This document shows, piece by piece, positions 1 to 64,000 of a stretch of DNA of 64,000 bases. Origin of the DNA: Marsupella aquatica. Taxonomy: Eukaryota > Plantae > Marchantiophyta. The position numbers and the translations under genes are program-made. The stretch spans positions 14,105,037 through 14,169,036 of the forward strand of contig OZ316891.1 in the NCBI GenBank assembly GCA_973895155.1. Reading direction: 5' to 3'. The notes below the pieces were generated by a model. The model ran no database searches and was not told the origin of the DNA. It was given only the letters and a program-made list of their open reading frames with translations. Each line of letters starts with the position of its first letter. The stretch's first letter is position 1.

Positions 1-1810
1 TAGTGCAACCAGGTGGCTAGGATTTGACAACACTTAAGCTAAATCCAGTGATGGTAGAAATGATTATTAGATATGCTTAGTAGACCCCCTTCTGGAAAAG
101 TTTGCTTAATCAACTTGATACTTTTCCTCAATCTGAACCGTTGATGGACTTTCGATCTCAGCTTTGGGTTGTTGATAGACCTCAGGGGGTCGATCAAATA
201 ACAAATTTCATTTCGGGGATCGATCAAGCAAATAACTTGGTTGAAAAATAAATTACTTTTCAACTGATTAAAAAACTCTTAAATGCATCACATTATCATG
301 TCATGTAAATAAACTCAGAATAATAAAGAGAGAAACCAGGGCAAAGTGTGTAGTTATTAATGCAAAATTACTAGTATTATCCAAGAAAATAGAATCAATA
401 GTTAAGGCTAATGATTGAGAAAATTGAAACCATATTATACAGACATTCCTAAATAAATCCAGAGTTCATCGGGCATAATTGTGTCTAATTCTGGTCGGAA
501 TCAAAAGTTAGAACAAAATACTGTTACAAGAACAATTTTATCTTTGTTGATGTAGATGTTTTTATGTCCAGGCGATGATTAAGGGCCTTGGGTGTGAATG
601 AAGATCTCTCGGTCAATTCTACCAGTCTCTTGAGTCAGATGAAACAAATCTAAAACAATCTGAGCCTATCTCTATCATTTCAATAAATAAAAAATTTAAC
701 GCAAAAATTTAAGGGGTTGATTAAACCTCAAGAAATATAAATTACTAAAATGACTTGAAGGGGGTTCCTCTTCATTTCTAATGAATAAGAAAAACAGCGG
801 CAGAACCCTCATAGTGTAAATTATAACTAAAAAATCAGCATTATGTGCATGCCAGGTGGAGTCTTATATGTACACTGTCGGAAATAATTTGTATGATGAC
901 GTCATAATGAGAGAGTTCTTAGTGTATTATAGTTGTTTAGATTATCTCTACCGAAAAGTGCTTATTCCAATCCCAATCACTACATTAAGCCGCCATTTTG
1001 TTTGTGAACTTAATAAGTGCTTATTAGTCTATATTTGGACTGATTTTCCAATGCATTCAATTCTTGGGCTCGAAGAACTGAATGAATATCTGTAGTCTAC
1101 CAGTATTCTGGTCCACGTCTCCAGATCCTGCTTGCTCCTCCAATAATGTCCCCCGTGGAAACAGTCTTCTAGGCAGGCCCACTCAGGTCGCTGAGAAATT
1201 CCCTGTCATGAATGTACCTTTTAATCTGTAAATGCTTTTTGGCCTGAAAGGCCAATTTTGATGTTTTGCATAATCAAAAGAGCTTTAAAGTTGTTAAACA
1301 GGTACGGATGGATAAGACTAACAAAACTCCCGTGCACACGAGCACGCCCATGCCCCCATCAATAACCAAAGCTGAGCGCTGAACTGAATGATGACAGCAG
1401 AGCCCCGATACAGTAAAAGGCACAGTAAGTTAGCTTTCTAGGAACAAGACTGTGGTGCTGTCTGACGCGAGCCAAGCAGCCCATTCTCCCAGGTACCGAA
1501 GCCAACTGGCGGTCCTTAATCGGCCGGCCAAGGTCACCTCACTGCCAAGCGATCAAGAGAGTCCTGTACCGTCTGAATTTCGAAACATGGACTCATTGGC
1601 GAGTACCAGATCCGCCATGGAATCCGGTCCCGCCACGGAACTTGAGAATCCATCGAGTCGAAGGTGCAATCCAAATTATAAGACTGTCCACTTTGCTCTT
1701 AAGTGAAATCAATTCTTACAAACCATTTAAACTTTTCTATGTCAGTCAGAAATTAGTCAGAGCTCAATCGATCAAATAATCACCAGCGCGGACTCCACTT
1801 TGACTCCTAA

Positions 1811-2368
1811 GGAGGACTTTACAAGACGTCCGGGGCACTTGGGAGTTTTTTTTACCAAAGCAAACTGGAGGGCCATTGCACACACTAAATATAGTGTCCC
1901 AGGGCTAAAAGCATTTTTTGAAACCTTCTATTGCCCCCAAGATCTTGTAAAGCCAAGTGCAGCCAATGGTGCCAGAATAATTGACTAAAAGACAGACTGA
2001 GGACCCACTCCACCTGAATGGCACTTAATCTTTGGCTAAAGTCTTTGTAAATGTGAGAAGAGAATATCTTATGAAGGACTTGTGGGTCCCTTTTTATTAC
2101 AAATGACTTAAAATAGAAATGGACCAAGCGGCCAGAAGAAGAGACCGCCAAGAGAGGTGGTCTAAAATCTAGGACAAAAGAGTGCTCCACATAAGCAAAA
2201 ATTGGGCTCCACTGCATTCCATGTAGGATTGGTAACAGGTTCGGTTGAAAGTGCCCCCGAGGTTTTGTAAAGTGAACAGCAGCAATTTCTCTCAAATGGA
2301 TGGCCTTGATCAGATCTTGGACACCAAAAAAATGTGGAAACTGCCCCCAACGTCTTGTAAAGCCACCC
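1811..2368. mobile_element. Tourist-like (PIF/Harbinger) MITE, 558 bp
   Basis: Imperfect TIRs GGAGGACTTTACAAGACG.. / ..CGTCTTGTAAAGCCACCC (~27 bp), flanked by TAA at 1808-1810 and TAA at 2369-2371; no coding capacity. Confidence 0.7.
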
Positions 2369-2769
2369 TAACATTATCCTACTTGAGTTTGTCTGACTAC
2401 TCTTTGTAGAGCTCTCCTTCCATCTAGAACAACACAGTTGTAATTGGCCATTCCTAATTTGAACTCCAATTGCTTAGCTGTGATAGGCTAATTCTGTTCA
2501 CACCTTTGAACTCAAGTTCATCAAATGCTCCCTGGAGTGCAAAACAGTTCAGTTCACTCTATATCAAGTATCATGCTACTTAATACGCACAGTAGTAGGT
2601 AGCTTGTACATACAAGATAACAAAAATATCATCCCTTAACCAAAAATCTGGGATGAAGCTTGCACCAAATCTTACAGCCCTTCCAATGTATTTCAATGAA
2701 CACAAGTCTTTGCAAATCAGATCATAACAACAAATTCTTGTTTAGAGAACATCCTGCGCTGCACATAAA

Positions 2770-3065
2770 CCACAACCTGGGATAGAGATCTTTAATTTTC
2801 TCCCACTGTCTGATGGATGTAACAGTTGAGGGTCTCAGACCTCAAAACTTAATGTACCTTAACTACTAGCTGAAGGTTATGGACCAAAAAAAAATTTATG
2901 AACTATCAAATGCAGAATCTATAACTTTTGCCATAAAGAAAGATCATTCCCCACAACATTAGATCAGTATAAGGGTTATTAAAAAAACAAGGGAACTTTT
3001 ACAAAGAGCTGTGAAAACAGTTACAGCCATTTCAAAGGTGATCACCACTAACAATGAAGCTTTAA
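2770..3065 (+). repeat. Dispersed repeat, copy 1 (second copy at ~22690-22985)
   Basis: GAGGGTCTCAGACCTCAAAACTTAATGTACCTTAACTAC...ATAACTTTTGCCATAAA aligns by eye with GAGGTCTCAAACCTCAAAACTTGATGTACACTAACTAC...ATAACTTTTTGCCATAAA at ~22738-22845; ends approximate. Confidence 0.55.
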
Positions 3066-4399
3066 GTCGCCTTATTTTGTCACCAGGGTATGGAGGTTTT
3101 GACAGGCTGATTGGGGGTGTGCACACCTTTGACTCACTTTACCAAGTTCCAGATAGTTTCCAGGCCGAGGGACACTACAACTGGCGTGTATTGCTCTCCT
3201 ACCATACAACACTAAACTAATTGAACACACAATTGATACATGGACAGTACAGTGCCCTAGTGCCATCCTTGTTCAAACAGGGCTTATGCAAAGTACTAAT
3301 TTTTTCTTATTCCACATTCCAATATCATTCTCTTAATTTATTCCCATCACTATTTCATCAATCCATTCCAAATTTGTTATAATTATTTATTTCCTCATGA
3401 ACCTGGATGGCAGTCCGATAGTAGCGTACACCTACACCGGGGTACCCGTCAACTCCAGATGGTACAAAATTTGCCTCCTGATACACCATTAAGATGGTTT
3501 GAAAGAAAGGTTGTATGACTGTAACAATTGCTGCACACGGTCACGGGGGGAGTAATGAGGCCATCCTTCCCGTCAGGCGTATTCCCTTCCTCGTCAAGCT
3601 GGACGGACGTTTCAAACAAGGAGGATACATTGATTTAAGGTCCATCAACTATCAATGTCTCTCTATTTTGTAACGAGTAAATATAATTAGTCATCTCAAA
3701 GCTAAAGGGCCACAAAACAATTCCCTGCATCGGAGTATGAGCTTTGCATTTTAGTCACAAGTGATAAAACCTTGTATTTGCAAGTCCAAGACTGAGCTAA
3801 AACCAAGAGGTTTGAGATGCCCCAATATAGATGAACCCGTTGCTTGTCCACCACACAATATTGTTGATAGTAGGTGATGTTGACTGGAAGTGTTGTCAAA
3901 CAGACGTGAGATGACCAGATAGTCATTATATAAGTGAACTTGGCAACTGGAGATCAAGGAGTGTGATGGACTGGGCATGGAAAAGGTGGGATTGTGACAC
4001 CTTGGTCCATTCAAGTCTATCTCCAGTTTAAGAAACAAATGTCATTAGAATGTAATGACAAAGGTGGGTTTGCGCCAACCGACCATGAAAGACAAAGGGT
4101 GTCATTTGATATTATAGTATTAGGTGTGTAAATGTTATAGTTGACAGCTTAGTTATATATACAATAGTTACAAAGGGCAAAAAACACCAAACTAGGAGAC
4201 ATGATCCTAAAGGCAATGCAAACCAATGAAGAAGCAGACCAATGATGAAACTGAACCAAAACCAAACTAGGAGACATGATCCCAAACCAAAAGCCAACAA
4301 AATAACAAAGACATAAATAAGTAACCTACAAAGAAGTCAAGAAGACTACATCCCTACTGAGCAAAGAATTAAAATGCCTGAGTAATAAAACTCCGGAGT

Positions 4400-6536
4400 A
4401 AACCATGTAGGAGGCTCATAGAGTGGAGCATGTCAAGAGACCCTAAAACCAACTGCCTTGGCCCTAGAAAGGAGGGAGAAAGCATGGGTCCGCTAAAGAG
4501 CAACAGAAACAAGTGGGAAAGGTCTCATTTAAATACAAATAATTGCATAGGCCCAAAGGAACTGGTCGAAGGTAGGATGTAGCACCAAAAACCTTCAGAG
4601 CAAAGGGTCAAATCCCCCGGATAGCGGACTACATAGGCCTCCTCCTTGAGTCGTGCTGCCTTGGCTGCAGCATGGCCGGGCACATGGGCTGCAACTGTGA
4701 CATGGCTCCCTTCTATAGGATCAGCGACAACTACATCCCCAAGAGCACAAACTGGAGCCCTAGAAATACCAGATCAGCCCGCTGCCCGTCAGGAAGAACA
4801 TCCCAAGGGGGAAGCACATGTCATTCCTCCATGTAGCAACAAGGTAGCCAGAGTACCGGGCAATGGCAACCACCACATCACAAATGTCATCGTGTGATAG
4901 TCCTCTTGCTTCCATGGTCGCACCTGAGGATATGAACTCCCAACAAATCCAACACCCCATAGACAGAAGTGGGTTGGCAAGAAGGCAGGGGCAAGGAAGT
5001 CCTAGCCAAAGGTACAATGAAGTGGTAAAGAGAAACAAGCTCAAACAAAAGGGGTCCCACAAAGAACTCGCAAACAGCCAAGCTCTGGAACCCGTTCTCA
5101 AGCAAGAAATTGTCGAGCCCAAATCAAGTCAGAAGGTGTATCATGGAGCATGTTGGAAAGGGTGTGAAGGTGCATGCGGTTGGAAATCACCTGCTGGACA
5201 TGGTCAGGACTATTTAAAACCACCTCCATGAAATTAGGATCAGCGACCTACACAAGCTCAGGCAAAATTGAACAGGTCTGGTGAAGGCGAACCTGAAAGG
5301 GGAGGAACCCCCCCCCCCCCCCTCAATCCCCATGACGTGGTAGAAGAGGATAGGCTGACAATCCACAATGAAACTAGATGAAAGGGCACACAGGGACCAC
5401 CTGAGCCCAACTCCCAAGGAGCGTGCAAGCGGCAATGGAAACGGCCTAGGAAATACCCATGTGACCACCAGAAGGCTGCAAAGCGGCCTGCCAAGCAGCA
5501 AAAGAACCATCCTCATGTCAAGGCTCTAGGGCCAATAAGGTGTCTGAAGGTTCCCATCGCAAAACTGTCAAACAATGAGAGCAAGGACAAAAACAAAGGA
5601 GTGGGTGGTACTATCCAAAAGAAATACGAAGGGTGCCAAACAAAGCTCTAGACCAAAATCATAAAAGCAATCTGAAAGCTGCCAAGGTCCACCAACTGTT
5701 CGTTGCAAAGAACAAATGTTCTAAGATAATGTTGCTTGCAAAAACTCACAAACTAAACCATCCTCCCCAAATGGGACCCGCGGACCCAAATGCCCCCTCA
5801 AAAAGGAGGACACCAAGGGGAGAAAGAATCCGGGAGAGGATGCGGAGATCATACGCTGCCCTTCCGAGACTGCACTAAAAGGCCACGAAGCGCCAAGATG
5901 TCAACAATGTTGAGATAAGCATCACCTAAGATGGAGATGAGCCCCGCCAGCGGGCCCGCCAGATGAGTATCTTCGGCAATGGATGGAAACATGCACCAGG
6001 GAAAGGTAACCAAAGAGGATTGGAGAGCACCCATAAGTGTTCAAACATCATCCCCACAAGGCCAGCAGCCAGAAGGTGACTGAAATGAAGGAAAACTGTT
6101 CAAAATTAAAATAGCTCTGGACAAGGAAAACTCAAACTCAGGTACAAAGCTCCCCACAAAGCCAAGCACCTCAACGGACGATGGGGAATGAAGGGACCAA
6201 AAAGTCGCAATGGTCTCCTCAAAAGAAGGGGCAGGCAAGAGCGCACAACCCTAGAGTACTCACCAGCCTATCCCAACATGTGGCAATACCAAAGGTGCTG
6301 AATAGGAGGGACCTGGGGCACCATTGGGGAACCAACAGTCTGAGAAGCGGGACATGGTGGACCATGAGGCAGGGTCCCATAAGGCAGTGCAAGAACGGCA
6401 ATGCCGGTCCACACCGGACGGTTGTTACCAATGGCGAAAAGCATGGCACTGAACCCAAGCATAGGAAGGGGAGGAGGGAGGGATGGAGGGCGGATGACGG
6501 CGGACAGAGGGACAGATTGGAGGAGGGTGAAATGCA
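4400..6536 (-). pseudogene. Decayed non-LTR retrotransposon with restriction-like endonuclease (CRE/R2-like clade), interrupted by the copia insertion; its probable 5' part continues at ~13042-13790
   Basis: Minus-strand fragments in several frames, in the expected order: EETIATFWSLHSP, GM-M-FEHL (RT N-terminal motif), FPSIAEDTHLAGP (RT DD motif, degenerate), GVPFG-like, LGLP..LDLLGVHILRCDHG..HDDICDVV (CCHC finger/RH motif), DVVVADP..AAAKAARLKEEAY (PD-(D/E)xK region). Many stops and frameshifts; boundaries approximate. Confidence 0.65.
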
Positions 6537-6541
6537 GGGGG

Positions 6542-6962
6542 TGTTGGGTATTTACTCTTACGTCTAGGTTAGGTATGACGTGGTTGGTACAACAACATGG
6601 GTTGGTACAACTACGTGGTTAGGTACAACTACGTGATTAGGTACAACTATGTGGTTAGGTACAACTACGTGATTAGGTACAACTATGTGGTTAGGTACAA
6701 CTAAGTTGCACACTATATCATAAGAGGCATGTGTGCTTGGAGAGGTAGAACCAAGGCTCATTGTTATGGAGCCACTTGATAGATAGGGAGAGCTTACACT
6801 GTGGAGACTCGGTATAGCCGACGGGCTTAGAGTTCAGTAAAGCTCTCTTGTGTGTTCCCGTGGACGTAGCCTCAAGGAGGTGAACCACGTATCTCTTGTG
6901 TCGACTATTGTGCGTTGGATGGTTCATGGGCTTGCCGTTGCGATCGTCGTCTATGCTCAACA
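6542..6962 (+). repeat. 5' LTR of copia element 1
   Basis: TGTTGGGTAT...GCTCAACA; 4 substitutions seen relative to the 3' LTR. Confidence 0.96.
6578..6702 (+). repeat. 18-bp tandem repeat (7 units) in LTR U3; also at 12652-12776
   Basis: Unit A(C/T)GTG(G/A)TTAGGTACAACT repeated in both LTRs. Confidence 0.9.
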
Positions 6963-6964
6963 AT

Positions 6965-6976
6965 TGGTATCAGAGC
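6965..6976 (+). promoter_or_regulatory. Primer binding site (tRNA-iMet)
   Basis: TGGTATCAGAGC 2 nt after the 5' LTR, the canonical plant copia PBS. Confidence 0.92.
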
Positions 6977-8293
6977 ATGCTTGGGAGGTGACGTGTGTTC
7001 GTGACGGGATTTCATGACGGTTTTTCCAGCGTTGAGTGTTGGTGGATTTTCCAGAGTTCCATCGCATGGAACTTGGAGTTTATGGGCTCAACGGATAGAT
7101 CAGGGCAAGAGCTTTCTAACGATGTGAAGAAATCATTGAACGGAGCTCGTGGTGCAGAGAGATCTAAGTTTTCGTCGTTCTGGATTTTGTGAAGAAAGTT
7201 GGCAATCGACTCGGAGGGAGAAGCGTCAAGTGTTTTGACTCAACGGAGAGATTGAGGCAAGACGATTGTTTTTGAGTCCGGGATTGGCTCTTTGATGCAA
7301 AGAGGAAGGCTAAGCAAAATCAATTACCTTGTTGGACTTGGTGACGGCACCAAGTGCAATTGATCAACATTCGTTGTTGACAAGGTACCATTTTTTCTCT
7401 TTGAAAAACTGATTCGAAATTGGCTATGGCAATTGAGAGAAATCTGTCATCTTTACCAATTTTTTTCTCCCTCGTTCTTTCCTCGTTTTGGGTGCTTCTT
7501 ATATCGATCTTCATCGCCTCGGAGTCTAGTTTCCAAATCTGAAATCGGATCTTGATTTCGTCAAAACCCGAGTGAGATATCTTGCGTTTGGTGTCAAGGG
7601 GTACATTCTGTCGTGTGTATTTTCTGCGCGCGCGACCAGATTTCAACGACGAAGGGTGGTAGGGGGTTTTGGGGGTTTGAGGACACATGTCAGCCCCTCG
7701 ATTGTTCTTCCAAAATTCCCACAGGGCCTGTACAAGGGTCATAGAATATTCCAAAAAAACCAGAGAGCTATTTTTTGACCGTCCGACAAAGATTTCATCC
7801 GCCGAACGGTAACTTTTTTGGTTATTTTTCGGCGAGGTCGTAGCCATTGAAGTTGGCAATGCAGCGCACCAATCACATCGCAATTCCGACAACGGGTTGT
7901 ACTTGGTATTTCGGTTATTCCCTGAGGTGGTCAAAACGGGGGAGTTTCCCAAGGTTTTACCCACCTCGACCGAAATTTGAATAACTTTTCCGTCAAATTT
8001 CAATTTTGATTTTGGTTTTCAGTATTGGACTCCTAGCTTTGTGGGCTATGCGGCGGTGTTGAGTTTCGAGTTTTTTGAGAAGTTGTGAAAAACAACATTT
8101 TTTGTGACTTTCTCATATGAGTGATTCGGAGGAGTTTTTCGAAGACGTGGAACTTGAAGCACGAGGATCACCGCGGAGGTTTCAGGGGCAGAGAGAGGAG
8201 TAGGAGGAAGAGCACGTGACACCGATACCATCACTGGTGCGGCGTGTGGTGGAGGAAGCAGTACTACTACCGGAGCTCACGGTAAAGAAGAAG

Positions 8294-9151
8294 ATGGGGA
8301 CTTTCAAGCTTGGGGGACCCAAGTATGAAGTGACAAAGTATGATGGGCGCTCTGACTACTTGCTATGGGAGAAGCAGGTGAAGGGAGTGCTTTATGCGTC
8401 AGGGATGGGCCAACTGCTGAGCCCTCGTGAAGACGATGTTGATGAGAAACAATGGGACCGCATGCAGGAGCAGGGAGTGTGGTGTGTTACACTCTATCTC
8501 ATGCCTCCCATCATCAAGCAGTTAGGTGCACATAAGGATTGCATGTCCTTGTTTGCGGAATTGCAGAGCAAGTATCACCGCAAGGAGTTGTCGAACCGGC
8601 TCTACACTTCCTACAAACTGATGAGTTTTAGGATGAAGGAATCTGGTACGAAGTTGCAAGACCATGTGGATGCTTTCAACGACATGGTCGTTGACTTGGA
8701 AAACCTTGGGGAGACTTTGAATGATGAGACGAAGGCTCTGCAGCTTCTTAGTTCATTGCCTCCATCTTACCAGTCCCTATCACGAGTGTTGTTGCATCGT
8801 GATAGGGATACCATTTCATACAATGACGTGGTAAGTTCTCTGCTTAGTGATGATCTTCAGCAGAAGATGCACATCACGTCACAGCCTTCATCATCTGGTG
8901 CTGCCCTCAATGTTAACCGTGGGAGGAGTATGCAGCGACCAACTAGGGACCGTAGAACCCAGTTTAGATCTAAATCCAGATCTAAGTCCAAGGGTAAATC
9001 CCCTCAGAGGAGGCAGGTGACATGTTGGAAGTGCAACCAAGTTGGACACTTCAAGCGAGACTGTAAGGGAAAGGCAGCGGAAACTTCATCGGCAAATGTG
9101 GCTAGGGCTGATGGAGAAGCTGATTTACTCAATGATGAGTATGTTTTATGA
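8294..9151 (+). CDS. gag: Copia Gag (UBN2-type capsid + CCHC zinc knuckle)
   Basis: MGTFKLGGPKYEVTKYDGRSDYLLW..., LLSSLPPSY, CWKCNQVGHFKRDC; ends at TGA 9149-9151. Confidence 0.9.
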   Translation: MGTFKLGGPKYEVTKYDGRSDYLLWEKQVKGVLYASGMGQLLSPREDDVDEKQWDRMQEQGVWCVTLYLMPPIIKQLGAHKDCMSLFAELQSKYHRKELSNRLYTSYKLMSFRMKESGTKLQDHVDAFNDMVVDLENLGETLNDETKALQLLSSLPPSYQSLSRVLLHRDRDTISYNDVVSSLLSDDLQQKMHITSQPSSSGAALNVNRGRSMQRPTRDRRTQFRSKSRSKSKGKSPQRRQVTCWKCNQVGHFKRDCKGKAAETSSANVARADGEADLLNDEYVL

Positions 9152-12100
9152 AGCCGGGGGTATGCCCTGTGCACGTCATCTAGGAGAGCAGATGATGTGT
9201 GGATTCTTGATTGTGCTTGCTCTTTTCATATTTGTTACATTCGTGAGTTTTTCAGTTCTTACTCTGTTTCAAACGGTTCAGTTCTGATGGGAAATGATCA
9301 CTCCTGCCAATTGAGGGAATTGGGTCTGTGAAGATTCAAATGTTTGATGGCGCTGTGCGCATAGTGTTCGGAGTCAGGTATGTACCTGGCATGCGTAAGA
9401 ATCTGATTTCACTCGGTGTGTTGGATTCAAATGGTCATCAATGGAGCGTTATTGATGGTGAACTTCAAGTCAGGTCGGGAGAGACAGTGATTTTGAAAGG
9501 GAGTAGACAAAAGAATTTGTATGTGTTATAGGGCAATACTGTATGTGGAGAGGCCAATGTAACCAAGTCTCACGAGGAGATGACTCAACTGTGGCATTCA
9601 CGGCTAGGCCACATGAGTGAGAAGGGTTTGGCTATCTTACGGAAGAATGGACTCATTTCTGATTTGCAATCTTGTAAATTAGAGTTTTGTGAGCATTGCA
9701 TTCTTGGAAAGCAGCATCGTCGTGCTTTTGGTGTTGGAACTCATCGTTCCAAAGCGGTTCTTGAGTACATACATAGTGACGTGTGGGGTCCATCCCCGAC
9801 TCCCTCACACTCTGGAAAGTTGTACTATGTATCATTTATTGATGATTACTCAAGATTTGTGTGGATTTATTTCATGACGCATAAGTCTGATGTCTTGTCT
9901 ATTTTTAAGAAGTGGAAGGCCCAGGTGGAGAATCAGACTGGAAACACGATCAAGTGTTTGGATACAAGGGTGAAGAGTCTGAGGTCAGACAACGGCGGGG
10001 AGTACACTTCAATGGAATTTGAAAAGTACTGTTCAGAACAGGGGATAACTCGCCATCTCACCACAGTTTATACTCCGCAGCAGAATGGTGTCGCTGAGAG
10101 GCTCAATCGGACACTGTTGGAGCGGTCACGGAGTATGTTGAGCCAATCAGGTTTACCACAAGAATTTTGGGCAGAAGCTGTCAATACCGCAGCTTATTTG
10201 GTAAATCTTTCTCCTTCTAGTGCTATCAATTTCAAAACGCCGTTTGAGATGCGCTATAAGCGGCAAGCAGACTATCATGGCTTGGTAATTTTTTGGAAGT
10301 GATGCATATGCTCTCACACCAAAGCAGAATAGGACCAAGTTGGATCCTACCTCCAGGAAATGTGTTTTTCTTGGGTACCAGAGTGGTGTGAAAGCCTATA
10401 GGCTATGGGATCCTATTGCCTGTAAGCTCGTTGTCAGTAGGGATGTTTCCTTCAATGAATCCAGATTATTGAAGGAGGGGGAGAATACTCAGGTCTCCCG
10501 TACTGACAAAGGAAAATCTCCTATCCCGGATCTCGTTGAGGGGGAGATTGGTTATGAGATGCATGACCGGAGAGAAGGAGTTGCTCCAATTATGGAGCTG
10601 GTTCCTATGCCAGAGGAACCAGAGGAGTTTGTTGATGCTGGTGAGCAACAAGTGGATGCTGTTGAGCTTCAAATTGTACCAGCACACGCAGATCAACCGG
10701 AGTCATCGGCTAGAAGAACATCTGGTCGCACTGTACGCGCTCCATCAAGGTATGGACAGTGGGTTGATTCATCTCAACTGCAAGAGGATGATTTTACAGC
10801 TGATGATGAGGGTGATGCGTTAATTTTGGAAGAAGGAGAACCTTCTTCATTTCATGAGGCAAGTGCTTCAAAAGAGAAGCAGAAGTGGACTACAGCAATG
10901 CAAACGGAGATGCAGTCACTAAAGGACAACAAAACTTGGGAGCTTGTTAAGCTGCCTAAGGGTCAGCAAGTGGTGGACAGCAAGTGGATTTACAAGCTGA
11001 AGGATAATTCCATAGGAGGTGGATCAAAGGTCTACAAGGCTAGATTGGTAGCAAAGGGATTCACACAAGAGAAAGGTGTGGATTATAATGAGGTCTTCTC
11101 ACCAGTTGCTAAGTACTCTACAATACGACTATTGTGTGTACTTGTTGTAATGTTTGGTCTGCTCCTAGATCAGATGGATGTTGTCACAGCTTTCCTCTAT
11201 GGCACATTGGAAGAGGTGATCTTCATGAGACAACCGCTAGGTTTTGTGAAGAGAGGACAGGAGGAATTGGTTTGCAGATTGCTGAAATCCTTGTATGGGT
11301 TGAAGCAATCACCAAGACAGTGGAACAAGCGGTTTGACGATTGGATTCGGTCACAAGGTTTTCACAGAAGTGTATTTGACCCTTGTGTGTATTTGAAACC
11401 GGTGAAGAATGTTGTCTTTGGGTTCATTGTTTTAGTACTTTATGTGGATGACATGCTAATTGCAGCCAAGGATAGGTCTGAGATTGTTAAGCTCAAGGCA
11501 CTGCTTAGTGCAGAGTTTAAGATGAAGGACTTAGGGCCAGCTAAGAGGATTTTGGGTATGGAGATCACTGGGGACTTGGAGGCTGGCAAGCTATGGTTGA
11601 CGCAAAGCAGTTATGCGAGGAAGGTAATTGCAAGGTTCAACATGGAGAATAGCAAGCCAGTAAGTACCCCGTTGGCTCCACACTTCAAGTTATCATCAGC
11701 GTTCTGTCCTACGGATGACACAGAGAAGGGGTTGATGTCAAAGGTTCTATATGACAAGGCAGTGGGGAGTCTCATGTATTTGATGACTTGCACTAGACCT
11801 GATCTTGCCATGGCTATGGGCAAGGTGAGCAGGTACATGTCGAATCCAGGGAAGGTACACTGGGAAGCAGTGAAGTGGATTATCAGGTACTTGAAGGGTA
11901 CCGTGGATCATGGTCTTTTATTTGATGCGAATGCAAAGAATGCTAGATCATTGATTGGCTATGTAGATTCTGACTATGGACAAGATTTGGACCGAAGGAG
12001 ATCAACAACAGGATACGTGTTCACACTTGGCGGTGGATGCATAAGTTGGAGGTCTACTTTGCAGAAGTGTATTGCTCAGTCTACTACAGAAGCGGAGTAT

Positions 12101-12424
12101 GTTGCAGCTGCGGAAGCAGCAAAGGAAGCGATTTGGTTGGATAGACTTATCACTGAAATGGGATTGCCACAGGGGAATGTGAAGCTCCATTGTGATAGTC
12201 AAAGTGCGCTCCACCTTGCTGTGAACCAGGTGATGGACAGCAGAGTGAAGCACATTGACGTCAGGTACCATTTTATCAGGCAGGCTGTGTCTGATAATTT
12301 GTTTGAGCTAGTCAAGATTGATGGTAAACTCAACCCGGCTGACGCATTTACCAAAGTGATTCCTTTGGAGAGTTTCTCTAGATACCGTGACGTATTGCAG
12401 GTTTTGCAATTGCATCACAAGTAG
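9152..12424 (+). pseudogene. pol: Copia Pol (protease, integrase, RT, RNase H) with disabling lesions
   Basis: WILDCACSFH (PR), LWHSRLGHMS..CEHC, HSDVWGP, RSDNGGEY, QQNGVAER (IN), LYVDDML (RT), GYVDSDY..KHIDVRYHF (RH). Frameshift near 9308, TAG at 9529-9531, frameshift in the T-run near 10290-10295. Confidence 0.93.
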
Positions 12425-12604
12425 AGTTTTCTTAAACATTCATTGTAATTACTGATATATGCTCTTCCTCATTCCTATGTATTAGGCTACGGCTTAGTTC
12501 TGGTTTGCTCTAGTTAGAGAGGGAAACCGGTTTGGTTTCTGTCCAGAACTTCCCGTTGAGGGATCATATACATTGGCAGTATTACTCTCCCCTAGACCAG
12601 AGTC

Positions 12605-12614
12605 AAGGGGAAGA
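12605..12614 (+). promoter_or_regulatory. Polypurine tract
   Basis: AAGGGGAAGA immediately before the 3' LTR. Confidence 0.85.
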
Positions 12615-12615
12615 T

Positions 12616-13036
12616 TGTTGGGTATTTACTCTTACGTCTAGGTTAGGTATGACGTGGTTGGTACAACAACGTGGGTTGGTACAACTACGTGGTTAGGTAC
12701 AACTACGTGATTAGGTACAACTATGTGGTTAGGTACAACTACGTGATTAGGTACAACTATGTGGTTAGGTACAACTAAGTTGCACACTATATCATAAGAG
12801 GCATGTGTGTTTGGAGAGGTAGAACCAAGGCTCATTGTTATGGAGCCACTTGAGAGATAGAGAGAGCTTACACTGTGGAGACTCGGTATAGCCGACGGGC
12901 TTAGAGTTCAGTAAAGCTCTCTTGTGTGTTCCCGTGGACGTAGCCTCAAGGAGGTGAACCACGTATCTCTTGTGTCGACTATTGTGCGTTGGATGGTTCA
13001 TGGGCTTGCCGTTGCGATCGTCGTCTATGCTCAACA
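12616..13036 (+). repeat. 3' LTR of copia element 1
   Basis: 421-bp near-identical copy of 6542-6962. Confidence 0.96.
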
Positions 13037-16000
13037 GGGGGAAGGGGGTATGGAGGCACTTAACAAGATGAAGGAGGGTCTGACGGCGCAGGGGTCAAGG
13101 CAGAGGAGGGTGAGGAAGGAAGAGACAAAAGAGGAGGCAATGGACCAGGGGGTTGGGCCAATGAAGAAGGCAATGATGGGGGGGAGGGGGCGAAGGCTGG
13201 GATGGTGAAGCGAAAGAGAGGAGGGTTGAGGGGGAGAACAGAGGAGAGGGGGGTGCCGGGCAGGGACACTAGGGGATCAGGGGAAGAGCAAGGGGGTGAC
13301 CGGGCAGGGGGCAGTGGGTTGAGTGAAGTGTCTAGAACAAGGGCCCGGGAAGAGGAGACAGGGTTTTTCCAGGAGGGGGAGACAATAGAGGAGCCGGGAT
13401 GGGTACATAAAACCAAAGAGGGGGGCAGCTTTTGGAGGGTCAGAGTTAGATGGCAGGCCAGAGGGAAGGGACCATCTGGTTAAGGACGGTCCTGGGGAAG
13501 GGGACCGTCTGGTAAGGGAGGGTCCAAAAAAGCTCGGGATTGGGGCCGGCCACTTGCACGGGCACCAAACCCAAAGGAGGCGGCAGGGGGCATGAGGTCA
13601 CCCCTGGCAAGTGACCTCCTATACGCAAGGCCGGACACCCCACATTAAATGCTCTCACCTTGCGGGAAGGCACTCCAGGCTTAGGGGACACTGAGGCACA
13701 TCCTCCTCTCACCCAAACGCTCTTGCTCCCAACCCCGCCCTGTGCTTGCCATATCGCTCCACCAGCACGCTCTATACCTCCACCCGCCTGTCTTAAGTTT
13801 ATTGTTCATGATCTAATCTTGAATATGAAACCAAAATTTATATTATAATATTTTATTTTAAATTTGTTACAAGTAGGAAAAGGGGCTCTCAAGTGCATAT
13901 TGATGATGAGTATTGGGTTAGTACTATAATATTTAAAAAGTGAATTGTAAAATCAATAATCAAACTCTGAGCAAAATGTGTTGGGTACAATTGATGAAAA
14001 TGGTCATAGTTATTACACTCACCTCCTTGCGAGTTAAATAATAAATACTGGAGCTCATTTGTGGGTGACGTTACTATAGTAGCATTTGGAGCCTCTAATA
14101 CACTCCCAAACTACACACACCTATGCCCCACATCTCGCTCCCAGTCTGGTTTCCTGCGCCACCCCCACAGTGCTGCGCCCACCCAACATTTTGACCCAGC
14201 GAATCAGCATACAACACATGGGCAGTGCTCACCCGTACACCTGCTACAATACGCATATCCTTATGCACCGTCCATGTCCCGCCTTTAGCAAATCTCTATA
14301 TGCCAAGTTGCGATATTTCTATTTTTGCAATGTACGCCATCCACTATTCCTGATCTCTGCAATACAATATTCAAATCCTCATTTATTTTGTTCTGACTCA
14401 TCACATACCAACAAGTATAAGGTTTTTTGTTCTGATCCATCACAAACCAACACGTATAAAGGTTTTTTTTAAGTTCAGTAGAAGAATTTACATTTCTGTA
14501 GAAGAATATTCAGGTTAAATTTAATCTAGTTTTGAAAGATAGCCATTCTAAAACCAATTTTTTTATTATGGTATATTTATACTGGAATATGCCTGTTTTT
14601 TTTGGTCTTGTATTGATATATAATTCATTTGATTAGTACATGTAAAGTATATATCAAGAAATTAATATTTTTTAATTAAAAATGAGTGACATAATACACA
14701 TGCCAAAAAAAACATATTATGACCAAGAAATTACAAATATACTAAAGAATTGTGCATATATAGTACATATTTTCACTTGTTTCTAAGTAATGACAATCAA
14801 TTCAATTAAAATCATGAATTTTGTAATGGAAACCATGAGGGGAATTTAGTACACCATATGTACACATTATTCAAATTTATTTCTCTCACTCTCATGAGAC
14901 AAAAAGATAATTCACTAAAGACTGATTGAAAAGGAAAAATTTAACATTTATGAGGGGAGCCAAATATATTCAAAATACTCTATGTTGACTAAAATTTAAA
15001 GGGGTCCAAAAATTAATTCAAACTCAAATTAATACAAATGATTCACCTTGGTAAGGCACATTAAAATCAAAATACTGAATACAAAATATCAATAAAACAA
15101 AATTTGAAAGGTGGATTGATCATATAGCAGTTTCATTTAACACCTAAACCATCCCATCCAAAAGCCATAGGCATCAAAAATTAGTTTGTTTTATTGTTTT
15201 TAGGGGTTTATAAGCCAAACATATTGCGAGTGTTATGTGACTGGCTTAGAGTGAGGTCCCCAACAAATAAAGTGGGGGTGGCAGCCCTTGCACTCTGTAC
15301 CAAACTGCATCAGGTCAGTCAAACCAGGTATCTGCAACACACAGACGCTTGTTGTAGTTGTAAGATTCAGATAAAACTATACCGAGGTAACCCTGGACTT
15401 TCCCCTGCCTGTGTGCATTAATTGATCTAAAGAAATAATGAGATTTATCATAGTATGGAGGGATTTTTAAATGCTATATTTTCATGTGCACTTACTGGTA
15501 CCTGGGTTTTCCAAGTTGCAAGCTACAATAAGTTATGCAGCTTGCTCAAGACATTTCCCCTTTAAATGCTATTTTTTAGAAGTACGCTCAGTGGAAGAGG
15601 TGATGCGGAAGGTTACTTGCGAAATGTGACTGGCCACAGGTTTTCTTGTGTACCGGAAAAGGAGCACCCGACATGTAGGCGAGGGCTGATTTTGTTTGAT
15701 TTTAATAATGAGAAGCTAAAGCGGAGTTCCCCGGAGTTGCATGAACGACTCTTCAATTGAATTCGATTAATGACGACTAATGACGAGTAGTCCCGCTGAG
15801 TGCATCCCTGCTTTGGCCTCGGTGTCACTTGTGTGGGACATTCTATCAATCAGCCTTCGTGTTGCGGTTCCTCACAGTACTTATTATATCACTACGTCGA
15901 TTGCTTTTTGTCGTTCCTGTCGTCATCCCTATGATTAAATTTAGAGAAAGGAAATCTGATCACGTATGACTTTCCTCAGTTTCAGTTAATGTACGCATGA

Positions 16001-16904
16001 AACGCATGAAACGCTCATTGAGCTCAGGCTGTAGAGTGCCTGCTCACAATATATAGCATACTGCTCACAAGATTCCCCATATGAGAAAAGGTATTTCCTG
16101 GTATATTAATGAGCTCCAGATAAGCCTTTGGGAACTGGTGACGTTCCATTGGGCCCTTGGAGTCTTTTCGAGTGGGGCCAGACCTATGCCAATCCGTGAA
16201 TGACACGTGTGAAATTCAAATAATTGCTAGGTGTCACTATGCCTGTGCTTGGTCACAAAAGGCCAACTTCCACCAAATCATTACTCCCGTATTGTATTGA
16301 GTGGAGGGGATGGAGACTATCAGACCATAATTAATATAGAGTCCGAGTGGACCCCCACCCAATAGCAAGAGAGAATATTGTACCTGTTTCCCAGTAAAGT
16401 ATCCATTCCAGGAAACAAGAAGAGAGACAATATCAAGAGCCAATGCAACGCGACCATTTCATACAAAAGGCACTACGACACCGGGAGACCATATAACTTA
16501 ACTGTATTACAATACTGTTTTAAACTCTGAAAGTGCACTAAGAATATTTTAAGTGGTGTTAGATTAGTGCTTTACTCTGTTCTACTCTAAAAGTGTGTCT
16601 GGGAGCCACCCACAGCTTTGCGCTCCAAGATCTAGCCTAAAGAGTTATTCTGGCGTCATCCAAGTACACTCGTTTAGTCGTCTGAATAAATAGTCGCACA
16701 CTGACAAATCACGTACTCTTAATTAATATGGATCTGAGCTCTGAGCCATTGGATCATCTTTGGTTGTTAAATTAAATGGCTGGTGAAAAAAATGGCAAAA
16801 AAGCAAATTAGATCAAAACAGTGACAGAATATTAATCTAGACTATAATTCTCACTCAACCTGTACAGTTCATGATACCCTATAAAGTGAAACCATGGGAT
16901 GTAA

Positions 16905-16995
16905 TTTATCTGGGAACACTAGATTTTGATATTTAGATTATGCTTGTGAGTAAAAAGGGACATGAGAATTTGGATACGGGAGCTGTACCTATGCA
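16905..16995 (+). repeat. Short dispersed repeat (second copy at ~37845-37935)
   Basis: TTTGATATTTAGATTATGCTTGTGAGTAAAAAGGGACATGAGAATTTGGATACGGGAGC matches TTTGATATTTAGACTTTGCTTGTGAGTAAGCACAGACATGGGAGTTTGAGTACGGGAGC. Confidence 0.6.
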
Positions 16996-19900
16996 ATGAG
17001 CACACTATTCAGGCTAGTTTAGACACAAAGATGAAAATGTAATAATATACTCATAAACTGACATGGACAGAGGAAAAAGATTCTAGTCACTTCTATTCTA
17101 AGATGGTAGACGTTGAACTACCAAGGTGCCTGATGAGCTAGAGTAGTAAAATTGAGGATAAGGGTCTAGGGGTCTACACTGAAACCTCTGGACCAGTGTT
17201 TTTTTTAAGGATTTCACTTTTTCGCCAAGGTGGCGAATGTAAAGTGTGTCAAGGAGAAGATGCTCAAAAGATTCTGTATTCAATTATGTTCTTGACCGTC
17301 AGATCTCTTAGATTTAAGGCGGACCGTTAGATTCTGGCTAAAGGGGCCTGGGATTAGGTGGAACACTGGCTAATGAGACAGCAAAAAAATAGTGAATTTT
17401 AGCCAAAAGTGGCGAAGGAATTTTGGGGAGGTGGAATCTAGCGAATTTTCGCCACTAAAAAAAACACTGCTCTGGACCATGACTATGAGTGCAGAGCTTG
17501 TGGTGGAGGTGGGACAGAAAATGGGCACGATGGCACTCATCACCTCTCTAAGAGCAAAGCTCACACATTCAAGCTCGTCCACATAAACTTAGATGGACCG
17601 AGCAAAGTGAATCGATCCAGTTCTATTCTAACGTCGTCAATGTTTAGCCATCATGGCTACCTGGAGTGCTGGAGTAGTAAAATGGAGGAGACGAATAAGC
17701 GTTATGTTATTACGCAAGGCGAGGAAAATTCCATTTGTCATCCAGGAAAATGCAACGGCAGCGTGAACCAATCAAAGGCTGCCAAGACTGACCGTCTCTC
17801 CTCAAGGCCACATGAAATCAAGGGAAGTACAGGAGCAATACGGTCAATGAGGTGAGAGCTGAGAAGGAAATACCGATTGAGTAACGAGGAGCACTTTTTC
17901 TTTTGGGAGCAGACAAGGAATCATGAGGAGTACTTCTACTTCTAAATTAAGTTATTCCTAGCTTATTTTAGCTCGAGGATGCCGTCACCTGAATTCGTGA
18001 TGCACCACGGAGATTACTGAGCGGCATGGTTTTCACACGTTTGCTTCAAGCCAGGTCCGTGTTGGAGCATGTACTTGTTGTGTAATAATAACACCGTACT
18101 GGCGTGCTGACCTTTACCGAATGAATCTTGTGAGGGCTTCTAGAAGCCTGGGCGACTGGTAATTCCTCTCGTGGCACGGTTGACGACGGAAGCCGCCTTC
18201 CCTTTGACCTACTTTTCTCCCTAAACATCCCGTGAGCCCAACGTATGCTGGTGCTTTCAAGAAGAAGGATTTTTTTCTTATCGTGCTCTCATGACCAATT
18301 TGCCTTCTTTTTCCTTCTTATTATACCGCGACAAGAGCCTCAAAATCAGGAGAACCAATAAAGGAAGGAAACAAGGCCCAGGAAGATCAACGAACAAACT
18401 AGCCCAATAAGAAGTTTTTAAAATTAAAATTAAAATAATCTCCAAAGCTATAGCCTCATTGGGCAGGAAAAAACAATCTGACTCTTTCTTTTCAGAGATT
18501 ATTATAAATGTTGTCTATGTTTGAGATAAATGCTCCTCTGAATGGAAGGTTTTCAAGTAACCACTGTAATTGCAAAGGCACTTATGATGAATCCAAACTC
18601 TAAGTTGATATTGATAGCAGCGACTCTTTAGTGTCATAGGCCATATTTTACCCGGGCCTGCAGTTCTGCAGTTCATGATCCGCAGTGTAACGTGACGGGC
18701 CATGATTTCTTTAGGGCATGGGCAGTCTGAGGTAGGGGGAGCCTTTCCTATGCATAGGCACAGGTATTATGGCGAGTGTGTAGAAACCACACACTTGAAA
18801 ACTTAGCTGGGCAAACGAACGCCTTCAGACAATTGTAAGACATAGGCATAAGCATGTTAGGAAGATGGACTGAGGGAGCCTTTCAATCAGAACCTACTCA
18901 CTAGAAAAACACCTGATGGTGGGGGTCACATTAATCGGCCCAAGATAATTTGTTTTTGTTTTAAAAACTTTGACTGACCAGTAAAAACCAATAAAAGAAA
19001 AGAAGCTTTACCCCCCCCCCCCCCCCCCCCCTCACACTCCCCTTTTTTTTTAAACAAGGACCAGCCTAAGGTAATGCAAGATGAAGTCGGGGTGAGGTGT
19101 GCAAGAATTGGACACTAGGGTAATAGACAACGATTGAGACTAGTGTGATCTTGGTTTGTTACTTTTGGCTTATTCCCCTCATGTGGGTTGCCAGGTCTTT
19201 TATGTTTCCCTTTTCATTGACAAACAAAAAAGTGGACACTAATAAATGGAAACATGAAAGGTCTGGGAAAGGAGGATCCGAGTTGCAGCTGCTGGGAAGT
19301 GCAACACAGATCATATTTGTACTGGACCAATGAAATCAAAGCCAGATGAATGAGTCAATGGCGGGTGACGGACAATGGAGTAAAATGTTATGTTCAGCAT
19401 GATATAGAGTCCTGGAAAGCAAGAGAACCATTTAAGCTCGGCCAACAGGAAGATGCTGATATACGAACAGAATAGCACTTTTAGATTTTAAAAGCACTAC
19501 CGGTAAGGATCAAGAAGAGAGCAAATTATGTGCACTGCAAGCTGGGGTTGGAGTGTTAGCAGAATGCAAGTCACTCTCGGAAGTTCACTCTGGTAAAAAA
19601 TTGGCCGTTCTTCTTCAATATTGCCTTGTGGTTAGTGAGATTTATGTTCACTGCTTACAAGGGGTTAGGCCAAGAAGTTCGCTGGTGTTGGAGGCTTTAA
19701 TTTTTTGTGGGTAGTATTTGCAACCTGCCATTGCTGCACGCAAATATCATCATGAAATCAGCTTAATGTCGTTTAAATCCACATATCAACTCCAAGATTA
19801 AGTGCCAAAACTACCTCACACGTCTCCAAGACAAGGCAAACCATGTTGCCTTCATCAAATGGACTTCTGAAACTAGCCTGGATACTCTTGCGTATGCATA

Positions 19901-22900
19901 GGAACAGTTCCCTCTACCCAGATTCCTCATGCCCACCCTTGCCCCACAAGTGTACTTTAAACATTGAGAAAGTATGGCCTACGGTTTCACTTTAGAGAGT
20001 AGGTCATGAGTGGTAGATTTCAATCATGAATTAGAGTATAGATAGATGCAAACAAACATGTTTGAAAGCTGCTACCACACTCCTCTACTATACAATTCTA
20101 AACTCAGTTCTGCATTAACCTACGCAAACTCCATGGATAACGGGCTAAAAGTAATGGTAGGTCTCTTTCCTCCACCATCTCAGGGGAAGCCCCAACTGCA
20201 TATTCATCTTCATGCCAAAAAGATGAACAACAACGATTTTCAAAGCTTTCTTCAGAATTTAAAATGGTGAAGTGGTGAGTAGAAATTCAGGTAGGCAGTT
20301 CAAGGAAATTATTGCACCCCTTTGGTCCCACTCTTAAATGTTGCCCACCTGCCTGTTGGCTATTTTGGCGATAAACCAGGGTTGCCTTGGTGTTAGTCTT
20401 TAGTATGTGAAGGACTTCAATGAACCACACACTGAGACTGGGGTTTTTTGTGCAAAAGCAGGTCAATCCAACTTGAAAACTTCACTTGTCACAATATGAA
20501 GCCTGTTACTGCTGGCCTGCTTGCCAGGACAGCTCATGTCAAGCAAACTCTGCACTCAAGTGCATCCGGGGCACCCTAGACCCCATTTGAAAATGTGAAA
20601 ACAAACACCCTCACGGCTCACGCCTTCACCTTCCACCCTCCACCCATGATATCAGATAACATTGAGTAGTGGGACCCGATAAGAACAATAAATGAGAGTT
20701 TCCGAAGAATGCTCATTGAGAATAGTAGAATGGTCATGAAGGTCTACACTACCCAAGAACCAGGCGATGTGGACTGCTTCCCTCCGCTAGACTTTTTTAA
20801 GATTTATTTTAATAAGGAGTTGGCCCTCTGGACTTCGTGCTGACCCACATCTCCGCTCCCGTACAATGGTCCTGTAGGGCCCAGCTCTGACAATCTCACC
20901 CACTGAATGACTGCAGACTGACTGACTTGACTGCACGACAGACGGGGCCTGACGGATACTGACAAGATGACTGGCGTTCGTGCGGGGCCCCTTTGGGACA
21001 GTAATGCGAATATTACAAAGGCGTACAGTACCGTCAGTCACGCCCCAATGTCGTCTGCCCCCTTTCCTGGGACACTGGCACGCTGCAATCAGCTCTTCAG
21101 CTTGTACAGGTACTGTACAACTGTACCACCTCCCCAAAGCCCCAACTTACTAGCAAAGCCATACTGTCCTGGAGTCCTGGGTAAGGTCCTGCCACCAGAC
21201 TACGGTCTGGGTACGCTACCGTAGGATAGGGTCGGCTATTAGTAAAGTGTACCGTACTGAGAATGGTCTGACCCTTTCCCCGAGATTACGGTACTACGAG
21301 AGCATGGTCCAATGGGACAGCGGTACTGTCAGAGTGTAAGGTATCCAGGCATGCCCTCCGATGATACCCCGTCTTACCGGGAATTGTAATTGTATCGGAA
21401 TCCCGCTTGAAAACGGTCTGGTTTATTGTGTCTACTTCTGGCTTATGGATTTTAGCATGGAATTTCTCTGTGAGACCCTATCACCAGCTGAGAACAGGTC
21501 CGTAAAAAATGATACTACCACTGTACTTTTATTCTGTTGTGAATTCTGCTGAGGAATGATTATTTAACGTTTTGGATGGATAATCTGGACCTTTGAATTC
21601 AAATAAGTGACGGGTAGGATTGATGACTCAGAAAGGCCAGAAATGACCATAAATGCTTATGGCATCAAATCTGTGCAATTCTGACAGATACAACCTTGCC
21701 ATAGTGAAGTGTCTCCAAGGTTGTTCCAAGGTCTGCCTATCACTTTTGAAGGTCATGTGTTGAGTTATTATGGTCCTTGTTCATTGATTCCTCTACATGT
21801 GTTCTATGTCTCATTACAATATGTACTGTCTATGCACAGCTCAGTGTTGGAAACAGTGTGAAAATACTGACAGGATCACTGTGAGCCAATCATAACTAGG
21901 CACATAAAGTAAAATGAAATATTTATTTATCTATTTATTTACAAGCATATGGTCTCTAGTTTTCTCCCTGTGTATTCTGGTTGGCATACAATCATCCTAT
22001 ATCTTGTAAAGGTCATTGTATGCCCTTAATCCTAATCCTATACATTGGGCAAACTATGAACAACTCACTCTTGAAATGGACAACGTTACATGTGATTTGA
22101 ATGGTCAAGATTGGTTGAGAACTTAATATTAAAGGTATATAGACGTCACCCAAATCTGTATGTTTTGGTAATCTTTTGTAATAGGATTGATTTTCATATA
22201 CTTCCCTGCAATGACATGCGATTGTGGGTTACAGTTGGGGGGTAGTTTTGGGTTGGGGTTTAGTCTTGTATTTGGACCCTCTGTTTTTTCATATAACCCT
22301 GACACTATCATATGCGGTTGTGGTGCATGCTTTTCTCCAAATTAGCTGTGTTGTGCAAGCAGCATGGGTTGTGCTCAACTGCCTGGGTGGGTTTAAATGG
22401 TGTTATGCACCACAACAGCATTATGATTGGGGATTAAACGTAGGACCTGCTGGCCCCAGGCCCTGTACCTATGGTGTCTTTCTTTTTCTACCTAAATGGA
22501 ATGCTTCACTGAAACTTACAAATAATAATACAGGAGCACATGTTTTTCAATGTCACCTATGTTAAGAATGAAAGTAGTTCCAGCCATTTACAATCATTCG
22601 TCAGTCTTACTTGACTGATTATGATAGACCCTGCTGTAGTTAAATCTCACCTGCTGTATAGTTCCCTTGTCTCGAACTCTGAGGTCATATGTGGTCCTGA
22701 CCTGTATCCCCTCGAGAGTGAACAAATTGTTCTAAATAGAGGTCTCAAACCTCAAAACTTGATGTACACTAACTACTTGTTAAGGTTAGGAACAAGGAAA
22801 GTTATGGATTGCCAAATTCATGATTTATAACTTTTTGCCATAAAAAAACAACAATATGCCATGAATGTAAGTCACAGTAGATGCTAGTGAGAAAACTAAA

Positions 22901-23699
22901 AACAAGATTTTACACAATGCTTTGAAATATGTTACTGCCATGTTTTTTACCAAAAGCCATCATTGTTGTAGCATAGGAGCTTTAACACTCCCTGTTAGAT
23001 AAACACAAATGCAAGTGATAGAATAGACTTCTGCCTGATCAGCGGTGTTGTTGGGGATAGTCACGTCAGCTTGGAATACTAGGTGCAAATTTTGTTGAAA
23101 ACCTATTTCCCATCACCAATCATTTTGTTTGAAAAAATATATATTAACCAATGCCAGTCATTGTATGGTGTCACCATTGGAGATGCCATAATTGTAGAAG
23201 GTGGATTATATTGTGTCAGCATTGAGATACCCCTAATTGCGGAAATTCAAACAATTTGGTAAAATAGTGTCCAACATATAAGGCCGAGAGAAGGGAGAGA
23301 GAGAGAGGGACCGAGGACCGGTCCAGCCCACCTACCAGCTGCATGAAATGCGTCTCTGATAGCGAAGGCTACCCAACTACGTTCGAGGCCCGTAGTGACG
23401 TTTTGTCGTTCGCAGTTACTGAGGGACGACGGCCTCCTGTCTCCCGAATCTACAATACGGTACTGTACTGGGACAACAGTAGTAATACAGTCTTGTACCT
23501 ATGGTCTTGCTCCTTAGCTCCTATCTCTGAGCCGGGCCGAGAGGGCAGAGCCCTACGCGACAGAGCAAGAGCACAGCACAGCACAGCGCCAGTGGAAAGT
23601 GGGAAGCTTGAAGAAGACGACGAAGACGACGACGACGACTATGTGGGGACGAAGTCAGGAGACTCCTCGATACCCACTGCTTTGAAAACAGACCTGCCC

Positions 23700-23812
23700 A
23701 TCACCTGCGAGGCTGCGACTGAAGAGTCTACTGTTCTCATCACCTTCGAGGCTGCAACTGAAGAGTCTACTGTGCTCATGACCTACGAGGCTGCCACTGA
23801 AAAAGTCTACTG
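23700..23812 (+). repeat. 39-bp tandem repeat x3 upstream of the carrier gene
   Basis: ATCACCTGCGAGGCTGCGACTGAAGAGTCTACTGTTCTC-like unit repeated three times. Confidence 0.8.
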
Positions 23813-24275
23813 TATCTCTCTGGCATTTGACGAAAGCTCGTTTCGCGGACAGACGAGAGAGACTCTTTCCTTGCGGAATCAAGTTTGGTGGTCGTCAGCT
23901 CAGCTAGCTGCATTTAGTTCGACTTGTAACCATGCTGTGTCCGTCAGATGTAATTCTGCGATTAGCCCTGATTGCAATGCGCTTTAGAAGGGTTTTAGCA
24001 AGCGGGGTTTAACGGACGTGTTGAGGAGCGGACCAATGTCGATTAGGGCTTAAGAGTTTCTGTCGATTCTACTCCGAGGATAACATTGTGGAGATAGTGG
24101 GTCTCTGACTTCAGGCACCAGGGGTGTGACGTTACGGTGCTTCATGCCACTGGGCTGGCTGAGACTGTAGCCAGGTGCGAGCTGAACACGTCAGGAATTG
24201 AGCTTCGAATTCGAGAAAATGGTGGGATGACATTCTAGAAACTGCGTTAGGGCTTGTGCGAAAAGGAGTCATGCC

Positions 24276-27200
24276 ATGGCGGGATGGCAATGGGAGACCG
24301 CTGTAGCAGGGGCGGTGGCTGGATTAACTACTGTCGTTGTCCTTCATCCATTGGATATAGTTCGCACACGCTTCCAAGGTGAATTTCTACCGGCATTATT
24401 CTCTCGCTTGCTCTCGGTGGTTCGCGAGGGGGGATTGTCCTCACATCTGAAGCATGAAAATTTCTTAATGCAATTTGAAACTGCTTAGCTGTTCGTTCCG
24501 ACCTCTCCCAGGCAACAGAATTCGGGATGCTTTAAACTTAGATTGGAAATTATATTCAATGAACCAGCTCAGCCGCTCGTCGCAAATTTTTCCAGGTCAA
24601 AAAATTCGAATGCTTGAGGCGAAAATTTGAAAATTTGAAAATTTGAAAAATTTGACATTTATAATAGACGTGTAATTTTTGTATGCTAGCCGTCTGATGT
24701 GGGGATGGGTAAGCCCGGGTGGGAAAGCTGAAATCCTGAACTTGGATGAGACCGACATTATGAGACCGGCAAGGCGTGTCTTGAGAGCAGTCTTAAGTAG
24801 CACCCGCACGATTGAGAAGTTTCTGTAGGCTTTGTGTTGTCCGCTAGGTATGCTGTTCCCACCCATAAAATCATGGCTCTGGTACACTCCTGGAGCACCG
24901 GTCAACCATGAATAGATGAACCTGAGCTTGAATTTCGACGAAATTTGTCTTTGATTATGAGAGCTTATTCAGCATGGACCGTAATTGCAACTCCTGATGG
25001 GATTTCTCGAGTTATTCGAATGCAGTATCTGATGGGCGCAACTCAAGGATTCCCAATTACAGGAGCACAACACATGCATTGGCCACAATCACAAAGATGG
25101 AGGTGCGTAAATGGTTCAGCATTTTGAACTTCTGTGTGGAATGTCAGAAGAACTGAGTGAAAATCAATCAGTGTCTTTGTAGATTCACACTGCTTCGCTC
25201 CCGACTGTCTGTCCTTTCTAGAGGTCCCGTCCTTGAACCGTTTTGATTTGTGGCATCACGAAAGGCTATCATGTTTGAAGCTGAATATTGTTGCTTTAAC
25301 TAGAAACTCTATGAAACTACATTGCATTCACTCCCAAATCACGCAGATCTTGGCAAAGTTATGCTGGCCGTTCTGTACATCCATCCATATTTACCCAGTT
25401 CGTGGATATTAGCTTACATACTCGAAGACATCTAATCTTGGAGGTGTCACTTTCCAAGGGTATATTTATAGAAATTCAACGTATTGCCCCATCTGCAACT
25501 CATATTTGGTTGCAGCGTAGTTGTTCAGAAATGTTTACTAGTGTTGCTTTTGTTGTGTGCGTGAGATGTCCGACTGACGAGTAGTCTCGCCGCTAACTAT
25601 GTATCGGTGTAAGCCAATATTCGACCCTTCTTGTTTTAAACCAAGGTGAATGATCGAATTAATTAATTAATTAATTAGGGAAGTTTAAGTATTGTGAGGA
25701 AGCGTTTCTTCTCTCCCACCCCCGCGCCCGGCGGACATCCTAAATAAATCTACAAATCACTCTTGATTCTGCGTTAAAAATAGGGAACTAATTTGGATCA
25801 ATATCTTTTAGAGGCCCTCTTTGTAATGTTGAAGAAGAGTTGCTGCGGTATGGTCTGCCACAATCGTGGTACTATGCTTTCTTTTCAGAATGACATGTTA
25901 ATTGGTTCACGCGTTGTGTGGAGAATTGTAGGGAATCAGAGGCCTTTATGCAGGCTTGTTCCCTTCTGTGCTGGGTTCCAGCATATCCTGGAGCCTGTAC
26001 TTCTTTTTGTAAGTCATCTGCTTGGGTCATCGATTGAAGTCAGGATATTGTATCTACATTGCGATTGGCGTGATTCACCATTTCCAATAAGGGGAGTGAA
26101 CGAGTCATGGATATGCTTTGTTAGAGACTTCTTTCATTTAGCTGAATTTTCTATGGTTGCGTTGATGTTTTGTGGTGCATAATTACGTTTTTGTGATATT
26201 TGCAGCTATGGTAATGCAAAGGCTAGATACGAACGGGTTGTAAAGCGAGATCTGGGACCTTTTTATCACCTTCTCTCAGCTGCTGAAGCTGGCTCGCTAG
26301 TAAGGAGGTTCATTCTTCAACTTACTCACTATTTGCTGCACTCGTCTGTGAGGATTGGCAACCTGTTGTTTGGAAAAAATGAAATTTGTGGACTACTGGA
26401 TTCTTGGTTGGAAAGCAACTCGATGAATCTGACCTTCAAGCGAGATTTACGCAAGCTGTGCCCATGTTCGGTTTAACATTTCGACTAGTGGTTTTATGGG
26501 CAAGTATTACAATCTGGAGAGTATCTTCGATAACCAGTTAATGTCTTCTTGTGCAGGTAAGTTTGATCACGAGTCCACTATGGCTTGTGAAGACACGATT
26601 ACAGCTTCAGCCTCCTGCACATGGAGGTCGGAAACCATATTCAGGCTTACGTGGTGGGGTTTTATACAATCGATCTTTGTCATTTTTCTTTTTTTCAAGT
26701 TAAAGTCCAGATTGCTGGAGAATTTACTTTGTGCTTTTGTTCCACTGGAAGAACAATTGCTGCTCTCCGTATTACAGGGATACTTGATCTTGGGTCCAAT
26801 TTAACAATGGGCAGAGATAGCACGACGCGATTATAAGCCTGAGTACAACGTGGCATTTTGCAATCAACTGTGATATAGAAAAGCATTCCAATTTTTGTCC
26901 CTGTTTGTTAGATGCGCTGAGGAGTATAGTGAAGGAGGAGGGATGGCGTGGTCTCTATAAAGGTCTTGGTCCCTCTCTAATTCTGGTAAGTGCCGACGCA
27001 ATCTTCTCGGAGACATTTCAAACGTTGAAGTGCGTTGAGCTAGAAGGGTATGGAATTGCGCAAGATGAATCATGAATTAATACTTCTTCCTCGGTTTAGT
27101 GGTTTTTTGGAGCAGCCAACATCAGTCATGGCTTGAGTTATATTTAAAAGCTTGTCTTTTTGTTAAAGTTTTCTGTATATCAGTAACTATAGCAGTTCTC

Positions 27201-28735
27201 ATAGGAGACAAGTGAGCAAAAGTTGCAGGACTTGCCAAAACGAATCTGCAAAATTGTCGTTTTGGCTCACATGTTGGCTGAGGAATTGTAGAGATGGAAG
27301 GAATCTTACGGAAATCTCTTCTTTAAGTTCTCATTAAACCATTGCTACTCGGCAGAGTCTTTCAGATCTCACCTGCAGTAGAACAGGGATGCCATTGTTT
27401 GATATTCCTGGCGAAAACTTGTTATGCAGCAATCTGTTAACGGCATCTGAAATTCTTTCATTACATTCCCTGAAAGAAAAGATAACACACTTTAATGGAG
27501 CACCATAAGTTGGTCCGTTTGCAGGTATCTCATGGAGCTTTACAATTCATGGCTTATGAAGAGGGGAAAAAGATTGCTCTAGCTTTACGCTCAAGACGGG
27601 CTGAAAGTCCGAATCAAGAAGTTTCTCTGGTGTGTAGCTTCCCTCGTAGCTGTTACTTAAGGGGTTAGCTACGTGTTTTCTACTTATATTTCTGGCATGG
27701 TCTCATTACAAACTATCAACTGTGGTGGCCAGATTTGACCCAAGCAGTTTAGGGCTCAACTTGCTTTGCTGCATGCCTCAGTTGAAAAGAACTTGGATTA
27801 ATGCAATAACTAACTGTCTGCTTTTGTATTTGCTCTAGGCGTCAGGAGATTATGCCGCATTGGGTGCAAGTTCGAAACTTTTTGCAGGCCTCTTGACTTA
27901 TCCATACCAGGTCTGCTGTATCCCTACCATTTCTTGGCTCAAACTGTTCTCGAATGCGTAATTCGGAAAGCCAGGAAAGAGAACTTATAAAAGCATCATC
28001 CCACAGAACATTGTCTAGTTGTCGAGAGTTGTTGCTATCGAGGTTCGAGTCCTTACCTAGGAAAGCAAGAGTGCAAGTCATTGCTTTGGGGTAAAACTTC
28101 CTAGCTATACCCGTTCTGCAGTCTTGTTTCACTGATGAATGTTGGTGGCACTGCATAACAGGTTGTTCGAGCACGTATTCAGGTACTCCGATTTTCACAC
28201 TTGCACTCTTTGTTTACCACCTACAAACTTTTATGCTTGCCACGTGGCGGGTCAGCTGAAAAATAATTTGCCTGAGCTTTGCCCTTCTTTCAAAGTCCAT
28301 CCAAAAATACCTTTTTGTATTCAATGCGACAAGTTGAGGTTCCGTATTCTTTTGTCTTACAGCAACGTCCTAATGTGCATGGCTTTGCGACTTACACCGG
28401 AGGATGGCAAACTCTTAAGACTACTCTCAGGTATTCCCAAGGGGGGAGGTTGAGTTATTGAACGCTTTTGACAGTGCCTTTGCGGTGGCGAGGAAGCATT
28501 TTTTTATTAGTCTAGCGAATATTATCTACATTTTGATGTCGTTCTCATTTGCAATGTCTCATGATTTTAGTTTGTCAGCTTCTACCTGCTATATATCCTG
28601 ACAGAGAAGTTGTATTGCAGGTATGAAGGGGTGCAGGGTCTTTACAGAGGAATTGTCCCAAACCTTCTAAGAACTGTTCCCTCTTCGTCTCTTACCTTCC
28701 TTGTTTATGAAACAGTTCTGAAGTTACTAAGATAG
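24276..28735 (+). CDS. FOLT1: Mitochondrial carrier family protein, folate transporter FOLT1-like (11 exons)
   Basis: GT-AG exons 24276-24378, 25026-25102, 25932-26008, 26206-26299, 26557-26653, 26912-26985, 27525-27629, 27839-27910, 28162-28182, 28363-28430, 28621-28735. They give three carrier signatures (HPLDIVRTRFQ, SPLWLVKTRLQ, YPYQVVRARIQ) and the WQWETAVAGAVAG N-terminus typical of plant FOLT1. Confidence 0.9.
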
Positions 28736-30715
28736 GTTCTAATCTTGCACACTTATCTGTAGAATCAATCTATACCCAGTTTGTTGCAGACTGTAGCCAG
28801 CAAGGGTCATTTTTCTAAAGACTTAGAGCTTACTCCTGACTTCTAGGTCCTAGTCAGTTGTTTTTGGTCATGCATGGCAAGTTTGCATCTCCAATTGATG
28901 CTATTAAGTCTCCGAAGCTTTCAACTAGAAAGAAGAAGAAAAAGAAGCTGATGGATTGACATTGTCACCATCACTGCTAAGTTCTCCAGAGCAAGAAACG
29001 GAAATTTGACAACAATTAAAGGTAAGGAAAGTGTTTCAATACGAAGAGAACGTGCGCACGTTCTATCAAGTCTGGGTTCGCTATAGTTTCTCACTTATTA
29101 AATGGATATAGTTTACTAAATAGATTTAGTGGCAATGGTGTCAGATTCATGTTCAACTCTGTAGTTAGGTTCAAGAATTGTTTTCACAGGAGTATATATG
29201 CGATGGCCTGGAGTGAAGACAAATTTCAAAGTCTCAACCAAAATGAACAGCTGCTCGTTTGCCTCTCAAACCTATCATGAGCTTGGGTGGTTTGTCCATA
29301 TAGTAGTATATATAATTTTATTGTTTAAATTTATCTAAAATTAACAATTGTCTGAAATGTCTAATTCAAACAGTATGATAGATGATCTTTCTCTTTCCTG
29401 GGCATCATGTGTTTACTAAATGAGATTTGGGTGGGACTTGATTGTGGCTGTTCAATTGATGGCCGTTTGTTCTTTCTATACTCAAAAGCTTTCTGTATCT
29501 GTTATGACACAAATTTTCAAGCTTTGTATACATGTTATGACAAACTTTTTCATTGAATATGTTTGATCAAAACTTTGTCGTGGCCATTGTTAGCGATTCT
29601 ATTTAGTATCTTTAGTGATATTGTGATGATGACTTACATTCTTCTACTCTTTCCTGAACTTGTATGCCAACACACTTGCACTGACAACATGGATATAACA
29701 AAATACAAGGTTTCTAAACTTCTTTGCCTGGCCTTTACATGTTCTCTGCACCTCACAAGCATCAAATTACTCTTGTATATTTGATTAGATCTCTATATCC
29801 TTCATATCAATATGGTTCCATATCCAATCTTTAAATTTTAGGCTTAGGGCAACAATCATGCTCCCCACCCCATAAGAGAACCTGCAATGTAACATCTTGC
29901 GCAACATTATGGACCCAATGGTCTGTCTACCTGAATCACACCTAAGGAAATGTAATGCAGTATTATCACATGGCTGCCCAAAAGAAATTATAAGAGGCAG
30001 TTATCACATGGCTGCCCAAAATGAAGTTAATAATCACACAGCTTCACATACGTACAAGCATTTGTTTGCACACTACAAGGGGATGTGGTAGGCGTTGATC
30101 ACTGAAGCCGCCCACAAGAAGGCCCAACTCACCCCTGATCGTACCCATGCAAACTCACAACACATAACAGTACGTCTGAATAACCCTAGGAATTGACAAA
30201 CAAGTTAGTCACAACAACAGACTGGTCTGAAGAACAGATTTCACTCTAGTTTAAGTCGGAGAGGACAACCACCTTTTAACAACAACATCCTCCAAGAAAG
30301 TGTGTCCAGATGTCTAACTTGATGTTAGTTGTCCTCCTTCACCAGATAAGTAGAAACTCTGGTGATTGCCATGAATTACTCTCACTGGCTTCTTCTTCCA
30401 AACTTCCATTCCATCGTTATCTTTACAAAGAAACGTTTTCAACTGGCACGGTCTTCTGCCACCAAAATGAAAGGTCCGAGGGTTTGTAGTCATGTTGCAG
30501 TGACTCTGAGAGTCTGGCGGTCCGGCTGATACAGGTTTCCTAGTAAAGGTGCACGGATGACTTTATTAGTATCAATTCCTTAGGCAGAGCAATCGATTTT
30601 TCCACTCTTTGAGACTAAAAATGATTGCATGAACACCTACTGAATACACTCGAAAAGAATGGCTCAGGAGGCCTGAACACATTGTGTTCTCTATAACGCC
30701 ATCTATCAAAAAGGC

Positions 30716-33410
30716 CTATCTTCCTATTCGTGAACCCCGTACTCGCTTGACTGCCATGAATGTCGTTGCAGCCGACAAACTATACCTGCAACCAGGCGGG
30801 AAGTCTTAAGTTTTCTTCAAAAGCAATGTATCCCCTATGATACTCGCGTAATCTAATCATGTAAACAAACAAACTGATCTGGCAACATTTTCTTAGTCTC
30901 AATTCTACTGGGACAAGACAAAAGCACGACCAATTATTCTTATATGATGACGGAACATACCAGGTAAGGGCATAATTGATATGGTCTTGAGGCATGACAG
31001 ATGAGTGGAGAAGAGCCTCAGGATCTTTAGCAATCGGAAATTTTTCCTTGCCTACACTTTTGTTAGGCTCCTCCAGAACCTCAATCAAAACTGCATTTTC
31101 AGATAGACCAAGAGTACGGGCCATGGCAGGTACATCAATATAAAACCACTGTCCCGTGCTTGGCACGTTCAAAGGAACAAACATGTTTGGTTCCTCACTG
31201 CCTCGTATTACACCGTGCACTGTGACTGTTGCCTGTGTACTTGATAGCATCTCCCCCTGCTTCAAGAGACAGCAAGAATAAGGAGAACAACTTCTTATCT
31301 TTCTGGCAATTATGTTGTTAGGTGAACAGAGTTGATGACTCAGTTAAGTGCCTTGGCAGAGGTATCAAAATCTCCTAACATGCAAAAAATAATGGCAAGA
31401 TTGCCAGTGACCTCGCTAGGTGGCTTTGTGGCTTTCCAGGCTCTTGTCCTATTTAAGAAATACTACTCTCACTATTTGTCTAAGGTTGGATAAGCTACAA
31501 GACTCCAGATTCTGATGACTGTTATCAAAGGGAAGATAGATCAATCAATCACAAATGCCATCTGGCAGGGCCCGATTCTTGATTTGTTTGGTTTGCAAGC
31601 TTGTCTGACACCACAAGTTTAGCCTGCACCTAACGCAAAGTCTACCCCAGCGTCACAGACCTATACGAAATGTGCAACGCCCTGCTAGAGTACTCACTTA
31701 ACCTCTTCGAACTGAGTCCAGTAACAATCATCAGATGAACAAAATCAATTAGGAGGGGGACCCGATTAATGCTCACCTCGTTGTCAAGTGCATTTTGTTG
31801 TCTCGTCCAAAACTTCCACCATGGTATTTTCTCTAACGTAGTTGCTGGAGCTGAAGTCACAAGAGCATGTCCTGAATCTGGCTCCTCAACCCAACCACTT
31901 GGTACCCAGCCTCTGTTCACCAAGACAGGAACCTGCCCACTACCACAAAGCTATCTGCCCAAATCAGTGCCGTACTCGATGATAGCTTTCTCGGTAGTAC
32001 ACTATGCGTCATTGCATAAAGGAACATGCTATGAAAAGGTTGCAGCTTCCATCTGAACTCCCACCTTTTACTGTCGTCTGTTCTTAAAAGTGGAGTGATG
32101 ACAAAATATCCCTTCTGAGTCACCCCGAAAGCTGATCTTGCACGAGGACCTACATAAAGATTCTTTTTCACATCATACACGCCTTCGCAAATCACCGTCC
32201 TGAACTCCAAGTCCTTGATTGCAGTATGGCTCGATGAGATATTCTTATCATCTCGCTTAGCTACTTCAACCGAATCACTAATCGCATCCATAAGCGGGAT
32301 TGGCTCCTCCTCCAGCCTCGTCCGCCTGTAGTCTAGAACCTCTATCTGTGACATAAGCAAAACATAAAATCCATGTTTTCTAAGTCTCACAGTTCATTGT
32401 GTTTCGCAACTGTGGGTCAGAGACAGAAAGTAAATTGGTATTTCAACTGACGTATCGCAACCGGAAAAACTTGGCAAATCCTGCCGCTGAAACCTGAGAT
32501 CAAATTTTAACGAAAAAATTCCCGAATCCCTTGCATCCCACCAAAGCGAACAGGCTATAAAAAAACGTGAGAAACGATGCTAGGTCCCAAGGGAAATGAG
32601 CGCGACTCCGTAACTCATGCCCCTAAGTAAGCGTTTTGTTCAGTTGAGACGAATAAAAGACAAGGTCCCAGCCGAACCTAAACCCATGATAGGACGGTCG
32701 TATCGAGTACAGCATTACATTCAACGCACCTACCTTCCATTGCCGTCGAAAGAGCTGCCATGTTCCAAGCCCGAATGTTGCCGCACAGGGCAGAAAAAGA
32801 ATTACTGCAGAGAACCTCCATTTCTTTCCTTCTTGACCTACAATCAAAAGGAGGCGCTTGTTCATACACCAAAGTTATGAGGCATTGCAGCATTCACGAG
32901 GCTAATCCCCCGATTCGCAGCGAAAGAAATCACGATATATTTTGACTCCCAATTCTGGTCGAACGAATGCTTTATTGGGGATGGTACCTAAAGTTAGCTT
33001 TTACTCCATTAACTGCCTTTTAAAAAACAGATCCTGAATGATTGTTCCCATCGGAGAAGAGTCCAGACCACCCTAGACGCGCAACAACAACGGCGGGCAC
33101 ACAATGGCACAAAGAAACTTATCAACGAACCTGATTTTGAGGCAGTCACGTTGCTGGCAAACCTTCTGGGAACTGCATCCAGCAGCAGCTGCTCCGCACT
33201 TCGCCGCTTCCTCATTACTGCAGCATTCCATCCTCCTCGGCGTAAAGGAGCTACTCCCAAAACGATCGGAAACTGGGAAAGAGTTGATAAAGTAGAGACG
33301 ATGCCGGAATGATTATACGTTGCACCATCAACGACAGCAGCAGCAGATAGCTTCCCGTTAAATGCTGTCGATCGGAGCAAGCTCTTCACGAGGCCACGCG
33401 TTGCTTGCAT
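30716..33410 (-). CDS. SURF1: SURF1/Shy1 cytochrome c oxidase assembly protein (6 exons)
   Basis: Exons 33410-33131, 32837-32734, 32345-32065, 31939-31777, 31256-30961, 30785-30716. Motifs TFGLGTWQLFRRQWK, YVGPR, GYFVITPL, VLVNRGWVP, QWFYIDVPAMA, HINYALTWYSLSAA; Arg/Ser-rich mitochondrial presequence. Confidence 0.93.
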
Positions 33411-33665
33411 GATTTATCGCTGCTGCTCAGTGGTCTGATTTGCAGGCAAGCTAAGCGCAAGCCTTGAACAACATCCCTTCCGATCGTGCACAACTATGAG
33501 GTGAATTGTGGGACCAAACTCTCTTTCCCTCTCCTGAAATCGCTTTCTTCCGTGAAACACTGAAACCCCAAATCACTCCATCCGAAATGGTGCAGCACCA
33601 TGCTCTCGATCCATACAGCTCAAGTTCAACATGGTAATTTTATTTCTTTTCCGAGTTATCACACG

Positions 33666-33853
33666 CCATAGTATCCAATCCCCCACATTCTCTGTTTATG
33701 ATTTGAGTTTTGTGCCTGCCTTGTTTCACTCTTGGATTGCTCCTAAACTCCTTCTACAACCCATAGTATCCAATCCCCCAACATTCTCTGTTTATGAATG
33801 GAGTTCTGTTCTTTGCTTGCTTCTTTTTTTTACACTTGGATTGCTCCTAAACC
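33666..33853 (+). repeat. Local ~95-bp tandem duplication upstream of SURF1
   Basis: CCATAGTATCCAATCCCCCA..CATTCTCTGTTTATGA...CTTGGATTGCTCCTAAAC occurs twice. Confidence 0.7.
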
Positions 33854-34699
33854 CCTCCTAAAGCCTTTGCACCTTGCCTGTCCATTGCAATCCAAGATGC
33901 CACGTCCCCCCGGGCGCGACCCTGTCCCTCGCAACCCTGTCCCTCGGGCTGCGAGGAGGAGGAGAGAAAGGGGAGGTAGAAGAGGGGAGGGGGGGGAGGG
34001 GGGGAGGGGGGAATTGGAGATAGAGGGGAAAAAAATACATTCCCACACTTGCCATCACCCATCTTGTGCACCCTCACGACCAACAGGATAACAGTTCCGT
34101 GGCAACAACCACCCAACCAAACAATGACACTTCTGAGACCACAACATGACTACACAAATGACCTGGTCGGATCTGCAACACTTCTGCAATTAGTTCATGG
34201 CCCTTGTCCTCCTGTCTCTAATTAGGGGCTCTTAAATTCAATGAGAGACACAGGTCCCTAGAAATAAATTTTAAGTGTTATATCAAAGTTGTGTGCTCCA
34301 TTGTGTGAGTCCTAGGTGACCATCTTTACGGACCCCCATGAGAGGTCTCTTGCAAATTCCCTGCCATGAGGTTGCGCCACATCACACACAACCAGCCACA
34401 AACAGGAATGATCCTACTTTTAACAATAACAAACGTGCACATTCCTGTTTGTGGCAAAGGCAACGTAATTTTTGGGGCGCCATGCCATAAATATTGAACG
34501 TAAAAAAAACCAAAATACAAAGGGAGATATATCATTTAGTAAAATAAAGTTACCATTTTGATGTTTGTCAAAGATATATCAATGTTTTATATCAAAATGC
34601 TTGTATTTTTTAATTGTTTGCAAGCTTGAAAAAAGTAACCAACCAATAGAAATGTACATAGTTAAAACCCATTTGGCTTCACATTGTAAAACTAAATAA

Positions 34700-37130
34700 T
34701 CAATCTCCTTAGTACTTGATAAAATCTGTTAATGTTTGATTCATTGGAAAACTCAAGATCAAGATTTAGAAACTCGTGACCTCTTTAGTATTGTCTTGAT
34801 AAAATCTCTCAATGTCACACTCATTGGAAAGTTAAAGTAAAATTAAAAACTCATCATCTCCTTAGTACTTGACAAAAATCTATCAATGTTAGGTTCATTG
34901 GAAAGCTAGAGAAATTTAGATACTCATGATCTCTCTAATTCTTGACGAATAATCTCAATGTCACACATTAGAAAGCTAGAGAGATTGAAAACCTCATGAT
35001 CTCTTTAGTATCGTGACAAAATCTGACATAAAATTTGTCAATGTCGGACTCAATGTTGGAAAGCTAAAAGAATTCATGAACTCATGATCAATATTTCTTT
35101 TACTCACACTCATTGGAAAGGCAAAGAAATTCAAAAACTCATTTGGAACTTGACAAAATTTGTCAATCTGAGGCTCATTGGAAACCTTTTTCAATTAAGA
35201 GCTATCACAATCTCATCACCGTCACAAACTTAGCCATTGAAAATTGATTTCTTTGATTATGTCACCATCCCTTGTCCACAATGCTTGCTTCCCGGCTTGA
35301 ATTGTTCGCATTCCTCTAGTTTTCAACTGAAGCTAGCTCACTCTGAACACAGGTTGACGCCAAATGCAGCCTCTATGTCAAAGAAACAATTGTTGGTTTC
35401 CCTCTCACACCATAGCTTTCTTAAATAACAAACTACAAATCCTTCATGTGAAGCGATGACTCGTTTGTTTTGTGTGTTCTTCCTACCGAATTAACAAGCG
35501 CTCTTTTGCCAATAGTTAAGTGTTGTTCTCCAGTCTGTCTTGTGGCGGTAATGCTCAATGTAACTCACAAACGATCAATCATGAATGATAGAAACACAAT
35601 TTCTCCAATGTGTAAGCAAAAACCGTCAAAAAACTCAATTCCTCCATGTTCAACCTTCCATTGATAAATCTCCTCTATATTTTGGGCGTTTTCTTTTGTA
35701 CGAGCACACACCAAAACCATCGGGAAACTCAACACCGTCAATTACCGCCTTGTTGAAAATTGATTTCACTTCATCAAACACACATTCCTTGGATGAACAT
35801 GGGGGTACACGGATTAATTGTTTATTATGATCATGTGCACAGAGCATGTGGGCTTATGGAGCAACCTGGAAGATGAAGCTCAGTTGGATGGGCTCAATAA
35901 GTAGCGTGGAAGATGAAGTCAATTGGATCTCCATATCAATGTTAATCGTGCTTCCCCTAAGTATGAATCTCTTCCACCTTCACGATCATTGAAGTAATTG
36001 TGGATCAACTTCAATCTTGGATCCTTTCCATGTTGTGTGTCATTATTGATCTCTAGCTTACGTGTTTCCAAATCATTCTCTAACTATAAACCCAACCCAA
36101 GCATATATCCCACTACATGAATGTCATTACCGGTTACTTTCCCTCCATTCCTTTCAACATTTTACATTACTTAACTTGGAACTTTACGTCTAGATGACCC
36201 ACAACCCATTTCCAATGACCCTCATCTATGGTTGAAACCCTTGGTGTGCTTAGAATGCTAGAAACATTTTGACAGAACTTTCCAATGAGCCTATTATTGT
36301 CACATATCATCAAGTATCAAAGGGATCACAATTTGCAGAATTTCTATACCCTCTTTTGCAAGTCGAGCTATGGCGTCCACAAAAACAATTTCAAATTTCC
36401 CTTGATCTCTTGATGAAATATTTGGTGCTTAGAATTTTTTTAACTATTTTTTAAAGAGCTTTCTAATGAGCCTTGCCATATTTTGTCAAGTATGAAAGAG
36501 CTCAAAAATCTCTAAATTGTTCCATTCTTCCTGAAAAGTCTAGCTATGTCGTCAACAAAAATCCCATTTTGAATTTTGTCCATCTCTAATAAAACCTTCC
36601 CTCTCTAGAATTCTTAGAAAAGTGTTTTAAAAGAGCTTTTCAATGACCCTAACATTTCTAGATTTCATCGACTACTAAAGATATAAGTTTTCAAATATCT
36701 CTAGCTTTCCAATGAGCCTGCATTGACAATTTTTGTCACTTACTAAGAAGACCATAAGTCTAAACCCAACAAGCCTAACATTGGCAAATTAGTCAAAACT
36801 AAGGAGATCATGAGTTTATGAATTTCTCTACATTTTCAATCTGATGCAACTTTTCATCATTTCCGGGCGGTTGGGCTCCGCAATCCCTCCACTTCCTCTA
36901 GTTGAAAGCCCGGTTGAAAGAGGCACAAACAAAAATTTAATCTTGTGTAAAAAATGGCTTTGACAAGGGCTTCAAGTTTTTTATTTCCAATTTGTCCCTT
37001 CATTGCTTATTCTATAGTAGCCGTTGACGGATTTTGTCAAGTACCAAGGAGATCATGATTTTATGAATTTCTCTAGCTTTCCAATGAGTGACATTGGGAG
37101 ACTTTATCAAGTACTAAAGAGATCATGAGT
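34700..37130. repeat. Two oppositely oriented arrays of a degenerate ~65-75-bp unit (34700-35190 and ~36270-37130); possible foldback-like element
   Basis: Left units CTCATTGGAAAGCTAGAGAAATT..CTCATGATCTC..TAGTACTTGACAAAA; right units TTTTGTCAAGTAC..GAGATCATGA..AATTTCTCTAGCTTTCCAATGAG (reverse complement). Confidence 0.6.
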
Positions 37131-38547
37131 TGGGTCACACATGGTGCCAAAGATTTTGGAAAGAATTTCCATGGGGTTTGTAATGACCACATAGCCATAG
37201 TGATAACGTGATTCAAATGATAGTGTGTAATAAACCAAATGGCTTAGACTAAGTAGCAACAATGTGTAACATGAGAGTGCACTCAATCTCGATCACTACA
37301 TCAATAAGATAATAGAATGAAGAAACTCCAAAAGGATCCATAGCATGAGAGAGTACTGCCAAGAATGAGGAAAAGAATGTTCTCCTGCCAACCTATATCC
37401 CCCAAGGGATCGAGACAAAGATATGTGGGCCAAAATAAGTGGATCTTATCCTAAATTAGTAAAGGGTGAACTAACCCTAACAAGGCCAAACTAACTATGA
37501 TTGAGAACCTGAGCCAATTCCAAGCACAATGGACTTCCACAGCCACAACTTGGCTGCAGTGACAACAACAACATAGTCGCATTGATAAATTTGAAATAGA
37601 CACTTGACATAATGATAAAGTCAATATGGGCTCAAAAGTTCACTTTGTTTCAACGTACTTCCTACCACAATGATTTCCTTACCTCAAAGATACCCTAGCA
37701 TCCATGATGCCTAAATACTTCAACAACTTCTTTGGCTTACCTTGACATCTTTTGTGCAATGCATGGGCATTAGGCTCGTCTACATTATAATTTGTCATCT
37801 AGGTATTTGCTTCACAACATACTCCATAGATTCTAATTTCTTGGGTGACGGCAAAGTTTGATATTTAGACTTTGCTTGTGAGTAAGCACAGACATGGGAG
37901 TTTGAGTACGGGAGCCTTACTATTTATATGCATAGGTGTTGCGGCTAGTCACAAATATTGGGATATGATCTAGACCAAACGAGACAACATTAACATGTGT
38001 GAACATTCATCCATAGACTTCGACACTAAAAGTACATGGTTCACCCCGTCTGGGCTTTGTCCACGGCCGTGAGAGAAATCCAATAATGCAAAGTGATTAC
38101 ACCGGCCATAGCCAACGCGCTAGAGCTCCTCCTCTCACTCTCTCACTCTCTATCCTCAAGATCAAGTGAACCTTCAAGTGTGAGCACAAGTTTGTGTTCC
38201 CCTTGGGTATACCCCCTCCCATGGTCTATAGGAACCTAGAACTCAAACTAGTGCTAGATCCTAGTTTATTGAAGTCTAGCTAGTAATGTGGAAGTATATA
38301 GGTTATACTAGAGGCATACCTAACAAACTCCCCATTGACTCTAGTGCTTAGCTAACTACCTGGTAACCGTGTTACTTCTAACTAGATCCGTATGAATCTC
38401 TTTGGGAAGTTCTAGAAGGTTAAACCAAGGAGTTTTTCCCTCTATACCTAAGAGCTAACTAGAACTAAGTCATAGCTGACAAAGTGTCAGATATAGTAGA
38501 CATACATAGAAATAAACTACCTATCTAGTATTAGCTCAGATCTTGTT

Positions 38548-38905
38548 TGTTAGATATTGCTCTAGTCTTGTGACTCATAAGCTAACCATAGTTAGTCTAA
38601 CTCGGGTTAGGACTTAGCTAATGTTAGCGGTAGTGCTGTTGTGTATTAAGCCAGGGCTGATGCCAGACCCTAGTGGAACTTAGGTTCATTGTTATAGAGC
38701 TAGTTGAGAGATAGGGAGAGCTTGTGCTGTGGGGTTTGTGCTGTGGATGCTTGGTATGGCCTGTCGGCCTAGAGTGCATTAAAGCTCTTGTGTGTTCTCG
38801 TGGATGTAGTCTCATGTGGAGGTGAACCACGTATCTCTCTGTGTCGACTATTGTGCATTGGATAGTTCATGGGCTTGTTGTTACAAATGTCGTCTATGCT
38901 CAACA
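38548..38905 (+). mobile_element. Solo LTR related to copia element 1
   Basis: TGTTAG...GCTCAACA with TSD TTGTT (38543-38547, 38906-38910). The 3' half (GGTGAACCACGTATCTCT..GTGTCGACTATTGTGC..GTCTATGCTCAACA) is close to LTR 6542-6962. Confidence 0.88.
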
Positions 38906-39040
38906 TTGTTAACCATATGTATCTCCTCATGAAATTCTAAACAGAAAACCTATGTTTCCCCCTTCTCTATGAGGGTTAACTAGAATTAGACCGTAGCCGG
39001 TACATATCGAATGGAAAATACACATACAAGAGAACTAACA

Positions 39041-41587
39041 CTAAGCATCCTTGTGCAAAAAATTAAAGCCTTGCACAATGCTCCGTGAAACTAGCCAAAG
39101 AGGAATGACTTTGGTTAACATATCAGCAGGATTGAGTTTTCCATCAATCTTTATTAACTCAATCTCTTTCTCAGCAACAGTTTGTCTGAGAAAATGATAC
39201 CTAATATCAATGTGCTTTACCTGGCCATGCGTTACTTGGTTTGCCGCAATATGTATAACACTATTGCTCTCACAATGAAAATCCACCTGCTCTTATAGAG
39301 TCCCCAAATCACGAGTCAACTTCCCCAACCAAATATATAGTCTCCTTTGCTGCCTCTGCTAGTGCTACATACTCAACTTCAATAGATGACTGAGATATGC
39401 ATTTTTGCTTCATGCTCGGCTCCATGGATCTCCAACTTACACATCCACCTGCTAACATGAAAGAACACCTTGTTGGACTCTTCTGTTGATCCAAATCACC
39501 ACCATAGTCTAAATCCACATATCCAACAAAAGACATCGCATTGTTTGAATGTGCATCAAACAACAAACCAACCTCAAATGGGTCATGTAAGTACCTTGGG
39601 TTAACCATGTACCTACTCACCACGCCCATAGCATGCGCTATCTGGTCTAGTACTGGAAGCAACAATGCATATGCCTCACATCCAAACACACGTAATCTCG
39701 TGTAATCTGCAGGTCTCTTGGGCCACATCTAAAATGGATAATATTGATAACTGCAAAATATAATGTTACCAGATAAGCTATTGTGTTGACAGCTTCAACC
39801 CAAAAGATCTTTGGTAGACCTGCTTGGCTTAACATACTTCCATATCTCTCCAATAGTGTCCTATTTAGCCTCTCAAAAATATCAATATGTTGAGGAGTAT
39901 ATGCATTGGTCAAATATCGGGTAATGCCTTCACGGTCTAAGTAGAGGTGAAACTTGTTAGAGATATATTCACCTTCATTGTCTGAACGAAGATATTTCAC
40001 CTTCTTTCCTACTTGTGTCTCAACCTGCATCTTCCACTTTTTGAAGATTGAGAAATTCTCAGACTTCTCATGGATAAATTGCACCTAGATCATCCTTGAA
40101 TAATCATCAATAAAAAACACGTAATACTTCATTCTTGACATTGAGAGCTCAAATAATTCTCACACATCATAATGAATGTAATCCAAAATATCTTTAGAGG
40201 TATGACTGGCTCCTAAGAAACTTACACGATGCTACTTACCAAGGACACGGTGTTGATAAAACCCCAGCTTGCACAATTTTGCACCTGGCAAGAGATTATG
40301 TTTTACACATTCAGCCCTTTCTCATTCATGTGACCCAATCGTGCATGTCACAATTGTGTCTGATCCAACTCTGATGAAACTACATTGGCACTACCAAGAA
40401 TCATGATGCCTACCAAGATATATAGATTACCCTGCTTCCTATCTTCCATCACCGCTAGAGGACCATGTATGACTCTCAAAACTCCACTTGTTGTACTCCA
40501 TTCACAACCAAATGTGTCCAATGCTCCCAAAGAGATCAAATTTTGCTTCAAATCTCAAATGTGATGAACATTCATCAACGTACGGACAACTACATCAAAC
40601 ATTTGAATGCACACTATACCTATGTCAATGACTTAACAAGGTTGATTATTCCCTATCATGAGGTTCCCTGATTTTGGCTCATAGGTGCAAAAGGTCTTCC
40701 TATCATGACACATATGAAAGGAATGTAGAATTCAAAACCCACTTCGGTCTCCCACCTTGAGAACCGGTACATAAGGCAAAACCAACATCATCATCAGAAG
40801 GAATAAAACTCGTCTGACCTTGAATGTCACCACCACTCTTGCAATTCCTCTTAATGTACGTGGCCCTTCTTATCACATTTTCAACACTCAACACTCTTTG
40901 AGTCACGTAACTTTGATCTAGCCTTGGTTTTACCAAAAGAACCTATAAAATGCTCTCGTGATCTGTCCCTAGTAATTACTAGTGCTGATCCAGATGAAGA
41001 AGAAGAACCATTGTGCATCTTCTTTTGCATTTTGTTTGACAGCAAAGTGTTCACTATCTCATCATAGGTCAACGTTGTCTTGCCATACAAGATTGTCTGG
41101 AGCAGGTTTTCATATGAGCGTGACAAGGAAGTAAGCAAATCAAGTGCTTTCTTCTCATCCTCCACCTTCTCATTGAGACTCATCGATTCTGCGATGATTA
41201 AATTAAAATCATCAATACATTTGTGCATAGTTTTACCTTCAGCCATCTTGAAATTCATCAACTTCAAGCTTATGTATAGCCGATTTGTCAACAACGTCTT
41301 CTCATACATCAGCTTCAGTTGATCCCACAACTTTGTAATTGTGTCCTCCGTCATAACCTAAAATAAAACTTCAGGTGGCAAGTGGAACCTAATCAAACTG
41401 AGAGCACGATTGCCAATGTCTTCTCACTCCTCATCAATCATGGAGGATGGCTTTGTGCTAAATGTTGAATCCAAGCCTTGGGAAAGAAGAACGTCTTTTA
41501 TTTGTACTTTCCATAATGTGAAGTTATTGCACGTGGGGAATTTCTCCACTTCATGTACTTTGCACTAGTCACCTTCCGGGAAGCCAT
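39041..41587 (-). pseudogene. Degenerate copia gag-pol; most of RT deleted
   Basis: Gag (LLTSLSRSYENL), PR-like KWVLNS, IN (RSDNEGEY, ERLNRTLLE), then YTRLRVFGCEAYAL joined almost directly to IAHAMGVVSRYM and RH (KHIDIRYHFLR); many frameshifts. Confidence 0.88.
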
Positions 41588-42368
41588 GACAATGTCCCCT
41601 ACTCTTATATGCAATGTATTCAATCTAAGCTACCAAGGTGTTTGTAAGGCTGCTAAACCGTATTGGACCCTCCAAGGGGTATAGCGACCGAGATAGCAAA
41701 CAGGCAAACAGCAAATACTTTTCCTGTTTGCCTTATGCTATTACCAGGAAAAAACATCTTGTACTAGGGGGAAGAACACACAATCAGGAGTTTAGAATTG
41801 TTTAAGTTGGAGTTAGTCCATTGCGGTGAGGGAGGATACCATGTCATGAATCGCTGAACCACATAATAATTGAACCTCATATCCCAACACAAACAAGGGG
41901 GAGCATACATAAAAATGTCAAGGAATGCGCACAAAAATGGTAGGTCCCACCACAATCGACAACAAAATATATAAAAATAATACAAAATGAATGCATCCCA
42001 AAACTTTATGGTATTATATGGTCCAAAATAAAAGCGAACAACGTGTTGACTAGCGTCTGGCGCTATCTTATCGGTATTTCAGGAAACAAATAGTTGGCGT
42101 TGAGAACATCAAGCACAACATGATGATATTTAACGGTGTAGCCTAAATGACAAAATTATCAGCGCCTGGCGCTAACAAAACATGACGCGACATAAATAAC
42201 ACTTTTCCGTTGACATATGATAAAATCAATATAACCATTTGGACCAATAATACAACCTACATCATCATGATTCATGCTATAAACCATGAGCATTTTGCCT
42301 CTCTAATATGAGCCGAACCTCTCCAACAGTGAGAATTGGTTGGCTGGTCAATGTAGATTCCTCAACGT

Positions 42369-44619
42369 CTAGTTTGAAAACGGTAAGGAAAATCCAATAC
42401 AAATGTTTGCAAGGCATATATGGATGTTTCTGAGAATGTTGCCGGTAGAAATCCTCACACGAGCAAGTGGGAAAATGCAAATTTGAACAAAGTAACAATT
42501 TGGCGTCCGCATATTTTCGTGCGTTTGCACCTTAAACTGCTTTCCCCATGCATTCCCAATCGCAACATCCCACTCTCCCTGAATGGACATCGTCTCTTTT
42601 TTTGCAGACGCAATTCTGTTCATGTGACCCTGGGTAAGATTTGACTGAGGAACCGTATTCCTCCCATTCCGGCTTCGGAGACGAACATTGGGTTCGACAA
42701 GATTCACATGTTCTAGAAAGATATTGACATTGATTCGAAGATCAAAATCTGACGGGGGTGTAGTTGTACGTTCATTTCCGCGCACTAGGGAGATTCCGTT
42801 GTCAAGAAGATATTGCAGCTCGTCTTCCAAAACATTTGTCCCTTTCAAAATGGGAAGAACATCTGGGAAAGGGGGCAGGTTCAATACACCTCGACGAGGG
42901 CGGCTTCTGTAACATGTATTGTTTGGGCAAAACCAAATCATTTCGGTTATGGGTTCCCCCCTAAAAATGCGTTGTCCTTTGACAACAACACCGATAACAC
43001 CATGTGGTGAGGGAAATCCAACTTTTTTCACGCGATTGCGACACTCATCTCTTTCAGAATTACGGGAACTATTCAGCGCGATAGTTATGATCGTAAATAT
43101 GCGCACTAAAAGTAACCCAGTCTTTTGTGAGTCGTTTCATCACATCAAAACTTACCCAAGAACCTTCGAGACTTCCACCAGGTTGCATTTGTCTCAAAAG
43201 ATCGACGCCTGATCCATGGCCGATCGAAGTCATCTTGAATATGTGAGGACGGTCTTCTTGAGGCCCTTGACCTGGTAGGAGGTACCTTTGGAGGAAAGGC
43301 ATGTTGATATTTCTTTGATACCGAACAAGAAAATCTAGTTCACCTTGACCTTTCTGGTCCTGTCTAACACTACGAAAGAGGGACGCAAACTTCCGGGGTG
43401 TGGAAACTACCATGAGCGACTCAAATATCTCGGTTTCTTCAATATCTTGAATATCTTCCACACTTTCACACAAGGACTTTACAAAAGATCCTGTCGCCAC
43501 ATTTTTTACACCAGCAGGAGTGAAAATTGGATTTCCTTCCAATTTCTTTTTGATAACCTCCTCAACAATCTTCTCTGCGCTCCGAGAAAACACCTTTCTT
43601 GAAGGATGGTTGTGCATCCCCATATGAATTGCCAAGCGGGACATGTGAGTACAGGTTTCTGAGTCAACTAGAACTTGGGGGTACATGTAAAATAACCTTG
43701 CTAGACAAGATTGGACACAAAATGGAACTTGATCACAAAATTGGCAAACAACTCCACCTTTATCAATGAAGGAGCCAACACGATGTTGCCCGCCAAGTTT
43801 AGGGGTTCCACCCCAGGCCTTATGGTTCCTCTTTTTCTTCCGTCGAAAATAGTCGCAAGTATTATTCCTACACTCAATGGAACCAGTGCACGTTACTTTA
43901 CCAAATTCCCAATATTTCTTGGGATGAACATTAGCTGATGTAGGAAATATTATGGTCCAGATGTAGCAATCCTTCGACCGGTCCATGTCGCGTAGACGTG
44001 ACCCCTTTGAAAGAGCTCCCGCAGGAGGCAACTCGAATACAATATTTCCATTGTATTTCTTTGGCAAACAGCCGACTTGTTCATGGCAGTAGTCCCCAGC
44101 CGCGATGAACCTCGAGATTTCACTGGAACCAGTTGACTTGAGAATGGTATCCATTGCACTTCTCCGATACACAATGAAATTTTTGGTAAAAACTGCTCTA
44201 ACCTCCTGTTTAACAGGGGTAACCTCCTGTTTAACAACTGTGTGAGGGGGTTTATCACTAGACTTAGGCAAACCAGAAGGTCCATCATCGTCGCTATCTG
44301 AAAGCAAGACAACATCAACAAAGGGTTTGGATGAAGATGGGAGATCGGATGCGACTGGTTTTCGAATGACAATAGAATACCGAATTCCTGCATTCAGGTG
44401 CCAAAAATGAATCCCGTCATCAACATCAAAAGAAGCAGTGAAATTAGAGGCTTCATCTCCGTTTCCCTCCTCCAAAATGTCCTCAATGTCATTCAAATCC
44501 AAACCAAAGCGCCCACAGAGATAATTCTCACTAACTTGCTTGTATACGTCATTGGTCGACAATGGAATGGATACAAGGTCACCCGTAGATGGACGCGTCA
44601 GAACGATTGACCTCGACAT
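42369..44619 (-). pseudogene. MULE-type transposase with GCM/WRKY-like Cys/His DNA-binding domain; catalytic core apparently deleted
   Basis: ATG 44619. CTGSIECRNNTC..CQFC..C..SCLARLFY..RLAIHMGMHNHP, then SWVSFDVMKRLTKDWVTFSAHIYD (first-Asp strand region of a MULE RNase H fold). The frame ends at 43069 and a C-terminal segment (WFCPNN..PDVLPILKGTNV) follows in another frame. Confidence 0.62.
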
Positions 44620-45563
44620 TGTAAGATCATCCAACCCAAAAACACTCAGTTCACAATAATGAATGACGTCTTCGAATGCACACAATGATATTCATAGTCA
44701 ATAATCCGTTTGTCAGAGCCGTTAGAATATGACAGAATCACTACCGGTCGAAACCACATCTGACACAATAAATGTTTTTTGTCATTATGTCAACGACATT
44801 TACACCAATGAGCCTAAGATGTCCGTTTACGAAGACCATAATCATGTTTATTAAATCATCTTAATTGAGTAGCGTCGGGCGCTACTCAAACATCATCACT
44901 CCAACATGGACCCAAAATGGTTCAATATATGTTTAGCGCCAGGCGCTACTCAAACCCACACCCTAAATTGTGGTATAAAACTAGAATATTTTATTCGGGG
45001 TTTCAGAATAAATCCTAATGTTTGTAGCTATTTTCCAAATATTATCTAAAATTTTACCAAAATGTTCCCATTTAATATTAGCGCTGGGCGCTAATCTGAA
45101 ACGGTAATCATGACATTCATTTAAGGCAAAATATTCAAAATTTGTATTCATTTTGTTTTTTATTTTATACTTCAGGGTCAATGTTGGCCTAACTTAGGGA
45201 AATTTTAGGGTTTGAATATTGATCGTTTTGGGTAGCGCCAGGCGCTACCATTGACCAATATCAGATTTGACCTAGGAATATAGATTAAAATAACCGAACT
45301 CTTCTTTAACGGTCATATTCAACGGTAACGTTAGGTCGCGTAACGTTGAAGATATGCCAACGATATTCTAAACCACTAATCCAGAATTGACAAGTGGCGC
45401 TCAGGAGAATGTCGTAAATAGATATCAATGTAGCGAGTGGATAGTTTAGAGATGATACTCTCCCCACCTCCCTTGTCCGCTGTATTTAGGCTCCGTTTTG
45501 GAGGTTCTTCGTGCAAGAATTCTCTAGAAGAAGTACGGTACGAATGAGGTACTCAACACGATC

Positions 45564-48500
45564 ATGAAGCACTTCGTGTGTGGGCAAAACATGGACCCTC
45601 TCCCCACCACCTCGCATGGGTATAGTGCTAACGGGCAGAGAGAGCAGATCCATTCCCAAACATCCGAGTGCTCGTTTTCTGGATCTGTTTACAGTCGTCG
45701 TGTGACACGGTCTACAGCATCCCAAGATCCTGAAACAATCACGGTAGTCACATTTCTGAAGAGCAGGAGAGCGAAGATGGACGATCTCGACACATACGCT
45801 GTGGAAGATCGAGCAGAACTGTCACTAACGATGTCCGACGTTATCTCCAAGCACGTTATGGTGTTTGGCAAGGATTTTTGAGGGCACGACAAAGACCCCC
45901 CAAGGATTCCAATGTGCCGCTTGGTTCACATGGAAGTTGTCCGCACCTTACAGAAGGGAAGTCCTTCAATTGAAAAGTTGAAGGACTCTTTTTGTAGCAC
46001 AGGATACAACTCAAAAATCGGAATGTTGTTCTATGTCCAGCCGGGAGATTCGAATGGGAATGTCCAGACGTGTACTCCAGAAATTCGAGCGACCTGGGAC
46101 CCTGTGTGGGTGGCCGAGAACGAGAAGTTTGAAGTTGAATGTGCGGCCGATCTAGACTTCATGGTGTTACAAGATAAGATGTTTTACATTTTTGACGGTA
46201 ACCATTGACTTTACGCATGGTCGATCGTTACAAAAGAAAATCCGGAAGATAGCAAGTATCACCCGCGTGTGCAATGTACTATCTTCAAGGGTGAAAAGGG
46301 ATCTTTGATTGAAATTGAGGCGGCTATGCATACTGTGAACCAGTAAGTCTCTCTTTGAATTTCATCTATCCTTATCTTTTATAGTGTAGTTTTTACTAGC
46401 GCCTGGCGCTATTGACTGACAAATTCTTCTGTAGACTTGGACAGGCCGTGGTGGAACCTTCCTGGATACTTGATGCAGACCGAATTAAGAGGATTTTGTC
46501 CAACGATCTAGAATACTACAAATCAATCATGGATGGGGCAAACTTCAAGAAGTTTGGGCAGGTGATGCAAAAGACTCGAAAAGGATCGTGGTATTCCAAG
46601 AAAATGCCTCAAGAAGCACTTATGTATATCTTATGCGAGAATAAGATTAAATCCTATTCTCGACAATTCAAGATGGACATGGAGTCGGCTACCGCTCAGG
46701 GAAATCCTTGGTCTCAGGAAGAGACATCCAAACGACATGCGGTCATGATGAAAGAAGCAACGAAGGATTGGGCGATCAAGGTCTCAAAGATCACTCCCTT
46801 GTTGAGTCCTGAGTTTGAAGACTTCATGACAACCTGTGCTGAGATGTATCCAATGACAGAGGTGAACAAACGTGAGAAGAAACCGGATGCGGTTGTCTGT
46901 ACCATGGATCGTGCCAAGTTATTTACAGCAGTCTCCGCCCTCGACCCCAAATTGAGGAGCACTTTGTTAGTAGCGCATTGCACGCCAGAGCTTAGGAAGC
47001 AGTTCTTTCATCCGCAAAGCGTTAGCGATGACCCTGTGAAGCAGTGGTGCCACACTTGGCAAACTTGGAATAGCGTGGAGGGAATTGCCATTGGTATGCT
47101 GCAGACTGCCCTCCAGCAAATCAGTGAAATAATTCCTTCCAATCGATTGGAGGAATGGAAGTGTGAGTCTTATGATTCACTCGTTGAAATAGTGTGCAAT
47201 GATCTCAAAAAATTTGGGGATGCAGTGAAAGGTAAGTTTTTCAATACGATGTGGATGTCCAAGTACACGGACAAGGAAGACTACACACTCAAGAATCAAA
47301 AGCGAGCGAAATGATATGTCTATCGTTTCTTCATGCACATGGAGATTGTGAAGCCTGACTATTTTTGGGCTTACCCAGCTGCTTTCCAAAATTGGGTCAT
47401 CTGCACAGATGGAGACATTTTGGCCGAACTATATTCGATGTATCCCGTTGAGGGTATACTTCCACCGAGAAAATTGTCTGAGTGGGAGAGAATTCACTGC
47501 CCTTGGTACCTTGACACCGACAGATGGGATTCTCCTTTTGACGACACTGAGAAGGATGCTTTCCATAAACTGTCTAAATCCCAAGTTCTGAGATAATTTG
47601 TCTCCGACATGAAGCAAGGAATTGAGGGGGACGTCAACTCGTTGACGACTGAGTTGCAAAAAAAATGCAAAACCACAGTGGTTCATGTTGATCAAAGCCG
47701 TAAACCAAGAGCCAAAGCCAAGGCGGATGCCCCTGTGGCAAGTGCTAGTGCCAAGTCTGGGAAAAAACGTAAGCTACACCTCCTTCTTCCGACTTCCTTC
47801 TTTGTTAGCACCTGGCGCTATCATGTGTCGTAAGTTTAATGTGTCTTATTTCCCAAAATTAATGTGGGTGTTTAGTCAGCACCTGGCGCTAACACTCTTT
47901 CTGTGATTGACACCATTTTTTGGTAGGTGGTCGAAAATCTGATGCCGCCACGGATGACACAAAAGTCGATGCAACACCAGAAGTTTCTGAGGCCAACACT
48001 GGTGCCAATCCAGACCCCATCACCCCCGTTGAGAAGGGGAAGGTTATAGTTCCTGTGGATGCTACAAGCACAAAGAAGAAGAAGAAGAAAAGGACCATCG
48101 ATGTCTGGGAATCGTCGCGAGATAATGCTTCTTGGGCCGGTATCCAACGGGATGTGGGGACTTTCAAGACTAAACTCGGAAGACACTGTATGGTCAAATC
48201 AAGCTTGGCATAATTCATTGATAGTGCATTTAGTAAGGAAGAGAAGCCAGATTGGGTCTCAGACGCTGAGAAGTGGGGTAAGGATTTGATCAAGTCGAGG
48301 TGTAGAGATAAAGGAATCATTCCAGGTGGGAAGGAACGATCATTTGGGGTGAATGCGGGTTTCATCTATCTCCCAACTGGTTTGAAACCCACAATTGTTG
48401 ACCGTCGGGTCCTGAAATGGAATATCACAGATCACACAGCAGCCGAATCATTCTTTCGGGCGATGGACCCTTTCCTTTCCGATGACGGCATGCTCGCTAT

Positions 48501-49738
48501 CTTATACTCGGATGACCACGACCAGATTTCCCAGGTCATTTCTGCATGTCAGCAATCCAAGAAGTTCATGTGCATCAATACGCACAATGTTTTCATGTCT
48601 GTCCCAATGTACAGATCCAAGACAGATGTCCAGGTAAATGTTCTCTATACTAGCGCCCGACGCTACTCTTTCTTTCTTAGTAGGTCTTCTCTCATGAATA
48701 ACAGATTTTTAAAATCCAGTTGGTTTGTCAACTTTTGCAGGTCTTCACTCTTAGACTGGATATATTTTGTCGGGTTTCTTTTAAAGGAAAGGTCCCAAAG
48801 GATCCAAGATTCAAGCCGTTATCTAGCGTTGAAGATCCTTCAATCTCAAACCTTATTGGGCTACAATCTTTGAAGGAAGATCATTGTCCTGAACTCCATT
48901 TTACTGGGAATTCTCGACTACCGGTTGGTTTTATGCAAACTGTCCTTGAACTCTTTACGATACCTAAGGATATTGTAATTGATTGGACCGTCGGCTCAGG
49001 TTGTACATTCATTGCTGGGGATTACTCAGGCTGTTTTGTCATCGGGTTAGAAAATTGTCGGGAGTTTGTTGAGACCGCTTCGAGGATTTTTTTGGATCTC
49101 ATTTCTCCCAAACCTTTGGAGACACAACCTCCCCCTTCTCAAATAACCGGACGAAAAAAGAAAGATAGACTTAGATCTGTCCTCAATTTTGATTCGGACG
49201 AAGATGATGGGACGCCAGAAGATGATGGGACGCCAGAAGATGTCAATGACAACGGGAAAGAGGAAACCCGACATGATGGGTCAACGGAGGACAGCGAAGA
49301 GTCTTCCGAGTAATTTTCGTCTCTCGTAAGCTCCTTTATCCTTTCAATTGTTGGCTAACCATCAATTCCACCGGTTCTATCTGTTAAGTACTTACTTCCT
49401 CTTTCTCTTCCGATTCTCTTTTGAACAGATCAGAATGGAACCAAAGAAAACGGTTTCAACTCCGAAGGAAAGTGGCTCGAAATGTAATCATCACTCTCGA
49501 GAAGCCGTTTGTGTTGCCATCATACGCTAAGAACATCGCGAGGAAGGTAGAGAAATTTAGAACGCTCTGCTGGGAAACAAAAGGACTTAGGCTTCTTAGG
49601 GGAGTAGACAGGAAGTTCATGAGGAACCCCTACGTAGATGATGTTTCTAGAAGCAAGTATATTGATGATGAGGCAGAGTCGACCGACAGATCTCATAGCT
49701 CCCAGAATGAGAGCTCAAAATCTGACACTGAAGGGTAG
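45564..49738 (+). pseudogene. Transposon-borne ParB/Srx-like + beta-class N6A/N4C DNA-methyltransferase-like fusion gene (5 exons, ~1232 aa, 5 in-frame premature stops)
   Basis: GT-AG exons 45564-46342, 46435-47768, 47927-48633, 48741-49309, 49429-49738 total 3699 nt in one frame. Stops at 45879, 46206, 47312, 47594, 48211. Motifs FYIFDGNH*LYAW (ParB/Srx DGxHR), VNAGFIYLPTG (degenerate motif IV), FLSDDGMLAI, LPVGFMQTVLELFTIPKDIVIDWTVGSGCTFIAGDYSGCFVIGLEN (motifs X-I-II). First ATG and last exon are less certain. Confidence 0.72.
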
Positions 49739-52700
49739 CAATTTTCTCCTCTATCAGGTCAAACTTCCTCCCAACTGTACGAGTATGCCCTTGGTTTTTG
49801 TTAGCGCCGGGCGCTATTGAATTTATTAAATATGAATTGAGTTTGATGGAGGTTGCCCCTTCCATTCAATGGTTAATGTGGTCTTTAGTAACGTCCTTTG
49901 TGTGGGTTCCTCTCCTTGTTTAACTAGCGCCCGACGCTCCCCAAAAAACACGTTTGAAGTTTCCGTTTGATATTTGTCGTTTCTGCCATAGTGTCATTTG
50001 GCTTTCAGTCGGCGACTGGTACCGTCAAGAGGACCAATAACAGGAAATCCAAGCCCCTTATAAACATACTATTGTTTCTTTCAAAGTCCATTGCTCTCGT
50101 TCTTCTCCTTCTCAATTCCATGGAAGGCCAGTGTATCGACGGCCCACGAGAGCATATGTCAACTTCCGATTAGATGGTTTCTGCCATGAGCCAGATCGTC
50201 AGGACGCTGGGATTGATGATGACTGTCACTCTTCGAGCTAGGGCATTGTACGAGGAATCACCCACCGGGAGTATTAGCGCCTGGCGCTAGTTACAATTGC
50301 ACTGGAAACTTTAGTGTTCCTATGTAGCAATATTTGTACATCAAGGACAATATGTTTCACTTAAATAAAAAAGCTCGGGTTTCTTTTCTTTCAATTTCCC
50401 GTTAGAAGTTATGACTCAGATACCTTGGTTAAGTCCTACTTCTGTGCTTTGATATTGAACTTAGACTATTAGTAATCTTTGGTTTCTACTTGGATCTCAG
50501 CCTGAACATCAATCCTACGTTCTCGTGATTTTCTCCACAAAGCACTAGAAGCGGCCGGCTCTAGTATTCGGCATGTTTGGGCGATTAATGTTTCATTATT
50601 TTGGGTTCGCACGCCCGGCGCTAGTATTCGTTATGATGCGTTTGTAATTGTTTTGCCTGTAGACTCCCAGCGCTAGTATTCGGCATCGCATAATTATCAG
50701 TATTTTAGGAACGGGTTTTTTTAATTTTGCCACAATACCAGGAGAAATGTGCTCCCAAAACAGGAAATTTTGCTGTTACCAATTCCTGTTATAGTTTTCT
50801 GTTTGCTGTTTACTGCCTTTTGTAAACACCTCCCTCCAAGCAACCTTACTCAAAAAATCTCCAAAAAATGAAAGTGATGCAAATCAAAAACTGATTTGAC
50901 CTTCTTGTAGCCTGCAAGATAACCTTTCCATAACACCAAACAACTATGCAAACAAACACTCAAGCCAAGAGTTATCAACCACTGACCGCAAGGGGGTCAA
51001 AATATCATTTTGGACCCCTTCAAGGAATCTTTTTAATAAAATCTTCCACACACCTTTGTTCCTAAACCTATTTTTCAGACCCCTCCCTAACTCCCCCACA
51101 CCCCTGCAACAAATCTCAAGAAATGAAACACGTTTGCCTTGTCGAATCCCTAATTTACCGTTGAATTTTAACATTTTGGAGAATTGGGAATATAGTGAAT
51201 AAAAGTACAGGGGGCAAAATGCCCTATGGCACTTGCCACAAACAGGACAACGCCTGTTTGCTCTACACCCCATCACCCCAAGTGCCCTACCACCCTTCCC
51301 ATACTCGGCTGAACGCCCTTCCCATGCCCTGCCATGCAGCCAAAATCAAACCCACTTTGATTGCCCGTATCTCGGCCATCCATTCATTTGATCTCTAATT
51401 TATATGGTTGGAACGAGCGCAATGAGATGTTTTCAACAAGCTATGGACAATCCAAGATCATGACTTTCAGAAATCAACCTAAATTTGTACAATTGTACGT
51501 CCGTCGCTTTGAGTTCCCGACTACATGGCTGCCTGAGCTTAACAACCAACTTCAAAATCAAGTTAGTGGTTGCACACACCACCAAAGTATTTGCTATTTG
51601 TTGTAAATGGATCCTCGTCCCGTTTGTAACTCCCTGGATCAAATCAATGACAAAATGAACAATCAAAACCCGGATTGTGCTCACATTGAAGAAAGTCGTT
51701 GTTGAACACAAAGAGAATTCTTCCCACCTTCAAAATGTGCGCAATCTTTGGCCTACACAACACAGGAATAGACCAAAGCCTATGCTTCTCCGCCCTAGGA
51801 GAACATTCATACTCACATCCCGCACCAAATGCCACAAATTGGTAATGATGAGCCCCAAGCGCTTCTCAATCTCAGTCCCCAAGCTCTTATACCAATTGTT
51901 GGGATATGATCTAGATAGAATGAGATAACATTAACATGTGTGAACATTCATCCATAGACTCCGACATTGAAAGTGCGTGGTTCATCCCGTCTCGGCTTCG
52001 TCCACGGCCGTGAGAGAAATCCAGTAATGCAAAGGGATTACACCCGCCGTAGGCAACACGCTAGAGCTCCTCCTCTCACTCTCTATCCTCAAGAGTGAAC
52101 CTTCAAGTGTGAGCACAAGTTTGTGTTCCCCTTGGGTATACCCCCTCCCGTGGTCTATGGAGACCTAGAACTCAAACTGGTGCTATCCTGGTCTACTGAA
52201 GTCTAGCTAGTACTGTGGAAGTATATAGGTTATACTAGAGGCATAATCTAACAACAAAAAACCTGATGCTCACTTTAGCCAAGATACACAATGTGTAACC
52301 CTCTAAATCTGATGAAAGTTGCAACTTTTTATACCCAAAGTGAGACCACTTAATTATACAAAAGAAATATACCAGTTGACCTTGAACAATGTTTGCAAAT
52401 GGTGCATCCAAGTTAGTTTTCAAACATTGTGGTCCGTTTGGGCTACGCTTTTGAGTCACTACACAATCCTTTTCCACATGTTTTTTTTGCGATTAACTAA
52501 AATAAGGAAAACATACTACAACATTGACTAGTCATTAAAGTAAGAACATAAGAATTCTCAAATACTGCCCTAAACACAATTCTACCATCTTGGTCATTAT
52601 GGTGCCCTTTCCACCATTTCTAATGATTACCAAAAGGGGCACCCATAAATTTCCCATGTGACCTGAATTTGTACTTCAGCTGCAAAGTGTAGCCTCTTGA

Positions 52701-53149
52701 TCTAAACAAAATACCAGGGATTAACTTCTATAGTCTACATACATCTATTCATGTTGTTAACTCATCTCATATGTTAAAATAACCAAACATTAACACCTAT
52801 AATGGAAGGTCTTGCCTATTTTTTCAGTACTGTAGTTGTCTTACAAAACTGGAGAACAGAAAAAGAGATTGAGGAGACAATGGAGGGGAGGGTGTAGGGG
52901 AGGGTGGAGGGGGTGTCTGTCCTCCTCTATCTTCCCACCTGTCAGGCTATGTTGCACCAATTACACAAAGCCCCCAAAAGTGGTCCATCCATGTCAATCT
53001 TGAGTATCCTGGTTGTGACATATGCCACAATCTAAATTGAACTTATTTTTTAGAGTTAAACGGGCCAATCTTCCACATTTCCTTCTTGACGACCAAATAC
53101 AGCCTCTTATTAGCCTATGTTCGAGTGCATTCCTTTGATCTCTTTTACG

Positions 53150-53490
53150 CAACAATTTCTTTTAAACAACAATGTCTTTTCCTTCATGACATCTTTGTGC
53201 AGTAACGTCTTTTATGCAACATTTTTCACGCTATGAAATCCTAAACACAACAATCTCTTTTGTGGAACTATCTCTTTTGTTGCACTACATCTTTTACACA
53301 AGTATCTCTTTTGTCAAACAACTTTTGTTATGTGATAACATCTTTTCCTCCACGACATGAATAATATCTTTTTTGCAACAAATTCTTTTATGCAATGAAA
53401 TCTTTTGTGCAACACATTTTTACACATCGACATCCTTGCATAATAACATCTTATACATTGACATCTTTTATACCACACCATCTTTTGTGC
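53150..53490 (+). repeat. Degenerate ~20-bp tandem repeat (ATCTTTT..TGCAACAA), echoed at ~54530-54620
   Basis: Repeated TCTTTT(A/G)TGCAACA(A/T) units. Confidence 0.5.
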
Positions 53491-55484
53491 ACTACACGAG
53501 GGTCCTCCTTTCTTAGTAGGGTACAAAATGTACAAAAGATGTTGTAATGTCCACTATAATACGAGGTCCCGCCTTTATTCAGAGTTGTCATCAATCTTAC
53601 AATTTTAGTATTTTCCGTGCCAAGAAAATCAGGGAAGCCAAGCTAGTTGGGAAGAGAAAATACGTGAAATAAAGGCAATCCACAAAACAAGTCACGACAA
53701 AAGGTGGAAGGGGAGGAAGAATCCTAGCTTCTTGATCCTCCCCTCTCCTCTCCATTTGATCTTCCCTTGATCCTCCCCATTGTCCTTGCCAATACATTCC
53801 CTGGTCCAGTATCCCTGGTCACTGTACTTCTCTATACTTGCCCCAGCCCCAGTGTACTTGCCCCTTTTATTTTACACGTAGTTCACACAATTTTCCCGTT
53901 TTTTTGCACCTTTGCTAAGCGCAAACAGGCCTGAACTCATTCCACTAAATGATAACTGTATAAGTGCAAACCCTTAATAAGTACATTTTGTACTCTATAA
54001 TAAAGGTTGTACACTTACCAATAAGTGCACAACCCCATGATATTGCATTTACTACTAGTTGCACATGTTTTCTTAGAAGAGTAAAGCTTGCACTTATAGA
54101 TTTGGGCACCAAATTTAGTACAGGGATGTACATTTTTGTACTAGTCACATGCTCACTGACGGAGGGACCACTTATTGATATGTGCAAGTTTTAGGGGGTT
54201 TGTACTTATTGAGGAATGAAAAACTGGTCTAGTGCACACTGGATCCGTCTTTGCAAGAGTGTGCACTTAGAGAGTAAATTGCATATGCCATGCAATGAAA
54301 GTACAGTGCATGTCCTCATATATGTACTTGCCCCTCCCAAGATACTTGGACTAGATGAGTACACTTGGCAAAAATGAGTATGTTTTTGAATGAAATAGGA
54401 ACAGGCTGAGGGCCAAAACTGAAGATCTCATCATGTGTATTGCCTAAATTTTTTAATGTTGGCTATGTTTTCTTCCCGACTTTCTTTCACTTTGTACATT
54501 TTTATCTCTGCCGTGTAAAATTGCTATTCTTACAATGATGTCTTTGGTGCAATAATATCTTTTCAACATCTTTTGCGCAACAATACATTTTTGGCAAATG
54601 ACATATTCTGTGCAACAAGCGCGGGTATGGAGCTAGTAATACAATAATAGGGCATTTAACAACTAAATATGGAAACTTTACTCATTTTCCAAGACACTAG
54701 TTCAGAAGATGTAGGGCATTGAGAGGAAACAAATGGGTCCATGCAGTGCTCATTGTAGTAGTGAACCCATGCTCAGCTAACTTTAGTAAGAATGATTCAG
54801 CCAACTTTAGGAGTGGACCCATGGTTGGTTTACTTTAGTAGTGGAACCATGATAACCAACTTTAGCATGCATGGATGCTTGGTTAATATAAGCATTATCT
54901 TTGTTTGGCTAGTTTAGTTAGTGAACATACGCTTAACTAATTTTAACATCGGTTGACCCCATGGTCGAAATTCAAAGAGATCTATAGTAAGTTAGCAATG
55001 ATTGGCTTCGCAATGAACCACCAGCTAACTCAGAATGGAGGGTAACTATAATTGTCCTCATGAAAGTTGAAGGCATGAGGTCCAAATCTACCCACATAGG
55101 CATCCAGAATTTGCTGGACTAGTCTTATTGCAGCAAGTGAGGTTCTTAGTTCAAGCTTCCTAAGTTGACCTGCCTTTGCACAAAACCTTGTCTCAGGTGT
55201 GGTTCACTAAAGTCCTTTGGTGACAAAACACTTGACACTTACAAAAATTGAGACAAGTATTGGAGCTCGCATTCTTATTTTAATTCCAAGCAAGATTTCT
55301 CTCTTTGTAATTTTCAGGGCATTATTGGAGAAGAATGCACACTCAAAATTTGGATCACCTCATTATGATAATTCTGTTGTGCTCTTACTAAAACTATTAA
55401 AGACAAAAAACCTCTTCGCACTTAGATGTATTGAGGTCCTATTACCAGAGCATTGTTGATAACAATAACTCCTCAAAACTTAAG

Positions 55485-55755
55485 CTGAAGCTCTGGTTTT
55501 TCATGCCCTTGAAACATAACTTTACTATATCTAACTAATAAAGGGCGATCAAAAGCTACATCCTGGGACTACTGTCTAGAGTGAAGCTCTGGTTTTTAAA
55601 GCCCTTAAATACAACTTTACGATATGCAAACTAACAAAGCGAGCTAGAGAGCACGACTACTGTCTAGAGTGAAGCCTAGATTGGAACTCTAAGTGAGAGC
55701 ATAACCTACTGTCTAGAGTGAAGCCTCTAGATGTGAACTCTAAGTGAGAGCATAA
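55485..55755 (+). repeat. Nested short tandem duplications (CTACTGTCTAGAGTGAAGC x3)
   Basis: Unit at ~55569, ~55657 and ~55706; two copies followed by GAACTCTAAGTGAGAGCATAA. Confidence 0.65.
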
Positions 55756-56162
55756 GAGCATCTCCAACGTTGCTCTCTGTTGGGCCCGCTACTTTCAGGA
55801 GTTTGCCTCAACTTTCCCCGAAACCCTTCCACACCGGTACCTCCATCCGATAAATTATTACGGCGACCGCAATAAATTTGACCTTGCAACCTCCAGTTTC
55901 TGTGAGAAAGGCGGTTAACATACAGTGCTCCTAACCTGAAAATAGATCAACAGTGATGAAGCCAGCATGCAACAACAGCAGGCGGAATCCCGATGACCTG
56001 ATCAAAAACCTGTCTCGTGGGATTGAGAAGGCGGTTGATTTTAGGCAAGATGGGTAGGGTTCTACAAGCTTTCAGGCTATGGACTTTGGCGGGTGCCATC
56101 TGTGGCTGCAAACAGACCTGTTTAATTAGAGGTTTGCGGCCACAGCTAGGCCGGAGATGCTC
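55756..56162. mobile_element. Tourist-like (PIF/Harbinger) MITE, 407 bp, upstream of the guanylate kinase gene
   Basis: TIR GAGCATCTCC...GGAGATGCTC with TAA on both sides (55753-55755, 56163-56165). Confidence 0.72.
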
Positions 56163-56725
56163 TAATGGAAAGTGAGGGTGCATACCAAAAACAATTAATG
56201 GGGCAAAATTGAAAATGGAAACAAGGGCAATCATTTCTTTGTGTACTCTCTATTTATATTCAAGGCAAGGTGCTCACGCTAGTACACTCAAATGGAAAAG
56301 TGGAGGGCACTTTTTTATCACCTACGTCGAACCGGGCAACATCTAAGCGTGGGTCCCAAGTGTTCTAATAATAAATGAGTTGAACCCTCACCTGAAAGGT
56401 AATCTGGGCCTGGTTGTCGTAACGAGGACAGCCTACAGTTCTATTATTTATTTCCAGTACTCTGTACCAAGTCTAACAATTTTCGTCCGGTGACAGAGTC
56501 GCTGCCGTCTCTCAGTGTCTGGGATTCGTTCTGTACTGTACATCCTCTTGTCATCATCTTTGTCTCTGTCCCCTGGGAGACGAGAAATTTTAGATCTGTG
56601 ATTCTCTGTGAGATCTTGGAGAGAAGGTATACAGACGGACTTCAATCGGAAGCAGTTTAGTCGTTTAGACTTGCAGGTGGATACGTAGGCCGACAGAGAG
56701 GGAGAGCATACAGAGACAGAGAACA

Positions 56726-59700
56726 ATGGGACTGAAAGACAAAGAATGGATCAAGGTGGTCACGCTCACAACGACTGTGGCCGCTGCGGGTGTTTCCCTG
56801 GCAGCGTGGAAGGTCAGTTTGGTTGGTGTATCTATGAATGAGTAAATGCTTGCTTTGGTCTTGCCATTGCACTTTTCTTTGCTCGGTTCGCATGCGGCGG
56901 ATGGAATGGGGATGATTTGGTTTGATTTGATTTGATGAGAGGCTGAAATTTCCAAGGGTGGACGCCTAGTATGTGATGATTATTATTGCATTTCAGACCC
57001 ACTCTCTGACGAATCCAAAGTGGCTTGATTGACGCTCTACTTGGTGGGAATCGATTGGATCTCTTCAATTGAGTGCGTGATTGTCATTTGGTCCGTTTTC
57101 GACCGAAGATTTGCAATGTTTGGAGAAGTTAATCGTTCTGGGTTTGTTGATATGCCAGATCTACGTGAAGCAGTGGCTGAAGGGAGGCCATAGAGACCTA
57201 CTCTATTCCTTAGCATATGCCGGTTCTCGTCGTTCATTGCCGGCTCGTTTCGATCATTCCCTGAGCGCTATCCACACAGAAGGTTCAAAGTATCCAAAGG
57301 TGCTAAGAACGCAAAGTTGCCCTATTTCCTCCTCAGATCTAATGTCTGGGTGTTGTGTCAATCGTATGTGAGTTCAAAGCAAAGTCATTGGTCCTATTTT
57401 GCTCTTTCAGTCATTCCCAGCCACCAATCCAAAGTCATCGAGTGCAACGGAGCTCTCACTGTAGAGCAAGGTGAACTTTTCAACGTCGTATATTACTTGA
57501 TTTCAATTCCATTTACCCACAACAAATTCGTTCCGTTTCTCGACAGGTTTACTCTGTAGGAGGACATGGGACTTCCTCAGAGTATATGGAGGTGTGGGTT
57601 CTTGATCCTGCCCTGCGTGGATGGACAGAAGTTCTTCCTGCTGCTAATGCTGATACCAAGCAAGCCGTATTTGCCAACAGGAGATGTCATGCAGCAGCCG
57701 GTACTGAAGATCTGGCCGACATTTATAATTCTTCATAGTACATTACAAGTTTTTACTTTAGAACTGCAGATTCTCAAGTTTAGAAGGTAATTGATCATAA
57801 ATTTGAAATGAGGTAGAAAGTCCATGACATCTAATGATGGGTATATTTTTTACTTCTATGTTAAAATTTTGTGAAATAACGAAGATTAGCTATACTGCTC
57901 GGATCGCAAATTCTGACGATTTCTCGAACTCCCGTGGTACTTTTCTCTTAGGTATTGGAAGCGACATATACGTGATCGGAGGCATTACAAATAAAACTGT
58001 GGTAATATACAGTTCTGCATTCGTATTGTTGCCAGTCGGTCAAGTTGTTCATTCTGGCTCTATACGAGAGAGTGCTATAAGGTGTCAGTTCTTACTATGT
58101 CACTCGCACGTGAAGTTAGTTTCAATGACATACGTATCCTTCTGAGTTTTCAGCAACAAAAGCCTGCCTTAGGTGGAATCGAGGGGTTTTCACCGAATCT
58201 GAAAATCATATGATCTTTGAAGTTGTATGTTCAAAATGGTTTTGTTGGCCTGGCATCTTGAAATGAATCTTCGCTGCAAGTCCTTATATTTCAGTTCACT
58301 TGAGGTTTTCAGAAGACTTAATGATCGATGTGCATCTTCCACTAGGGTGATGTATTAAAATTCGATACGGAGAAACAAAGGTGGAGCACTCCGTCTTTCA
58401 CAGGGTATCTTCCCCAACCTCGGTCAGGGCACTCTGCCACAGTTGTTGGCAAGAAAGTTGTAGGTGACAAACTTCATATCCTTGAAAGCTCACTAGTGTG
58501 CAGATTGCCTAGGGTGGATTTTCAGCTGAATAGAACAATGGAATCCATGCCTAAGCTGAGTTGCTCTGGATTAGTAATCGTGCAGTAAGTCGTGACCTCA
58601 TACTGTTTGTTCACGTGAACCAGTACGTGTTTGGTGGGCAAGGAGAAGACTCAGCTCTAAATGATGTCAACATCCTTGACACAGACAAGGGATCATGGTG
58701 AGTGTTCTTCAAGTGCTTTAGAATGCGTCATTTGTATTGTGTGCGATTTCTATTCTTTGTTCCATTAGTTGTGGATGGTTTCTCTGCACGCCGTTTATGT
58801 GCAAATCTCTACTGGAGATAGTCTACAATTAGAAACTGCTGGGCGAGAGTAGTGTGATAGCTTATCCACGCTATTCAGTGGAAAGAATAGTTTCCTTGAA
58901 GCAGTCCCTTCGCATAGAGTAGTGCAGTAGGAGATGGTCGACGGCCAATCCTTTGACTTTGAAACAGGGCTAAAGTTATCAAAACTGAACTGTTTTGCGC
59001 ACTGTTTCCTTTCTCAGGACAACTCCCGCTGTGTTGGGATTTCCCCCAGCACCCCGTTTTACTCACTCTGCTGTACTTCTTGAAGATGGCGAACGTATTT
59101 TGATATATGGGGGTCATACAAACACTGCTGAAAGTGATATATGGTTTCTTGAAGTAATTTTCTGCCTTTCCTTTGGACAGTGTTGCATGAATTTTTAAAG
59201 AACACCTACGGATTTCATACCCGCCTGATGGTACGGGTTGTGGATCATGAGTTCCCCCCGTGTTTTTTTTTTGTTTTTTGTTTTGTTTTTGAGGGGGGGG
59301 GGGCATGGATAGAAGCGTTGGTAGTCGCTCGACAGTACCAACCAGTTTAAAATCTACTTAATTTTCTAGGTTAGAATTATCCGTTGTTGGAAGGCTCACT
59401 TCTAATGTGTCCTCGCAATGATTTTGTGAATTATTGAGCTGATCATTGCTTAGTCTGTGCGGGGAAACAGCTCTACAAGCTGAGATTAGATATTGTTTAC
59501 AGTTATTGCAGGTTCTCCCGTCCAATCATAATCTCACACTAGTGAATATCAATTGCAGATTGCCACGACCTATGTCAAGAACCAACGGGAGCTGTTAGGA
59601 AAAGAGGTTGTCGCATGGAGCAAAGGTTCAATCGGTAAGAGTCCACAGCCGGTTGTCATCTGCGGCCCCTCAGGTGTAGGTAAAGGCACACTTATAGCAA

Positions 59701-61446
59701 AACTCATGAAAGAATACCCAAATCAGTTTGGATTTTCTGTAAGCCATACCACTCGCAAACCAAGAAATTTGGAACAGGACGGTGTGCACTATCATTTCAC
59801 CCAACGTGCCGCTATGGAAAAGGATGTTAGGGAGGGTAAGTTTCTGGAGTCAGCAGATGTCCATGGAAACCTCTATGGAACAAGTATTGCAGCAGTACAG
59901 GCTGTGGCTGATGCGGGAAAGGTAACAAGCCTTTTGCGTTGTTCGTTTTTTCAAATAAAAACAGAAAGACATTGAAGAGTAAATTCTCTTAGTTTTTCAA
60001 TATCCTTTGGTTAACGTTCCTTGACGTTTTAGTGCTCTTAATTAATATAGATCCTAACCTCCTTTGCATAGACATGGGATGATTGTTCTTGTTATCTTCT
60101 GTGCTGTAGTCAAGTAATGTAAATAGAGTGTAGTCAGTGTCTTTTTGTGAATATCTTTCCTTTTGATGGCCCTAATTGAAACTGCTCCCCTTTCCTTGCA
60201 GAGATGTATTCTTGATATTGATGTACAAGGGGCTGAGCTCGTGAAAAAGAGTACATTGGATGCATTATTTATCTTCATAAGTCCACCAACTTTTCAAGAA
60301 CTTGAAGCAAGGCTACGCGGAAGGTGGGTACAATTGTGACACTCAAATATTTGTATTGTTTGTTGTAAATGAAATCGTTTTTGAGCAATCACTAATTTTT
60401 CGTCTCATATGCAGAGGCACTGAAAACGAAGAACAGGTCCAAAAGAGGCTACAAAATGCAAAAGCAGAGATGGATCGGAGCAGTGATGCCACTCTCTTCG
60501 ACCACTTATTGGTCAATGATAAGATCGATGATACTTACGATCAGCTGAAGGCAAGAGACCCTCCTGTTTATCGTTCTTTTGAGGACCAAATGTTGGAATT
60601 TTGCTGTGTGGTATTGATCCTCTGCTTTTTCCTGTTGCAGAAAATACTGGGCTTCGGAACTGAAGCTTTGGAAAATGGAGTATACGGACTCGGTATGACT
60701 TCCTGCCGCAGTTTTATCTGTATTGCAGTAAGAAAAAGTGTCTCTTTCAACAGAGTACATGAAAGATCAATTGATTTAAATGCCCGAGAGGGAGGTTATC
60801 AAGTTAAGTTGAGCTTAGAGGAGCGACCAAATATTTGAAACTAATTGGGATTCATACTAAGTACTATTAGAATCTGTTATGGCTTGTCTATTTTTCAGAA
60901 GAAATGATACCAGAAGCAAGATCAGGCCATTCTTCAACAATTTTAGAATCCAAGGTCGTTGTCTATGGCGGTCTCACGAGTGCAGGAACGCCAAGCAACG
61001 ATTTGTAATGCCTCCACCTTCTTCCTTATTTAAACTTTGCGCCGCCGCTACACCTACTGAAGTGTTGGTCCGTTACGTTTTAATTATCACCTATGACGGT
61101 TGTGCTAATGTGGACTGATCAGGCAATGTGCATGTAAGTACTTGATACGTCGGCTAACTCCTAACTTCACTGATGGAGGGTCGATCTTGCAACTTGCAGA
61201 TTGGCCCTTGATACTTCAAGACTTACCAGTGGTGCTCCTACGACAACCAGAGGATTGTTTTGGTCACGTCCTGAGCCAAAGTTTGACCTTTGGAAATACT
61301 TGAACCTCTCACCGTCCCTTTCTCCAATGTACAAGCACAGAGCGGTTCCGCTAAGTTCAACAGAAATGCTTTTGACTGGAGGATATGATGACGAGCAAGC
61401 TCTGAATGATAGCATAGTCTTGAAGTTAAGCAACGAATCGTACTGA
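56726..61446 (+). CDS. Guanylate kinase with Kelch repeats (plant cytosolic-type GK), 13 exons, ~593 aa
   Basis: Exons 56726-56812, 57159-57299, 57547-57700, 57952-58001, 58346-58459, 58624-58697, 59018-59153, 59559-59921, 60202-60323, 60415-60550, 60641-60692, 60899-61004, 61200-61446 total 1782 nt. GK motifs [36 protein letters not shown]; Kelch motifs PRSGHSA, YVFGG, PRFTHSA. The first two exons are less certain. Confidence 0.9.
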
Positions 61447-64000
61447 GTAGAGTTGCGTGAGTTCCTCAAACTTTAAAAGGTATAGAGACCTTTCCATTGA
61501 TTGCAGCAATTGTGCTGCCGGCATAGAAATAACCGTCAATGCAAGTGTTGGATAGTTTGCATTGATGCTTGGCAATTGTTTGAAGAGGAGAGACTCGTGG
61601 GAGAATTTCCTTCCAAGTCAGTTTGACGAAGAGGTCAGGATGTTAGGTGTACCACCCCTACTAGAAGCCGCAGCAAATATTAAGTTGCTGGCGTCTTTGG
61701 GAAACATCTCAGCCTGATTTTCCATTTACAGCCAAGAGATTTATATGACCATTGAAACTACATTTATTGGAGAACATACAAGCTAGAGTGTTCTACCACC
61801 TAAAGAGCCAGATAAGTATTAGGAGTACTGTGACGTTCATAGTTGACTAAGACTGGTACGACTGGTAACCACGTGGTCTTGTTTGAAGAGGCATTTATCC
61901 TCTGGGCCATGATTGAACAGACAGTTTCTCTTATTTTGAGCTTTGCTCACTCTAATAAATCTCTGTCACGTATACATGTTCAACATTAACTCTACGCTAC
62001 AGCATTACTGGTGTGCGCGCACCAATGTCAGATGAAACTAAGTGACAGTCAGGACATCGTGAACAGCCGCTCGTCTAATATATGTGTTTTATGCAACTCT
62101 TTGAAGGTTCGGATTTTGGAATCGGATCCATTGGCCCTTATATGCGGTCACAGGTTGTGCTATATATCATATATCAGTCCATAACAAGTGACGAGTTGTG
62201 ATCTGGGTTATGTTTCTGATTCTGATTTGAATTGCGTCATCATTTCTGGTATCTCTTATCAAGAGTTGTAAAGTACCGTCTTGCTGAGGTGTGATAGTTT
62301 TTTCGGGACAAATGGCTGCGTAAATACCTCTGAAACGATGTATTTCGGTCAATCATCTGGACCTGCATGAAAGAAAGTACACAAGATAACGTACCTACTG
62401 GTCCACCATGTCTCCTCTCCTTCAGCGGACTTCACAGCGAGCCAATGAGGTTAACGCAAATCATAAGCTCGATCTTAAGATTAAAGGAATAATATTATGT
62501 TCTTTACGGGAGGGTCAGATAGTACGTAAGAAAACGAAATTATCTCATGGACCAGTATGCTATTGTTGCAGATGCCATTCAAAGCATCTGTGGTATTTTT
62601 TTCAAACATTTGATGCTGAAATTGGCTTTACATGTGTTGGTGGTTTCCGTATAGGAGAATAGTCTTTGGACTATCAATGTGTCTCAAAGGGAGCTGTAGT
62701 TGGACATGGTTTATATTGTGCCTTGGAAGGCTGTGACATACTCACACGGGGGTTAAATTCCCCAAGAGAGTAAATTATGTCTTAGTTTCTAGTGTCACCT
62801 ATTCAAGTTACCATTCGTTTAGTCATCTGAGTGTGTTGCTAAACTTTGGGATTAGCCGGTGGATTTATTTTTAACCAGAGACTATTAGCCACTTGGTTCC
62901 AATCCAAAGCACATGCACAAACTTTCCTTACTCCCTAGGCCAGTGAGTAGAGAGCCACCTTGACTAATTCTTAAAATACAAAGCTCACATGCACTAAGTT
63001 TCCATACTCCATAGGCCAGGCCGGTAGGAAACCACCTTGGCTAATTTTTAAAAATAAAAACATGGATGCTTGGACCCGTTCCCGTCAGCCACGTCCAGGA
63101 AAGGGACGGAAGGGATGGGAGAGGGTCCCATCGAGCTCTGATGGGAAATGGGAACATCCGGACAGGACGTAGAGCAAACAGGCAGTCGACGACCAAGTCG
63201 AAGGCAGAGAGAATTGATACCCCTCGGATCCCAATCCCGATCCTGACCCCCCTCAGAGCACTTGCGCTGCCAGTACCGACGATGAATCAGAGATTCTGTG
63301 GAGTGCAGCATCTCGTCGTCGTCGTTGAATGCGTAGGCAGGTTTCTCGTCGTTGCCCCCCACCGTCAACACCACCCGACCCCAGCCCATTCCGTTGCATC
63401 CGGCTTGCGTGTTTTCTGTACCGCGTTGTCGTCGTCGTGCACATTTCACAGCGTGTCGGGTTTGGCATTGCATCTCATCTCATCTCATCCCATCTCATCT
63501 GCAGTGAGTGGCGCTTGCCAATCTAGATTGTAGATCGGCGCAGTACGTCTCGCTTTGAGTTGCGTTGCGTTGCGTTGCGGTGCGGTGTGGGAGCTGAATT
63601 GCAAGCAGGCACGGTAAGCAGAGGAGGGATAGTCTGTCTCGCTGATGTGCGTGGAGTTTGGGGTTTACATGTGTGACGAGAGGCTTTGAGCGCGTGACGG
63701 GATCGTTATCTAGCGTTCAGAAGGGAATCTAGTTACTAGTGTATCTAGGTACGAAGAAGAGTTTACAGAGGTGGGGGTTGTCATTGAGGTAGTAGAGAAC
63801 TGGCGAAGAGATCTGAGGTGCGCTGGTTTGTGTAATTGTGTGGGTCATTGGGACGACGCCGGCGTCAAGGTTCCTTCGTTCGTGCAGGAAACTGCGGATA
63901 CAGTAATTGAAGCTGCGAAGGGAATCAAACAAGCAAGCGTGAGAGGAGCAGTCGTTGCTCGTCTGTGCTCACATACCTACGAGGGAGGATTGTGGTGGTG

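Follow-up and report, generated by a model that had tools for sequence, protein, structure and literature searches.

A palindrome repeated in the non-coding DNA of a defective Mutator-like element is a candidate loading site for the element's own ParB-like accessory protein

Why does one 15-bp palindrome recur through the non-coding DNA of a single transposon, and which protein, if any, does it serve? Scanning the window, i.e. the whole 64-kb stretch of DNA analysed here, we found 13 matches to TAGCGCCNGGCGCTA with 0-2 mismatches, all of them within one Mutator-like element (MULE), where shuffled sequence gives 0.51 expected matches and a largest count of 2. Two further matches with three mismatches start at 50549 and 50609. 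Every one of the 13 positions given in a preliminary description of this DNA was exact on rescan:

42051 to 42065, no strand: palindrome copy 1, downstream of the transposase gene (motif scan)
42160 to 42174, no strand: palindrome copy 2 (motif scan)
44870 to 44884, no strand: palindrome copy 3, divergent promoter (motif scan and family contigs)
44934 to 44948, no strand: palindrome copy 4, divergent promoter (motif scan and family contigs)
45079 to 45093, no strand: palindrome copy 5 (motif scan and family contigs); the C>T change at 45085 is private to the window copy
45233 to 45247, no strand: palindrome copy 6, divergent promoter (motif scan and family contigs)
46397 to 46411, no strand: palindrome copy 7, intron 1 of the accessory gene (motif scan)
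47806 to 47820, no strand: palindrome copy 8, intron 2 (motif scan)
47877 to 47891, no strand: palindrome copy 9, intron 2 (motif scan)
48651 to 48665, no strand: palindrome copy 10, intron 3 (motif scan)
49802 to 49816, no strand: palindrome copy 11, downstream of the accessory gene (motif scan)
49925 to 49939, no strand: palindrome copy 12 (motif scan)
50275 to 50289, no strand: palindrome copy 13 (motif scan)
50549 to 50687, plus strand: degenerate half-site triplet, spacing 60 and 52 bp (repeat family D3)

The element that holds them, and its two genes, were delimited as follows:

41668 to 41676, plus strand: left target-site duplication CCCTCCAAG, 9 bp (empty-site joint 41667 to 50832)
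41677 to 50831, no strand: defective Mutator-like element, 9,155 bp (9-bp target duplication and empty site)
41699 to 41728, no strand: left terminal AACAG(C/G)AA cluster, candidate transposase sites (motif scan)
42295 to 44619, minus strand: transposase pseudogene with a GCM/WRKY-fold domain, the start of the catalytic domain and a frameshifted SWIM-type end (sequence and structure comparisons)
45528 to 49738, plus strand: accessory pseudogene, five predicted exons, about 1,244 codons, provisional start (exon prediction and profile searches)
50759 to 50811, no strand: right terminal AACAG(C/G)AA cluster (motif scan)
50832 to 50840, plus strand: right target-site duplication, the second copy of the 9-bp CCCTCCAAG

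A contig of run X2 carries the empty site, with 41667 joined to 50832, and the 9-bp duplication falls inside the 8-11 bp range of MULEs (PMC6446971). The element landed in a copia retrotransposon, within its leader; gag, integrase and the LTR pair (37952-38326 and 51893-52254) of that retrotransposon were found. Long terminal inverted repeats are absent, as they are from non-TIR MULEs, and the two ends share only a short degenerate likeness; 6 of the 11 window matches to AACAG(C/G)AA fall in the two 115-bp termini. The transposase gene has lost the remainder of its DDE core through an internal deletion at about 43078, so that a complete DDE domain is absent, while its relatives P0008, P0017 and P0023 continue beyond the deletion point with further acidic and CxxH-type words, which we take to be the catalytic signature. 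Its C-terminus (CSC...PCKHL) matches no Pfam family and aligns to P0036, named SWIM-type by UniRef; a SWIM zinc finger at this end is common in MULEs, not universal. Head-to-head with it lies the accessory gene (exons 45528-46342, 46435-47768, 47927-48633, 48741-49309 and 49429-49738), which has five premature stops and no frameshift. With its DDE domain incomplete, the element is filed as a defective MULE derivative and not as an autonomous member. Neither protein is made by the window copy, yet it retains 13 sites at which proteins supplied in trans could act.

Confinement of the palindrome to this element is sharp. Under a symmetric weight matrix the 13 sites score 21-28 bits, whereas nothing beyond the element exceeds 4.1, and the element contains 19 exact half-sites GGCGCTA/TAGCGCC versus none in the remaining 54.8 kb of the window. 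None of the 13 lies in an exon, although the element is only 34% non-coding (P = 7.5e-7 with mapped exons), so the earlier statement that exons and the rest of the window are free of the motif holds. Any inserted word would be expected to be missing from exons, and its absence there is not proof of function. Four sites lie in introns 1 to 3 (46343-46434, 47769-47926 and 48634-48740), as had been described, and we additionally predict a fourth intron (49310-49428) that keeps the frame open into the fifth exon and carries no palindrome, so that three of the four predicted introns are occupied. In intron 2 one palindrome overlaps a CTAAC branch-point-like word; the other palindromes do not.

Next we considered whether the base-level pattern looks selected. 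Departures from the consensus affect 10 of 182 positions, and 7 of these are C>T or G>A, in line with the earlier remark that such changes predominate. With flank preferences the profile reads T-T-k-R-N-TAGCGCC-N-GGCGCTA-N-Y-m-A-A, about 19-25 bp and so longer than the 15 bp first described. Its strongest outer position is a purine two bases outside the arm (-2): 25 of the 26 half-sites have it (p 8e-7, not corrected and noticed after inspecting 20 positions), versus 82 of 170 half-sites of exact motif matches from virus contigs, which serve as a control; T occurs at -4 in 17/26 and at -5 in 15/26. Exact pairing between the arms at -2 occurs in 8 of 13 copies versus 6.1 expected, meaning that each arm meets the preference independently, which fits a selected dimer site and not a hairpin or mini-transposon remnant. 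It had been noted that some copies extend the palindrome: a 5-bp extension does exist at 44870, the only long one, but exact extension is no commoner than independent arms give (smallest p 0.08 over positions -1 to -8). Furthermore, 24 of 26 arm CpGs are intact. This two-fold symmetric flank preference and the CpG retention support the proposal of a site kept for a dimeric protein, and we consider it highly probable, judging from these sequence patterns, that the palindrome is under selection.

Family copies point in the same direction with mixed strength. One subfamily is diverged by about 11-12%, and two contigs from it show 34 differences among those listed, of which a single one falls in a motif and restores the consensus; with motifs making up 50 of 388 positions, P is 0.055 for at most one difference and 0.011 for none departing. 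Across 44840-45270, 39 positions vary among the rows listed, 3 of them in motifs versus 5.4 expected (P 0.19). The suggested comparison of motif with flank conservation thus favours the motif in the subfamily contigs and leans the same way, but not significantly, over all listed variable positions; on balance diverged family copies appear to keep the palindromes (P about 0.01-0.06). In 4/4 runs the bins that hold a motif are covered by contigs 1.2-1.7 times more deeply, a peak that contigs of other motif sites can also produce. Compared by eye, some contigs match only at a motif and then continue at 65% likeness or less, and at one contig joint a motif-bearing unit is duplicated. A metagenome scan gave one locus out of 166 candidate stretches. 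In L001, a relative whose ParB-like exon is 44% identical, one exact half-site lies upstream with the -2 purine present (chance 0.013-0.023); it is a half-site only, the promoter alignment is no better than shuffles, and the 61 bases of intron 1 examined hold no motif. Virus contigs contain the exact motif in 85 stretches, and a single contig has two among the 80 listed, hence there is no phage array of this word.

What, then, would bind it? An element-encoded protein is the probable answer, and the accessory product is one candidate. Its exon 1 is ParB-like and exons 3-4 amino-methyltransferase-like. A DGNHR-type motif in the ParB-like exon is invariant in 4/4 relatives, the best profile matches are sub-threshold (phrog_1033, E 0.054; TIGR03187 (DGQHR), E 0.06), and hhalign aligns the ParB boxes in the right order but with a probability of at most 1.1%; the domain model (pLDDT 41) is too poor for structure search. 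The ParB identity, based on motif order and sub-threshold matches, is accordingly weak and not significant. Exon 2, where a helix-turn-helix region was sought, matches no family in profile searches and yielded no relative. The only Pfam family in the accessory exons is PF01555 (E 1e-5, 26.0 bits versus a cut-off of 26.7); with a DpnA match (E 0.003) and the beta-class N4C/N6A SAM-binding motif order X-I-II at the C-terminal end, it suggests a methylase-like domain. Catalytic motif IV (D/N/S-P-P-Y type) is unrecognisable, with FIYLPTG versus IADIPY in three phage enzymes, in a region of a decayed copy that the profile does not align confidently and no relative covers, exon 3 having none; the domain may be catalytically altered or dead in the window copy. 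No full-length relative was found among proteins of 477-2000 aa, nor in prokaryote genomes, virus contigs or phages.

We lean, if cautiously, towards the palindrome being the element's own loading site for this ParB-like, methylase-like dimer. The dimer would bind the palindromes and extend from there over the element, with cognate copies staying marked or escaping silencing; CTP-dependent sliding by analogy with KorB, and an effect on host silencing, would be the weaker steps. In form the palindrome matches a cis site of parS type, for which the accessory protein would be the cognate binder. KorB of plasmid RK2, a dimer of the ParB family, loads onto DNA at a palindrome of odd length and slides from there to control promoters at a distance (PMC11790492). 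Its OB operator, TTTAGCGGCTAAA, has T-rich flanks and the outer arms TAGC/GCTA in common with our palindrome. KorB differs in being a bacterial repressor with no methylase domain (PMC11790492), and the OB arms stand 1 bp apart versus 7 bp here, so the likeness may be chance. An element in a land-plant lineage thus offers both a precise candidate site, with a 25-bp symmetric profile, and a protein that may bind it, and the self-binding proposal becomes testable.

The transposase is the strongest competitor: it might bind the palindromes through its GCM/WRKY-fold domain, using them as internal enhancers of transposition or for self-activation, which we think unlikely. A good model of that domain (pLDDT 84) has the sequence-specific GCM fold as its top structural match, as the preliminary description had it (1ODH; Foldseek E 7e-3, probability 0.97; also top in VIA with a middling Z of 6.3, rmsd 5.1 and 137 aligned, WRKY next at Z 5.9); PDB sequence searches gave no GCM or ParB match, and virus contigs no transposase relative. 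A WRKY-GCM1-fold DNA-binding domain is associated with MULEs (PMC1702500), and the AtMu1c transposase binds and activates cognate copies (10.64898/2026.08.24.746577). Degenerate half-sites, moreover, cluster 155-280 bp from the right element end and a TAGCG word lies 5 bp from the left end; three right-end half-sites had been reported, and they are there, as a degenerate triplet of which one reads CTCTAG rather than CGCTAG. AtMu1c binding, however, is to terminal repeats, whereas the termini here hold a different motif and the nearest full palindromes stand 374 and 542 bp from the element ends, and further ones lie within the accessory gene's introns. Dimeric helix-turn-helix proteins, moreover, are more usual binders of a spaced two-fold site than GCM/WRKY domains are. 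Because the termini carry their own repeat, AACAG(C/G)AA, we infer, from a weak ParB call, that the ParB-like protein rather than the transposase is the likelier binder, by a modest preference.

Alternatively, the element could exploit a host factor, either a transcription factor or the demethylation machinery, recruited at the palindromes. The four copies in the divergent promoter and the CpG-rich word would suit such a factor, yet the DNA outside the element, with host genes such as guanylate kinase and SURF1, holds neither full sites nor exact half-sites, and we hold this reading to be improbable. An E2F site (TTTSSCGC) was rejected from the flank profile, with which the -2 purine is at odds.

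Equally improbable, in our judgement, is a non-functional by-product, be it remnants of tiny inverted-repeat elements or a hairpin spread by local duplication or gene conversion. Purifying selection on exons alone would give the non-coding placement, a motif-bearing unit was duplicated in one contig, and the flanks are on average a little more alike than chance gives (0.326 versus 0.297, p 0.001). Against this, no target duplications were found at the palindrome copies and no pair of flanks is closer than chance maxima, the most alike pair (0.44) falling on their median, so that the micro-MITE origin named earlier as a possible refutation finds no footprint; no tandem array contains the full motif; and the flank preference is symmetric, not complementary. 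The arm CpGs are kept as the core decays: the C of CCG in the core is lost in 3/5 (Fisher p 0.003, post hoc). A hairpin or RNA role was likewise set aside, with no Rfam family matched at the palindromes, no flank complementarity above chance, and sites that are also intergenic.

The earlier suggestion that CCNGG is what the element's N4-cytosine methylase modifies is very improbable, and the domain probably does not act on this core. The PF01555 match, beta-class motif order and CCWGG in 7/13 copies speak for the suggestion, but the core is intact in only 8/13; its first C accounts for 4 of the 10 deviations, more than any other position, and varies also among family copies (44875 and 45084), while the arm CpGs survive; FIYLPTG stands in place of IADIPY; and a 5-bp target needs no 7-bp arms.

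Loading of the ParB-like dimer at the palindromes, our preferred reading, has putative counterparts in algae, where ParB accessory genes possibly binding their own transposon have already been proposed (PMC12477816; 10.1101/2025.02.11.637652). Sola1-1_Ec32 of Ectocarpus has an accessory gene likewise ParB-like with an N4C/N6A methyltransferase, about 1,100-1,250 aa, on the strand opposite to the transposase, and its authors propose that the protein binds and modifies the element's own sequence (PMC12477816). It differs in belonging to a brown alga and the Sola superfamily, and is likened to our protein by description; the word palindrome is absent from the main text, which accordingly names no site (PMC12477816). 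PAG3 of red-algal Plavaka elements (Petroll et al., 10.1101/2025.02.11.637652) is also a ParB-like accessory protein with inverted-repeat units nearby proposed as its binding sites; its fusion partner is a 2OG oxygenase, while a gene of its own, PAG2, encodes the methylase, and the Plavaka repeats form tandem arrays beside the gene, whereas the sites here are single and spread over the promoter, introns and both ends. Our literature search, whose coverage mostly excludes subscription journals, found no report of a bryophyte ParB-methylase MULE or its site.

A bolder version, doubtful though worth stating, is that a land-plant Mutator family took over the whole prokaryote-type ParB/parS module: CTP-gated clamp loading at intronic and intergenic palindromes, spreading over the 9-kb element in chromatin, and a methyltransferase fold writing a mark foreign to plants (4mC or 6mA) or blocking host 5mC, which would amount to VANC-independent anti-silencing. 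A takeover of this kind would account for the control of an entire transposon from a handful of point sites. Plant MULEs would then have acquired anti-silencing a second time, by convergence, and a sliding clamp would be at work in eukaryotic chromatin.

In layout the element matches the VANDAL/VANC system by analogy, as had been proposed, with a motif confined to the element's non-coding DNA, introns included. VANDAL21 of Arabidopsis, with its VANC21 protein (Hosaka et al. 2017, PMC5735166), is likewise a Mutator-like element whose terminal repeats are weak and which has an accessory gene; a motif specific to the family is found in its introns and in its intergenic and terminal non-coding DNA, and motif units were gained by duplication. 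For VANC, binding and demethylation are demonstrated (PMC5735166), while the protein described here, ParB-like and methylase-like, is a candidate binder. VANC motifs are 9-bp, non-palindromic and set in same-orientation tandem arrays (PMC5735166), in contrast to the dispersed 15-25-bp palindromes reported here; the nearest approach to such arrays is the degenerate right-end triplet, together with the duplication seen in other copies.

We found that the 15-bp palindrome is a real, element-specific site within a dead, two-gene Mutator-like element (MULE), and probably a selected, putative binding site. The 13 positions given in the preliminary description are all exact, with no mismatch in five copies, one in six and two in two, and further matches with three mismatches lie at 50549 and 50609. 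Shuffled sequence contains 0.51 matches on average, compared with the 13 observed. With a symmetric weight matrix, the 13 sites score 21-28 bits while the best site outside the element scores at most 4.1 bits; exact half-sites (TAGCGCC/GGCGCTA) occur 19 times inside the element and 0 times in the remaining 54.8 kb of the window. As the same description had stated, placement is strictly non-coding: all 13 sites fall outside exons, which make up 66% of the element (P = 7.5e-7), an avoidance that is by itself no proof of function. Its placement of sites in introns holds for three of the four predicted introns of the accessory gene, intron 4 being devoid of a site.

The limits of the element (41677-50831) were deduced from an empty-site joint, 41667 to 50832, in one contig of sequencing run X2, together with CCCTCCAAG at both ends. 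The insertion lies within the leader of a copia retrotransposon. Thousands of contigs cover the element at 85-99% likeness in all four runs, placing it in a multi-copy family. Features for classification as a MULE were taken from an excerpt of PMC6446971.

Features of the window (coordinates, strand, description)
6542-13036: younger copia, LTRs 99% alike over 421 bp
30783-33413, minus strand: host gene, SURF1 family
34686-37131: separate element, ~75-bp degenerate inverted repeats at both ends
37952-52254: decayed copia hosting the MULE, LTRs 88% alike
41668-41676 and 50832-50840: 9-bp target duplication, CCCTCCAAG at both ends
41699-41728 and 50759-50811, both strands: AACAG(C/G)AA terminal clusters
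44619-42295, minus strand: transposase pseudogene
59532-60835, plus strand: host gene, guanylate kinase

The word TAGCGCC is absent from the separate element at 34686-37131. An insert of 368 bp and very high copy number, at ~38538-38905 in the host copia, is related to a different copia's LTR.

For the flank profile, all 26 half-sites were aligned in register. In 25 of them a purine occupies the second base outside the arm, position -2 (p = 8e-7, uncorrected for the 20 positions inspected), compared with 82 of 170 in control exact 15-mer matches from virus contigs, and T is preferred at -4 (17/26) and -5 (15/26). The site is thus longer than 15 bp. This preference is symmetric, degenerate and met independently by each arm, pointing to selection by a dimeric protein. 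A hairpin or a copied unit is disfavoured, because these would predict exact pairing or long shared flanks: complementarity between the arms of one site is no higher than between arms of different sites, and the most similar pair of flanks scores 0.44, the same as the median of chance maxima. Mean flank likeness is slightly raised (0.326 versus 0.297 expected). None of the 13 copies has a target duplication of its own, such as would be expected if they were the micro-MITE remnant that the preliminary description had raised as an alternative.

Substitutions within the sites are mostly C>T/G>A (7 of 10), as previously noted. The core (CCNGG) is changed in four of the five sites whose middle base, C or G, creates CCG versus one of the eight others (p = 0.03, post hoc), and the C of CCG is lost in 3/5 cases versus 2/52 arm CpG cytosines (p = 0.003, post hoc); 24 of the 26 arm CpGs are retained. 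From sequence, this pattern reads as host methylation and deamination hitting the sites, with core changes tolerated and arm changes purged. A role of CCNGG as the key determinant is accordingly disfavoured, the core decaying while the arm CpGs stay.

Evidence for conservation in other family copies is consistent but modest. Contigs from four runs of two studies reveal at least 39 variable positions in 44840-45270 (among the 40 rows listed of 50); 3 of the 39 listed lie inside motifs versus 5.4 expected (P = 0.19), two of which restore the consensus, the third being a tolerated C/T at position 6. For a subfamily 11-12% diverged, represented by two long contigs, motifs hold one of the 34 visible differences, and this one restores the consensus (P = 0.055; 0.011 when counted as zero departures from it). 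Each of the four runs has 1.2-1.7x higher contig depth over motif bins, which in three of them ranks first or second among 29 shifts, although contigs from other sites can contribute. Compared by eye, some contigs with loose ends match at a motif only, and a duplicated motif-bearing unit was read at a joint in runs X2 and X4. In L001, the single distant relative locus from the metagenome scan, whose exon 1 is 44% identical, an exact half-site with a -2 purine stands upstream of the gene, at a distance of ~300 bp (chance 0.013-0.023); the full palindrome was not found there.

The accessory gene, on the plus strand, has five predicted exons (~1,244 codons); five premature stops interrupt its reading frame, which is free of frameshifts. 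Its intron 1 position is common to four protein relatives and L001. Exon 4 resembles beta-class amino-methylases (PF01555, E = 1e-5; DpnA, E = 0.003), with FIYLPTG where IADIPY stands in three phage enzymes. Exon 1 gives sub-threshold matches to ParB-like and DGQHR families; profile comparisons recover two ParB boxes in order, not significantly. The word DGNHR is invariant in exon 1 of the relatives, and its Arg is a stop in the window copy. The accessory protein is quite likely ParB-like.

A search with the transposase gene gave 287 relatives (E up to 0.001); of 10 proteins checked by name, 7 come from the liverworts Calypogeia and Riccia, which suggests a bryophyte host. The transposase model (91 sequences, pLDDT 84) best matches GCM and next WRKY, a fold known in MULE transposases (excerpt of PMC1702500). 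Relatives spanning the catalytic domain cease matching at 43075 and a SWIM-type end follows directly in a different frame; the DDE core is deleted in the window copy.

The element ends share short degenerate likeness only. Of the 11 AACAG(C/G)AA copies in the window, six fall in the first and last 115 bp, making this word a natural candidate for the sites used by the transposase in an element that lacks long terminal repeats. On balance we predict that the palindromes are bound by the accessory protein, since the termini hold AACAG(C/G)AA, the palindromes begin further in (the outermost full copies lie 374 and 542 bp inside the ends) and reach the accessory-gene introns, and ParB-family proteins bind palindromes as dimers. 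Binding by the transposase is unlikely on the same grounds; in its favour, there is a MULE transposase able to bind its own copies at their termini and to activate them (10.64898/2026.08.24.746577, in part).

For the favoured binder, the accessory protein, parallels exist. KorB loads at a palindrome, slides and acts up to 1.5 kb away (PMC11790492, excerpt), and Iyer et al. 2016 (PMC4738411, in part) list ParB-linked methylases from phages, chlorophytes and chytrids. Self-binding is proposed, untested there, for ParB-methylase accessory genes of Ectocarpus (excerpt of PMC12477816) and likewise, untested, for red algal ParB-oxygenase genes beside inverted-repeat arrays (part of the Bostrychia preprint, 10.1101/2025.02.11.637652). 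The sites are laid out as in VANDAL21, whose VANC targets occupy introns as well as intergenic and terminal non-coding DNA (PMC5735166, excerpt), and by analogy we infer that the element would work like the VANDAL21/VANC system; it is not a member, however, having a dispersed palindrome and an accessory protein of another kind. We rejected the accessory gene as a Marchantia-type 4mC enzyme, those enzymes being encoded by the host and carrying a TSPPY motif (10.1101/2021.02.12.428880, in part). Our literature search, based on listings except for the papers cited here, found neither a bryophyte ParB-methylase MULE nor such a palindromic site.

Several minor observations were made. The right-end triplet (50560-50687) contains TAGTATTCG, matching the VANC21 word YAGTATTAY at 7 of 9 letters, a likeness probably due to chance. 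The copia sequence 40 bp left of the insertion (41637-41660) shares its first 8 letters with the reverse complement of the right element end (50808-50831), by either chance or target preference. At L001 120-138, the exact half-site sits within a zero-spacer near-palindrome upstream of the ParB-like gene, which may be that family's own site variant. Finally, the CpG observed/expected ratio (42001-50000) is 0.74-0.92 across the element versus 0.35-0.41 in the flanking copia, which may indicate that the element family is young or little methylated.

Follow-up and report, generated by a model that had tools for sequence, protein, structure and literature searches.

A decayed gene for a predicted ParB-fold/methylase-fold protein in a multi-copy, likely Mutator-type transposon of Marsupella aquatica

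The transposon and its two genes

The stretch of DNA analysed here (the window) comprises 64,000 nt of Marsupella aquatica contig OZ316891.1 (assembly GCA_973895155.1, positions 14,105,037 to 14,169,036 of the forward strand) and contains a transposon that is likely of the Mutator type (Table 1). The target-site duplication is perfect and, at 9 bp, falls within the MULE range of 8-11 bp. It interrupts a Copia element in the leader, and the empty-site joint 41667->50832 was seen in run X2. Summed contig depth across the transposon was 1,500-15,000 in X1 compared with 83 for the unique flank contig, which is not a measure of copy number. End-to-end alignment of the termini did not rise above shuffles (with 60, 100 and 150 terminal bp, 23, 54 and 76 of 500 shuffles, respectively, scored as high), and the ends share only short CAAACAG words. 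The absence of terminal inverted repeats (TIRs) fits the non-TIR MULE type. A Helitron was dropped as a candidate, the hairpin at 50990-51020 lying outside the transposon as bounded by the duplication, as were Crypton-type direct termini, the repeat being a target-site duplication with an empty-site joint.

Table 1. Features of the transposon, in window coordinates
Feature	Position	Strand	Remarks
Left target-site duplication CCCTCCAAG	41668..41676		9-mer with only two occurrences in the window
Mutator-like DNA transposon	41677..50831		9,155 bp; multi-copy; no real TIRs
Palindrome TAGCGCCNGGCGCTA, 15 bp, <=2 mismatches, first half	42051, 42160, 44870, 44934, 45079, 45233, 46397
Palindrome TAGCGCCNGGCGCTA, 15 bp, <=2 mismatches, rest	47806, 47877, 48651, 49802, 49925, 50275
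Palindrome TAGCGCCNGGCGCTA, 15 bp, 3 mismatches	50549, 50609		all copies within 42051..50623
Transposase gene, 3' part	42283..43074	-	SWIM-type finger (CSC..PCKH); this copy has a frameshift near 42468
Transposase gene, 5' part	43075..44619	-	N-terminal region rich in Cys/His; FDVM, the first catalytic-strand motif; broken after DHNYRA
Exon 1	45564..46342	+	low-complexity N-terminus, then predicted ParB/Srx-fold domain (PMCR, DGNH[R], MHxxN); two stops, 45879 and 46206
Intron 1	46343..46434	+	92 nt; GT-AG, phase 2; one palindrome
Exon 2	46435..47768	+	HTH-like unit (predicted) interrupted by a helical hairpin, followed by a helical domain; two stops, 47312 and 47594
Intron 2	47769..47926	+	158 nt; GT-AG; two palindromes
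Exon 3	47927..48633	+	linker and first half of the predicted beta-class methyltransferase fold; stop at 48211
Motif IV position FIYLPTG	48361-48381	+	within exon 3
Intron 3	48634..48740	+	107 nt; GT-AG; one palindrome
Exon 4	48741..49309	+	second half of the predicted fold, motif I (DWTVGSG), motif II Glu, then acidic tail
Intron 4	49310..49428	+	119 nt; GT-AG; no palindrome
Exon 5	49429..49738	+	C-terminal tail with RNPYVDD
Right target-site duplication CCCTCCAAG	50832..50840		second window occurrence of the 9-mer

The 5' part of the transposase gene is 52% identical to P0188 over 372 columns. Its relatives continue past DHNYRA with LCTIFTCEL..GFMADN..DAFH, for which no match was found anywhere in the window; the transposase core is internally deleted in this copy. 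Family contigs carry an extra G at 42468. The transposase fell below the cut-off of the Pfam SWIM profile (E 0.021) and did not match the Pfam MULE profile, and Atlas leads of 0.75-0.79 pointed to ZSWIM1-3_RNaseH-like/MULE/ALS2CR8. In the relatives FDVM..MADN..DAFH was read by eye and compared with the MULE catalytic pattern; the third acidic residue was not seen. The CpG observed/expected ratio is 0.81 in the transposon (block bootstrap 0.76-0.89) versus 0.39-0.64 in seven other window segments. This is only a hint of escape from silencing and may instead reflect youth or transfer.

The second gene is divergent from the transposase gene. A first-pass annotation had proposed a ParB/Srx and amino-methyltransferase fusion split across small open reading frames, and its gene structure was confirmed: five exons and four GT-AG introns join 3699 nt into a frame of 1232 aa that stops interrupt at exactly five internal positions (aa 106, 215, 553, 647 and 800). 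That annotation missed the transposon context. The gene is transposon cargo, which explains its presence. Over 1087 columns the product is colinear, at 26% identity (E 3e-76), with the predicted R. sorocarpa gene model R1sor_027256 (P0157), and RNPYVDD of the last exon is also present in R1sor_008990.

Conservation points to splicing of the four introns. Intron 1 has an identical position and phase in all five related loci that hold the junction (L001-L005), and the letters of diverged copies differ from 47767 onward, close to the start of intron 2. Most of the family depth has GTG in place of the ATG at 45564, and 45577 and 45585 carry small indels, so the true start is uncertain. The family majority has C at 46206, within an Arg codon, and G at 48211; these two checkable stops are thus absent from most of the family depth, and at least one stop of this copy, that at 46206, arose by a C-to-T change at a CpG, which speaks against the hint from the CpG ratio. 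The region is a decayed copy of the transposon's second gene.

Predicted folds and the methylase active site

Structure models were built on Riccia homologues, not on this copy. With the N-terminal domain model, the top five of 48,161 chains (KorB, PadC, Pnob8 ParB, Srx and SerK) all belong to the ParB/Srx superfamily, with Z 5.3-7.4; for KorB, Z is 7.4 and rmsd 2.6 over 93 aligned residues. The pLDDT is mostly above 85 over the matched residues. Because these Z values lie below the caution line of 8 and Foldseek gave an E of only about 0.4 (none <= 0.001), the fold call rests on the consistency of the matches. The N-terminal domain is therefore predicted to adopt a ParB/Srx fold, as the first-pass annotation had it. 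Neither the ParB domain nor the middle domain was recognized by the Pfam or PHROGs profile libraries, alignment of the ParB domain against PDB sequences found no ParB, and a word-based search of exon 1 against longer proteins matched 0 of 417 candidates.

The Gxx(H/R)R nucleotide-binding motif and downstream Asn of the superfamily are present. GNHR was found in 86 of 150 relatives, the segment being missing in 37 by the pattern used, and the Asn of MHxxN is near-invariant. It falls at the position of the KorB hydrolysis residue N146, as judged from alignment end-points only. ParB/KorB clamps have the motif GxRR where GNHR stands here, and identity to them in the structural alignment is about 9%, with large insertions. 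Residues 177-307 of the model gave weak, helical matches to HTH proteins, namely DeoR (Z 5.0, rmsd 1.9, 50 aligned) and Mor, SorC and sigmaF (Z 4.0-4.2). No clear fold match emerged for the helical middle part of the whole model (about residues 310-590).

The C-terminal part is predicted to form a beta-class amino-methyltransferase (permuted Rossmann) fold. Motif IV (FIYLPTG, aa 850) comes ahead of motif I (DWTVGSG, aa 1021), so that both the beta-class order and the non-canonical motif IV of the first-pass annotation hold. Exon 4 matched Pfam N6_N4_Mtase with E 9e-6 at 26.2 bits, just under the cut-off of 26.7, and M1.HpyAVI/DpnA was matched with E 0.003. The homologue model (pLDDT 50) aligned to CcrM with Z 14.5 and rmsd 4.0 over 187 residues (Foldseek E 2e-10), and CcrM was matched in both halves of the region. 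Three ParB rows from the methyltransferase alignment (E 0.3-0.5) fall on the linker and were discarded.

In DPPY-type amino-methyltransferases the catalytic motif IV is (D/N/S)PP(Y/F/W), and the catalytic Asp, the stacking aromatic and the motif I Phe are needed for activity. Motif IV reads YLPT in this copy and in the family majority, which does not match that pattern. All 23 Riccia sequences have D[LM][PS][ST]G, with the Asp in place, and one fern protein has DVPF. The fourth-position aromatic is missing in this copy and in 0 of 23 Riccia motifs was it found. Motifs I and II keep Asp, GxG and Glu, the Phe of FxGxG being replaced; family contigs have Ser at 49002, giving GSGST. Synonymous changes in diverged subfamilies keep the peptide around motif IV, as read by eye from loose ends.

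The TAT at 48367 is unchanged in the family, with no variant at or above 30% in any of the four runs covering the position; minority subfamilies below that threshold could still have Asp. Tyr at the catalytic Asp position is thus the majority allele of the family, not a lesion of this copy. The earlier suggestion that DLPT preceded YLPT was right about the wider family form; the Tyr codon is not private to this copy. The first-pass annotation had also left open an atypical active enzyme or a pseudo-enzyme; since Tyr is the majority state of an amplified family, the pseudo-enzyme branch is favored for this lineage. Going by the motifs, the methylase module is probably catalytically disabled in the family of this host, and the Asp-bearing relatives (Riccia and the fern with DVPF) may retain methylase activity.

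Dispersed palindromes and relatives

The palindrome TAGCGCCNGGCGCTA occurs 13 times in the transposon (15 times at 3 mismatches), always outside annotated coding spans, and was not found in the other 54.8 kb of the window. By chance 0.02 copies per transposon are expected, for a pattern derived from the same data in which it was counted. Introns 1 to 3 of the second gene hold four copies between them, and intron 4 has none. In related loci two of three resolvable introns carry their own, different palindromic units (L002 and L003; L004 has none). A family-specific motif concentrated in the non-coding parts of the transposon is a VANC-like feature. The TAGC..GCTA arms common to the palindrome and the KorB OB operator are 4 bp each and were treated as a coincidence.

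Relatives number 210 at E <= 0.001, the named ones coming from a liverwort and two ferns. The position of intron 1 is kept across related loci while the intron sequence turns over. Relatives in these plants with a common intron position fit the long residence in a eukaryote that had been proposed. The horizontal acquisition proposed with it draws on domain ancestry only, no close prokaryotic donor having been found: searches returned only weak motif I matches in three phage records and one plasmid record (E 0.03-0.05), with 0 of 209 candidate stretches in genome contigs and 0 of 17 in viral contigs. Linkage to a transposase was seen in Marsupella aquatica only. Two further loci, L006 and L007, are decayed remnants of the ParB domain; neither has a linked match to a transposase or a methyltransferase.

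Interpretation and known systems

The explanation we favor, at a probability of roughly 0.55, is that the locus is the decayed second gene of a multi-copy, likely Mutator-type transposon, whose product is a predicted self-recognizing helper combining a ParB-fold/HTH-like front end with a likely disabled methylase. By analogy, the accessory protein may best be read as VANC-like in role. The front end would bind the 15-bp palindromes of its own transposon, dimerizing on them as ParB/KorB do on parS/OB, and may load and then spread in a nucleotide-dependent way. Bound protein would protect its own family from host 5mC silencing at the promoter region, the introns and the ends. Alternatively, it would hold these parts for TIR-less transposition, in the way VANC does for VANDAL. 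In this host the methylase fold would serve as a SAM- or DNA-binding module, not as an enzyme.

The palindromes might instead be transposase binding sites that replace TIRs, the ParB-methyltransferase having another job such as end bridging, partitioning of excised copies or interaction with host chromatin. We regard this as unlikely. Real TIRs are absent and palindromes lie near both ends (42051, 42160 and 50275-50609) as well as inside, and AtMu1 shows that a Mutator transposase can by itself bind its own copies and activate them; however, a two-fold symmetric 15-mer suits a ParB-type dimer, the KorB OB site being a palindrome (PMC11790492, available text), the introns of the ParB-methyltransferase gene itself hold four of the sites, and red-algal inverted-repeat arrays adjoin a ParB gene (10.1101/2025.02.11.637652, available text). 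Distinctly unlikely is an active, atypical amino-methyltransferase, targeted by its ParB part and writing 4mC (for example at a CCNGG palindrome core) or 6mA as a self mark against 5mC silencing. The beta-class fold, the retained GxG and motif II Glu, GSGST in family contigs, the Riccia Asp and fern DVPF, and the synonymous changes around motif IV all speak for it, and such a role has already been proposed for an Ectocarpus protein in the accessible part of PMC12477816. Against it stand Tyr for Asp in the family majority and the absence of the stacking aromatic, here and in Riccia, and of the motif I Phe.

Passive cargo captured in Pack-MULE style and decaying without function is very improbable. 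The five stops, the internally deleted transposase of this copy and the degenerate catalytic motif would suit it, but there are 210 relatives, the named ones from one liverwort and two ferns, the two checkable stops are missing from most of the family depth, the intron 1 position is kept despite sequence turnover and subfamily fragments already hint at a dN/dS well below 1. Only tentatively do we extend the helper reading to a working ParB/parS-type system in land-plant transposons. Here a nucleotide-gated clamp would sit on the family palindromes, spread and shield against 5mC, its methylase passing from a writer (Asp, fern and liverwort) to a non-catalytic reader (Tyr), with the Starship cargo domain DUF3723 as the fungal counterpart.

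Work on algae has put forward ParB-methylase accessory genes for eukaryotic transposons, and no test was found in the literature consulted. The transposon offers a concrete candidate binding site, confined to it in 13 copies, together with active sites that form a natural series (DVPF, DLPT, YLPT) and with relatives from a liverwort genus that can be cultivated. These allow a direct test of whether a transposon uses a ParB clamp or an amino-methylase against host silencing. Should this be so, VANC-like anti-silencing would have a second route, derived from prokaryotes, and eukaryotes possibly a sliding clamp of the CTP type.

ParB-methyltransferase accessory genes are already published for brown-algal Sola-1, and for red-algal Plavaka ParB genes adjoining inverted repeats have been described; the literature searched yielded no report of the land-plant Mutator version or of its degenerate active site. 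According to the available text of PMC12477816, the 1104-aa accessory protein of Ectocarpus Sola1-1_Ec32 joins a ParB-like domain and an N4C/N6A methyltransferase in one protein, as here, is encoded on the strand opposite the transposase and was proposed to bind and modify its own transposon. That transposon is from a brown alga, belongs to the Sola-1 superfamily and has 282-bp TIRs and a 4-bp target-site duplication; the available description gives no catalytic motif or palindromes. The likeness drawn here is one of architecture. In the accessible part of 10.1101/2025.02.11.637652, Bostrychia Plavaka PAG2/PAG3 include a ParB-domain gene adjoining inverted repeats proposed as binding sites and, in the same transposon, an N6-methyltransferase (PF01555) gene, with homologues in Chondrus Mutator elements. 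In that system two separate genes fuse ParB to a 2OG oxygenase and the methyltransferase to SET, and the repeats form tandem arrays, whereas here one chain holds both domains and the palindromes are dispersed, introns included.

Arabidopsis VANDAL/VANC resembles this transposon in being non-TIR and Mutator-like, with a 9-bp target-site duplication and an accessory gene. In both, short motifs specific to the family are concentrated in non-coding DNA (introns, intergenic stretches and termini), and VANC targets differ between families (PMC5735166, PMC6446971). The VANC motifs are 8-9-mers that are not palindromic and lie in tandem arrays of one orientation, the available parts of these papers mention no ParB or methyltransferase domain, and anti-silencing, which the ParB-methyltransferase protein may also bring about, is proven for VANC. 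As in ParB/KorB CTPase clamps, a predicted N-terminal fold may be followed by an HTH-like unit, and palindromes are scattered on the same replicon (PMC11790492, available text). CcrM, M.PvuII, M1.HpyAVI, rotifer N4CMT and Marchantia DN4MT1 have the predicted fold and the motif order found here, with DPPY or SPPY in place of YLPT / D[LM]P[ST]. The methylase is not of the DN4MT1 type: DN4MT1 has TSPPY, and SPPY is missing here and in the relatives. Unlike all five, the methylase described here is fused to ParB and transposon-borne.

Gene structure and relatives

The first-pass annotation had joined eight small ORFs into one broken, intron-split gene, and the feature is real and was correctly read. 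In a three-frame translation of 45400-49900 the joined exons, separated by four GT-AG introns and interrupted by five internal stops, encode 1232 aa, and 1087 columns of this product align colinearly with Riccia sorocarpa R1sor_027256, a predicted model of 1207 aa (E = 3e-76).

Coordinates of genes in the window
Feature	Position	Strand	Remark
ParB-MTase exons	45564-46342, 46435-47768, 47927-48633, 48741-49309, 49429-49738	+	joined reading frame
SURF1 family	30780-33413	-	host gene, intron-containing
Guanylate kinase	59532-60838	+	host gene, intron-containing

Searching 1.84 billion representatives with exon 1 gave 210 relatives at E <= 0.001; of 27 looked up by name out of the 150 listed, nine are from R. 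sorocarpa, three from Adiantum nelumboides and three from A. capillus-veneris, the rest bearing no name. Matches that extend to residue 250 end within two residues of intron 1 in 53 cases out of 88, and the donor of this intron occupies the same phase-2 position in all five related metagenome loci holding the junction. In locus L002 coding resumes at KLGQAVVESSW after an intron of 818 nt whose sequence is unrelated. Introns 2-4 are predicted to be real from their GT-AG ends, frame and colinearity.

Contigs from related public sequencing runs span the whole gene region at many-fold coverage. The allele comparison listed 40 differences, with 1441 further ones beyond these. Among those listed, the stops at 46206 and 48211 are CGA and GAA, respectively, in most of the family depth; the listed differences include none at the other three stops. 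Position 45564 is G in most of the family depth as well, so the ATG proposed there as the start is not that of the family.

Predicted ParB/Srx and methylase folds

Both domain assignments were supported by models of Riccia homologues. For the ParB/Srx part (P0159), whose pLDDT mostly exceeds 85 across residues 11-170, the top five of 48,161 chains belong to the ParB/Srx superfamily (KorB, Z = 7.4), SerK being counted as a member, although Foldseek returned ParB, Noc, KorB and Srx at E >= 0.36 only. Residues 177-307 matched HTH proteins weakly. The near-invariant Asn175 would sit at KorB N146, as read from the range ends (26-177 and KorB 52-148) rather than from a residue alignment; N146 is reported to be required for CTP hydrolysis (PMC11790492). 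Atlas features of R1sor_027256 residues 165-680 matched fungal DUF3723 at 0.84-0.85. This domain is described as Starship cargo of unknown function, and its reading as a ParB-like transposon helper is a lead; no paper in the literature set searched contains both DUF3723 and ParB.

The model of the methylase part (P0158, AlphaFold2, mean pLDDT 50) had only beta-class amino-MTases as top structural matches, CcrM being the best (Z = 14.5), followed by M.PvuII, M.BceJIV, M.RsrI, M.MboIIA, M1.HpyAVI and rotifer N4CMT. Exon 4 of the window matched N6_N4_Mtase at E = 9e-6, slightly below the cut-off.

The catalytic motif IV, whose TAT codon was suggested earlier to derive possibly from GAT (giving DLPT), reads D[LM][PS][ST]G in all 23 Riccia proteins covering it, 20 of them with P rather than S. 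A single fern protein has DVPFG, and the window copy YLPTG. When every difference of at least 30% was tabulated over 48150-48480, none fell on the Tyr codon (48367-48369) in any of the four runs; one contig of depth 299 crosses this codon with a single tabulated difference, at 48323. Most of the amplified family therefore carries YLPT. Because Tyr replaces Asp and the stacking aromatic is absent, the fold is probably non-enzymatic in this family, even though it retains the GxG and the acid of motif II. Reading the loose ends of diverged copies by eye shows TGLKP..DR preserved across five synonymous changes, a hint of selection on the MTase domain.

The transposon and its palindromes

In the window, CCCTCCAAG is present at 41668 and at 50832 and nowhere else. 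The two copies of this 9-mer bound 9,155 bp that, in a minus-strand Copia, separate the 5' LTR from gag. A contig from a related run joins 41667 to 50832 at depth 463, the form expected of related Copia copies lacking the insert. The host Copia is the older one (37952-52254, LTRs 88% alike); a piece resembling the LTR of a young plus-strand Copia (6542-13036, LTRs 99% alike, gag-pol split over three frames) lies within its region at about 38673-38905. Comparison of the element termini gave no proper TIRs. The element is likely a non-TIR Mutator-like transposon, with a TSD of fitting length and a putative transposase that gave no Pfam MULE hit. The divergent minus-strand gene shares 52% identity with its relative P0188 up to DHNYRA. 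Relatives of this type run on through GFMADN and DAFH, a part matching nothing anywhere in the window, so the core of the transposase is missing from the window copy. A SWIM-type finger comes after the gap.

Allowing 0, 1, 2 and 3 mismatches, the palindrome TAGCGCCNGGCGCTA occurs 5, 11, 13 and 15 times in the window, always within the element and never in annotated coding spans; 0.02 copies per element are expected under a first-order model, for a pattern picked post hoc. Four copies lie in introns 1-3 of the ParB-MTase gene. TAGCGCCNGGCGCTA is absent from all seven related loci. A different near-palindromic 14-mer is present ten times in intron 1 of L002, and a 25-bp palindrome twice in L003, while L004 has no palindromic unit (L001 is cut off and the L005 acceptor was not placed). 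The element has a CpG o/e of 0.81, compared with 0.39-0.64 in the other window segments.

In the right arm, a short GC-richer stretch (50120-50270) with an ATG and coding-like text interrupted by a stop is a possible third small gene, or else a captured fragment. Just beyond the element, where unique-sequence contigs start, is a hairpin with 12-bp near-perfect arms (50990-51020). Clustered short direct and inverted repeats (CATTGGAAA...) at 34700-37130, with arms as long as 89 nt that lie some 2 kb from each other, are possibly a non-autonomous DNA element.

A proposed self-recognising helper and its precedents

The simplest account, to which we give a probability of about 0.55, is that the ParB-MTase product is a helper recognising its own transposon family. 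The gene, the element, the placement of the motif and the family alleles are observed directly and the folds are predicted from homologues, while binding, nucleotide use and anti-silencing are what we infer here. A ParB-HTH dimer would occupy the palindromes lying in introns, at the ends and in the promoter region that is shared, and would there counteract silencing or organise the TIR-less element. That the transposase binds the palindromes instead is unlikely. Somewhat less probable still is an active self-marking methylase, for which the retained GxG and motif II acid have to be set beside the Tyr of motif IV. Passive cargo is very improbable.

Transposon helpers of this kind are already known as a hypothesis. 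Ectocarpus Sola1-1 is reported to carry a 1104-aa ParB + N4C/N6A MTase gene opposite its transposase (PMC12477816). Bostrychia Plavaka has a ParB-oxygenase gene adjoining inverted-repeat arrays and a separate MTase-SET gene, and its accessory genes have homologues in Chondrus Mutator elements (10.1101/2025.02.11.637652). In VANDAL elements, VANC proteins are described as binding motifs that are specific to the family and lie in non-coding DNA (PMC5735166/PMC6446971). Neither a ParB-MTase fusion that is land-plant or Mutator-borne nor a degenerate YLPT/D[LM]P-type motif was described in the literature searched, which excluded Repbase, subscription journals and the Bostrychia preprint supplements.

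Near the right end of the element (50552-50687), three variant half-sites followed by GTATTCG (GCGCTAGTATTCG) are spaced by 52-60 bp. TAGTATT of this region coincides with part of the VANC21 motif, YAGTATTAY (PMC5735166/PMC6446971).
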